NCBI RefSeq assembly: GCF_001194135.2 | Contig: NC_069000.1 | Location: forward strand, 44,627,175 to 44,691,174 | DNA from: Octopus bimaculoides | Taxonomy: Eukaryota | Length of the DNA stretch: 64,000 bases | Reading direction: 5' to 3' | Part shown: positions 1-64,000 of the stretch, one piece after another | Layout of the letters: each line of letters starts with the position of its first letter | Numbering within the stretch: the stretch's first letter is position 1 | The notes under the pieces: generated by a model | The model's database searches: none | The model's input: only the letters and a program-made list of their open reading frames with translations | Told to the model about the DNA's origin: nothing | Position numbers and translations under genes: made by a program

Positions 1-573
1 TTAAAAAAAAAAATACATTGAAACACAAGTTTGGATGACATATATTACTGCTATATTTTTTATTGATCCTACCATGACCACCATTACAGCAAGTAGAAGG
101 AACAGATTTGAAAGTACAACCAACTGTGTCTGAATGGCTGGAATGCCTGCAACTTGTAAACCTTACAGACACAGGAGCCAATCTTAAGATCCTGTCATCA
201 GATGGAAGATATTGAAATATTGTCTTAAATAAATATCAAACCTAATCATGTTTACCTGCATAATTATCTTCATATCAGCTAACCTGGATTTCTCTTTTGG
301 CAACTCTTTACCCCGTGGACTTAGCACTCAATAAATATTTCTGAGTTTAAGTTCAAATCATCTGAGCCCTACAATGTGTTTTCTATACTGAACCAGTTGA
401 GCTTTCACCTGTTTACTAGGTGTCCTCTTCCTGCTGTTATTTAAATGCCACGTCCAATGGGGAATATTATATCATCATCTTTTGATGTTTGTCTTCCATG
501 CTGGCATGGGTTACATGCTTAGACAATATCCAATGAGTGCAAAGATTGCATTAAGCTCCAATGTCTGCATGAC

Positions 574-612
<39 letters not shown>

Positions 613-1649
613 TTTCACGTACACTCACATATATTCTTATTAAAAACATGTGATTTTTCAATATATTCAATGGATGACAAATGAGACAGGAAGTTAAATA
701 AGCTTTAAATGAGGAAGAGAATGAAGAGAGGAAGAAGGAGATGGATAAAAAGAAAAGAAAGAAAAGCAAAAGGTGGCAGGAGAGGATCAAGAAGAAGAAG
801 AAGAAGAGGAGGAGGAGGAGGAAGAGAAGAAGAAGAAGAAGAAGAAGAAGAAAAAGTAGGCCATTTGAGATGTTAGATCTATTTTATTCAACAATACTTG
901 GAAGTTTGTCTTTACAGCCAAGTCACCATGCTGAGTATATGCATTTGTCTTGTCAATGGACTGACACTGGGGAGCAGCTGAAGGTAATACAGTGACAGTA
1001 GTAGTAGTAGTAGTAGTAGTAACAGTAGTATTAGTAATGGTGGTGGTGGAAATGAAGCTAGCTTCAACACACAAAACAGACAGTACAGAAGATAGCTTTG
1101 AAAATGGAGGGAACAGCTAGACACTAGATACAGTAAGAGTGGTGGTGGTGGTTGGCGAGTGTCAGACTCAATACGATATTTGACCTTGGCTCGCTCGACT
1201 CTGATCAAGTGGACCACTGCACTGGTCAACAATGATTCGGCAATAACCATCCTGCTGTTTTGAAAATGCAGAGAGCAGATATGGATTAGATGCAGCAGCA
1301 GTAGTGGTGGTGGTGGTGGTGGAGGTGGTGAGTGTTGGTTGTGCTATTCAGCCCTGGGTCAACCGATCAAGCAGCCCACTGCAGTGATCAATGAGGTCTC
1401 AGCTCTGTAATCGTCCCCTTATTTTGCATATCAAGGATAACATCATTCAACATATTCTATATTTTTTCAAGAAGGTTTGGCAGTAATTTAAAGGATTAGT
1501 GACTGCTGCTGCTGCTGCTGAAGGAGGTGGCCATGGTTGGTGTCAGGCATGATGATAGATCCAAAGAACTATCACCTCTGGCACCAAAATCACAAAAAAA
1601 AAAATATATATAATGAATTGCTTCTTCTTGTATTTGTTGCTCCATTCTC

Positions 1650-1707
<58 letters not shown>

Positions 1708-2181
1708 TGTTTAATAGTCAGAGAATGATTGAAATGTGAATCAAGTGGCATTTTGGGAACTAGATTATATTCAAAGAGTCGGAGGAATAAGGAAGCATCC
1801 ATCATTCATGGTTCCAGAACAAGAAGTCTCACAATTCATTTGTAACAAAGTTTGTGTTTGCCTGGCTTTTGTAAGGTCTCAAATATATTCAAATCTTATG
1901 TGTGATTGTATCATTTATTTGGTAGGGTCAAACTAGACAACACACTTTAAACTAATCATTATTATAGACTATGGCTCTGGGACAGGTAAGGTAGATATTG
2001 TTATTGTCAGGGGACAGGGGGGTAACAGTGATATCCCTGTACTAGTGAACATCTGTCAGGTATCAGGTACCTTACTGTAGTATGTACCTTTGATATACTG
2101 ACAGATTATATATACTTTCATCAAAATGAGGTAGCCCTACTTAGTACATACACACATATAGATATATGTATATATGTATGT

Positions 2182-2365
2182 GAAGGTGCATGGCTCAGTG
2201 GTTAGAGTGTCGAGCTTACGATCACGAGGTTGTGAGTTTGAATCCCGGACCAGGCTGCGTGTTGTGTTCTTGAGCAAGACACTTTATTTCACATTGCTCC
2301 AGTTCACTCAGCTGTAGAAATGATTTGTGACATCACTGGTGCCAAGCTGTATCGGCTCCTTTGCC
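2182..2365 (+). mobile_element. tRNA-derived SINE
   Basis: A box TGGCTCAGTGG and B box GTTTGAATCCC followed by ...ttgagcaagacacttta...; relatives on the minus strand at ~35560-35760, ~48915-49290 and ~63420-63630. Confidence 0.75.
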
Positions 2366-5300
2366 TTTGCAATATATATATATATTTTGTTTTTGGATTT
2401 GGTTTGCCAGATTCTTTATGTGAGTTTGTGTGTTGAAGCATATTTTGTTGTGTCTGGGGAGAGTCATTCTCTTTTGGTGCCTTATAATTTAACACACTCA
2501 CTGGTAAAATTTCCACTTATTTCTATTTTGAGAGTCAAAACTATTGAAAAGGTTGCAAGATGCAACGAAAATTTTAGAAAAATAAAAAAGAAATAAGTGG
2601 AAATTTAACCGGTGAGTGTGTTAAATTATAGTAGTAATAATAATAATAATAATTTTTCTTTACTGGCCACAAGGGCTGAACACAAAACAAATAGGTACGA
2701 TACTACACAATAATAACAGTATAAAAGGAATGACACAGCTGACCAATGGTAATATAAGGGGTTTATTCATTGTTAAACAAAGAAACATTCACATGTAAAT
2801 GTTTAGCCAACCCATGCTCCTCCACATCACCACCATGGTGCCACCATGGTGCCACATTATTTATGCTGCTTGATTCTCCCCCACCCCCACCCCACCTAAA
2901 TACAAGTGCTTGTTTTTATCATTTCTTTTCTTTTTTAATCATGTTTTAATTTTAAATTTTTAACTTTTTTTTCTTCAAAAAAAAATTTCCCAGATCATTC
3001 AGTATATTTATAGACTGAAAGATGTATGTATGTATGTATATATGTATATGTATGTATGTATATATATATATAAATGTTCTCTATGTGGCCTGTGTGTTTT
3101 CTGTACTCTGTTTATCATTTTCTCCACGTTTTTTTTTTGTGACGTCCTGTACCCAGATATGCATCTATATATACATGTAGCTATAGGTATGTACATACAT
3201 GTACGTATATATGCATATACTCATTTATTATTTGTTTTATATATATATATATATATATACACACACAAACATATATATTACCCTTAATATACATACACAC
3301 ATGAACATAAACATATATATATATAAATGTATATAGACACATATATATATATATATATATTTCCATGTATATAAACATATATGTATATACACAAACACAC
3401 ACATACATGTATCTATATCTATATACACACACAATGAACACGTACAATTACATCAGGAATGAAGCAACACCAACCATTTCAAGTATAAACAAACATGTCT
3501 ACCATTCCCTCAACCTTTGTTACATTTTACAACTGTATTTATCTTCTATAAAATCAATCATCAGTCATCAGGTCGACGATGTGCACCAAAACACTTCATG
3601 ATATTACCAAACAAAAGAGAGAGGAGGTAAACAACAGCACCTGTGACATTTAACTCGTCAGCATTCAAATTATCCTATCAAATTCAATGCTTATTTATTC
3701 ACGTTGTTTTGAATTATTCATACTTTATCTCAAGCCTTGAAATTTTGATGATATGATTGTATAATTTTAGAATGACTTTGTAGGATAGAAGTGTGAGACC
3801 AGCTCTGGCTAGTTTGGCCATATTTGGGCTGGATATGACCGGTTTAAATGCTAAAGGGTGCACTTGTTGCATATCATGTTATCTTTGCTCCTATTATTCA
3901 TATCGGGTTTGTCTCAAGCATATCTGAAGTAAACTACCTTGAAGCATGATGTGACTTTTGGGCCCTAATGAAGAACCATGAATAGGAGTTTTACTGTGGG
4001 GTATAATGTAAGGGGGTGGTGCTTTGAGTAGAGCATGGAACTATATATGATGTGTTTGTTGACATGAGGAAAGGTTCCATCAGAATCAACCGAGAAGGTT
4101 TGACCTACTGCCTCTCTTTCTTTCTCTTGACCCCTCCGCACAAACAAAACTCCACTCATTCACATGTATATGCATTTGCGTGTGTGTGTGTGTGTGTGTC
4201 AGTGTGTGTAAATATTTTTTTACTGCCCTATTGAAACCCTTTTTTATTAATTCTGTTCAGAGTTTTCACAATGTATGTGATCTCTCACACTATAATAGAT
4301 ACATATACATACCTGTGTGTGTGTGTGTTTGCGTGTGTGTGTGTGTTTGCGTGTGTGTGTGTGTGTGTGCACATGTGTATGTATCATGCTTTGAAAAATA
4401 GCTAAGGGTTGGTGACAGGAAGTGTATCTGGTTGGAAAATCCTACCCAAGACAAATCCTCTTCCATCCCATGCTAGCATAGCAAAACAAACATTAAATGA
4501 ACAAACGAATATATATATATACATACATATATATATATATACATACACATACACATATATACACATAAATATAAACGCACACATGCATATATACCTACAC
4601 ATTACAAACACACACACACACACATATATAATAAAGAGATAAATAATGAGACAAATTTTCTGTTTCTCATAGCAAATATTATACACAAAACAATACAAAT
4701 AATGGCTGACACTGGTAGCTGACCACAACTTTATTGAGAGATGGTCACAGCTGATTCAACTGACTCCAGAGGAGGCAAACGCGGAAATCTAACCTGGCAG
4801 AATTTAAAGTCAGAATGTATGAAACAATAATCTTCAAGTATTGTGTGCTATTATCCTAGGACTGGTCTGTAATACATTAATCCCCTTCGTACCAACCTGC
4901 CTGGGATTAACCCTAGTTCTACGATAAAAATTCCGTTTTAAGGTTGGGCAGGTTTGCAAATTTCAACATCTTATATTTGTGACACCAACTTTATTATTGT
5001 TTAGCCTCAGATCAACTCTGATCAATCAAAGCTTTGATCGAAGGCATTCCAACTATGACCATCCCGCTTGAAACTTTTCAGACCCAGTCTAACACAAACT
5101 ACTCTAAGATTTTGTTTAAGACAATAAGGTGCAACATGAGGGACATTCAGCTGTTATTTTCAGTGTTGCTGGTGTTGTTTAGCCCAAGGTCAACCCAAAC
5201 TGGACAGACACATGATCAAAGTTAATCCAACCAGCCGTTACCATCTTATTTTATTCTATTTTTTTTATATACATGGAACTCAGGGCCACATTATTCAATG

Positions 5301-5400
5301 ACATTCAAAGAGGGTGTGATTTGAGGTAGATTTGACTGCTATTTCCAGCAGGTTTAGCAACCATAGAGAGGCTCCCTCCTCATTAAATACGTTACTGGAC

Positions 5401-5606
5401 TTAATCCTTTAGCATTCAGATTACTTTGTAACAAATGTGATATTTAGTCCTTCACATTGTTTTGAAATAATCCTGGATTATCTCATGGCTTTCAGATTTC
5501 AATGATGTGATTGTTTATTTTTAGAATGACATTGTAGGGTAGGTGTGAGAGGCCAGATCTGACTAGTTTGGGCTGGACATGGCTGGTTTAAATGCCAAAG
5601 GGTTAA
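5401..5606. mobile_element. piggyBac-type MITE (TTAA-flanked); relatives at ~3650-3860 and ~19080-19280
   Basis: TTAA-tcctttagcatt ... aatgccaaaggg-TTAA; internal sequence recurs at the other two sites. Confidence 0.6.
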
Positions 5607-6229
5607 ACCACAATTGTCAGTGGTGGTGGCAGTGTAGGTGAGGGTTATCAGTGGTGGTGGGCAGTGTTGGATTATTCCTTTACTATAATTAATTGCTGCA
5701 GAGCTTGATTAATTCGATAAAATCAAGCACTTGATTGGCAGAGGGAGGAGGGGAGGGGTATGCGTTTTATTGGGTCCCAGAGCCATGAAAGTTCAAAGCT
5801 AGCCACGGTGGAATTTGAACTCAGAGCCTAAAGGGATGTGACTAAATACACTTGTCCACCACCCTTGTTGTAAATGATGAGAAATGATTACTGGCACAGG
5901 AAGAGGTGGGGGTGTAGGCAGGCATTTTCAGGGAGGGGGTAGGGTGAAGTCATTAAAATCAAACCCCATCAGTAAATTATTTCATTGAGTCCACCCCTCA
6001 CCACTAACCCCCGCCTTGGAAAATTACAGGCAACACCAAGCTGACTCTGATGAGATTTTAATTCAGGAAGGAAAAGGGGGGGGGCGGGGGNNNNNNNNNN
6101 NNNNNNNNNNNNNNNNNNNNNNNNNNNNNNNNNNNNNNNNNNNNNNNNNNNNNNNNNNNNNNNNNNNNNNNNNNNNNNNNNNNNNNNNNNNNNNATTCTT
6201 TATACTTTCCACCACACTTGTTGTAATAG

Positions 6230-8040
6230 AATAAAGGTTTCTAGGCAAAGGACACAGGGCCAGAAACCCCAGAATCAGGTTGAATCAATTACATCGACCT
6301 CACTATGTGACTGGTGCTTTATTCCATCAACCTCAGAGGGGCAGAAAGCAAAAGCAACCAGAGCAGGATTTGAACCCAGAATGTAAAGAGCTGGAGGAAA
6401 TACTGCAAAACATTTCTTGTCTTCTGCTCAAACAGTTCTGACAGCTCACTGCCTTGAAAATACCGATAATAGCTTCCAATTTTGGCACAAGGCCAGCAAC
6501 GTTAAAGGAGTGGAATTGGTTGATTACACTGACCCCCGGGGTTCGACTGCTAATTCTTTTATTGACCTTGAAAGGATAAAAGGCAAAATCGACCTCAGTG
6601 AAATTTGAACCCAGAGCATAGAGCTGAAGGAAATGTTAAGCATTTTTATTTGCCACGCTACCAATTCCACCAGCTCAGCCTTAATAATAATTCTAATTTT
6701 GGCACAAAGCCAGTAATTTTTAGAAGATACCATGGAGGGGAGAAAAGCAAAGCTGGTTTCAACAGGATTTGAACTCAGATCATAGAGAGCCAGAATGCAT
6801 ACCACAAGGCATGTTTTCTGATGATCTAACGGTTCTGCCAACCCACCACTCTTCAGAACAGAGGTTTCAGTAATTTCGAAGGCTGGAGATTTAATTGATT
6901 ACATCAACTCCAATATTTAACAAGTACTTCATTGTATCGATCCCAGAAGGATGAAAAGAGAAAGATGATTATTGTGGGGTTTGAACTCAGAACCTAAACT
7001 GCCAGAACAAACAAAACATTTCTCTCTCATGCTCAAACAATTCTACCAATCCACCACACTCCATAATAATAATAATAATAATGGCTTCAAATTTTGGCAC
7101 AAGGCCAGTAATTTCGGGGGTGGGGGGTGGGGGTGATAACATCAACTCCAGTGTTCAACTGGTACTTAATTTATCAACCCCGAAAGGATGAAAGGCAAAG
7201 TTGACCTCGGCAGAATTTGAACTCAGAACATAAAGACAGACGAAATGCCAGCTCACCGGCTTAATAATAATAATAATAATAATCCTTTCTACTATAATGA
7301 TGATGATGATGGTGGTCTCTAAATGTGATAGGAGTGGGTCAGTTGATAGCATTGACCCCATTATTCAACTGGTACTTTATTTTATCAACCCTAAAAGGAT
7401 GAAAGGCAAATTTGACCTTGGCAGGATTTGAACTCAGAATACGAAGAGCTGGAGGAAGCCATTCAAAGCAGTTTTTCCAACTCCCCCAATGGTTCTGCCA
7501 GTTTGTCAGCTGATTTGATAAGAACGGGGGGGGGGGATAAGTCTTTTCCATTACAGGAACAAGAGGAGGAGGAGGAGGTGTTGGCCGATCGTTTCAACCC
7601 CCAGTACTCAACTGGTACGTTATTTTATTAATCTCAGGTGGATGAAAGGCAAAGTGGACCTCAGTGGAATTGGAGCTCTGAATGTAAAGGGCCAAAAGAA
7701 ATGTTGCAAAAGATTGTGCCAACACACATCACATTAATGGTAATCGTAATAATAATAATAATGATCCTTTCTACTAAAGGCACAAGGCCTGGAATTTGGA
7801 GGGCGGGGACCAGTCGATCACACTGACCCCAGTATTTCACTGGTTCTTAATTTATCGACCCTGAAAGGTAAAGTCGACCTCAGCAGAAATTGAACTTAGA
7901 ACGTAAGGACAGATGAAATGCTGAGAAACATTTTGCCTGGGATGCTTACAATTTTGCCAGCTCCCTATTAATCCTTTCTATTTGGTGGGGGGGAGGCTAG
8001 TCGATTACATCGACCCCGGTGCTTGACTGGTACTTAATGT
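6230..8040 (-). repeat. Head-to-tail cluster of about nine diverged copies of that SINE
   Basis: The motif ...ctggtact..tttatcgacccc.aaaggatgaaaggcaaagt.gacctc...gaatttgaactcagaa recurs every ~200 bp in the same orientation, often separated by (AAT)n. Confidence 0.7.
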
Positions 8041-10270
8041 NNNNNNNNNNNNNNNNNNNNNNNNNNNNNNNNNNNNNNNNNNNNNNNNNNNNNNNNNNNN
8101 NNNNNNNNNNNNNNNNNNNNNNNNNNNNNNNNNNNNNNNNNNNNNNNNNNNNNNNNNNNNNNNNNNNNNNNNNNNNNNNNNNNNNNNNNNNNNNNNNNNN
8201 NNNNNNNNNNNNNNNNNNNNNNNNNNNNNNNNNNNNNNNNNNNNNNNNNNNNNNNNNNNNNNNNNNNNNNNNNNNNNNNNNNNNNNNNNNNNNNNNNNNN
8301 NNNNNNNNNNNNNNNNNNNNNNNNNNNNNNNNNNNNNNNNNNNNNNNNNNNNNNNNNNNNNNNNNNNNNNNNNNNNNNNNNNNNNNNNNNNNNNNNNNNN
8401 NNNNNNNNNNNNNNNNNNNNNNNNNNNNNNNNNNNNNNNNNNNNNACCAAAGCATTTCTACAGATATCGAAACAGGAAAAAAACAAAAAAACAATCGAAA
8501 AACGAAATAAAAAAGAAAATGATATTTAAACAGGAATTAAACAGGAATTCCAGAAATAATTATGTTTGTTTCGCTATTTTTTTGCAATTTAAAGTAATTA
8601 ATCGATTGCTATGAAAAAAAAAAAAAAACTTTGGAATTGATTGGCTTCAAAGACAAGAAGGGACAACATGAAAGGAAAGGTATGATAAGGGGGGGGGGTT
8701 GAAAGAAAAACCCAAAAATAACACCTTGGTTTCCAAAAAAAAAAAAAAAAAATTATTTAAAATGTATGAAATGAAAGATGACAATGTGAACAGAAAGAAA
8801 GTTAATCGGCCTCTGTAATTATCATTTACAGATTGTTCTTCTGGTTGTTGCTGTTCGTTATGTTTCACATCAATTAGTAATAATGATCATTTACAAACAA
8901 ACTCAAGGCCTCACATTAATTAGTAGTGAAATAAATGGTTAAATTCTATCAAGCTTTGACTTCCTCAAGAAGTGGTATGAATGAAGAACACTCAGCAAGA
9001 TGCCGCCAAAACCCTAGTCGCAAATTTGGTTTCCAATTTGAGCTTCACCAGAGTATAACTTAGTATTCTTGGTGCTGTTTACTGCATGCTAGTTCCAAAA
9101 TAGTGATTCCTTATCAAACTGCAAAACCACCAAGTGTGAAATTGGACAAAATAAGTTGTTCCTTCTCCAGGAAGTTAAAAAAACAAAAAATGAAGTGTCT
9201 TGCCGAAGGTTGGTATTGTGACTTAATTTCTGCAGCAGGACAGGAACCTGAAGACCTGACAGAACAAATAAAGTGTTGTATTTATTGGGGGTGCCAATCT
9301 TGTACCTTTTCTTCCCAGCCAAGCTTTATCTGAAGGGGGCCAAGTATAATAATAAAAAAAAAAAGGGGTGGAGGTTAGAAAATATTACTTACAAAAGACA
9401 AATGATGGGAAAGAATATTAAATTTGTTTGCAGGGTGAGATGACAGGGTTAGCATCAGTGAGGTCACAATCCAAAGACGGGGAAGGAAATCGTAGTGAAA
9501 GGGTGGAAACAAACAAGGCATTCATAATACTGGTTTTTGGTATTAGATGGGACAGTCACTGTATAGGGCTATGATCTGGTGGTAAGGTTAGGGCACAGGG
9601 TTAGGGTCAGATGGTGAAATGAGGACATAGGTTCAGGGTCAGATGTTGAGGTCAAGACAGAAGGTTAAAGTGTAAGATCTGAGTCTAGATTTAAGAGCAA
9701 TGACAAAGCTGGATGCTCGTCTTAGGATGAAAGCAGAGACAAGGTTGTGGTGTAGATTTTGATCATGGGAGTGCTGCTTCTGAGGGAGACAGCACTGTCT
9801 TGAGTGGAAGGACACAGAATGAGAGAGAGAGAGAAAGGAGAGAGAGAGAAAGGAGAGAGAGAGAAAGGAGAGAGAGAGAAAGGAGAGAGAGAGAAAGGAG
9901 AGAGAGAGAAAGGAGAGAGAGAGAAAGGAGAGGGAGGAGTGAGTGAGGGTCATGTTTTCCGATGAAGAGAAAGAGAAGTTTTGTTTTTTTTTCAGTGTCA
10001 AAGAGTAGAGATATATTTCAAGGGAGAAAAACAATTCTGGAGGTGGACATATGCCTGATAGAAACCTGCTGGCTTTCATAAATACATATATTTTGCATTT
10101 ATATGTGATAGTTTGTTCTTTCTTTTGCCTGGTTTTTCTGGGTTTTTTTTTGTTCGTTTGTTAGTTTTGAGTGTAAAGTAGTAAGATGAAGTGAGAGTGA
10201 AAGTGAAAGTGGAGTGATAGTGGAGTTAAGTGTTGTTTCGAAAATGCATGTTGCGAAACAACAGAAAAAA

Positions 10271-11772
10271 TTAACTGACGGGGTTCGGAAATAAGTGGTA
10301 GTTCCTTTTTAATTTTTCACAGGTCTTGCATATCCACTGCTTCTGCTCATCAGCAAGTTTATTGGGGTCGTGATCTGGGATCAGCGAACCAGGAAATGGT
10401 GAAAATCGACTCAGTTGGTCTCTGGGCAATGGTCTTTCACACGAAATACACATATAGCCCAAACTCTGCTTAGAATACATTTGCATTCCAGCATCAGCAG
10501 ATTTTCCATAGTTAACAACAGAAGAAGAAAATGCAGAACTAGAAGACTCAACCTCTTTTTTCCGATGACCATGGTCAGTTTTTTTCCTAACATCTGGCAC
10601 CGATTTTAGATAAGAGCAGTTTCCATCGCGGTCAATATTACCGCCAGGGACCCCGTATGGATTCATGTAGGAGAAGTTTGACATTCGATTTTGCTCAGGG
10701 ATTATACAAGGGAAGTTTATATCTCTGTCATTGATGTTGCGACTTTGGTTTTGGTTGAAGAATGGATGGATCACACCACCAGCCTTATCGTTTGGGTCTT
10801 TGTTCTGTGACTGAACGCCATAAGGAAACATAGATGCCCTATCAGCTGAAGTGACTTCAGACTGATAGGGATTCAAGCAGAACGATCCAGCTGCCATTCC
10901 ACTGCCACCCCCTGGTGTTGTTGCTCCACCACCGCCACCACCACCAGTTGCTGCTGCTGCCGTTGCCACAGAGACATCCGCACCGCCCCCTGCACCAGTT
11001 ACTCCACGGTCGGCAGGGAGATTTTTGTTTTGTTCCTGATCCATGCAAGGGAAGACCGGGCCCTTGTCATGCGTGTCTTTGTTAGGGATCAACGTCATAC
11101 CTGGAAACACTGGTCCTCCTAAACCAGCCCTGTCCAGTTCGTTCTTGTCAGCAATCTGATCCATACACGGGAACACACTTCCCCTTTCAGGAACTATTTT
11201 GTTAACTTGATTTCGGCTCATAAACACATTGTCTCGATCCGACATTGTCTTGCCATGGTTTTCTGATGACATGTTCGACTTGGAGTAAAGGTAGTCCGAT
11301 TGCCTGTTCGTCACTGCCTTTTGGTTTGAGCCGACGTATGCAAAATCAGGAGACTGTTCCTCGTTAGGATTCGGTTTTGAGGTCTGCAGACGGTCGTCTT
11401 TATTTTTCATTTGCTCAACACAGTAACTGTCTGCATTTCCATCTGGGCTGCAGGTGTCTGTGTAGCGTAACAGAGAATCCTGTTCAGCCAAAGTTGACCC
11501 CTTACCACGTGGTTTCTGTCCTGTCTTCATCATTTGGACCATAAGGCGCTTTCTCTCCACACGCATCTTGGAATTCATTCGCATGCGTTCCAACCGTTTC
11601 TGACGTTCATCAGGTGACTCATTCTCTAAACGGCGCCGTTGGTACTGTCGCATCTGTTCCAGTCTTTTCTCACGAGGATTTATGCAGCCACCACTAAACT
11701 GGTTTCCATCAGATTTCGACCCCTGGTCACAGTTTGGTCCACACATCATGTTATTAGCACATTCATAACAAT
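10271..11772 (-). CDS. Terminal exon 3 of the STPR-repeat protein: two STPR-type repeats and a C-terminal CISC-x36-CKTC zinc finger
   Basis: 492-aa ORF extended upstream to the acceptor ...ctatttgcag|AT TGT TAT GAA (phase 1, in frame with ATG 11749). Repeats ...EKRLEQMRQYQRRRLEN and ESPDERQKRLERMRMNSKMRVER; Cys motif at 10319-10450; stop at 10271. Confidence 0.85.
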
Positions 11773-12559
11773 CTGCAAATAGATAAAATATATGAACATT
11801 TAATTACAATATAGACATAATTTAAAGTGTGTGTGTGTGTAGGAGGGAGTCTATATGCATTGATTTTCCAGTCTCTCAACCTCTCTCTGCCTCTATTCAC
11901 ACACTCTCTCTCTCTCTCTCTCTCATGTATGTGTGCGCATATCTCACGTATACATGTATAGTGGAAGACACTTGCCCCAGATGCCACGCAGAACCATGTG
12001 GTTGGTAAGCAAGCTACTTACCACACAGCCACAGACAGACAGACAGCTATATGTAGATACATGTCTGTGCGTATATATCATGTTTATTCTCCCCCCTCTC
12101 ACTTATACACACATACCACCCTCTTACATACTGGTTAACTGGTATGTATGTGCATTGAAATCAACTTTTATCTATGCGAACTCAGCTGAGAAAACGTAAA
12201 TATCGAGTTATGGTTACGCTCACAATTACCTTTATCTTTTGCTAACCTTTCAAAAATTTTAATGGTGATGTATAACTGTAGTAATAACATTTTGAATAAC
12301 ATATTTATATTTTACATAAAAATATCTATTATCATTTTGGTGGTAAATAATACAATTCGGATGACACACAAGCTTTTTTTTTTCCATAAAATTATTTTAC
12401 AGTAGTTGCATTCAAAACATAAGACATTGTAATATTTTTCTTTCCTATTAAGTTAAATAATAAAACATCAAACCTGTCAAATTTATTTACCTAAAACCCA
12501 TCAAATTCCTCATAATCATCAGTATCTGTTTCTAAAAGTTCCCTCATGCATATCACAAG

Positions 12560-12860
12560 ATTCATCACATATGGCATCATGGTAAGGATTCCAGTCTGGT
12601 TCTGGTGAATCGACTTCGACGTCGCTATTGTTCAGAATATCATCATTGGTACCATCCATGGCATTAGAGATACCGCATTTTAAAAATGATTCTTTTCTAC
12701 TTTAACTTTGTCCAATGCCTTTATAACAAAGAACACAGAGAACTTCAAGTGAGGCAGCACGATTAGCTCCACCTTTTGTAAAAGATCTTTCTCCATTCAG
12801 TCATTCCATTGCTCTCTCACATTATCTTTAAATGGTTCCTCTTGTGCTTCCTCTTCTCAT
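12560..12860 (-). mobile_element. pogo/Tigger-like transposase C-terminal relic in intron 2 of the STPR gene
   Basis: Manual translation FTKGGANRAASLEVLC...*...ESFLKCGISNAMDGTNDDIL matches the pogo C-terminal SFxKCGISNxxDGxEDD motif; interrupted by stops and frameshifts. Confidence 0.7.
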
Positions 12861-13200
12861 TGCACATTTTTGTTTGGGCATTTGTCTCAATTTTTCCTCA
12901 TCCTTTCTCTACTCACGGGTTGGACGGAGTTTATTGAGGCAGATTTTCAACAGCCAGGTGCCCTTTCCTGTTGCCAACCCTCACCTGTTTGTAGAATATT
13001 GGAAATGAATGATATTGCTTGCATGACACTGACAATCCTCTTACAACTACCACATGAAGTCAACACAAACATATGCACACCAACACACACACACACACAT
13101 ATACAGGATGGGCTTCTTTCAGTTTCCATCTACCAAGAGAGAAACATCATTACACAGTGGAAGAACTACAATAAATTCTTGATATCTTTATACTACTTAC

Positions 13201-14109
13201 CTTCATCAATAGAAGATATTGGTGGTGCGGAAAGACAATCGCATCCTTTTTTCCGCTTTTTGCAGTCTTGCGAGCATTTCATGTTAGCATAGCAGCCATC
13301 TTTCCCCATATTACAACTGTTCATGTAAGAATAATCGGACATACTGTTGGACATGGATTTGTTTTGATCTGAAGAGTAGCAGCCAAAACTGTTTCCATCT
13401 CCGTTTGTGGTCACACGGTTCTGAATCTGGTTGAAAGACGGGAAGACAACTTCTCCGGTTGAACCCCTGTCCATCACATCTTTATTGGTATTGAGTGGTT
13501 CCATACAAGAGTAAGAGCCAGTCGAAGTTCCGTTCGAGTGGCTTCTGCTCTGGCATTGTCTACCGTTCTCTTTCATGCAAGGAAAATCTCCGTTGCAACA
13601 TAAATTCTCTTGACGACACGACTTCCCACACGGGGCCGAGCAACAGGGGCTGTCTTGCATGCTGCTACAACTTTTGTCATTCTGACACATGTAGCCGCAA
13701 TCTTTATCCATGTTCTTGGAGCTTAATTTCATCGGGAAACTACCACCGTCCCGGTTAAGCATCGACTGGTATTGAAATATATTCTCGTTATCTTTCATCC
13801 GTCGCATCAGAATCGAAATCGCCTGCGACTTTTTTTTCCCTTTCTGAGAGTTTCCCAACAGTTGTGCTATGGCTTTTTTCCTCTCTTCGCGTCGCCTCGC
13901 GTTTTCTCGCATGCGTACCAGCCTTTTCTGTCGATGCTCGGGGGGCTCGGTTGCCATGCGCTGGTGCTGATACCGTTTCATGCGCAGCAGTCGCTTTGTG
14001 CGCTGTGTATCGGTCTCTGTATGAAGACGCCTTCGTTGCTTCAATCTCATTTTTAGTAATTTTCTGTCTTTTGGCGTCATCATCTCAGCTGTAGCGTTGT
14101 CATAGTAAT
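13201..14109 (-). CDS. Exon 2 of the STPR-repeat protein (909 nt, phase 1-1): two full and one partial 23-aa repeat
   Basis: Lies inside the 330-aa ORF. Acceptor ...ttgttttgtag|ATTACTATG and donor GAAG|GTAAGT. Repeats are ETDTQRTKRLLRMKRYQHQRMAT and EPPEHRQKRLVRMRENARRREER, followed by KKAIAQLLG, which is paralogous to RKAIAQILG in exon 1. The ORF's apparent N-terminus (MFSVVLF...) is the intronic pyrimidine tract. Confidence 0.82.
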
Positions 14110-17100
14110 CTACAAAACAAATGACACAACAGAAACAAACATTAAGAAAATATGTTAGAAGAATAAAAAGAACGACAGAAAACAATTCTTACTAATTTTA
14201 ACCCAAGGCTAGCAGTTCTGATGTGAAAGGGCAGGTTGATTACATCAACCCTAGTACATGACTGGTACTCAAGATCCCTAAAGGATGAAAGGCAAAACTT
14301 GACCTCAGAACTTAATGCCAAAAGAAATACTGTTAAGCATTTTGACCAGCATTCTAATGGTTCAACCATTCAACCGGCACACTACCTTAATAATAATAAT
14401 AATAATAATCCTTTCAACTGAAAGTAGAAGGCCTGAAATTTGGGGTAAGGAGACTAGTTGATTACACCGGCCCCAGTGTTTCACTGGTACTAAATTTATC
14501 AACCCCGAAAGGATGAAAGGGAAAGTCGACCTCAGTGGAATTTGAGCTCAGAACATGAAAACGGACAAGCATTTTGCTCAGCGTGCTAAGGATTCTGCCA
14601 GCTTACCACCTTAAATAATAATAATAATAGTTATAGGGTGTGATGGTAATGGCTGCAGTAGAACTGTGGTAGTGATGTTGGCTTTAGTGTAGTAGTGGTT
14701 GTAGTAGTGCTGTGATGGTGGTGTCGGTGACGGTAGTGTTAGGGAGGCTGGGAAAGGTTACTGTTGTTCCACCCACCCCTGTTTTATTTATTTATTTATT
14801 TATTTATTGCAAAAAGAATCTCTGGGCAGATGGGAAGGAGAGGAAGCGTGCAGAAGGAGGGGGAGGGAGAGGAAGCAATCAGGATGCAGTGGCAGTTAAT
14901 ATCTATGTTGCTTAGCAACAGATCAGTCACTCCACGCCATCACCACTCCAATATACACAACTACATCCCAATTCAGATATCACACACACACACACACACA
15001 CACAAGCAGGCATACACACACAGACAGCCAAACATGTAGATACATGCACACACACACACACACCTAAACATACACAAGATATTATCACCTCTGCAAGATA
15101 AGAAGCCGGTGGATTGAAAATACAGGCAGGAGAGAGAGAGAAAGAAAAGGGGTAGATGGAGAAAGAGATAGAGAAAGAGTGGGGGAGAGAGAGTGAGAGA
15201 GAGAGAGAGAGACAGAAAGGAGACTGGTAAGAGAAGTATGTATGGAAATACATCAATATGTATATGAATGCAAATGTGTGTAGATGAGCGTGTGTGTGTG
15301 TGTGTGTGTGTATGCGTGAGTATATATATATATATATATGTATGTATGTACATATATATATGTGTGTCTGCATGCGTAAATAAAAATATGTGTGTATATG
15401 TGTGTGTTTGTAAATGAATGTGTGTGTGTGTGTAGATGAATGTGTGTGTGTGTGTAGATGAATGTGTGTGTGTGTGTGTGTNNNNNNNNNNNNNNNNNNN
15501 NNNNNNNNNNNNNNNNNNNNNNNNNNNNNNNNNNNNNNNNNNNNNNNNNNNNNNNNNNNNNNNNNNNNNNNNNNNNNNNNNNNNNNNNNNNNNNNNNNNN
15601 NNNNNNNNNNNNNNNNNNNNNNNNNNNNNNNNNNNNNNNNNNNNNNNNNNNNNNNNNNNNNNNNNNNNNNNNNNNNNNNNNNNNNNNNNNNNNNNNNNNN
15701 NNNNNNNNNNNNNNNNNNNNNNNNNNNNNNNNNNNNNNNNNNNNNNNNNNNNNNNNNNNNNNNNNNNNNNNNNNNNNNNNNNNNNNNNNNNNNNNNNNNN
15801 NNNNNNNNNNNNNNNNNNNNNNNNNNNNNNNNNNNNNNNNNNNNNNNNNNNNNNNNNNNNNNNNNNNNNNNNNNNNNNNNNNNNNNNNNNNNNNNNNNNN
15901 NNNNNNNNNNNNNNNNNNNNNNNNNNNNNNNNNNNNNNNNNNNNNNNNNNNNNNNNNNNNNNNNNNNNNNNNNNNNNNNNNNNNNNNNNNNNNNNNNNNN
16001 NNNNNNNNNNNNNNNNNNNNNNNNNNNNNNNNNNNNNNNNNNNNNNNNNNNNNNNNNNNNNNNNNNNNNNNNNNNNNNNNNNNNNNNNNNNNNNNNNNNN
16101 NNNNNNNNNNNNNNNNNNNNNNNNNNNNNNNNNNNNNNNNNNNNNNNNNNNNNNNNNNNNNNNNNNNNNNNNNNNNNNNNNNNNNNNNNNNNNNNNNNNN
16201 NNNNNNNNNNNNNNNNNNNNNNNNNNNNNNNNNNNNNNNNNNNNNNNNNNNNNNNNNNNNNNNNNNNNNNNNNNNNNNNNNNNNNNNNNNNNNNNNNNNN
16301 NNNNNNNNNNNNNNNNNNNNNNNNNNNNNNNNNNACAAGGCTTTGGTCAGCCCAAAATTCCACGTAGCAGGGCTGAACCTGGAACCAAGTCATTGGGAAG
16401 CACACTTTTTACCACACAGCCACACCTTAATAATAATAATAATCCTCACCATTGTTGAATGTCCACTTTTCCATGCTTGCACAGGTCAGATGGAATTTAC
16501 TGAGGCAGATGTTCTAAGGGTGAATGCCCTTCCTGTCACCAACCCTCACCTGTTTCCCAAGCAAGGTAATATTTTCATGAGAAACTGCAAACAAACAACC
16601 TCGCATGTATGATGGTGATGCTCATTTACAACCATCATGTAAGAGTATGCGCAAATGCATGTATGTGCACATGTGCGCTTTTTACATGTCGGTTATGTGG
16701 TGTCACGTAAAAGGCACCTTTCGAGCATTGAGCCTCACAGTGTCAAAGTGGCCGATGCCAGTGGCACATGAAAAGCTCCTTTCGAGTGTCGGGCCTCACA
16801 GAAGCAATAAAAAATGACCGAGACCTTGGCAGATACTGGTGTCATGCAAATGGCACCCATGCCAGTGGCACGTATAAGCACTCATTACACTCTCAGAGTG
16901 GTTGGCGTTAGGAAGGGCATCCAGCCATAGAAACCATGCCAAATCAGGAGTTTGGTGCAGCCTTCCAGCTTACCAGCCCTGATCAAACTGTCCAACCCAC
17001 GCCAACATGGACAATGGATGTTAAATGACGATGATGATGATGATGATATATATACATATATATATAAACACAAGTGTGTTTTAAAATTTACGACAGCTGT

Positions 17101-17384
17101 TTAGATAGAATTTTTGGTAAAATCTTAAACAGGTGAGATAATACCATGAAGGCAAATCCAATCTGTGTTGGATAGATTCATCATCATCATCAAGATATTA
17201 TCTCACTTGTTTATAACTTTATCTGAAGATGGTAGATTATACGTTATGACATAATCTATGAATACATCTATAAAATTCTACTGAAACAGCTGTTGGAAAT
17301 TTTTAAACCTATTTATGCTCCTTTTTTTTTTGTGCCTATGTTGCACCTAGAACTAGTCCAAAGTCAGATCTACAGCTTAAATAA

Positions 17385-17595
17385 GGCAGCGAGCTAGCAG
17401 AAACGTTAGCACACCGGGCGAAATGCTTAGCGGTATTTTGTCTGTCTTTAGGTTCTGAGTTCAAATTCCTCAGAGGTTGACGTTAGCTTTCATCCTTTCA
17501 GGGTCAATAAATTAAGTACCAGTTGCGTACTGGATCAATCTAATCGGCTGGTCCCCTTCCCAAAAATTTCGGGCCTTGTGCCTAGAGTAGAAAAG
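17385..17595 (+). mobile_element. Abundant ~200-bp tRNA-related SINE family (representative copy)
   Basis: ggcagcgagctagcagaaacgttagc...gagttcaaattc...catcctttcaggggtcaataaattaagtaccagt...ttgtgcctagagtagaaa; many copies elsewhere (6.2-8.0, 14.2-14.6, 33.7-34.4, 47.7, 53.8, 54.3-54.8, 56.7, 59.8-60.1 kb). Confidence 0.75.
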
Positions 17596-20500
17596 ATCTA
17601 CAGCTTAAACTGGATTTGGTATTTACATATCCACAATATCCCACAAACACCTGATACCTTCATGCTTGTTTTTACCTCACTGTGAACCTGATGGTATTGC
17701 ACCTAGCCATTTGTGGCGTCCTACATCTTGATGTACCTGGATTCTATTGAATCCTATAGCTAATCTATATGTGTGTGTGTGTTGTTAATATGCTTCTATA
17801 ATGCAAAACATAACCACTTATTTAGGACTGCATATGCCCTATAACATTCCAATACATACACCCAGTAAATATATTCGTGTTAAAATACACCTGAACACAT
17901 AATGTAGGTGTGCAGGCTGTAATAATAAAGATGATTGATTTAATGACTTTAATCTATTTTCCAAATAAAGGATCTTTAATTTCACACATCAAAAGCAAAA
18001 AGACTGCTCACGTCATGAAAGTGCACACACACACATATATGCAAACAAACGGATGCACACATACACACACAATATATATGTAATTTTGGGGACTAATGGG
18101 TATAAGTGAATTAATGTTGAGTAAAGCACTTTCACAGTATGGGGCTACCTGGTGTCATCCATGGTTGGAGTATATTTTTCTGCTGGATTTACATCAGGAA
18201 TTCTGCAGTGTTGGTTGAGGTAATAATAATCGATGAAGGAAACAGAGGATAGATTTGGTATTAGACTTTATTCAGTACGACAATTGTTTCGACCCATCCT
18301 GCAACTGTCCATTATGGGTACGATTTTGTGCATGAATCTCCACAGTTTGTGGAGATGCATAATCATCATCATCATTTAACATCTGCCTTCCATGCAGGCA
18401 TAAATGATATATATACATACATACATATATATAAGGAGAGAGAGAGAGATGGTGCCATATAAAAAGCACCAAGTACACTCTGTAAAGTGGTTGAAATTAG
18501 GAAGGGCATCCAGTCATAGAAACCCTGCTGAAGCACAATTGGAGCCTGGTGCAGCTCTCTTGCTGGCCAGCTCCTGAAACCATCCAACCCATGCCAGCAT
18601 GGAAAGCAGAAGTTAAATGATGATGATGATGATACACGTACATACTTACAGATATATAAAAATCTGCCCCAATGAATGCTGTCTGCAAGCATGAAAAAGT
18701 GGATGTTATAAATGATGATGATGGTATTCATATCATCATCCTCTTTACGTCTGTTGTCCCCATGCTTGCATGGGTCGGACAAGTACTGTCCAGTACATCA
18801 TACTCCCATCACTTGCAGTATTCCTTTGTCATAATTTAACCCCTTAACTCTTAACATAAAGCCACCACTCTTAGGGTGTATAGCCTTGCAAGTTGTGCGA
18901 CTACCTCACTAGTGCCTGCAGCACATAAAACAAAACACCCAGTACACTCTGTAAAGTGGCTGATGTTAGGAAGGGCATTCAGCTGTAGAAACCATGCCAA
19001 AGCAGACCAGACATTGATGTAGTCTTTGGCCCAAGCAAATCCTGTCAGATCATCCAGCCTATAACATTGTGGAACATGGACATTAATCCTTTATAATACT
19101 TTATTAATCCATATTGTTTCAAACTAACCATGGCCCTATCTCATAAATTCGAGATTCCAATGATGTAACTGTTTATATTTAAAGTAACAGTGCGGGGTAG
19201 GTGTGAGAGGCCAGATCTGGCCAATTTAATCATAAAATGGAACAAACATCTGAGCCAGACATGGCTTGTTTAAACGTTGTTCCCTCGAACTGGCACAGGT
19301 CATTAGAGTGTTGAGTAGAATGCCTTGTGGTATTTCTTCCAGCTCCCACTCTGTGCTCTGAGTTCAAATCTGCTTTTCATCCTTTTGGGGTTGATAAAAA
19401 ACAAGTCTCAGGTGAGAGTGATCGACTGTTAGAATTATCAGAGCATCAGATGGGATACCTTGTCATTGCAGTTCCAGCTTTATGTCTTGTGAGTTCAAAT
19501 CCCACCCTGAGACTGAGAAATAGTGACATCTTCTGACAGAAGTTGCGAATAAAAGATAGTGCATCCATCCTCATTTATCACAGAAGTTTGGTTCCAAAAA
19601 CACTGATAAAAGAATCATCTCCATGCGTTTTGTAAATGGAATGAATAATAAATTCACATATTTTTATTGATCATCTCTACATTTTCCTGTACACTTGTTT
19701 GTGTATTTTTGCTAGGATTAAGTGCCTTCATACAAATGAATGGTAGAATCACCAGCACAAACTTCGTGGCTCAGAGCAGCAAAGTTTCTACCATCATCTA
19801 ATTATTTTCATCATCTCTACCTTCTCCCATATCAAATATATTCCTCGGTTAGAATCAGGACGCCTTGGTATTTTCTCGGTTCACAGGTCTCATGTTGATG
19901 GGTGTGAGTATATAAATCCATATAATAAAAATCCACAGCCTCATACCCGGTCATGTGAGTACAAGTGATGGTCAGTGCATTTTGGAGAGCTGAACCTCAT
20001 GGGTGGTCACTGGAGAATTGCTTTTGTGGCACAAACAGAACATTGGACTGATCACCAACCTGTGTTATCACAATTCAGTCCATGATAAGCGTAACACAAT
20101 CCACAAGTGAGCATACTGTTTCACCACCGATCAGTGTTGAATGAATCAGTGATAACCAATGCTTGCATATATCTTCTATCTTTTACTTGTTTCAGTCATT
20201 AGACTGCGGCCATGCTGGGGCATTGCCTCGGAGAATTTTTGGCAAACAAGTTGATCCTAGTACTTACTTTTCTTTTTAGCCTCCAATCTTCTATGGAAAA
20301 TATGTCTGGCCATGGGGGAATATTACCTTACTTGGAAACATGTACAGTTGGGGACAGAAAGGTCATCCAGCTGCCTCAACAAATTCAAGCCAACCCATGC
20401 AAGCATGGAAAAGTGAACATTACAATAATGATGATGCACACATATAGTTTAAAGGTGTGTGGCTATGTGATTAAGGTGTTTGCTTCCCAATTGTGTGGTT

Positions 20501-21883
20501 GTAGGTTCAATCCCACTGAGTGGCACCTAAGGTAGGCCTAGGTATTTTGTCTTTTTATTCTTTTACATGAGTCAGTCATTTGACTGTGGCCATGCTGGAG
20601 CATCGTATTTAGTCAAATAAATCAACCCCAGGACTTATTCTTCGTAAGCCTAAAACTTATTATGTCGATCGCTTTTGCCGAACTGCTAAGTTACGGGGAC
20701 GTAAACACACCAACATCGGTTGTCAAGCGATGGTGGGAGACAAACACAGACACACAAACATATACATACATACAATGGGCTTCTTTCAGTTTCCATTTAC
20801 CAAATCAACTCACAAGGCTTTGGTCAGCTCGGGGCTATAGTAGAAGACACTTGCTGAAGGTGCCACACTGAGGGACTGAACCCAGAACCATGGGAGGCAA
20901 GCAACCTACCACACCTGCACCTATGTTTAGAAATATGTCTGTGTGCTTGTTTAAATTTGCACCGCTCTCAAATTTGCTCAGCAACACGCAGTGATGTTAT
21001 TGTCATTTCCCCATATCAATGGATCACCTGCTAACTTTGTAATCTTGAAGATGTGTGGAAATAAGATGTCTAGCATTTGTAAAACACTGGTGAGGGTTAG
21101 CAACAGGATGGGCATTCAGCTGTCAAAAACTTGCCACAATAATATATTCATCAAACTCATGCTGGCATGGAAAACAGACATAAAATGAACCAACAAAATA
21201 TACGTTTGAGAATGTCTATATACACACACATACGTGTGTGTATACATACATATATATATATTTTTTCTTTTATTTGTTTCAGTCACTTAACTGCGGCCAT
21301 GCTGGAGCACCACCTTTAGTTGAACAAATTGACCCTAGGACTTATTCTTTGCAATCCTAATACTTACTCTTTTAGTCTTTTTTGCCGAACCGCTTAGTTA
21401 CAGGGTCGTAAACACATTAACATCGGTTGTCAAGACACACAAACATATACATATGATGGGTTTTCAGTTTCCATCTACCAAATCCAATCACAAGACTTTG
21501 GACAGCCCGGGGACTGAACCTGGAACCATGTGGTTGGGAAGCAAGCTTTTTACCACACAGCCACACTTATAATGTTAATGTTTGTTTTTACGCTCAGTTA
21601 TTATAAAAGCAATTTTACATTAATCAGATGGGTTACTCTACATATATGTGGGTGTGTGTATATATATATATTTGTATATATACATATGCATATATTTGTA
21701 TATTTATATACACACATATGTATATATGCATAGACATATATATGTTTATACACATGAACACAGATGTACATTATATGTATAGCAATATATATATATATAT
21801 ACATGTACATACATACATACTATATAAGCATTAACATAATGAGCTGTAAACATTATCCTATCATTACAATTTGAATTACTCAC

Positions 21884-23798
21884 CTTGACTAATGAGTGGC
21901 GAAAATGAAGACCCCAACATGTATTCAAGCTTCCTCTCTAGGGTCCCTACATCTTCTAATTGCCCAAAGTCAGCTCCTGTTTCGCCCGGACTGAATGTGG
22001 ATTTTTTCTTCTTGCGCTTCATTGCTTTCGGTGTAAATGAACAGGATGAATTACCAGTCTTCTGTTGACCACCAATGTCCAGTAATGTCAAATTGTTACT
22101 TTGGTCGCTCTGGCCAGCTTTCGCCGCCGTTCCTTTGCTCGATGGATCAAGTGAACTTTGAATGGCATCCAGGTTTAACAGATCTTCACTTCGAGGAGTC
22201 ATTATCTCAGTTCGTACACAGTCAACTTGGGTTGGCTTATAGTTAGGCTTGAGATAAGGAAAAGCCCCATCTCTATCAGAGAGGCCCAAACCTTGAGCTG
22301 CACTAATATAAGAAAATCCACCATCTCTTTCATTCGTTCCAGTTTTACCATTCTCTTCACTGATATTACTTTGGGGTGATGTCAGGCAATCAAAGCCCAT
22401 TTCTTTATCAGTCATGTCTTTATTTTGGTTAGAATGCAAGTGAGAAAATATTCCAGAAGTATCTGCTTTATCTGCCATACCCTGTTTGTTGAGGCCATCC
22501 TTTTCCATAGTTGAGTCCATACAAGGTAAAACAGCCCCACCAGCCGATCCGCGCTCCATCCCAGGTTTGTGTCCACCTTGCTGGTTCCTATTCTGGCACT
22601 GACTGTTGTTCTCTTTCATGTAAGAGTATTCTCCATTGGAATTTTTCTGACTTGAATCTAGATAAGACAAATCTCCTTGCCTGTTGTTCTTGTCACATTG
22701 GTTGGTGAACCCTGATCCATCCTGGGTATTACAAACATTTTTATCATTTTGACTTAAATAGCTGAAATCATCTTGTCTATCATTTGGGTCTTTCTGGCCT
22801 TGTTGCTCCATGGATGGAAATCCTTGATTACGACCTGATATATTCTTTGAGTTCATTCTCATGAAAGACAGGTTGTCGCCGGCTTGTCTCATCAGTAATT
22901 CAGCAGTTGAGGTCTTTTTCCGCCCCCTCTTACAAGAAGATCCCAATATCTGTGCTATAGCTTTTCTCCTTTCGACGCGCATTCGCGCATTTTCTTTCAT
23001 ACGTATCAGTCTTTTGTGTCTACCATCTGCGTCTTCGGTCTGCATTCGATTCCGTTGGTTTTTTTGAAGTCTCTGCAAGCGCCTCGATCGATCAGGCTCA
23101 CTTTCGATATCAATCCGTCGATGTTGATTTATCCTTAACCGCATCAACCTAGCTTCCCTCTCCGCTAAAGTTTCTCGGGCACGTTTAGCCCGTTCGTAAG
23201 CTTTCATCTGCTCCAGCCGCATCTGTTTGTCTTCCAGTGACATATTAGCGTAACGTTTCCTCTGATATTCTCTCTTTCGGATCTTTTTTTCGCTTCTTTT
23301 CTCGTCGTCAACTGAAAACGATCGAGATTGTCTATCGATCCGGCAGTTACCGATCTGATGATCAGAATAGCAGCCATAGCTATAGTTGCCATCACAAAAA
23401 ATCTCGGAAGTGGTGTTACAGTCTAAACATCCGTTTGAAGAATTGAGAAAAACATCCGGATCGCTGTCATACAAGCTTTCGAAGTTACTGAGGTCAGTTC
23501 GGTCGCAGACCTTCCGCGTTTTCGTAGTCTTAGCATGTATTTTACATTCGATGTAGTTGTTTGTGGGCTTTATGTTCTGTTCGGAGAGAGGGAAATACCA
23601 TAAGAGGATTTTACCGTTGTGGGTCACACAAAAGTTCTTGCTATCGTAGATAGTTCGACTAAGGATGTCACAGAGCGTCTGGTGAGGTTGAAAATCGAGA
23701 GTAAAATCACGTCCTGAATCGATTCTGAAGCAAATCTTCATTGCTGCTCCACTACTCGCTTGTCCTTTCGACATATCACTATAGTTGCAATCAGACAT
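21884..23798 (-). CDS. Exon 1 (coding) of a UBL + STPR-repeat + zinc-finger protein: ubiquitin-like domain (~23529-23741) and four 23-aa STPR-type repeats (22968-23243)
   Basis: 640-aa ORF with normal coding composition. MKICFRIDSGRDFTLDFQPHQTL...THNGKILL...LSEQNIKP aligns by eye to ubiquitin. Repeats MSLEDKQMRLEQMKAYERAKRAR / ETLAEREARLMRLRINQHRRIDI / ESEPDRSRRLQRLQKNQRNRMQT / EDADGRHKRLIRMKENARMRVER are each exactly 23 aa. The ORF ends across a donor CAAG|GTGAGT (phase 1, last exon base 21884). Confidence 0.85.
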
Positions 23799-23879
23799 GA
23801 CTTTCTTCCTTCTTACTCTTCTCTGCTTGATGTTGACAATAAAGACTTTACACGTGAATCCTTAAAACTGGAATGCGAG

Positions 23880-24300
23880 TCTTGAGCTAAGTCTTTCAAA
23901 TGAATGTAATTGGTAAAAAAAAATTGGGGAACATCACAGCCCAAAATGCTGCCTGACATGAACTACATTCCGAGCAAATAGGCGAATAGCAGCCGGGTAA
24001 GCCAACAACGGTTGGTATAAAACTCGGACAGGAAGTCAGCTGAAAAACAACGCACGGCAAAATAAATCAGCCGTAGAAAATATAACTTCTTCAAATGTTC
24101 GTTTTCATGGAAGTAACCTAAAAGAAAATTATTTTAACGATGTTGTTATAATGTAATTAAACTTTAAAGCTTTATAAAGGAGGCATTAGCACTTACAATA
24201 GAAAGTTTAGAATTTGTGAAAGTATCGTTTTTCGTCGAAACCATTCCGTGTTGTATATAAACCCTAGGCAGCTCTATGGAAAATGGCTGAATGTTATCAA
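23880..24300. promoter_or_regulatory. Putative promoter/5' region of the STPR gene
   Basis: Repeat-free, relatively CpG-rich stretch just upstream of the ATG, with an ETS-like CAGGAAGT at ~24029. Confidence 0.35.
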
Positions 24301-26529
24301 AGTTTCGATCTCCAAATCCTAAATTTCCTCAGAAATAGAAAAAAATAAGTATTTTCTCTTCAGTATTTTCTTCTTTTGAACCATTCTTGTTTTTTACTTG
24401 TAACGCTGGCATCAGAAATACGTTTTTCCATGTGTTTATTAACGAAAATCCCAAGCTATTCGACCCACAAAATAACAAACAAATTAGAATCGAGCGAAAT
24501 AAGAAACATTTATTTCCTGGGAAAATTGCCAAAGCTTAAATTCCACGTAATTTAATCTCACCATTATTTATTATAAGTTTCTCATTATAAACTAACTATA
24601 TTTTCCACGATGGAAATTATCTATAGTCACCATTGTCTCGATATAGCAATGAAGTCATTCTCTTCTATGGCTATTACTATTATTAGTAGTAGTAGTATCT
24701 GTTCCAGTTTCCTCGCATTAACATAGATCGTTATCAGTGGAAACTGCTTCGTTCTCGTGACTCCCACTACAATCTTATATATTTACGTATGTCTCTGTAG
24801 ATGTATGTATCTATCTCTCCATATGTAGATATAGCATTCTCGCTATACATACTCCCTCCCGCCTATCTTTCTATCTACCTGCCTACCTATCATTTATACA
24901 CACATATATACATGTATATTTATATATACGACCTTGCTTCACTCCTTTGTTCATCTGTGTCTGGTCGTAATTAGACTATATATATAATTATAATATATAT
25001 ATATTATTATGTCATATATCATTTTATATATGCATACATATCTATCCTGTGTGTCGTGGGAGGAATAACAAGCATGGTTTTGTATTTCTAGTCTTTGTTG
25101 ATTTTAAAACAAAAACCAGATTTTAAATAAAATAATTCCGAATCAATTTAGTTCCGAGTATTTATTTTACTTCTTTTTTTTTTTCCTTTTTCTTGAGATT
25201 AATTATCAAGTTTGCATTACTTATTACTATTAAATTGCTACAGTATTTTTAATTAAATCGTAATACATTTGTTGTGAACGTATTTCTATATTTATAAACA
25301 ATACACGCACATGGGGAGGGAGAGAGAGAAAGAGATGTGAGTGTGTGTGTATCTCTCTTTCTCTCGCGCGCTCTCTGTTTATACTAACATTTACGAACCA
25401 GCAAGGGGTTCTCAATGTGGTCGCTTCACCTACCAGCTAGAAATAGCAGCCAAATCACCCCTCTCCTTCCCAGTCACTGCCTACTGTCTTTAAAAAAGTA
25501 GAAAGCATTGAGAATGGAATCGTAGTTACGCTATGTTTGAAAATAATAGATGGATGGCCATGACTAGAGCAACGAGAGCTCATTAATCTGCCTTATCTAA
25601 GCTGGTCTATATCCACTGACCTTCCTATATATGTATATCATCATCATCGTGTACACACATGTATACATGAGATCCAAGTTCCGATTTTTCGAGCCCTGAT
25701 GGTCTGGAATCTCTTATCTGCATTAATTTTCGAGCAAGGACGTCAAATTCCCGTGGCCACCAGACTAGTTTACTTAGTGCCTTGCATTTTACTAATAAAT
25801 CAACAGGTATTTATACCAACACACGGGTACCTGTATTTCATTTAATATTTGATATTTGTTTAATTCAGAGTGTGTTGACCAAGGTGACCATCCCTGGTTC
25901 AGAAATATCTAATTCAGGTCTTTGGAAACAATGGTTCCAGGAAATTGATGTACCAATGTGTATGTGTGTAGGGTGTTCGGGCTAAATTTGACAGTCTGCA
26001 TAAAAGGAAAAGAAAATAATATCTCATTCAAAAAATAAGAGTATTTTTTTTAAAATCCAAAAATGTCAACTAGATTATGAGCGATAAAAATTAACTCAAA
26101 GTATCTGTCCTCATCTTCCACCACAGTCTCAAGACAGCTTCAGAACTGCGTCACTGTCATCATCATTATCATCATCGTTTAACGTCCATTTTCCATGCTG
26201 GGGTCTGGGATGCCAGGTGGCTGCACCAGGCCCCAATCTGATCTGCCAGTGTTTCTACAGCTGGATGCCCTTCCCAACGCTAACCACTCCGAGAGTGTAG
26301 TAGGTGCTTTTTACGTGCCACCAGCACAGGGGACGGAGGAGCTGGCATCGACCACGATTGGATGGTGCTTTTTATGTGCTGCCGGCACAAAAGCCAGTCA
26401 AAGTGGCACTGGCATCGGCCACATTCGGATGGTGCTTTTTACGTGCTGCTGGCACAGGGCTCACAACTACCTCTAGTAAAATCTTGGTGCTGCAGGTAGA
26501 ACGGTTGGCGTCTTTCTCAGCTGCTCGGG

Positions 26530-26800
26530 GGAATTGGGAAACTGGAGCTGGTGAAGTCCTAGGAATTCACCAACAACCACTTCCGACTCTTTCCAGAGAT
26601 ATAGCAAGGAGCTGAATCCTGCAGCCACACATGTGGCCTTCCAGCAGCAATTCTCTCCAGCCAGGGTTTGATCACAGTCTCCAGAAACTTCACATAGCTA
26701 TTTGAACTGAGTCTGAGGCCATGTTCAATGATTGTAGGGTGGCATGACATCACCCAAAGACCATCACAGTTTGGGGTAACTTGGTTTTCACAATGTCCAT
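26530..26800 (-). mobile_element. Tc1/mariner-family transposase fragment (degenerate)
   Basis: HGLRLSSNSYVKFLETVIKPWLERIAAGRPHVWLQDSAPCYISGKSRKWL resembles the second catalytic Asp region (QDxAPxH) of DDE/DDD transposases. Confidence 0.8.
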
Positions 26801-29800
26801 GTCACAACTTACAGCCTCCGGTGCAAATCATCATGATACAAGTAACTCTTTTCCAATATTCAGATGGCTTCCAGACCATCATTTCAGCTCTCTTTTTTTC
26901 TCCACTACAACTTTAATCTTTATATTCTCCAACACTGTTAACATCAAGCTGTTCCTGAAAAAAGAAGACAAAAAAGAACAAATTTAACCCAGACACCCAG
27001 CATGTATAATATATATACACATAAAAGCACCTTTTGAGTGTTGGGTCTCACGGCAATAGCAAATGACTGAGGCCCTTGGCATTATGTTGTGCTTGAAAGG
27101 CAGCGAGCTGGCAGAAACATTAGTACGAGTTCAAATTTTGCCAAGGTCGACTTTGCCTTTCATTCTTTTGGGGTCAATAAATTAAGTACCAGTTGCATAC
27201 TGGGTCGAACTAATTGATCTCCCCCAAAATTTCAGGCCTTGTGCCTAAAGTAGAAAAGATCATGTTATGCTTGAGAAGAAGACTCAACAACATTATTGCA
27301 CATCTCTTAAATATAGAACTGTAAGACCCATCTTGCCAAGTAAAATTGCAATCATGGCAGATACTGGTGTCACACAAATGGCACGTAAAAGCACCCATTA
27401 CACTCTCAGAGTGGTTGGTGTTAGGAAGGGGCATCCAGCCATAGAAAGCCATACCAAATCAGACTGGAGTCTGATGCAGCTTGCTAGCCCTGGTCAAACC
27501 ATCCAACCCATGCCAGCTTGGACAACGGGTATTAAATGACGATATATATGTACATGTGGGTTTGATGGTACGAATAGGGTTGATAGAACTCGAAACATCA
27601 TCACCACCATTTAACATGTGTTTTCTGTGCTTGCAAGGGTTGGACATGTCAACAGGAGGTGGTGAGACACAGGAGCTGTACCAAGCATCACTGTCTGGTA
27701 AAGTTTCAACAGCTGGGTGCCCTTCCTTGTGTCCAACTTGGTGAGGGTCGGTGACAGAAGGGCGTCCTGCCATAAAAATCTGTCTGACCCGCACAGAGAT
27801 GGGGAAGTGTCTTCTACTACAGCCTTGGACTGACCAAAGCCTTGTGAGTGGATTTGGTAGACGGAAACTGAAAGAAGCCCATCATATATATATATATACA
27901 TATGGCAAATGAAAGACGAAAGATGGAATATACGAGAATGTATTAGTAATCACAATTGTTTCGACACATCTAGCATCGATCTCCCATGGATGGGACTCGC
28001 AACGACTGGTTCAGGAGCATCTGGCAGTATCTCGTCAGGTGATACAGGTGTAAACCAGTCATTTTATTATCCATTATATATATCAACTGCAACAGCACTG
28101 CAGACCATGCCCACAGAGGGCACCCCCGAGTGACCGCGCCCAGGCAGGACTGTTTCATCCACCTGCAACACCTCCATGATCGCTTCAGACCAGCCAGCAT
28201 GACAGCTCACGAGACCATTGGCACAGGACAGTAGTGACCCATCAGTGACGACACGGTACAACATTGACTGGCCACCAACAACCTGCATTGAGGTCATCCT
28301 GCCCGAGAGTCTGTGGCGTGACATCACCCATATTTATACACACACACACATACAGATCTGTATATAATCAAAAGCCAAAATAGTGTTTAAAATATTTACT
28401 TCATCATTTCAAACAAGTTCATCATTTATTCAATCCAATTGATTTTTCTTAAATATGGAAGCATGTACGCACAATAATTTGGTCATCAGTAAACTTGCTT
28501 TAAGAGTTTCAGTTTTATGTGATAAGTTCAAGCTGTCTCCATAAGTTTTTTTTTTAATGTTTTTGTTTGTTTCGCTTTCCTTTTTTTTTTTTCCTTTTTT
28601 TTTTTTTNNNNNNNNNNTTTTTTTTTTCCTTTTTTTTTTTTGTTCTGCTTTTCATGCTAGACATTTTTGTAAACAAGGCAAATCTTTGTTCAATCAATAT
28701 TTGTATCACCCATCACCTTTTGTGATCAACACAGACAAGAAGCCTTAGACTAACCATATACATTATATATGTACATATATACACACACATACATGTATAT
28801 ATACAGTACATTTTATATATATATACAGTAAAGATATACATACACATGTATATGAATAAACATTATATATATGATGTATATATTTATATATATGCACACA
28901 AACATATATATATACATATATGTATGTGCGTGTGTGTGTATATATATATATATATATAATAAAATTCATATTGTCTGGGACTTTCACCTGACCAGTTATG
29001 TAAATCATTGAATATATGCTCAGGTAAAACCTAAATTGAATTTTATAAATTTCGCTCTATTTTCAATGTTGAGCCCCACTACACCCTCCTGTATAAATAT
29101 TCCATTTTTATGCTTAAACTTACTTCAAAACAGTAACCTCTATTCTAATATATGTACATGCATGTATATATATAAAATAATATAATAATAATAATATATA
29201 TATATGAATGTGTATTTATGCTTGAGTGTAAGGTCTTCTCTGTTCCATGTTTGCTTGTTTTTATTATTAAACTTAACAAAAAGGTTTTTTTAAGTCTTTC
29301 TACAGGACATTTTTTTTTTAATTTATCTATTCCCCACCAAAAAAAAAAAAAAAAAAGGAAGAAAAGTATTTCTCTCTTTCTTTCTCTAACATAGAGAAAA
29401 AAAAAGATCTTTTAAAAAGTGAGAGAAAAATGGTAAAAGAAAAATAGCCAAAGTCTTGCTCTACTGAAATCCACAATTGTGGATTTTTACTTATTGACTT
29501 GGCAAAAATCGGAAAGAAAAAAAAAGACATTTTCGCTTTTGCTGCTACCCAAGAATTTGAATATTTGGTAAGGTAAGGAAGAGTGTAAAGAATTTCAGAT
29601 TCAGAGATGATACCTGTGGCTAAGATGGAGAATCTCCTGGTTTTCCCCAGGAGTGAATGTAATGGACGTCACACACATGTAGCTAGTTTGATTTTAATGA
29701 AGGAAAAAAGTTTGTGAGAAAGTTATTTGACATAAAATATCTGGTTGAAGTTCAGTTCAAGTCAGGAAAGTTTGTTCACCATTTCAACAGAAAAGAAACC

Positions 29801-30123
29801 ATTGAATGGAACAGGAGTCTTTGAATAAGCTTTGAATAACAGTCCTTCTCTTGAGACCTCTTGTAAGAGCACAGTGCATTGTTATGGCCTCTCTTCAGTC
29901 TAAATGCAGGGCCTCGTGCTTCAATCCAGAAATCGGAATAAACCAGCTCTTGTTGAATATACAGATAGATTCATATCCAAACAGTTTGCACTTCAGATAG
30001 CAGCAGAGAAAAGGGTTAGAATTGCAAGATTAAAACTTCAGATGAGGCTTCAGGGAAGAGTGCAAGGCAGGGAGCAGGGTGAGAGATGGGGTCTAAACAA
30101 AACAGGTACCAAAATGTCCAAGA

Positions 30124-30873
30124 TTAAAATACTGTGAGAAGGGCAAATACTCCGTAGACTAGAGCACATGGATAGGCAACAAGGAGCTGCTGGTGATCCA
30201 TTGCTAGGGCAGAGACAAACAGCTTTGAGGCCGAGAAACTACACCAGAAAACTGCCATGACAGTTAGGAATATACCAAGGGCTCCCTTCAAAGAGATCAT
30301 GACAGATACAGACGATAGGATAACCATTGGTAATAGACAATAGCCTAATACACTTATTGTACATCCAGACGAAACACCAGTGATACTCATCAAGTTTAAC
30401 AGACCATACATGGCAAGGCATCCTACAACCCCGATACCATAGATGTAACCAAAGTGCAGTTTGCCAGACAGCATCAAAGCAGCACCGAAAGCAATGCAGA
30501 ATACTAAAGGTCCAGCCAGATCAGTGTCCTTCATTATGTTGTGGTCAGCATCTTGTAACGGGTTCAATACGGCCATTGTCTTTTGTGTGATGTGGTCAAA
30601 GTTAATGCCCAATTCTTCCATTAGTGGTGGCTCATCCTCAAAACTGTCTGGTGCTGTAGTCTGGTAGACAGTCGGTTCCGGTGTCATAATAGAACCAAAA
30701 TATGGATCTTGACTGTTGGTCGTGATGTATTCTGTAGTGGTGGTCTGGCTGTAGACAAACTGACCGAACTGAGGTTCCTGGCCAAAGCCTTGAGTGTCCA
30801 TGTTATATCCAGAACTTTGGTTTTCATAGTAGTTGGATGAGTAAAATTCTCCTTCTTGGCCGAAAGAAGACAT
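30124..30873 (-). CDS. YIPF5: Yip1 domain family member 5/7 (Yip1A), ER-Golgi trafficking membrane protein; CDS has no introns
   Basis: 249-aa ORF with the hallmark segments [41 protein letters not shown] and [18 protein letters not shown]. Splice acceptor ctctcttctttccag| lies 22 nt upstream of the ATG (exon starts at 30895). Confidence 0.95.
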
Positions 30874-30975
30874 TTTGGAACGATTTTGAGAATATCTGGA
30901 AAGAAGAGAGAAAATAAAAATTATTGAAAATGTTTGGAAAACAGATGAAAATTATGCAACAATAAACAAATTCTT

Positions 30976-31179
30976 TTAACCCTTTTGATATGAACCCAAC
31001 TGAGACTGCCTCTTGTTCTATGATGTAAGCTTTCTGTTTTAAAATAATTTTCCAGCATAATTACATGCTAATTTATTTTCCAAGCACCAGCTTAATAATG
31101 ACAAATTTATTTTACAAAATTCTTCATTATTTTCAAAATTTATTGAAACAAGGAGAACATGTGGCAACAAAAGGGTTAA
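30976..31179. mobile_element. piggyBac-type MITE (TTAA-flanked)
   Basis: TTAA-CCCTTTTG ... CAAAAGGG-TTAA; related sequence at ~47935-48160 and ~4880. Confidence 0.6.
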
Positions 31180-32492
31180 GGTGATCTAAAAACTTTCCAT
31201 CAAAATTTATGTTCCAAACACCAGCTTAAATATTTACAGCTATTTTACTGAACTCTTTGTCATTTCCAAAATTTATTGAAACCGTTGGGCCTCAGAGAGG
31301 CAATGACAAAAGACCAAGACCTCTGGAGATCTGCTGTGATTGAGAAGACCCGGCAAATAAAGTGAGTGCACAGCTGTAACCTACACCAGTGTTGCATAAC
31401 CTGCCCCAGCCCACTCAAAAGTACCTTGGATCGTAGAGCGACATGCCATGCTTGAGGAGACTTATTGAGTCAAGTACATTAAAATCAAATGGAAACTGTA
31501 GTTGTGATTCCCGTGCCGGTGGCACGTAAAAAGCATCATCCGAACATGGCCGATGCCAGCGCTGCCTTGACTGGCTTCCATGCCAGTAGCATGTAAAAAG
31601 CACCAACCAATTGTGGTCGATGCCAGCCCCCTCTGGCCCCTGTGCTGGTGGCACATAAAAAGCACCCACTACACTCTCGGAGGGGTTGGCGTTAGGAAGA
31701 GCATCCAGCTGTAGAAACTCTGCCAGATCAGACTGGAGCCTGGTGCAGCCTCCTGTCGAACCGTCCAACCCATGCCAGCATGGAAAGCGGACGTTAAACG
31801 ATGATGATGAGAAGCAGACGTATGGCAGCAAAAAGGTTAAACTAAAACGTTGAGGGTTAAATGCAAGAAAAATGCAGCACAAATCAGTTTGACTGGACAT
31901 TGAATAAGAGAAATATTTTTGAAAATGGAGCCAAATATGGCCCTCAACTTGAATACATTAAGGTACTTTGATACGGAATTGAAAGAAGAAATGGAAGATC
32001 AAACTAGTGAAGTAAGGAGAAAAGTTCCGAGCAATTATCTTGGATTTAATGAAAAGCAATCACTGACAGATATACAAGAAGAAATAGCTGACATTGTTTA
32101 TCAGAGTCCTTCACTGGTTTAATTGTAGATAAACCAAGTGGTAGAGACATGTGAGGGACATTAGCAGGTTATTGTAGCCATCAGAGTGGTATAGATCTGT
32201 GGAAGGTGGCCAGTAGTGACTGTAGTTAATCCATGTGGTATAGATATGTGATGGGTAAGTACATGTGGCTGGTGGTTGTAGCTAACCTAAGTGATATGGA
32301 TATGCAATTGCAAAACACTTGTGGCCGAAAGCTAAATGAAAGAGTACAGTCATATTATTTGGTAAGTACTAGAGGATAATAATAGATAAACCAATGGTAC
32401 AGACATGTGATAGATAAATACTATTGAGTAATTATAGCTAGATTATAGCTAAATCAATAAAAAGTGTACAGAAAACTTGTCATGAAAAGTGG

Positions 32493-32656
32493 AAAATCCA
32501 ATGTTTTGATCACAGACCTTCTTCAGGGGAAAAACTGAAAGGAGAGAAATTAATAAAAGACGGCAGAGTTTTACATCGTTTAAGTTGAAACATTAATTTC
32601 TCTCCTTTCAACGTTTTTTTCCTGAAGAAGGTCTGTGACCGAAACATTGGATTTTC
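32493..32656. repeat. ~60-bp inverted repeat; each arm carries a hammerhead-like core (Penelope-like relic)
   Basis: Right arm CTGAAGA-A-GGTC-TGT-GACC-GAAAC at 32622-32645; the left arm is its imperfect reverse complement. Confidence 0.6.
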
Positions 32657-33021
32657 TACTCCTAGCAGCAAGTTCAGTGTAATCTTTTTATTGATTTCAC
32701 TATACAAGTCTTGCTGACACAGAACAACACCAGCCTCAATGGAATCTGTCTGATCATAGCTAAGCCAAATAGTATAGCTATATGATGGCAGGAATAATGG
32801 AGAAATGCTACAGGTATATTTTATATTATTTCTTTAGAAATAAAGAAATTTTGTGCACAAACGCAGAAAGAAATTTGGTGCACCAATGCAGTGTTGAGCA
32901 CTCATTCACATGGTTTGACATTTGTGTGTGTGTATAATGATGGATGTAACCACATCAAAGGATAATGAGGAGTAGAGGCAAATGTGAAGAGGTGTACATG
33001 TGTGTGTAGAGTGTACATATA

Positions 33022-33254
33022 CAAGGTTGGCCAAAAGTCAGCTGCCAGTAAATCAAAACCATTTAATTCCAAGATTTATATATGTTTAACGACTGAATGA
33101 ATTTAATAAAAGCATCTTAATATGAAACACCATGAAAAGGATTCAAACTGAAGTCCTTCTTGAGCGACACATTTTTCCATTCGAGTCAATACAGAATTAC
33201 AGATCGCATTTAAGGAAGTTTGATTTACTGTTGGGTGACTTTTGGCCAACCCTG
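33022..33254. mobile_element. Tc1/mariner-type MITE
   Basis: TA|CAAGGTTGGCCAAAAGTCA ... TGACTTTTGGCCAACCCTG|TA: terminal inverted repeats with TA on both sides. Confidence 0.75.
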
Positions 33255-36200
33255 TAGAGGTGTATAAGTAGTAGCATGAGGGTAGTGGTGTACATGTGAT
33301 AGGAGGATGTGTGTAGAGGTATATGTGTGAAGTCATTAGGTACAAATAGGCTCAGTCAGAAACAGGGGATACAGCCACCAGTGCAAGTGCACTCCTACAA
33401 TTTTTGTTGGGACAGTGAATTTGCTTTGAACATCCTCCTGGAAAAACTGGGTTTGTCATCTCTAAGCAAATTTCATTTCCCCATTCATGGACGTACACCA
33501 TTCACTTTGACGAAGCACTCTTGTATCACTTACCTTTCTAACTCCGCTTCTTCACTCAGTCATGTGGCAGACGGTCTGTGGAGGAGAAAAATAAACAACT
33601 TTACTTTTACACAACAGCAACATCACACACACACACAGAGTCGTCATCATTGTCGTTGTTGCCATTGTGTGAAGGTGAGAAACTCAAACTAGCAATATTG
33701 GTAAACCTCAGATAACAATGGTTTCTGGTTTAGGAACAAGGTCAACAATTTTGAGGGAGGGGTGAATACCATCAGCCCCAGTACACGACTGGTACTAAAT
33801 TTCATCAACCCGGAAAGTGAGGAAGGCAAAGTTGACCTCAGTAAGATTTGCAATCATCATCAACATAATAATAATAATAATAAATTGTTTCTTCTCCTAC
33901 TACTACTACTACTAATAAAAATAATAATCCTTTCTACTGAAGGCACAAGGCCTGAAATTTAGTGGGAGGGGACAAGTTGATTACATCGACCCCAGTGTTT
34001 CACTGGTACTTAATTTATCGACTCCTGAAAGGATGAAAAGCAAAGCTAACTTTGGCAGAATTTGAACTCAGAACATAACGATGAGTGAAATGCTGCTAAG
34101 AATTTTGTCCAGCATGGTAAGGATTCTGCTAGCTTGCTGCCTTTATTAATAATAATAATAATAACAACAACAACCCTTTCTACTACAGGCACAAGGTCTG
34201 AAGCTTTGGGGTGGGGAATAATCAATTACCTCAACCTCAGTACTTCTTCCAAAAAGGATGAATGGCAAAGTCAACCTCAGCGGAATAATAATAATAATAA
34301 TAATAATGTTTCAAATTTTAGCACAATGCCAGCGATTTTGAGGGGAGGGGCAAGTGGATTACATTGACTCCAGTAATTGACTGGTTCTTTATTTTAGTCA
34401 ACCTTGGCAGGATTTGAACCCAGAACCTAAAGCTCCAGAAGAAATGCTACATAGGCGCCTGGTGCAGCCTTCTGGCTTGCCAGTCCTCAGGTAAACCATC
34501 CAATCCATGCCAGCATAGAAAGCAGATGTTTGATGATGATGAATGTAATTAGGAGTACTGAGACATAATGTATCTAGGAGTATTGAAACATATTGTGTCA
34601 AAGAGTACTGAGATACAGAATAACTAGATGTACTCAGATAGGGTACACCTAAGAGTATTGACATATTGTGTATCTAAGAACAGTCACACATGGTGTACCG
34701 AAGAGTACTGTATCCAGGAGTACTAAGGCTGGATTCACAATACCTAGGTGCATAGATTTAGAGCATATACCCAAGATTATTCAGACATGGTGCATATGCG
34801 GCGGTGATTTGAAACTGAACCACTAGGTAACTGGTCATGCATCACAATCAAATCATAGTAGTTTCACGTGATCAGTTTTATTAAGCAGCCAATTAGTGTC
34901 AAACCATCGCGTGAGTAAATTTTCAAGAACTTTCTGCATGTGCCCAACATAGAGCCCTTTTTGGTACCAATTCTTTGCAGAGCATTGAGACCAGCAGACC
35001 CATTCACATACATCTCACCTCTTGCAATACAGAACGTTGAGGCAGTCACATGTTGCACCTCCATCCTCACTACATCTAGCTGATTATGACAGATGGCAGA
35101 TAGTCGACAGGAATTTTGATCGCCCTGAATGTATCACAATTGCTTTCCTGTTATGATGGACAAACCACAGATTGCTGTATGAATAAGCTTGGAAACTCCA
35201 AGCAGTATGTCTCTCCCAGTTAGTAATTATTGCTGTGATAATTTGTAAAAGATCAACACAGCTAAAACTCCGTGTGTAATAATAAAATCTGTCAATCGTT
35301 TGCAGGTGTTGTCAGTTATTTCTTCACACGACCCGAGAAACACATTTTCATCCAGCAACTCAACCAGTTATCACCTCAAATCAACCAACAACACTACAAC
35401 TCGCGCCACACCTAAGAGTATAGGCGGTGCATCGAGGAATATTACCAAGACGCGGGATATCTAGGAAGTAGTTTGATATGATGTCTGAGTGAAAAAATTA
35501 AGTCCCCTGGATGCTGGTGTTTTGAGCTCTAGGACTCATGGGGCCAGATATCTGGTTTCCATGGCGAAGAAGTGTCCGACATAACATTCCCGCCAAATGG
35601 GACGCCAGTCCGTCCCAGGATTTACTCGTTTATAGCGGAGTGGACGGGAGCAATGAGAAATGAAATAGCTTGCTCAAGAACACAACGCACCGTCTGGTCT
35701 GGGAATCGAAACCACGATCTTGCGGTCGTGAGTACAACATCCAAACCACCAGGTCACTCACTGTGACATAATATATCGAAGATCACTCAGACTGGGAGAA
35801 TTAAGATGTACAAAATCAAAGAGTACTCATATTTGGTGCATCAAGGAGTACTTACGATAAAATATGTGTAGGTGTCAGACTTGTGTACTTAGAAGTACAG
35901 AAATATCGTACTTTTAGAAAGAGTATGCTCAGACATGGTACATCCTGAGAATATTTGGCAAAGTATAACCTAGGAATATTAAGATTTAGTGCATTTATGA
36001 GTATTCAGACATGGTATAACAGGGAGTACAAACATGCAGTGTGCCTCAGAATGTCTGCAAAAAAGGCCAAGAACACATCACTTCCTGCAGACCAAAACAA
36101 TTCTTAAAAATACATTAAAATATCCGGACTTGATGTACCTTGAACAATAGAATATTATGAAGACTTAGATATAGTGTACCTTGGAGTACAGAAACTTGTG

Positions 36201-36979
36201 CACCTAGGAATAGAGACGTTGGACCAATGAATATCGGTGTGATTCGATATTCCAGTTTTTGTTTGTTTGTTTGTTTTTAAAGGTGGTTTATTTATCTGAT
36301 CGAAAACCAGAAAATGTCAAACTTCAGCGATTTAGGAGGGTGGTGACGGTTTAAAACTACGTAATAACATGGTTATAATAATAATATTAATGCCATAATT
36401 ATCAATATAATATAATTAATTACTAACGTATCTTTGTGTTCAAATAATAATTTAGATGTCAAAATATTATATATATATACATATATATATATATGGCAAT
36501 ATTTGAAAACATGTGAGGACATAGTGTGTGTGTGTGTGTACACATATGTATATGTGTATATATATATATATATAATATTGTGAAATATACTGTAGAAAAT
36601 GATGATATTTGAAGTAATTAGTGATATAAGGAATAGAAAAAAATGTTATTTACCCCAAAATCACCAGCTGGTATGATGACAGAGTGAAGGAGAGAGTGAG
36701 AAGACACGTACACAGAGACAGTAAGAAAGTGGGAGGGAGAAAGATAGATAGAGAATAACAGTGAGACAGAGGTTGCAAGTTTTATACAGAAAGTGTGAGA
36801 GAGTAAAAAAAAGAGAGAGATACACAGCGACAGTTAAAGAGTGAGGGGAAGAGATAGAGTGACAGACAGATAGAAAGTGAGAGTGGGAGAGCGATTCACA
36901 GAGATAGACAAAGACAATAAGAGAGAGAGAGAAGTAGAGATAGAGAGAAAGGGCAAGAGTGAGTGAGAGGCGGAGTAAA

Positions 36980-37260
36980 GTGAAACCAGCCAATCGTCAA
37001 CCTTGACTACGTGGTCGATTTCTCCAAACACTAGAGAGTTTCACTTCCCGCTATAACAGGAAGTTGTTTACGTATTTGGTTTCGCGATTTGTTTTCCGGG
37101 TCCGAGTATTAGGATTCGAACGTGCAACGATGAGTGTCGACCTCCGAGATATTTCTTTTATGATAATATTTAAAGGTTTCGATGAGGCAACATTATTTAA
37201 CTTGTCGTCTGTTTTTAAAGGCAATCCAATGGGAGACACTGGCTTTAGGGAGACACTGCT
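36980..37260. promoter_or_regulatory. CpG-rich island, candidate promoter/first exon of YIPF5
   Basis: Local CpG enrichment and CAGGAAGT at ~37047; it is the nearest such island upstream of the YIPF5 5'-UTR acceptor. The link to YIPF5 is inferred. Confidence 0.3.
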
Positions 37261-39743
37261 TTTATTGGCTGTGAATGTTTTACTTTTTTCCTCTTGATTT
37301 TAACAATTGAGAAACTGGTTAAAAAGAAATCATACTCATAGTTCTAGAGCAATTCTGATCGAATCGACCTAAAGGAATAAAGACGTTCTCCCTGCGCTCA
37401 TCTAGTCTTTTGGTTGTTGTTTTTTCGATATAATTTATGTAGAATGACGTAATACAATGCATTAATTATATATTTTTTGTGGTTGTTAGCAACAAGCCGT
37501 TTCGGCTCACTTGTAAGTTTTGTTTTATATTAACTGTCTTTTCAAGATAGTATATATTTAAGTTCGTCACATCACAGCGTTCAATATACACATTTTTTTC
37601 ACGTCTGGCCTACAGCCCTTCTTGTTTATTTTCGCTGTTTTGTTTTTCTGTCGTGTTTTCTGTTTGCCACTTAACTCCTCCGCATTACAAATTTCATTTA
37701 ATTTGTTTCCGCGGGAAGAGCTATTCTAACAATGCGTCCTACCCTAACACTTCGAAACGCTTAGTTTAGAATAGGGGCAGCTGATGAAGGAAATGTTCTC
37801 TATGTGGCCTGTTTGTTTTCTGTGCTCTGTTTTTCATTTTGTCCACGTTTTTTTGTGACGTTCTGTACCCAGATATGCATCTATATATACATCTAGATGT
37901 AGGTATGTACATACATGTACGTATATATGCATATACTCACATATTATTTGTATTATTATATATATATATATATATATATATACTGTGGCTTTGTGACTGT
38001 TTGTTCCCCACCACTGCTTGATAACTGGTGGCTAATGTGTTTACATTCACGTGACTTAGCAGTTCAGTAAAAGTGACCAATAAAAAAGGAAAGAACTGGT
38101 GTTGATTTGTTTGATTAAAATTCTTCGAGGCAGTGCCCCAGCATGGTCGCAGTCTGATATCTGAAAAATATGAAAGAACCACAAAACTTCTTAGTGAAAC
38201 CTTAAGCTAAGGGAGGTAACTCTTGTTCACCTATCTCAGGAATACTATGGCCCTGAAACCTCTCACAGTCATTTTACCTGCTAGAAATAGCAACCCAAAC
38301 GCTTTTAAATCTAATCCTAATGTTGGATGCTCAAGAACGAAATGAAGGGTAGATTTATAATCCTGATTCCCAAAAAGGTATAAATATGTCTGTGTAGACT
38401 GAGATACTGGGGTCCCAGATGGACAGACAGAATTTTGCTTTCATTTATAGAGATGAGAGTTTGTGCCATTGAGACATGCTACATATGCGTTACGGTCGTA
38501 TTGTTAGGCAATGTTCTGAAGTTGTTGTGGTTGTGGTATGATGGTAGACTTCTTTTGTGTAACCTTGGGACAGCCCTGACTGAGGGGACCCATGGCACAG
38601 AGGTAATCATCAAAATGACTAGGTGTGTCTCACAAAGCCATTCTACTTGTTCTGGCATGCTCTATGGGTTTGTAGAGTGACCAATCTGAACATGTTTTGT
38701 AAGGATTTGGGGCACCCAAGGTAGAAAAGTTCCTTGTGAGCAGTGCCAAGTCTCTCTCTGCCAGTCATTCTATTTTGGTTACTTTCTAGAACTGTGACTC
38801 TCAAACTTTTTAATATCTGGGGCCAGACCCAAACCTGAATTTTTTTTTAGGGGTTTGTACCAAAAAAAGTTAAACAGAAGTTAGTTAAAGAAAAATATGT
38901 TCATATGTTTATAAACTATTGGGGGCCACTGAAAGAATGCCTGAGGGCCACATACAGCCCCGGAAGACAGATGAGAACTGCTGTTCTAGTCTCTGGTGGT
39001 TAGTTATCAGTTGTGATGGGGAAAGGGAACACAATCAGAGCACAGAGCTTAGTATTTCTCTGCCCTTACTATTGGTATCACGCAACCAGCAAAATATTAG
39101 GGGCCAGACAGGTTATACATGTTGCAGCTATTTCTATATGTTTGAAATTTCTTTATTTCATTTTTATTTTGATATTCACTTCCCCACACTTGCATGGGTC
39201 TGGCAGAATTCATTGAGACAAATTTTCTACAGCTGGATGCCCTTCCTATCACCAACCCTCACCTGTTTCCAAGAGATCTAATATTTCTCTATGGCTGGAA
39301 ACAAATGACACCGCTTGGATGATGAGGATGTTTGTTTACAACAGTCGCATGCTGTCAAGACAAGGGGACACGAGCAGGGGAACTGGTTCAATGTAAGATC
39401 AAGCAAACAAGGTTTAAAAAGAAAACAAACAAAATTATTTGTTTTATTAATTTCAATTTTTATTTCCATTATATGATATTTGTATGTCTCCATTTACGCA
39501 TTTACTCCTCATTGGTGTATTTTGGTGTCTGTGTGGATGTATATATGATTATATGCATACATATATTTATCTATATATCTATATGTGTATATATATATAT
39601 ATTTATATATATGTAAATATACACACGTGTGTGTATATATATATATTTATATGTATGTATATGTATATATTTATATATATGTATGTATATATATGTGTAT
39701 ATATATATATTTATATGTATGTATATATATATATGTATGTATG

Positions 39744-39810
<67 letters not shown>

Positions 39811-40480
39811 GTATGTATGTATATGTATATATAAAGGATTCCCAACATGTCTAAGTGAATAATTAATCTGCTCTATTAAAGACAGAAACAAAGACCATAT
39901 TATCAGTTGGGAACTAATTAGTACTGCAAAACCATACAGGCCAGAAACTAATGAATTTTTACCAATTTTTTACATCTAAGCATAATGTAATAAATTCTAG
40001 ACAGGAAGCTTTAAGATGCTTGCATATGAAAAAATTTACCTTTGCTCAATATAAATGAGTAATAAACATCTAAACAACAGAATGTTTGAAATAACTGGCT
40101 ACAAGTGATTATCCAATCAAAACTTGAATTGAAGAGGGTTTACGTCCAAATTAACAAACAACTCCACATTATAAAATGCAGAGTAAATAGACGGAAACCT
40201 TTAAACAGTTACATCAAAGGATATTAAAGTGAAGACCCTGAAGAAACTGCATCGGTATTATAGTAAGGTTGTAATTGAAACAGTTACTAATCAATGCAAT
40301 AGAAACATGTGTAGGTCTATTCGAAGCTGTATAAAAAGGAATTAAATGTAATGCTATACTACTTCATAATAATCCTTATTAATATCATTATATATATATA
40401 TATACATATATAATTATATACGTATATGTCTGTATTACTCATTTTACTGAGACCATGCTGAACTGGATAATCCTCAGGTG

Positions 40481-40521
<41 letters not shown>

Positions 40522-40588
40522 AATTACAATGTGGAAGGCACATATCAGCCTTTCATAAGCACATAGGAATTGTCAATTATTTCCCTTT

Positions 40589-40730
40589 GTCATTTATTAT
40601 ATAAAGTGTTAAAATTTTTGTCATACTATCTGCAACCTGGTCACTGACACAGCTCCATTGTAATTCTGTGTCAGTGACCAGGTTGCAGATAGTGTGATGA
40701 AAATTTTGACCCCCTTATATAATAAATGAC
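40589..40730. repeat. ~140-bp palindrome with a perfect 28-bp inner stem and 13-nt loop
   Basis: actatctgcaacctggtcactgacacag (40625-40652) / ctgtgtcagtgaccaggttgcagatagt (40666-40693); imperfect outer arms gtcatttattatataa / ttatataataaatgac. Confidence 0.9.
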
Positions 40731-40956
40731 TCAGAGAAATTAATGGTTGTTTATGAATAGTTAATGTATGCCTTCCAGACTGTAATAGCTTTAGTCTCAG
40801 ACCTGATCACTTGCCTGACAAGTACAGTCCCAATGCATACACACACACACACACACACACACACAAGCACATATATACATACATACATACACATACACAC
40901 ATATGTATGTATGTATATACATATATATATATATAAGTCAGTAACTAGTGGGGTTG

Positions 40957-41016
<60 letters not shown>

Positions 41017-41691
41017 NNNNNNNNNNNNNNNNNNNNNNNNNNNNNNNNNNNNNNNNNNNNNNNNNNNNNNNNNNNNNNNNNNNNNNNNNNNNNNNNNNNN
41101 NNNNNNNNNNNNNNNNNNNNNNNNNNNNNNNNNNNNNNNNNNNNNNNNNNNNNNNNNNNNNNNNNNNNNNNNNNNNNNNNNNNNNNNNNNNNNNNNNNNN
41201 NNNNNNNNNNNNNNNNNNNNNNNNNNNNNNNNNNNNNNNNNNNNNNNNNNNNNNNNNNNNNNNNNNNNNNNNNNNNNNNNNNNNNNNNNNNNNNNNNNNN
41301 NNNNNNNNNNNNNNNNNNNNNNNNNNNNNNNNNNNNNNNNNNNNNNNNNNNNNNNNNNNNNNNNNNNNNNNNNNNNNNNNNNNNNNNNNNNNNNNNNNNN
41401 NNNNNNNNNNNNNNNNNNNNNNNNNNNNNNNNNNNNNNNNNNNNNNNNNNNNNNNNNNNNNNNNNNNNNNNNNNNNNNNNNNNNNNNNNNNNNNNNNNNN
41501 NNNNNNNNNNNNNNNNNNNNNNNNNNNNNNNNNNNNNNNNNNNNNNNNNNNNNNNNNNNNNNNNNNNNNNNNNNNNNNNNNNNNNNNNNNNNNNNNNNNN
41601 NNNNNNNNNNNNNNNNNNNNNNNNNNNNNNNNNNNNNNNNNNNNNNNNNNNNNNNNNNNNNNNNNNNNNNNNNNNNNNNNNNNNNNNNNNN

Positions 41692-41723
<32 letters not shown>

Positions 41724-42144
41724 AATATGTGTGTATGGAAATATGGAACATAATTATTACAGATTTGTAATTAATAATTAAGAAAAAATGTATGAAAGCC
41801 ATAAATTACACATTTTTTGAAAAATCTGTTCAATGGTTAAATTAAAATTGTGTGATTAAGATAAACACATATAGTTTGTTGGGAAAAATAAACAGCATTT
41901 TGTTTTAATCTCTTTTATATAAATAAATGACAAATTTATATAAATCTTTTTAGATACAAAAATTTATATCAAAATATTCCAGTATATTCTCCAATATACT
42001 ATAGAAATAATTCATATAATCACACACATATTACTCATTCAATCGTACACGCTTACACACACACATAGAATCTTGTAAGTTTGATGGATACAAACTAAAC
42101 CACAAGAATATAAGTTATTATTTTCTTCGCTTTTGACACAATTT

Positions 42145-42305
42145 TTACTTCCATCCTTGGAGTTCTTTATGCACTGTCATCATTTTCCTAGTTTTCCTAC
42201 CAAGAGTTTCTAATTCGTTTTTCCTCCATTTAATAACTCCTGCCCCATAGCACATGAGGGACATGTTATGCTCTAGCACCTGATCTTTTTGGATTGGAAA
42301 ATCCC
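42145..42305 (-). mobile_element. R4/Dong-like LINE internal fragments
   Basis: WDFPIQ (RLE region) and YGAGVIKWRKNELETLGRKTRKMMTVH (RT thumb region) segments. Confidence 0.6.
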
Positions 42306-44489
42306 AGACGATTTTACTATATATATATGTGTGTGTGTGTAAACATATGTGTGGGGGTGTATACATATATGTATATTATATTATATTATATCATATTATA
42401 TTATATATTTGTTTAAATATTCTTTTAAAAAACAAGTTTAGTTCAGATTTAGAATTGTACATTTAATATTTTCTTCTATATAATTCACAAGTGGCGTTCA
42501 ATAAATATAGTTTTAATACAATGATAACATTAATCAATGATAAATTAAGAAACTGTTAATCATTTTGCTAGAGGTCATATATAAAATTCATTAAAATCCA
42601 TAATTATAAAGAAATGCTAATAAATTCAATGAATTATTTTTCAGTTTGGTTGTTGTATTTTTTAATATGAATATGTCATTTAAGCACCATTTTAATTTTG
42701 ATTATTAAAACTTCATTACCTGATACAAGAAAAGAAGATTCAATTAGAAATTAGGAGGTAAATTTTTTTTAAATATCAGTTTTACATTACACTTTTCCTG
42801 TTTTAAAACCTTTTTCAATGAATTTTTTCTTCCTTTGTTGAATTTTAAACTTAATATAAGTTATACTTGCAACTTTTAACAGAGATTTTTTTTAAATGTT
42901 TAACGCAGTCTGGTAGGTAGATAAAAGATTTCACACATGTAGAATTTATTTTCCATGTCTTCGTATTATTCCAAATTTATTTTGTAGTTTGTTCACTTTT
43001 ATTGTCATTTCTCAGAGGAAAATAAAAAAAATTGACAATTTTAGACAAATTATAAGATTATTATAAAATTTATGAAAACATTTACAATCTATGAAATTAT
43101 TTTAGTGTTTACAAAATTAATTACGGTTAAACAGTTTAGTAAATTGGTATATTAAACAGATTAATTAAGCATTAATTAGGTAGTATGAATTAGCAATAAT
43201 GTTTGATGATGTTTAATAAATTTATTAAGATCATTCTAAGATTGTTACTAATACTTTAAGCATAATATATATATTGTGAAGATCAAGTTGACTCGGGTTT
43301 CAAATTTTACCTATCAGCTTAAGCATGTTGTGTGTGTGAGAGAGAGAGAGAGAGAAAGAGAGATCAAGGATCCTGGATATCTGTGATGCAAATGACCCAA
43401 TCGTCTGCAACATCATCTTCAGGAAGTCAGGCCATCCTCTGACTAATCAACCAATGCAGTAGATGCCAAACAGACCACACAACAGGAAAAGGAACAAGTT
43501 CCTTGAACCATTCAAAACAACTGAGTTCATTATACTCAGATTTTGTGGAGATGCATGGCTCAGTGGTTAGGGTGATGGACTCATGATAGTTAAATCATGG
43601 TTTCAATTCCCAGACTATACTATTTCATACTATTTTATAGCAAATAGTTATGAAAAAAGAAAACACATACAATGCTCATTTATTTTCATAAAAAAAAACG
43701 TAAAAGTTACAATATAAGTATTATTATAGTTATGATAAACATATTATGATTAATGACACTGATAATATCAAAAATGAGGCTAACTAATTAAAGTGCTAAT
43801 AATTTTAATGAATTAAGTATTCATAACATTGATGTGAAACTAATTGTATACCTACTTTTGCACACATACACACCCTGTATATCTTTATATATACATTTGT
43901 TAATTTCCTGAGGATGGGGGGGGGGTCATAACCCCAAAATATTGAATGCAAGGTAAGTCTACATTAATTCATGTATTTGTTTTCTTGTGATTTGCCTTGC
44001 ATTTACTTCACATTGTTCTGGCCTTACCCACAATCCTTCATACAATATATATATATGTTTATTTGGGCTTTTGATGTCAATTTGTATATAAAAATAATTC
44101 AACATTAAACTTAATATTTTATAGAAGAATACAAATGTATTAATTTTTGCAAGAAGCAAACCAAAACTCCAAAGTCACAGTCAACCTTTTCCTCAACAAC
44201 ATATATATGTACACACTAGTTTTTAAAAAAGTTAAGCTTTTAATCTAGATCTTTATCCTGGCCACTGCTTTAGCAAATCTAAGCTGTTGGTTTAATTAAT
44301 GATTGTTCATTTGTATTGCAAGGAAGAGAATCATTATTATTTTAGTTTTACATAAGTAATGTTAAATTTGAGTTTGGTAGAATAAAATATGTCATTTAAT
44401 CTTTATGCGTTTTTCTAATTTAACTTTTTTCTTTTCTGTTTTACTGAAGGAAAATATATAAAGAAAGAAAAGAGAGGGAGAAAGGGAGC

Positions 44490-44662
44490 CTATACATTAC
44501 CAATTTCAGAACATTTTGTGCCATAGTAACCAGTCGCACAACCTTGCTCACAGTAGCCATTATAAGGATTACAATAACCATAGCGACAATGACCACATTT
44601 AAAACAGTTGCCATGGTCTCTGTAATATCCATGCTGACAATGTCCCAAGCTGTATTGATAAT
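44490..44662 (-). CDS. EGF-like module exon M, probable last coding exon
   Basis: cttgcag| YQYSLGHCQHGYYRDHGNCFKCGHCRYGYCNPYNGYCEQGCATGYYGTKCSEIGNV*. A possible donor ATTG|GTAATG at 44501 overlaps the end, so the terminus is uncertain. Confidence 0.78.
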
Positions 44663-46098
44663 CTGCAAGAAAGAGAAGATATCAGAATCTGTCTGTGTAC
44701 CGCAAATGTGGTTGATATTGTGTGATATCATTTGATAACAGTTTAACTACCATATTTAATATAGGACATACTTTTTCCCTCCAAAAATTTTTCCAAAATT
44801 TATCCTGGGTTCTATATGTGAAGCTGTGCCTATATTGCATACATTAATGCAGTAAGCACTTTTATCCCTGAATATGTGCAGCTGAAATTGCAATGCATCT
44901 AATAAATCCATGCATCTGAAATGCCATCATATACAGCAAATTAATTATGTCATCTCTGATTTGCCAAAATTTCTTCTGTATTCTTATACTGAGAAGGAAA
45001 ATAAAGAGGCAAAATACATTGCTTAATGAATATTAATTTATTTTAGCCCTTTTCTTATAGTATTTTTGTTGAAATGCCCAAACTTGGTTTCAATTAATTT
45101 TGGAAATAAAGAACTTAGTAAAATAACTTTGTTATTATTAAGTAATTATATGGAACATAAATTAATATGAAATTTTCATGAAAGGTTTTAATCTAGCTCA
45201 ATTTAAAGCAGGAAATTGTGTTATAGAATTAAGGGTAAACTCAAGATGGTTGCTTTCAAATTAATTGGTTAAAGGATAAGTGCCTGGAAGAAATTAGCAA
45301 ATGTTACTGTGAGAAATATGGTAAGGACACAACAATATTCTCTGAGTGGTCTACACTCTCTGAGTGGTTGGCATTAGGAAGGGCATCCAGCTGTAGAAAC
45401 TCTGCCAAATTTAGATTGGAGCCTGGTGTTGCCATCCGGTTTCACCAGTCCTCAGTCAAATCATCCAACCCATGCTAGCATGGAAAGCGGACGTTAAACG
45501 ATGATGATGATGATGATGATGATGATTTATTTATTTTTAATGGCTCTGTCAAAGAAAGAAGGATTGTGCCTAAGATATTTTATCAGAACCTCCAAAACTG
45601 ATGGATGGAAGGAAGAAATTATCCACAGATCAGAAAGAATACCTGTTCTGGATGCCTGCATCAGAGAAGACTCAACTAAATATACCTAAGAGTGTTAAAC
45701 CTGTCAACAAATTAGGTATAACACATAAAATTATATATAAATACAGACAAGTATATATAAACTATATATTGTTATCAACCAAACTTCACATGACGCACTG
45801 CCAAACACTCAATGTAACAAATATAGAGGTAATCTATGATTTTTTTTTTCTAATTATAGAATCTAGTTAGTTAATATTACTAATCGTTTCACAAGTCATT
45901 CAAAGAAACTGAGCTCATATTTGACCCTTCATCTGGTTTAAAATCACAACCAGGCTCTTGAGTATTTTTAGAAGAGTTCATCCAGTCACAAGAATACTTT
46001 GAGGAAATGTGCACAGCTAAAGACCAAGTATTCAGTGCATGAAATTATAAAAATAAAAAATTCGTAAAACAGAACAAAAAGTAATACTATATAAATAC

Positions 46099-46257
46099 CA
46101 TTGCCTTGACATCTTCTGCCATAATAACCAGTTATGCAGCCATCTACACAGTAACCTGTGTAAGGGTCACACAGATTATAGAGACAGGGACCACATTTCT
46201 TACATTTTCCATGGTATTTGTAGTATCCTGGGAAGCAAGGGTTTGTGTCATAATATC
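46099..46257 (-). CDS. EGF-like module exon L (159 nt, phase 1-1)
   Basis: attacag| YYDTNPCFPGYYKYHGKCKKCGPCLYNLCDPYTGYCVDGCITGYYGRRCQGN G|GTATTT. Confidence 0.82.
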
Positions 46258-47276
46258 CTGTAATTAAATTTTATATAATTTAATATCAGTCAATGATATC
46301 CAGTCATCAGTGAAATAAGAATTAATATTGTTAATGTGACTATTATGATAACTTCAGTTAATTGAGATTATATTTATAATACATTAAGGTTGGTAATGTT
46401 TAACAAGGATTAACAAATCTTCACCACTTCTAGCCCCCCCCCCCCNNNNNNNNNNNNNNNNNNNNNNNNAATATCACAGAAATAAGGTAGACAACTTGAA
46501 ATGAAAAGAAGATAACATTTGTAGAATTTCACATTAACAAATTGTTGAGAGATGTTGAAGTTTCTGAAGCTGAGTTTAACCATGTGAATTATACCTTGGC
46601 TAAGTTTGGTCGAAAAATTTGCATTCCATTCAAAAGATGGTTCAACATCAAAAATACTACTTCATTGGAATTTAGTGTAATTACATAATTGCTATAGAAA
46701 TAAGCAACAGATCTGTAGGCTTACTGTCCCATCTTCAGTTATTCATACAAGAAAGATGTCTACAGCTGTAGGTTTGTGTTACATTCTACAGGAACATTTA
46801 ATTCTTAATAATCTAGATATGTTTCTGTTACAGAATGGAAATGAATGAATACTAGAAGGGACTGGTGTTATCTCCCTTTACATTAGAGAGTTCCTCACTT
46901 CTTTTACAATGAATGTAAACAAGGTTGTTATGATTGTAGTGATGTTGTGTGTTTCAGGACTGACTGATTGATATAATTCCATGTGATACTGCATCTTACA
47001 GGAAATTAAAAGTTAATTCCATGTAAACCCTCACCCACTAAATGCTTTGTACAACCACAGTTAACAACTGCTCCCTTGTATACAGAAAATAAATAGTGCA
47101 AGGCTATTGCCTATTTAGTCCTATGTAAATCCAGGAATAATAACCAGTCCCTTTTATGTAGGACATATGAGGTATGAAGCCCTCAATTACTTAATACCTT
47201 GTAAATCCAGAGATAACAACTGGTCCCTTTTATGTAGAGTATATATGTGGCATGGAGATAAAAAGCTATACCTTAC

Positions 47277-47435
47277 CTATATTATAACACCTTGAGCCAC
47301 GGTAGCCATTTTCACAACCTCCTTTACAATAGCCATTGTAAGAATTACAGTAACCTTGGAGACAGTAACCACATTTCCTACATTTTCCATTGAACCTGTA
47401 GAATCCTAAGTGGCATTTCTGTTTTCCATAATAGT
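47277..47435 (-). CDS. EGF-like module exon K (159 nt, phase 1-1)
   Basis: tttacag| YYGKQKCHLGFYRFNGKCRKCGYCLQGYCNSYNGYCKGGCENGYRGSRCYNI G|GTAAGG; matches ORF 47266-47451. Confidence 0.85.
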
Positions 47436-47514
47436 CTGTAAAATATTTCAAGACAATAAATGTACCATGATGGACATAATGTGGAGAGTTATGCTGTGGT
47501 CAAATTGTAAATAG

Positions 47515-47697
<183 letters not shown>

Positions 47698-48222
47698 CTT
47701 TCAACTATAGGCTCAAGGCCTGGATTTTCTAGCAAGGGGGACAGTCAATCACATCAACCCCAGTATTCAACTGGTACTTAATTTATCGACTCCCAAAGGA
47801 TGAAAGACAAAGTCAACCTTATCAGAATTTGAACAAAGAATGTAATTAATCTCAGAAAATTTAAAATCAACAGACAATCTTTCTATCATTTTTTTTACAT
47901 TTTTAACTATTTAAAAAACATTTTTTATTTGTTTAATCCTCTTCATACCAACCCACCTCAGATTACCCCGGATTCTATTATACCAAGTTCCTGTTTTAAA
48001 GTGATCTAAATTTAAACCTTTCATTAAAGTTTCATGTCCAAAATTCAGTTTAATTATGATGATGTTATTTTGCTAAATTCATAATTATTTTAAAAGTTAA
48101 TTGACAAAAAAGACCATATACTTCAAATGAATATGGTAATGAAAAGGTTGAACAGTTTTGAGACAGGAAACAGTTAAAGGCCCTGAATAAGGGGGTCAAG
48201 CACTTAATTAAGTATTACCTAC

Positions 48223-48735
48223 CTTTATAATTACATCTCAGTCCATAATAATTCTTTGCACAACCATCAATACAGTAGCCATTGTAAGGATAGCAGCTTC
48301 CATGGAGGCAGTGACCACATTTCTGACAGATTTTACCATGTTTGTAATATCCAGCTTGGCAACCAGTATAACCAAGTCCATCACCGTAACTGTGACCAAG
48401 ATAATATTGAGGAGCATAACCTTGACCATGACCATGACCATAACCATGATGGTGGCCATAACCTAATCGGCGACCATGACCAAATCGGCGACCATGACCA
48501 AATCGGCGACCATGACCAAATCGGCGACCATGACCAAATCGGCGACCATGACCAAATCGGCGACCATGACCAAATCGGCGACCATGACCAAATCGGCGAC
48601 CATGACCAAATCGGGGGCCATAACCATGATGACGACGATAACCATGATGACGACGATATGGACGACCGTATCGAATTCCATGGTGATAACCGTGGCCATA
48701 ATGTGGTGAGTTACCATAACCATATCCATAAGAAG
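48223..48735 (-). CDS. Exon J (513 nt): 8 x (FGHGRR) repeat, Gly/His/Tyr-rich spacer and an 8-Cys EGF-like module
   Basis: tttgcag|CT TCT TAT GGA...; 18-nt repeat x8 at 48469-48612; ends GCQAGYYKHGKICQKCGHCLHGSCYPYNGYCIDGCAKNYYGLRCNYK G|GTAGGT. This frame is absent from the ORF track. Confidence 0.85.
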
Positions 48736-49410
48736 CTGCAAATAAATTCAGACGATAGAATCAGATATTATCATTTTGGGATATCATAAATAAATTATGA
48801 TGCTATAAAAACTCTCCCTACCACACTCTAGCTACCTTTACCTGAACCTACAGGTCATCACTCTGTCTCTCATCCGTCTCTTATTTACTGTATCATATAT
48901 TGTTGTTGTTGTTGGCACTCGGCCGCTTACAACGTTGAGGGTTCCAGTTGATCCGATCAACGGAACAGCCTGCTCGTGAAATTAACGCGCAAGTGGCTGA
49001 GCACTCCACAGACACGTGTACCCTTAACGTAGTTCTCGGTGATATTCAGTGTGACACAGTGTGACAAGGTTGACCCTTTGAATTACAGGCACAACAGAAA
49101 CAGGAAGTAAGAGCGAGAGAAAGTTGTGGTGAAAGAGTACAGCAGGGTTCGCCACCATCCCTTGCCGGAGCCTCGTGGAGCTTTAGGTGTTTTTACTCAA
49201 TAAACACTCACAACGCCCGGTCTGGGAATCGAAACCGCGATCCTATGATCACGAGTCCACTGCCCTAACCACTGGGCTATTGCACCTCCACGTATCATAT
49301 ACATGCTGTTTCAATAACTCTTGCCTAACCAATGTGAGGATGGAAGAAACAATGGTGGTGATGAGGATGATGTGAAATATCAATAGTTATCAACCAAAAT
49401 GTCGCCTCAC

Positions 49411-49566
49411 CGTCATAACACCTAGCTCCATAATAGCCATTGGCACAACCTCCTTTGCAAAATCCATTGTAAGGGTTGCATATTCCAGACAGGCAATAAC
49501 CACATTTCCTACACTTGTGGTGGTATTTATAATATCCTGAGTGACATTTTCGCAGACCGTAATACT
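49411..49566 (-). CDS. EGF-like module exon I (156 nt, phase 1-1)
   Basis: tttgcag| YYGLRKCHSGYYKYHHKCRKCGYCLSGICNPYNGFCKGGCANGYYGARCYD G|GTGAGG. Confidence 0.85.
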
Positions 49567-49681
49567 CTGCAAATAATTGGAAATGGTCAAATTAGTGGAT
49601 GTTGTTAGTTAAGTTGTTAAGATTTGAACAAAGATAAATGGTATTAGTGATCTATAGAATAAATAGATTAAATGATTTATA

Positions 49682-49808
49682 CAGGGTGTCCAAGAAGTCT
49701 GGGTACATGGAGTAAATATAAATATAACATAAACAATTAAATATAAGAAATAATAATTTCTTAAAGTATGCATTAATCCCCATGTACCCAGACTTTGTGG
49801 ACACCCTG
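49682..49808. mobile_element. Tc1/mariner-type MITE (127 bp)
   Basis: TA|CAGGGTGTCCAAGAAGTCTGGGTACATGG ... CCATGTACCCAGACTTTGTGGACACCCTG|TA. Confidence 0.8.
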
Positions 49809-50039
49809 TAGATTGATTTATAGGCACAGGATTGGCTGTGTGGTAAGAAGCTTGCTTACCAACCACATGGTCCCGGGTTCAGNNNNNNNNNNGGTGCTCC
49901 AGCATGACCACAGTCAAATGACTGAAACGAGTAAAAGAGTAACAGTAAAGAAACAGTGATTGGTCTATCGGAAGATTATCAGGGATGAAATATCCAGCCA
50001 AGCTGTTGCATACAGTAAATCAGCATTTGGTTTAAAGTG

Positions 50040-50096
<57 letters not shown>

Positions 50097-50289
50097 CTCT
50101 GTGGTATTGAGAGCAGAATATTTGCTGTAGCCCACCTTTTCATACCAAGACAAAAACATGTACATGATAACACTTCCAATCAGTTAAGATCAGAAGCCAT
50201 GAGAACCAGTGCTTGGTACTGCATCAGGGCACTTATTATTATTATTATTGTTATTATTATTATAATTAATATTATTATTATTTTATTGC

Positions 50290-50625
50290 CTTTGCACAGC
50301 TTCTAACGCTGGAGATGTACTATGGTGTCAGCATCTTCACTACCAGTGAACTAAGGCAACACCTCTTATCTTTCAAGCACCTTCCGGAGTATTCGAGCGG
50401 TTCCAATCAGTGCTGTTTTCTGCAAGTGCTCCACCCCTATTGCAGCCCCTATTTGTTCCATGTACATCTCAAGATTTTTACTCACTGTTCCCAGGGCTCC
50501 GACAATTATTGGTACCACTACCACCTTTTCCATCGACCACAACTGCTTAACCTCCCAAGCTAACCTGTCATATCTATCGACTTTTCTTTCTTCCTTATCG
50601 CATACCTTGTTGCCAGCTGGGCATG
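50290..50625 (-). mobile_element. R4/Dong-like LINE 3' end (RLE C-terminus)
   Basis: Manual translation KERKVDRYDRLAWEVKQLWSMEKVVVVPIIVGALGTVSKNL...LQKTALIGTARILRKVLER*; embedded in (TAA)n. Confidence 0.8.
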
Positions 50626-50651
50626 CTTTATTATTATTATTATTATTATTA

Positions 50652-50694
<43 letters not shown>

Positions 50695-51082
50695 NNNNNN
50701 NNNNNNNNNNNNNNNNNNNNNNNNNNNNNNNNNNNNNNNNNNNNNNNNNNNNNNNNNNNNNNNNNNNNNNNNNNNNNNNNNNNNNNNNNNNNNNNNNNNN
50801 NNNNNNNNNNNNNNNNNNNNNNNNNNNNNNNNNNNNNNNNNNNNNNNNNNNNNNNNNNNNNNNNNNNNNNNNNNNNNNNNNNNNNNNNNNNNNNNNNNNN
50901 NNNNNNNNNNNNNNNNNNNNNNNNNNNNNNNNNNNNNNNNNNNNNNNNNNNNNNNNNNNNNNNNNNNNNNNNNNNNNNNNNNNNNNNNNNNNNNNNNNNN
51001 NNNNNNNNNNNNNNNNNNNNNNNNNNNNNNNNNNNNNNNNNNNNNNNNNNNNNNNNNNNNNNNNNNNNNNNNNNNNNNNNNN

Positions 51083-51195
<113 letters not shown>

Positions 51196-51257
51196 GTACA
51201 TTTTCTCAAACAATAAAGCAACAAAAATACTAATAACTCAGAGTGTTAGTAATTTAC

Positions 51258-51881
51258 CTTTATAATCACATCTCGGTCCATAATAGCTTAATTGACAACC
51301 CCCAGTGCAGTAACCACTGTAAGGGTAACAGTATCCATGGAGACAGTGACCACATTTTCGGCAGATCTTGCCATATCTGTAATATCCTGCATCACAACCA
51401 GCATAACCATAACCGGGACCATATCCATAACCTTGACCATAACGAAGTCCATAACCACCAAAGCCATAGCCATGTCCATAACCGTGACCAAGATGACGAC
51501 TGTAGCGGCGGCCAGGACGACCATAATGGTGGCCAGGATGACCGTAGGGGTAACCACCTCTGGAACGATAACCATGACCATGAAGGAAACCTTGGTGGTA
51601 ACCATAAACATGACGACGACCATAACCATAACCACCACCGTGACGATAACCATGACGATGACCATGACGATGACCATGACGATGACCATGACGATGACCA
51701 TGACGATGACCAGGACGATGACCAGGACGATGACCATGACGATGACCAGGACGATGACCAGGACGATAACCATGACGATGACCATGATGATGACCATGAC
51801 GATGACCATGACGATGACCATGACGATGACCATGACGATGACCATGACGATGAACATTACTGTAGCCGTGGCCATAGGATC
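51258..51881 (-). CDS. Exon H (624 nt): ~16 x (GHRH-type) repeat, Gly/Tyr/His-rich spacer and an 8-Cys EGF-like module
   Basis: ORF 51238-51897; acceptor ttatttacag|GA TCC; donor AAAG|GTAAAT; 12-nt coding repeat; ends GCDAGYYRYGKICRKCGHCLHGYCYPYSGYCTGGCQLSYYGPRCDYK. Confidence 0.88.
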
Positions 51882-52029
51882 CTGTAAATAATTGCAAACA
51901 AATTAATTAGATTTCATTAACAAAAACACTGTCATTTCTTTACTACATAGCCATATATATATGTGTGTGTGTTATATTATGCTTGTATACATAGACATAT
52001 TTAATCTATTATTATCATTGTCATTATCA

Positions 52030-52069
<40 letters not shown>

Positions 52070-52847
52070 TATTATTATTTTTATCATTATTATTATTGTT
52101 GTTGTTGTTGTTGTTGCTGTGAGTAATTACAAACAAAGTCATAATTAAAAAAAGTGCTGAGTGCTCTCAATATATATTGTACATTAAATATTTATTTCCT
52201 TCATTGATATCAGTGCCTGGGATATTAGGATTTTCAATATTCACAGTAACCAAACTAACTGAACCTACAAACTCTTGGATTTTCATGTTACATATTAAAG
52301 TTGTAGTACTTCCATAACAATGGTATCAAGGAATTTCACTACAGAGATTTCTCCAGAGATCTAGCGAATATTTTATACTCTGTCTGCAACTCACCATTAG
52401 CTCTGTCGTTCTGTTTTTATTTGTATTATTATTTATAACTTTATATTTCTCATTCAAACATAAACTTCAATGTTTTGGATTATTATTGTATAAACTGGCT
52501 CTGTTCAAGACGGGCCATATATATGAGCACTTCCAAGCACTATTGCAAAGAATACAACTACATCGCTCTCATAGAATATTATGCAAAAGGAAATTATGGG
52601 CAAATCTACCAACATTGTATGGTCTATCTTAGGAAGAGCCATCCCATAAAATGAAATAATTTAAAACAGTGCAATTATATTGTAAATTTTATATTATATG
52701 ACAAACTTGTATTACAATAAAATGTTTTATTATAAAACTGGTGTTAAAAAATACAAACTTGTATTGTATTAATATATTATATATTTAAACTTGTAATAAT
52801 AATGTTATGTGGAAAATAAATAAGATTTCCCAATGATTATAACTTAC

Positions 52848-52895
52848 CTCCCACGGCATAACCACTCCTGCCATATTCGTGTCTAGCGGATCGAA
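52848..52895 (-). CDS. 48-nt linker exon (phase 1-1) of the EGF-repeat gene
   Basis: atatttccag|TT CGA TCC GCT AGA CAC GAA TAT GGC AGG AGT GGT TAT GCC GTG GGA G|GTAAGT encodes xRSARHEYGRSGYAVG. GC-rich island in very AT-rich intron; its G/Y/H content matches the next exon. Confidence 0.6.
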
Positions 52896-53028
52896 CTGGA
52901 AATATTTTGGTATCAAAATTAATGTTATTGTCACAAATTTGTCTTTTAGATGTTTAATGTTGCTGTTTTTCTTCTTTTTTTCTTTTTCAGTATTAGAATA
53001 TTTATGGAGAACTTTAAACAAATCGTTT

Positions 53029-53141
<113 letters not shown>

Positions 53142-54502
53142 CCTCATTGCCATCATTGCTCTAATGCTCATTTTCCCGTGCTCTCATGGGTCGTATGGAA
53201 TTTATTGAGACAGAGCTTTTTTACAGCAGGATGCCCTTCCTGTCACCAACCCTCACTTATTTTTCAAGCAAGGTAACATTTCTTCCATGACCAGAGATGC
53301 TTTTACAGAATGTAAAGAGGCATAACGAGATACTGCTACTGCTAATTTGCTTTCCTTTGTATAATATTAATAATGGCTTCTGAGCTTAACTGATTGGAAG
53401 TGTTATCATGTTCATTGTTCTGTCTTGGTATAAAAGATGGGATACAGCAAATATTCTACTCAATACAACAGATTTGCTTGTCAGTTGCTTGGATTTAACC
53501 AGTTGAGCATGGCCCTTGGTGGCTGACGATATGTGCATCTCTGATCACGAGTAGAAGTAGTGGGGGAGCATCGTAGCCATGTGTTGAGAGGAATTCTTTG
53601 GGGTTTGGATAATTCACCTTTGGAAAGATGGGTGTTTTGCTCAACATCCTTAAACAACTCTTATTAAGGGACCTTTTGAGTGTGATGGGCTAATCGACCT
53701 GAAGAAAATTCTAACTGGGGTCCACCTGCAAGGTCATGCGCTGTTTATCTTGATCCCAGTATGCAACTGGTACTAATTTATCGACCCCCGATAGGATGAA
53801 AGGCAAAGTCGACCTCGGCAGAATTTGAACTCTGAATGTAAAGACAGATGAAATACCGCTAAGCATATCGCCCAGCATGCTAATGTTTCTGCCAGCTCGC
53901 TGCCTTAATAATAATAATAATAGAATGTCCAACTTGCTGCTCTTTGAGGTCTCTGGGTGAGACGTAGAACAACTCATAAAACGAAGCAATGATAATGTAA
54001 ATAATAACACCATCATCATCATCATCATCATCATGTAGCATCTATTGTTCATGCTAGCATGGGTTGGACAATTTGACCAGAGCTGGCAAGCTGAAGAGCT
54101 GCACCAGGCTGTGATTGTCCGTTTTGGGATGGTTTCTACGGCTGGATACCCTTCCTAATGCCAACCACTTTACAGTCGGGTGCTTCTGTGTGGACTGGCA
54201 CATAATAATATTACTCATAGTGATAATAAAAATAATAATAAGTCTTTCTATTATAGGCACATGGTCTTAAATTTTGGTGGGAGGGGCTAGTCGATTACAT
54301 CAACCCCAGTGTTTGACTGGACTGGACTGGTACTTATTTCATTGAAAGGGTGAAAGGCAACGTTGACCTTAGCAGAATTTGACTCAGAATGTACAGATGG
54401 TCAAAACATTGCTAAGCATTTTGTCTGGTAACAATTCTGCTAGCTTGCCACTTTACTGATAATAATAATAATATTAATAATAATAATAACAACAACAACA
54501 CC

Positions 54503-54563
<61 letters not shown>

Positions 54564-54880
54564 CCAATAATTCTTTCATTTGTCACAGTAACACCAGATG
54601 AGTGGGAGCACAAGGCCAGCAGTTTTAATGGGGAGAATTTAGAAAATACTATCGTTCCCAGTATTAGACTGGTATTTATTTCATCAAACCCAGGGAGATG
54701 AAAGATAGAGCTAACTTTAGCAGGATTTGATCTCAGAATGTCAAAAGTGAGAACAAATACTGCAAAACATTGTTTTCTCTTACTTAACTCCTCTGCTAAT
54801 CCACTACATTTATACTAATAATATTGTTACTAATACTAAGAATAATTATGACGATGGAAACACGAGAATTCTTCACTCAC

Positions 54881-55066
54881 CTGATCGATGACACTTTTGT
54901 CCGTGCCACCCAGGTTCACAACCTCTTATACAATCACCAGTTTGTCTGTCACATGGTTGTCCATTTTTACATTGACCACATTTTCTAATTCCTTTCTGAT
55001 AGATATAATATCCAAGTGGACATGTCGTTATGGGATAACGAACCTCAGGCTTTACCACTTTATTTA
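54881..55066 (-). CDS. EGF-like module exon G (186 nt, phase 1-1)
   Basis: tttacag| NKVVKPEVRYPITTCPLGYYIYQKGIRKCGQCKNGQPCDRQTGDCIRGCEPGWHGQKCHRS G|GTGAGT; matches ORF 54873-55058. Confidence 0.85.
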
Positions 55067-55795
55067 CTGTAAATAATGATTAATTATATTTGTGTCAGTA
55101 AAGAAATTTTAAAAGTAAGATATCAAAAATTATTCTCCTTAATTTTTCACGTCTGTCTTGTTTTTTTTTTCTTTTGTTTGTTTTTCTTGTTTTACCATTT
55201 TCTCGTAGGTTAAATGACTATATTATTAAGGCTTTGTTTTACAGCCAGATGCCTTTCCTGTAGCTAACCCATACAGAAGGAAAGCTGCTAAGCATTTTGT
55301 ATGAGGCATTAATGATTCTACCAGCTCACTACCTCAATCATGGGTACAATGCCCTAACAGCTAGGTTTCATGGCTTAGTGGGTAGGGTATTGCACCCATG
55401 ATCAGAAGACCATGGTTTCAAATCCAAGATTGGCTGCATGAAAAACACTTCATTTCACATTACTCCAGTCCACTCAGCTGAAAAGGGTAACCTTGTGAGA
55501 TTAGCTTACAAGGGTGAGACACTGACTCAGGAAAATCACTTGAACAGAGGTCACGTGGGCCACATTTTGTATCCAGCAATCAGTAACTTGAACAGTACAA
55601 CTCATACAGTGACTCGTGACTTGTTGTGATTGGTTATCCAACCACTTCAAAGGATTGTCATCATATTTTATTGATCCAAATGGCTGAAAGACAAAGTTCA
55701 CCTCAGCAGTATTTGAACCCAGGACATGAAGAGTGAGAAGAAATATTGCAAAGCATTTTGTTCAAAGTACAAGGATTAAAGAATTCGGCACTCAC

Positions 55796-55981
55796 CTCTT
55801 TGCTGACATCTTTGTCCATACCATCCTGTTGCACAACCTCTTATACAATAACCCGTTTGTTTGTCACATGGTTCTCTGTTTTCACATTGACCACACTTTT
55901 TAATTCCTTTGCGGAAGATATAATAGCCAAGTGGACATGTCCTTACATGATAACGAGGCTCAGGTTTTACAACTTTAGTTA
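55796..55981 (-). CDS. EGF-like module exon F (186 nt, phase 1-1)
   Basis: tttacag| TKVVKPEPRYHVRTCPLGYYIFRKGIKKCGQCENREPCDKQTGYCIRGCATGWYGQRCQQR G|GTGAGT; 7 Cys. Confidence 0.85.
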
Positions 55982-56025
55982 CTGTAAATAATAATTATAT
56001 TTGTGTCAGGAAATAAATTTTAGAA

Positions 56026-56063
<38 letters not shown>

Positions 56064-56089
56064 TTAAATTTAAATTGACATGAGAGAAG

Positions 56090-56300
56090 AACAAGCCTCA
56101 AAAACTGCTCTGCTGGGGACAGCTAGGATTTTGAGATTGGTAACTTGGATATTGAATGTCTCCCACGATAATTAAGAACCAAGTATCAAAGCTTATGATG
56201 TGAGGAAAGAGACCCTGTGAGACCTCTGACAGCAGGTTGCTGTCCGCTCTCACTGAATCTACCAGAACAAACAAGATTGAGCACTCTGAGCAGTAAAACA
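56090..56300 (+). mobile_element. Short R4/Dong-like LINE 3' remnant
   Basis: ...KTALLGTARILRL... lies just after an (AAT)n tract. Confidence 0.55.
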
Positions 56301-56349
56301 ATAATAATGATAATTGTAACAATATTATCATACCAGCATGAAAAACAGA

Positions 56350-56660
56350 TGCTAAATGATTGATCATCATCATCATCATCATCGTTGTTTAACGTCTGCT
56401 TTCTATGCTGGCATGGGTTGGACGGTTTGACTGAGGGCTGGCAAGCCAGGAGGCTGCACCAAGCTCCAATCTGATCTGGCAAAGTTTCTACAGCTGGATG
56501 CCCTTCCTAACGCCAACCACTCCGAGAGTGTAGTGGGTGCTTTTTACGTGCCACTGGCACAAGGACAAGTCAGGCGGTACTGGCATCAACCACACTTGAA
56601 TGGTGTTTTTTATGTCCCACTGGCATGGGAGCCAGTCAAGTAGCACTGGCAACGACGATG
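56350..56660. repeat. (CAT)n-tailed interspersed repeat family (representative copy)
   Basis: (cat)n-cgtt.aacgtc.gctttc.atgctggcatgggttggacgg...ggatgcccttcctaacgccaaccac...gtgctttttacgtgccac; more than 15 copies in both orientations (e.g. 16.8-17.0, 18.4-18.6, 26.2-26.5, 27.3-27.8, 31.5-31.8, 45.4, 54.0, 60.8-63.1 kb). Confidence 0.7.
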
Positions 56661-57128
56661 ATGAATAATGATAATAATAATAATAATAATTTCTTTATTC
56701 ATTCATAATAATAATGTAAATCCTTTCTACCACTGGGACAAAGCATGAAATTTTGTGGGAAGAGTCTAGTTGATTACACCAACCCCAGTATGCAACTGGT
56801 ACTTATTTCATCAACCTTGAAAGAACAGGCAAAGCTGACCCTAGCAGAATTTGAACTCAGGACACAAAGACAGATGAAATACTATTGCGAACTGTGTCCA
56901 GCATGCTGACAATTCTGCCAGTGTGTTACTTTCAATGTTTCTTTTGCATAAAAACCAAACATTAACTAAAACCTAGCATATGACTGGTATATAATAATTT
57001 GCACTGTGAAAGTAAATGGCTTTAGAGAATAAACTAAAAAGATATGGACAACAAAGAAAATACTGCATCATTGCTGCTCATTCTCTGCCCTTAAGAACAC
57101 GAATAGTGCTAATGATTTTCGCATTTAC

Positions 57129-57302
57129 CTCTTTGGTGACACTTTCGTCCATACCATCCAGGTTCACAACCTCTTGGACAATAACCAGTCTGTCTGTCAC
57201 ATGGTTCTTTATTTCTACATTGGCCACATGTTCTACAGCCTTTGTGGTAGACATATTCCCCAAGTGGACATGTTGTTACAGGATAACGAGTCTCAGATTT
57301 TA
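57129..57302 (-). CDS. EGF-like module exon E (174 nt, phase 1-1)
   Basis: ttacatag| KSETRYPVTTCPLGEYVYHKGCRTCGQCRNKEPCDRQTGYCPRGCEPGWYGRKCHQR G|GTAAAT; 8 Cys. Confidence 0.8.
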
Positions 57303-58427
57303 CTATGTAAATAAATAAATAATTAAATGAATGAATTCATTAATAAGTAATTATATTTGTGTCAGAGAAGAAACTTGTAGAAATTAAATGCCAAACATGA
57401 TGACAGTGAAATATTTGAGATAAATTAAGGTTTTTCACTTTCAAACATTGATAAAAATCTTTTTATGGATGTTATAATGTATAAATTCACTCTAGTGTAT
57501 AACTGGTACTTATTTTTTTCCATGGTGGGTATATTAAAGACAAAATCGACCTCTCTAAGTTATAAACACAGAATATAAGATGAAAGGAACATAACTATGG
57601 AAGCTGTTTAGTGAGTCCCTTGGTGGTTTTATGTAAAAGTTAACTCTGGTAGGGCTTGACCCTAGAGCATTTATCAGCATAAATAAAATTTTTATCTATT
57701 TTTCTATCATTGCTGTCAAACTCTATACTAATAATGATTCTATGCTGTGGCATCAGAATGAAAACATTGAGAGGGAGAGAAAGAGGAAGAGGGAGGAGAA
57801 AAGAGGGAAAGAGGAGAAGAGAGAGCAAAGAGGAAGAGGGAAGAGAAAAGAGGGAGAGAGGGAGAAGGAAAGACTTTGTTGCATGAAAAAATCTCAGGAC
57901 TTGACTAATTATTTTATGTCCTGCAATGATGAAGTATGTGTGTTTAAGCAGGATTTGAACTCGGATTGTAAAATGACATAAACCTCAATAACAATCTCCT
58001 TTCAGAACAATGTGTGTTGCTATCACAATTGATTCAGTGCTGTAGGAGGACTTTCAGTCACTGGTGTTTCATCATCATTCTGTCCCCTCAGTAAAATCTA
58101 CCTTCAGAACTCTGAATCTAAACAAAATTGGTTGTTCTTGTTTACAGAATTCAGCAAACAAATGATTTATTGATGAGCACTGATGTCTGCCAAATCATTA
58201 ATAAATCCTCTTCAACATGTAAGACAGACAAGAAGAAAAACAGTGATGTACATATTTCCATTCATAATATTCTATAATAGCCAAATATTTTATTATGATC
58301 AATGAGAGCTTCAAACATCATTTAAATGTCAACTCCCTGCTCTTAAGATACTCAATCTGGGAATTTACCATTATATTTTCCCACTGCTCCTAGCAACAAT
58401 TACAGAACTAAAGAACTGTACACTCAC

Positions 58428-58613
58428 CTCTTTGCTGACATCTTTGTCCATACCATCCTGTTGCACAACCTCTTATACAATAACCAGTTTGTTTGACACA
58501 TGGTTCTCTGTTTTTGCATTGACCACACTTTTTAATTCCTTTGCGGAAGATATAATAGCCAAGTGGACATGTCCTTACATGATAACGAGGCTCAGGTTTT
58601 ACAACTTTAGTTA
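58428..58613 (-). CDS. EGF-like module exon D (186 nt, phase 1-1)
   Basis: tttacag| TKVVKPEPRYHVRTCPLGYYIFRKGIKKCGQCKNREPC...CIRGCATGWYGQRCQQR G|GTGAGT; 7 Cys. Confidence 0.85.
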
Positions 58614-58689
58614 CTGTAAATAATAATTATATTTGTGTCAGAAAAAGTATTCTAGAATAATGCATGCTATTATTATTATTATTATTATT

Positions 58690-59500
58690 ATTATTTTATG
58701 TTTGACTTTTGTTTTGCATTTGTACAAGTTGGATCCAAGTCTCACCCAGAGACCTCAAGAGACAACAAGTTAGAAGTTCATGTAGGTGTTATGCCTAGGG
58801 TACCATATATTTGGATTTGTACAGTTTTGTTCAAGTGAATGTTTAAGAAACCATAAGAAAATTATGTGTTTGCTTTAAAATTTGAGATCACGTAGACAGT
58901 ATTTTACGTAGGATATGGGCAGTTCCCATGAGCACTATCTTTTGAACTTCAGCCATTTTGGGGTTTCCTGGTATCTGAGCTAGGTAGTAATCAGCCCGTT
59001 TCACTGTCATTCCCAGGGCACCTATGACAATAGGTATTGTTTNNNNNNNNNNNNNNNNNNNNNNNNNNNNNNNNNNNNNNNNNNNNNNNNNNNNNNNNNN
59101 NNNNNNNNNNNNNNNNNNNNNNNNNNNNNNNNNNNNNNNNNNNNNNNNNNNNNNNNNNNNNNNNNNNNNNNNNNNNNNNNNNNNNNNNNNNNNNNNNNNN
59201 NNNNNNNNNNNNNNNNNNNNNNNNNNNNNNNNNNNNNNNNNNNNNNNNNNNNCCAGTGAATATATTGTGCAGCTCTATCATGCCTGTTGAGATACTCTGT
59301 AGGCGCAAGCAGACTGCACATGGAGACAACATGATCGATGGTCTCATTTTGTTGTTGGCATATACGACATAATGGGGAGCTGCTGTTCTTTAATATGTTG
59401 GCCTGGTAGTTCTTTGTAGGTAGGCATTGATCTTGGGCTGCTATGATAAACCCCTCTGTTTCTGATTTCAAGCCAGAGGCCATTAACCATTGGTGGTTAA
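58690..59500 (-). mobile_element. R4/Dong-like (RLE) non-LTR retrotransposon 3' fragment spanning an N gap
   Basis: ETEGFIIAAQDQCLPTKNY...CRICQQQNETIDHVVSMC...RHDRAAQYIHW (CCHC finger), then QKIVLMGTAHILRKIL near 58890-58960; flanked on both sides by (TAA)n. Confidence 0.8.
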
Positions 59501-59511
59501 GGGCTTTGTCA

Positions 59512-59574
<63 letters not shown>

Positions 59575-60516
59575 CTTTCAATTTTGCTTTCATTTCTTAC
59601 CTAGTGTCTTCCCAACACCTAGGGCAAAGAAACTCATTGTATACACTGGTAGGCCATCAAGATAAACATACCAGATTGTTCGTTTACAAAGTCATGTGAT
59701 AGAAAAACTAGGGGAAGAAAGACAGAGAAAAAGGAAAGACGGAAAAAAGAAAAACTGGTACTTTATTTCATCAATCCTGAAAGGATGAAAGGCAAAGTTG
59801 ACTTCAGTGGAATTTGAACTCAGAACGTAAAGACAGACAATATGCTGCTAAAACTTTCTGGTTTTGGCACAAGGCAAACAATTTTGAGGGAATGGGTATA
59901 TTGATTACAGCAACCTCAATGGTCAACTGATACTTTATTTTATTGACCTCGAAAAAATGAAAGGCAAAATTAACCTTGGCAGGATTTGAACTCAGAACAT
60001 GAAGAGCCAGAAGAAATATTGCTGAGCATTTTGTTTGAGGCTTTAATGATTCTGCCAAATCACTGCCTTATATTTGCATAAAGTCACATACATTCATAAA
60101 ACATGAAGAAATAGTAGTTTGTAATGACCCACACTATATAACTGGTACGTAATTAATAGAATCTCAGTTCCTTAACAAAGACATAAACTGTTGGGGTTCT
60201 AGTGCAACCAGTCACTGAATGATGACGGGGATATCATGAGAGGGACCTGTCTCTCATGTCAGTTTGTAGCATCTATTTTTCCAGCATCTGTTACTGAAGA
60301 GGAGACAACCACTCTGAAATGCATGCATTCAACAGTCCGAGTAGCAGGCATTGTGGACTGACTCAGAGTATTTACGTCTATTTGTCAACAGCAAGAAATT
60401 TTCTCCATCACAAAATACAGTGAATAGCTTTTTAACGGACTTGAATATGCCTTGTGTATCCTTCTCTCCCTGTTCTTAATACCAACGATTATAGAACTGG
60501 ATACATTTGTTCTCAC

Positions 60517-60687
60517 CTCTTTGCTGACATTTTCGTCCATACCATCCTGGTTCGCAACCCCAGATACATTCGCCAGTCAACGTATCACACGGATCTCTGC
60601 TTTTACACTGACCACAACTTCTACATCCTGAGTCAGAGGCATATTTCCCAGGTGGACAACTTATACTAGATTCTAGTACTTCATTTA
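60517..60687 (-). CDS. EGF-like module exon C (171 nt, phase 1-1)
   Basis: tttacag| NEVLESSISCPPGKYASDSGCRSCGQCKSRDPCDTLTGECIWGCEPGWYGRKCQQR G|GTGAGA; near-copy of exon B, 18 nt shorter and still in frame. Confidence 0.85.
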
Positions 60688-61732
60688 CTGTAAATAATTA
60701 ATTAACTAATAGATTAATTCATTAATAATTTGTGTCAGGAAACAAAATCTGCAAATTAAATATCAAAACTGGCACCACATAAAAAACAGCCATGCTGGTG
60801 CCATATCAAAAGTATCTGTGATACTCTCACTGGTGCCAACATAAAAAGCAGCCAGTACAGTCTGTAAAGTGGTTGGCATTATGAAGGGCATCCAGCTGCA
60901 GAAACCATGTCTAAACAGACAATTGGAACCTGGTGCCGCTCTCCAGCTGGCTAGCTCTGGTCAAACTCTCCTACACATGCCAGCACGGAAACTGGATGTT
61001 AAAGGATGAGGATGACTGGAGCTGAATTTTTCAACTAACTAGACATTTCTACTTGTTCTTTAGTCATTACATGTGTCCTCTAAACCCTTTCACATCTTTA
61101 ACCATCCCTCAATCACTCTCCCTAAACATTCTTGTAACCTCTTCCTCCAGTTCCTCTGTTCCCAATAGCTTGTAGTTCCCTTTTTTTTACCTTGAGGATT
61201 CACCCTGATTCCCATTTTATCTCTCTTTCCAGCCCCACCTCAGTTACTTCCGCCAACTCTTATATAATGTGAGTAGCAATGTATTTCCCCTACAGTTGGA
61301 AACTTGTTTTGACCCCTTCTTTCATACTTTAACCTCTCATCCCTTAACACGAAGCTACCTATCTTTCTACTGTAGCATCACTGAATCAAAAAGGAGCCTT
61401 GATCTTGAGAGGTGCATGGTGACCTCACTAGTGCGGGTGCAACATAAAAACAAAAAAACAAACCACCCAGAATACTCAGTTAAGTGGTTGGCATAAGGAA
61501 GAGCACCCAGCCATAGAAACCATGCCAAAGCCAACGCTAGAGTACAATGCAATTCTTGGATCTGTTTCATCTTGCCAGACCATCCGACCCATGCCAGCAT
61601 GGAAAAAGGATGTTAAATGATGATGATGATGGACAATTTGCTTCTTTCAGTTTCCAGCTACCAAATCCATTCGCAAGGCCTTTGATAAAAGACCTTTTCT
61701 CAAGGTGCTGTGTCGTGGGACTGAACCTGAAA

Positions 61733-63248
61733 CCTTACGTTTGGGAAGTAAACTTCTTAACCATGCATCTGTGCTAGAGACAGTTATAGCAAATTTAATT
61801 GGTAGGAGAACTAATTTGTGTAACAGTTTAACTGTTTGCTTGGATGTCAGATTCATGATGTTCTGTTCTTAGTAGACCATCATCATCATCATCATCATCA
61901 TCACTTAACATCCATTGTCCATGCTGGCATGGGTTGGATGGTTTGACCAGGGCTGGTAAGCTGGAGGGCTGCACCAAACTCCAGTCTGATTTGGCATGGT
62001 TTTCTTTGGCTGGATGTCCTTCTAAACACCAACCACTCTTAGAGTGTAATGGGTGCTTTTACGTGCCACCAGCACAGGTGCCATTTGCATGACACCAGTA
62101 TCTGCCATGACTGAACTTGCTCGGCTTGTGGGTCTTCTTCTCAAGCACGACATTATGCCAAAGGTCTCCGTCATTGCCTCTGTGAGGCCCAACACTCAAA
62201 AGGAACTCAACCACTTGGCCTCCATGAAGCTCAACACTCGAAAGGTGCTTTTTACGTGCCACCAGCATCGGTGCCATTTACATGACTCCAACATTATCCA
62301 CAACTATTTCTAATTAATTAAGCAAAGCAGCCAATGAGGAACTTTTCCATTGTATCCTTCACCTCTGCATTTAACACCATTAATAACAGAACAAGAGATG
62401 TTTGTCCTCACCTTTTTGCTGACACTTTCGTCCATACCATCCTGGTTCGCAACCCCAGATACATTCGCCAGTCAACGTATCACACGGGTCTCTGCTTTTA
62501 CACAGACCACAACTTCTACATCCTGAATCAGAGGCATATTTCCCAGGTGGACAACTTATACGAGGGCGAATCTCAGGAGCAGGTTCTAATACTTCATTTA
62601 CTGTAAATAAATAAATAGATAAGGGAATTAATTAATTAACCGATTAACTAATTAATTATTATATTTGTGTTAGGAAACAAAATTACAGAAACAAAATGAC
62701 AAATGCGGCTGTGTGTTAAGAAGCACATAGTTCCAGGCACAGTCCCACTGTGTGACACCATGGAAGCAAAGTGGCCGAGTTCCTTTTGAGTGTTGGGCCT
62801 CACAGAGGCAATGATGGAGACCTTTGGCATAATGTCATGCTTGAGAAGAAGACCCACAAGCCAAGCAAGTTCAGTCATGGCAGATACTGGTGTCATGCAA
62901 ATGGCACCTGTGCCGGTGGCACGTAAAAGCACCCATTATACTCTCAGAGTGACTGGTGTTGGGAAGGGCATCCAGCTGTAGAAACCATGCCAAATCAGAC
63001 TGGAGTTTGGTGCAGCCCTCCAGCTTACCAGCCCTGGTCAAACCATCCAACCCATGCCAGCATGGACAATGGCTGTTAAATGATGATGATGAGGATGATG
63101 ATGGTCTACTAAGAATAGAACATCATGAATCTGACATCCAAGCAAACAGTTAAACTGTTACACAAATTAGTTCTCCTACCAATTAAATTTGCTATAACTG
63201 TCTCTAGCACAGATGCATGGTTAAGAAGTTTACTTCCCAAACGTAAGG
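61733..63248. repeat. ~490-bp inverted duplication flanking EGF exon B (arms 61733-~62226 and ~62760-63248)
   Basis: The left arm ccttacgtttgggaagtaaacttcttaacc...gtagaccatcatcatc...caaaaggaactc is the reverse complement of the right arm, including ~150 bp that does not belong to the (CAT)n repeat family. Confidence 0.9.
62412..62600 (-). CDS. EGF-like module exon B (189 nt, phase 1-1)
   Basis: tttacag| NEVLEPAPEIRPRISCPPGKYASDSGCRSCGLCKSRDPCDTLTGECIWGCEPGWYGRKCQQK G|GTGAGG; 8 Cys. Confidence 0.85.
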
Positions 63249-63826
63249 ATATTAGCTGTTAGGGCTAGAAGGCTTAATGATGATGTTGAAAGTTCCTAGG
63301 TGGATGCAGTGAGGGTTTGGCCCCAAGATCTGCTGCATGAATATTCTTGTGAATGCCTGAAGTACAAAGGAGATGCTTTAGAAACTAGCAAACCCCAGAA
63401 ACTGTCACTCCATCGGTTGCAATGACCTGTGCTCCACTTGATCCAATCAACAGAACAACCAGCTCATGAAATTAACGTACAAGTGGCTGAGAACTCCACA
63501 GACATATGTATCCTTAATGTAGTTCTTAGGGAGATTGGGTGTGACACAGAGTGTGACAAGGCTGGCCCTTTGAGTGACAGGTATTACTTGTTATTGCCAG
63601 CTGAGTCGAGTGGAGCAATGTGAAATAAAGTGCCAACATAAAAAGTGCCAACATAAAAAGCAATGTGCTGGTGGGAATCGAATTTGTGTTTGAATGTGTC
63701 ATTATTCATGTCAGCATTCTATCAATTAATGAGTGGGATGACCAATCAGAGACTTGCCATTTTATTTAGTACTTCTCTGCTCTTAGCAACAACAATGATA
63801 AGAAAACCAGTGATCTCTATACTCAC

Positions 63827-64000
63827 CTCTTTGCTCACATCTTTGTCCATACCATCCTGTTGCACAACCTCTTATACAATAACCCGTTTGTTTGTCACAT
63901 GGTTCTCTGTTTTTACATTGACCACACTTTTTAATTCCTTTGCGGAAGATATAATAGCCAAGTGGACATGTCCTTACATGATAACGAGGCTCAGGTTTTG
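63827..64000 (-). CDS. EGF-like module exon A (5' end outside the window)
   Basis: Encodes ...KPEPRYHVRTCPLGYYIFRKGIKKCGQCKNREPCDKQTGYCIRGCATGWYGQRCEQR; donor G|GTGAGT; nearly identical to the exons at 58428 and 55796. Confidence 0.8.

What the first reader, a model, noticed from the sequence alone, without database searches (positions are those of the whole stretch)
10271..23798. Three separate-looking ORFs splice into one ~1441-aa UBL / triple-STPR / zinc-finger protein
Seen: the ORFs at 21876-23798, 13193-14185 and 10271-11749 have consensus GT-AG junctions, all phase 1 and frame-compatible (1915+909+1502 = 4326 nt, 1441 aa plus stop). Each exon has its own block of exact 23-aa basic helical repeats (ExxxxRxxRLxRMxxxxxxR). 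Established: the STPR (score-and-three-peptide repeat) domain is a DNA-binding module described in Bombyx FMBP-1 and human ZNF821, where it occurs as a single block. Inference: three STPR blocks plus an N-terminal ubiquitin-like domain and a C-terminal C4 finger would be a multivalent DNA-binding nuclear factor with an architecture I do not recognise.
Basis: partly seen in the sequence, partly recalled or inferred. Interest (0 to 1): 0.85.

Follow-up and report, generated by a model that had tools for sequence, protein, structure and literature searches.

The report
Octopus three-exon triple-STPR DNA-binding gene
The three reading frames do splice into one 1441-residue octopus protein with three separate arrays of the STPR DNA-binding repeat, but this exact gene model is already in RefSeq and UniProt as an uncharacterised protein, so the finding is correct and only moderately new.

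Summary
Three minus-strand ORFs join through consensus GT-AG, phase-1 junctions (21884|14109 and 13201|11772) into a 4326-nt CDS. Its 1441-aa product is identical to Octopus bimaculoides RefSeq XP_014771913.1 (LOC106870383; UniProt 'STPR domain-containing protein').

O. sinensis and O. vulgaris have collinear 1443-aa orthologues. O. sinensis has the same three exons and identical splice sites. dN/dS is 0.13, exons are 93-96% identical and introns 83-86%. A contig from a more distant octopod-like species joins the exon-1 end to the exon-3 start at exactly these boundaries.

The N gap lies inside intron 1 and hides no exon.

Each of the three STPR blocks (5+3+2 repeats, strict 23-residue register) passes Pfam's cut-off on its own.

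The three exons are paralogous modules: an STPR array plus a disordered tail carrying a reiterated F[PS][YC][ML] motif.

The C-terminal CxxC...CxxC element is invariant across three lineages but matches no family. The N-terminal 'ubiquitin-like' domain is not demonstrated.

An exhaustive search found no full-length relative outside octopods.

Most likely this is a cephalopod-restricted, multivalent nuclear DNA-binding factor built by exon-module duplication.

The parts
21884..23798 (-). Coding exon 1 (1915 nt; residues 1-638 plus the first base of codon 639). ATG at 23798-23796, donor CAAG|GTGAGT after 21884.
   Evidence: 95.9% identical to O. sinensis exon 1, dN/dS 0.11
23535..23741 (-). N-terminal residues 20-88: possible beta-grasp (ubiquitin-like) domain, not demonstrated.
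   Evidence: dN/dS 0.05 for residues 1-162
22968..23312 (-). STPR block 1: five 23-residue repeats (residues 163-277; the first is degenerate).
   Evidence: Pfam PF21107 at 34.6 bits, E 2.6e-8; PDB 5d23 FMBP-1 at E 0.0019; register
14110..21883 (-). Intron 1 (phase 1). It contains the assembly gap 15482-16334, flanked by TG/GA microsatellites. True length unknown.
   Evidence: 83.5% identity to O. sinensis over the alignable parts, where the intron is 14,989 nt
13201..14109 (-). Coding exon 2 (909 nt, symmetric phase 1-1; residues 639-942 in part): module 2.
   Evidence: same length and identical splice sites in O. sinensis; dN/dS 0.15
13880..14086 (-). STPR block 2: three 23-residue repeats (residues 647-715).
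   Evidence: Pfam PF21107 at 33.5 bits, E 5.6e-8
11773..13200 (-). Intron 2 (phase 1).
   Evidence: 86.2% identity to O. sinensis
10271..11772 (-). Coding exon 3 (1502 nt including the stop at 10271-10273): module 3 plus the C-terminal finger.
   Evidence: dN/dS 0.12
11552..11689 (-). STPR block 3: two 23-residue repeats (residues 970-1015).
   Evidence: Pfam PF21107 at 30.9 bits, E 3.6e-7
10307..10456 (-). C-terminal CxxC-x36-CxxC element (residues 1381-1430; C1383, C1386, C1423, C1426).
   Evidence: YMCxSCERPLPxD...WICKTCEKL is invariant in Octopus, P0033/L006 and P0005/P0031; no non-synonymous change in 71 codons against O. sinensis; no family above threshold

Best explanation
This is one three-exon, single-copy host gene of Octopus bimaculoides (LOC106870383). 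It encodes a 1441-residue nuclear protein. Shown: the gene model, its conservation under purifying selection, and the three STPR arrays (5, 3 and 2 repeats of 23 residues). These arrays keep the phosphate-contacting positions of the solved FMBP-1 STPR-DNA complex (R6, R9, L10, R20). Shown: the protein is three paralogous modules, one per exon. Each is an STPR array followed by a basic cluster and a 200-350-residue low-complexity tail studded with a reiterated [FY][PS][YC][ML] motif. An Octopus-only N-terminal domain and a strongly conserved C-terminal four-cysteine element cap the protein. All introns are phase 1 and exon 2 is symmetric, so the modules most likely multiplied by tandem exon duplication. 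Inferred: each repeat forms a helix lying in the DNA major groove and covering about 4 bp, as in FMBP-1, so the arrays could cover about 20, 12 and 8 bp. Because long flexible linkers separate the arrays, the protein could hold two or three separate DNA sites at once, acting as a bridging or clustering architectural factor or transcription factor. The repeated tail motifs would serve as multivalent docking sites for a partner. The thymine-methyl pocket of FMBP-1 (S14, A17) is replaced by R/K and Q, so the sequence preference need not be the AT-rich one of FMBP-1.
For: Gene model: consensus junctions and frame. The product is identical to XP_014771913.1 and is encoded at GCA_001194135.2 CM046620.1. 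O. sinensis and O. vulgaris have 1443-aa orthologues, 95% identical end to end and collinear across both junctions. The O. sinensis model has the same three exons, and the splice-site sequences of the two species are the same. dN/dS is 0.13 overall and 0.05-0.17 in every part; exons are 93-96% identical, introns 83-86% with large indels. Contig L006 from another species reads ...ATTCAACAAG|ATTGCTGTGAG..., which is the exon-1 end abutting the exon-3 start at the same boundaries. It aligns as one HSP (E 1e-113) to the exon-2-skipped protein. STPR: PF21107 at E 4.6e-18 for the whole protein, with each block above the cut-off on its own; FMBP-1 structure 5d23 at E 0.0019; register and contact residues checked against PMC4856987. 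Modules: the exons hit each other at 29-34% identity over 230-270 residues, E 1e-12 to 1e-39. Motif: 13 copies against 0.45 expected, and also enriched in P0005 and L006. Nuclear: basic clusters KRGRKK, KRKKKK and KKRKK lie outside the arrays.
Against: I saw no transcript from O. bimaculoides itself. Inclusion of exon 2 rests on computed gene models in three species, conservation and splice-site identity. The only transcript-like contig (L006) lacks exon 2. There is no experimental DNA-binding data for any cephalopod STPR protein. Y16 is kept in only 4 of 10 repeats, S14 in none and A17 in 2. Two of the three arrays are shorter than the usual four repeats. The functions of the linker motif, the N-terminal domain and the C4 element are entirely inferred.
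Confidence: 0.75

Rival explanations
1. Exon 2 is a cassette exon. The gene would make both a three-array (1441-aa) and a two-array (1138-aa) isoform, so splicing would tune the number of DNA-binding arrays. This refines the best explanation rather than excluding it.
For: Exon 2 is 909 nt and phase 1-1, so skipping keeps the frame. L006 from a related species joins the exon-1 end directly to the exon-3 start at the conserved boundaries.
Against: The L006 species may simply lack exon 2 in its genome. RefSeq lists a single product in the two Octopus species it covers, and the O. vulgaris annotation gives the same full-length product. Exon 2 is under purifying selection (dN/dS 0.15).
Confidence: 0.3
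2. The basic 23-residue repeats do not bind double-stranded DNA here. They would act instead as RNA-binding, nucleolar or coiled-coil-like arginine-rich helices, and the STPR match would reflect only shared composition and periodicity.
For: The blocks are 23% Arg and 10% Lys. The base-contacting pocket residues of FMBP-1 (S14, A17, L21) are mostly replaced. Per-block Pfam scores are only 4-8 bits above the cut-off.
Against: The strict 23-residue register holds, with E1, R6, R9, L10, M13 and R20 at the FMBP-1 positions. FMBP-1 is the top PDB hit. All non-Octopus HMMER hits align on STPR arrays.
Confidence: 0.12
3. The three ORFs are three independent genes, or exon 2 and/or exon 3 are separate transcription units.
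For: Exon 2 and exon 3 each contain an in-frame ATG near their start (MMTPKD..., MMCGPN...).
Against: Consensus acceptors preceded by in-frame stops are conserved in both species. The phases are compatible. Three independent annotations give the joined product. L006 carries exon-1-like and exon-3-like sequence on one molecule, joined at the predicted sites.
Confidence: 0.03
4. The locus is a transposon-derived or repeat-derived sequence rather than a host gene. STPR-like arrays also occur in proteins that look transposon-related.
For: Some distant HMMER hits carry long STPR arrays next to sequence that I recall as Helitron-like (P0007; my own recollection, not tested).
Against: There is a single locus in the window and in the O. 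sinensis locus. The flanks are collinear between species. Purifying selection acts along the whole length. Pfam finds no transposase, helicase or RT domain.
Confidence: 0.03

Closest known systems
Bombyx mori FMBP-1 (fibroin-modulator-binding protein 1; PDB 5d23/5d2q/5d2s), the founding STPR protein
   Same: 23-residue basic repeats with E1, R6, R9, L10, M13 and R20 in the same positions. It is the top solved-structure hit (E 0.0019) and shares Pfam family PF21107. The expected mode is the same: one helix per repeat in the major groove, about 4 bp each (PMC4856987).
   Different: FMBP-1 has 218 residues with a single block of four repeats at the C-terminus. The octopus protein has 1441 residues with three blocks (5, 3, 2) separated by linkers of about 370 and 250 residues, plus an extra N-terminal domain and a C4 element. 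The S14/A17 thymine-methyl pocket is replaced by R/K and Q. It is not an orthologue.
Human ZNF821 and its vertebrate orthologues
   Same: They contain an STPR domain combined with zinc-binding modules (PMC4856987).
   Different: From my own knowledge, not tested here, ZNF821 has C2H2 fingers N-terminal to one STPR block. The octopus protein has no C2H2 match in Pfam. Its zinc-type element is a C-terminal CxxC...CxxC of unassigned family. It is not an orthologue.
Single-module relatives from unidentified, probably cephalopod, species: P0005/P0029-P0032 (434-436 aa, Logan contigs; P0031, ENA contig ERZ21867824) and P0033/L006 (SRR27666065)
   Same: Same module grammar: a three- or two-repeat STPR array, then a tail with FSYL/FPCMDQ motifs, then the same YMCxSCERPLPxD...WICKTCEKL finger. 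A phase-1 AG acceptor sits at the homologous position.
   Different: P0005 shows one module per ORF and is probably only the terminal exon of a larger gene. No exon-1-like sequence lies within 10 kb upstream in L005. L006 has two modules (the module-1 tail joined to module 3) and no module 2.
Long single-array STPR proteins of insects and other animals (e.g. Blattella germanica PSN42408.1 = P0013; Drosophila CG14442)
   Same: Many STPR repeats in one protein (PMC4856987).
   Different: Their repeats form one uninterrupted array. In the octopus protein the repeats are split into three arrays on three exons, with long disordered linkers between them.

Membership tests
STPR domain (Pfam PF21107) | Profile match above Pfam's gathering score | tested here: met
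   Whole protein 65.8 bits, E 4.6e-18. Blocks scored alone reach 34.6, 33.5 and 30.9 bits against a cut-off of 27.
STPR domain (Pfam PF21107) | Tandem repeats of exactly 23 residues | tested here: met
   Ten repeats are in an unbroken 23-residue register within the blocks (163-277, 647-715, 970-1015). [quoted passage not shown]
STPR domain (Pfam PF21107) | Conserved Glu1, Thr/Ser2 and Arg9 in each repeat (PMC4856987) | tested here: met
   E1 in 7/10, S/T2 in 5/10, R9 in 8/10 (R/K in 10/10). Most repeats comply; the first repeat of each block is degenerate.
STPR domain (Pfam PF21107) | Phosphate-contacting residues Arg6, Leu10, Tyr16 and Arg20 | tested here: inconclusive
   R/K6 in 10/10, L10 in 9/10 and R/K20 in 10/10, but Y16 in only 4/10 (N in 5/10).
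STPR domain (Pfam PF21107) | Hydrophobic pocket Met13/Ser14/Ala17/Leu21 for thymine methyl groups (AT-rich preference) | tested here: not met
   M/L13 in 9/10, but S14 in 0/10 (R/K in 9/10), A17 in 2/10 (Q in 6/10) and L21 in 2/10. This argues against the same DNA sequence preference, not against family membership.
STPR domain (Pfam PF21107) | Binds double-stranded DNA in the major groove | not testable with these tools
   Needs EMSA, SELEX, DAP-seq or a structure.
Ubiquitin-like (beta-grasp) domain | Match to a ubiquitin-family profile | tested here: not met
   Pfam gives no family at E<=10 for residues 1-162. PDB phmmer gives only E 1.2 and 1.5 to two ubiquitin variants.
Ubiquitin-like (beta-grasp) domain | Beta-grasp fold (beta-beta-alpha-beta-beta-(3-10)-beta) | tested here: inconclusive
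   The AlphaFold2 model has mean pLDDT 39.2. Its element order E21-25, E31-35, H42-52, E56-60, E63-68, H72-75, E82-90 fits a beta-grasp, but the model is unreliable. Foldseek PDB has no hit at E<=0.001; ubiquitin is rank 22 at E 6.9. Only three near-identical sequences were available for the alignment.
Zinc finger, C4 type (treble clef or zinc ribbon) | Four metal-ligand cysteines in two CxxC pairs, conserved among relatives | tested here: met
   C1383, C1386, C1423 and C1426 and their flanks are invariant in four sequences from three lineages. dN = 0 over 71 codons.
Zinc finger, C4 type (treble clef or zinc ribbon) | Assignment to a named zinc-finger family or fold | tested here: inconclusive
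   Pfam gives only sub-threshold Zf_2nd_IFT121 (E 0.014) and HNH_5 (E 0.075). AlphaFold2 pLDDT is about 75 only around the two knuckles: a hairpin at the first pair and a helix starting at the second. The Foldseek top hits are nearly all zinc-binding domains (LIM, RING, ZZ, PHD, ClpX ZBD, PacI HNH), but every one has E>1. No H-N-H residues are conserved between lineages, so it is not an HNH nuclease.
ZNF821 orthologue | C2H2 zinc fingers N-terminal to a single STPR block | tested here: not met
   No zf-C2H2 hit at E<=10, and there are three STPR blocks.

The most novel reading that the evidence does not exclude
This could be a cephalopod-restricted architectural chromatin factor. Three STPR arrays sit on separate, duplicated, phase-1 exons. 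Joined by long linkers carrying 13 or more copies of a conserved F[PS][YC][ML] docking motif, they would let one molecule bridge two or three distant DNA sites and recruit a multivalent partner. Skipping of the symmetric exon 2 would tune the number of arrays. That would be a DNA-binding valency set by exon-module number, a design not described for STPR proteins.
Probability: 0.15. Interest if true: 0.6.

Novelty: new variant of a known kind. Interest (0 to 1): 0.35.

Why it matters
STPR is one of the least studied animal DNA-binding domains. Only FMBP-1 has a structure and a known target, and human ZNF821 is barely characterised. A protein with three separate arrays is a natural test of how array length and number set affinity, site length and bridging. 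It also shows how new multivalent DNA binders arise by duplicating a whole exon-encoded module. The gene appears confined to cephalopods, a group noted for lineage-specific expansions of regulatory genes. Its practical importance is limited until expression and binding data exist, and the gene itself is already annotated.

Tried and rejected
1. Word-indexed protein search with the full 1441-aa query returned only the O. sinensis cluster. It missed P0005 and P0033, which later searches found, so I did not treat it as exhaustive.

2. The same tool with the N-terminal 163 aa returned '2 candidates, none scored', even though P0001 is 96% identical there. That is uninformative. The negative for the N-terminal domain rests on the exhaustive HMMER run, where every non-Octopus best stretch lies in an STPR block.

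3. AlphaFold2 on the N-terminal 185 residues gave pLDDT 39, and on the C-terminal 120 residues pLDDT 53. Both models gave only non-significant Foldseek PDB matches. The alignments were too shallow.

4. P0004/L003 looked like possible transcript evidence. It is collinear with genomic DNA through the exon-1 donor into the intron, so it is genomic or unspliced and says nothing about splicing.

5. I looked for an exon-1-like module within 10 kb upstream of the single-module relative in L005 and found none. The contig extends further, but I could not fetch that part.

6. Literature searches for the locus and accession names, and for the run accessions (to identify the source species), found nothing.

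7. HNH nuclease reading of the C4 element: rejected, because no His/Asn between the cysteine pairs is conserved across lineages.

8. A fourth hidden module in the gap or elsewhere: rejected, because tblastn of the whole protein finds only the three exons in the window and in the gap-free O. sinensis locus.


Full report
**Observation**

I read the four junctions directly.
- Exon 1 ends ...AGTCAAG|GTGAGT at 21884.
- Exon 2 begins ...ttttgtAG|ATTACTATG at 14109 and ends ...GATGAAG|GTAAGT at 13201.
- Exon 3 begins ...atttgcAG|ATTGTTATG at 11772.

Joining 1915+909+1502 nt gives 4326 nt, 1441 codons and a single terminal stop. Both introns are phase 1.

**The assembly gap**

The gap 15482-16334 lies entirely within intron 1 (14110-21883), next to (TG)n and (GA)n microsatellites. 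No reading frame crosses it. Only the intron length is uncertain.

**What the locus is**

The spliced product is, residue for residue, a protein already on record: XP_014771913.1, 'uncharacterized protein LOC106870383 [Octopus bimaculoides]'. UniProt lists it as A0A0L8IEM2, 'STPR domain-containing protein'. It is encoded on GCA_001194135.2 CM046620.1.

O. sinensis (XP_029647615.2) and O. vulgaris (CAI9737178.1) have 1443-aa orthologues. These are 95% identical from the first to the last residue and collinear across both junctions (...PLISQ|DYYDN......SSIDE|DCYEC...). No paper in the searchable library mentions any of these accessions.

**Independent support for the gene model**

- I fetched the O. 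sinensis locus (L001, no N). The only exon set that reproduces its protein is 10001-11921, 26911-27819 and 30536-32037. That is three exons, with exons 2 and 3 the same lengths as here.
- Donor and acceptor sequences are the same in both species, and in-frame stops lie just upstream of both acceptors.
- Exons are 95.9, 93.0 and 95.0% identical, with length differences only in multiples of three. Introns are 83.5 and 86.2% identical over the parts that align and differ by kilobases (7.8 against 15.0 kb; 1.4 against 2.7 kb).
- dN/dS is 0.13 overall and 0.05-0.17 in every segment, including the low-complexity tails.
- The sequences flanking the gap align in order to the O. sinensis intron. tblastn with the whole protein finds nothing but the three exons in either locus. 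The gap therefore hides no exon.

**Transcript-type evidence from a relative**

Contig L006 (2452 nt, run SRR27666065, species unknown) is clearly an orthologue; its C-terminus is QWICKTCEKLKRNYHLFPNPVS. It reads ...ATGATTCAACAAG|ATTGCTGTGAGCAA.... That is the exon-1 end (O. bimaculoides ...ATTAGTCAAG) abutting the exon-3 start (ATTGTTATGAATGT...) at exactly the predicted boundaries.

Its product aligns as one segment (E 1e-113) to the O. bimaculoides protein with exon 2 removed. This shows the exon-1 donor and the exon-3 acceptor joined on one molecule. It also raises the possibility that the symmetric exon 2 is skipped, or is absent in that species.

L006 has a one-base frame change near nt 1035, which I take to be an assembly error.

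I saw no transcript from Octopus itself. Contig L003 (P0004) is collinear with genomic DNA into intron 1 and says nothing about splicing.

**STPR arrays**

Pfam finds one family, PF21107 STPRs (E 4.6e-18). Scored separately, the three blocks reach 34.6, 33.5 and 30.9 bits against a gathering score of 27. The best solved-structure hit is FMBP-1 (5d23, E 0.0019).

In register, the blocks hold 5, 3 and 2 repeats of exactly 23 residues (163-277, 647-715, 970-1015). The table compares them with the residues that contact DNA in the FMBP-1 complex (PMC4856987: R6, R9, L10, Y16 and R20 to phosphates; M13, S14, A17 and L21 to thymine methyls; E1, T/S2 and R9 stabilise the helix).

| Position | Kept in (of 10 repeats) |
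|---|---|
| E1 | 7 |
| R/K6 | 10 |
| R/K9 | 10 |
| L10 | 9 |
| M/L13 | 9 |
| R/K20 | 10 |
| Y16 | 4 |
| S14 | 0 (R/K in 9) |
| A17 | 2 (Q in 6) |

Membership of the STPR family is therefore sound. The AT-rich specificity of FMBP-1 should not be assumed.

**The three exons are copies of one module**

The exon products hit each other at 29-34% identity over 230-270 residues (E 1e-12 to 1e-39). The similarity runs beyond the STPR array into a shared AIAQ(I/L)LG-basic-cluster segment and the tail.

The tails are rich in S, G, N, D and Q. They carry a reiterated motif [FY][PS][YCSG][MLI] (FSYL, FPYL, FPCM...). It is usually preceded by D/E-R/K-D/G-x-x and followed by ...Q/N-N-K-D/N. There are 13 copies against 0.45 expected by shuffling.

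The same motif is enriched in the relatives P0005 (6 copies) and L006 (10 copies). It is the most distinctive unexplained feature of the protein.

With all introns in phase 1, tandem duplication of an exon-encoded module is the simplest origin.

**Relatives elsewhere**

An exhaustive HMMER scan of 1.84 billion representatives with residues 1-1200 gave only 25 hits at E<=0.001 and only two below 1e-10: the Octopus cluster itself and P0005.
- P0005 and its cluster (434-436 aa on short Logan contigs; 512 aa on an ENA contig) are a single module. It has three STPR repeats, an FSYL/FPCMDQ tail and the same C-terminal finger.
- The DNA shows a phase-1 AG acceptor at the position homologous to the exon-2 and exon-3 acceptors. 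This ORF is therefore probably the last exon of a larger gene.
- I found no exon-1-like sequence within 10 kb upstream.
- All other hits are generic STPR arrays. In the ones I read, the repeats form a single uninterrupted array.
- No hit outside Octopus covers the N-terminal 160 residues.

**N-terminal 'ubiquitin-like' domain: not demonstrated**

- Pfam finds nothing at E<=10.
- The AlphaFold2 model has mean pLDDT 39.
- Foldseek finds nothing significant.

Hints in favour: two ubiquitin variants appear among the eight PDB sequence hits, at E 1.2-1.5 and aligned from the first Met. The order of elements in the poor model is that of a beta-grasp. The segment is the most constrained part by dN/dS after the C-terminus (0.05). 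I put the chance of a beta-grasp at about one half.

**C-terminal finger**

YMCxSCERPLPxD-(24-29 residues)-WICKTCEKL is invariant in four sequences from three lineages. It has no amino-acid change between O. bimaculoides and O. sinensis.

The model is moderately confident only at the two CxxC knuckles: a hairpin at the first, then a helix beginning at the second. That is the treble-clef pattern. The Foldseek top hits are nearly all zinc-binding domains, but every one has E>1. Pfam hits are sub-threshold. It is a credible zinc site of unassigned family and not an HNH nuclease.

**Mechanism**

The steps that are shown are the gene structure, the conservation, STPR membership, the modular paralogy and the motif reiteration.

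The rest is inferred. Each repeat would fold on DNA into a helix in the major groove covering about 4 bp, as in FMBP-1. Three arrays on flexible linkers would give multivalent or bridging binding. The basic clusters (KRGRKK, KRKKKK, KKRKK) would target the protein to the nucleus. The tail motifs would dock a partner.

**Comparison and novelty**

The protein is a member of the STPR family. It is not an orthologue of FMBP-1 (218 aa, one block of four repeats) or of ZNF821 (C2H2 fingers plus one block; no C2H2 match here).

PMC4856987 reports STPR domains of three to seven repeats fused to various other domains, but not several separated arrays. The architecture is thus a new variant of a known kind. 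It is present in databases only as an uncharacterised prediction and appears confined to cephalopods.

The biology is interesting but not surprising, and its functional claims remain untested.

Noticed in passing
window 30124-30873 (-): An uninterrupted 249-aa ORF with a Pfam Yip1 domain (PF04893, E 5.8e-10). It is a YIPF-like gene or retrocopy in a single exon, about 6 kb upstream of the STPR gene on the same strand.
   Followed up: partly
window 51238-51897 (-); also 48256-48789: A 219-aa ORF rich in His, Gly and Tyr ((HGHR)n, GYGYG runs) ending in a Cys-rich segment (CDAGYYRYGKICRKCGHCLHGYCYPYSGYCTGGCQLSYYGPRCD), with no Pfam match. The antisense translation of a second repetitive ORF at 48.3-48.8 kb suggests a similar neighbour.
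   Followed up: no
window 59022-59483 (-): A fragment with the reverse-transcriptase zinc-binding domain (zf-RVT, PF13966, E 2e-5), cut by the N gap 59043-59252. It is a retroelement remnant.
   Followed up: partly
L006 (Logan SRR27666065_28272), nt ~533-545 and ~1035: An orthologous contig from an unidentified octopod-like species joins the exon-1-like end directly to the exon-3-like start, so exon 2 is skipped or absent. It has a one-base frame change in the tail.
   Followed up: partly
L004 nt 107-1417; L005 10001-11539: A single-module relative (three STPR repeats, motif-rich tail, same C4 finger) in another unidentified species. A phase-1 AG acceptor (ccttAG|ATCTAAATGAATAT) sits at the position homologous to the octopus exon acceptors, so it is probably a terminal exon rather than a whole gene.
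   Followed up: partly
window 23343-23507, about 13520-13700 and 11660-13320 (-) (residues 98-152, 775-835, 904-980): Cysteine-rich stretches, e.g. GCLDCNTTSEIFCDGNYSYGCYSDHQIGNC, and CYANMKCSQDCKKRKKGCDC...DCYECANNMMCGPNC spanning the exon 2/3 junction. They have no family assignment and could be further metal sites.
   Followed up: no
window 9823-9936 and 15130-15481: A (GAGAGAGAGAGAAAG)n array just downstream of the stop codon, and TG/GA microsatellites abutting the assembly gap. The microsatellites are the likely cause of the gap.
   Followed up: no
L001 21455-26362 (O. sinensis intron 1): About 4.9 kb is present in O. sinensis but has no counterpart in the O. bimaculoides window between 14630 and 14635. 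Several other intron segments match repeats dispersed in the locus, so intron size differences come from repeat insertions or deletions.
   Followed up: no
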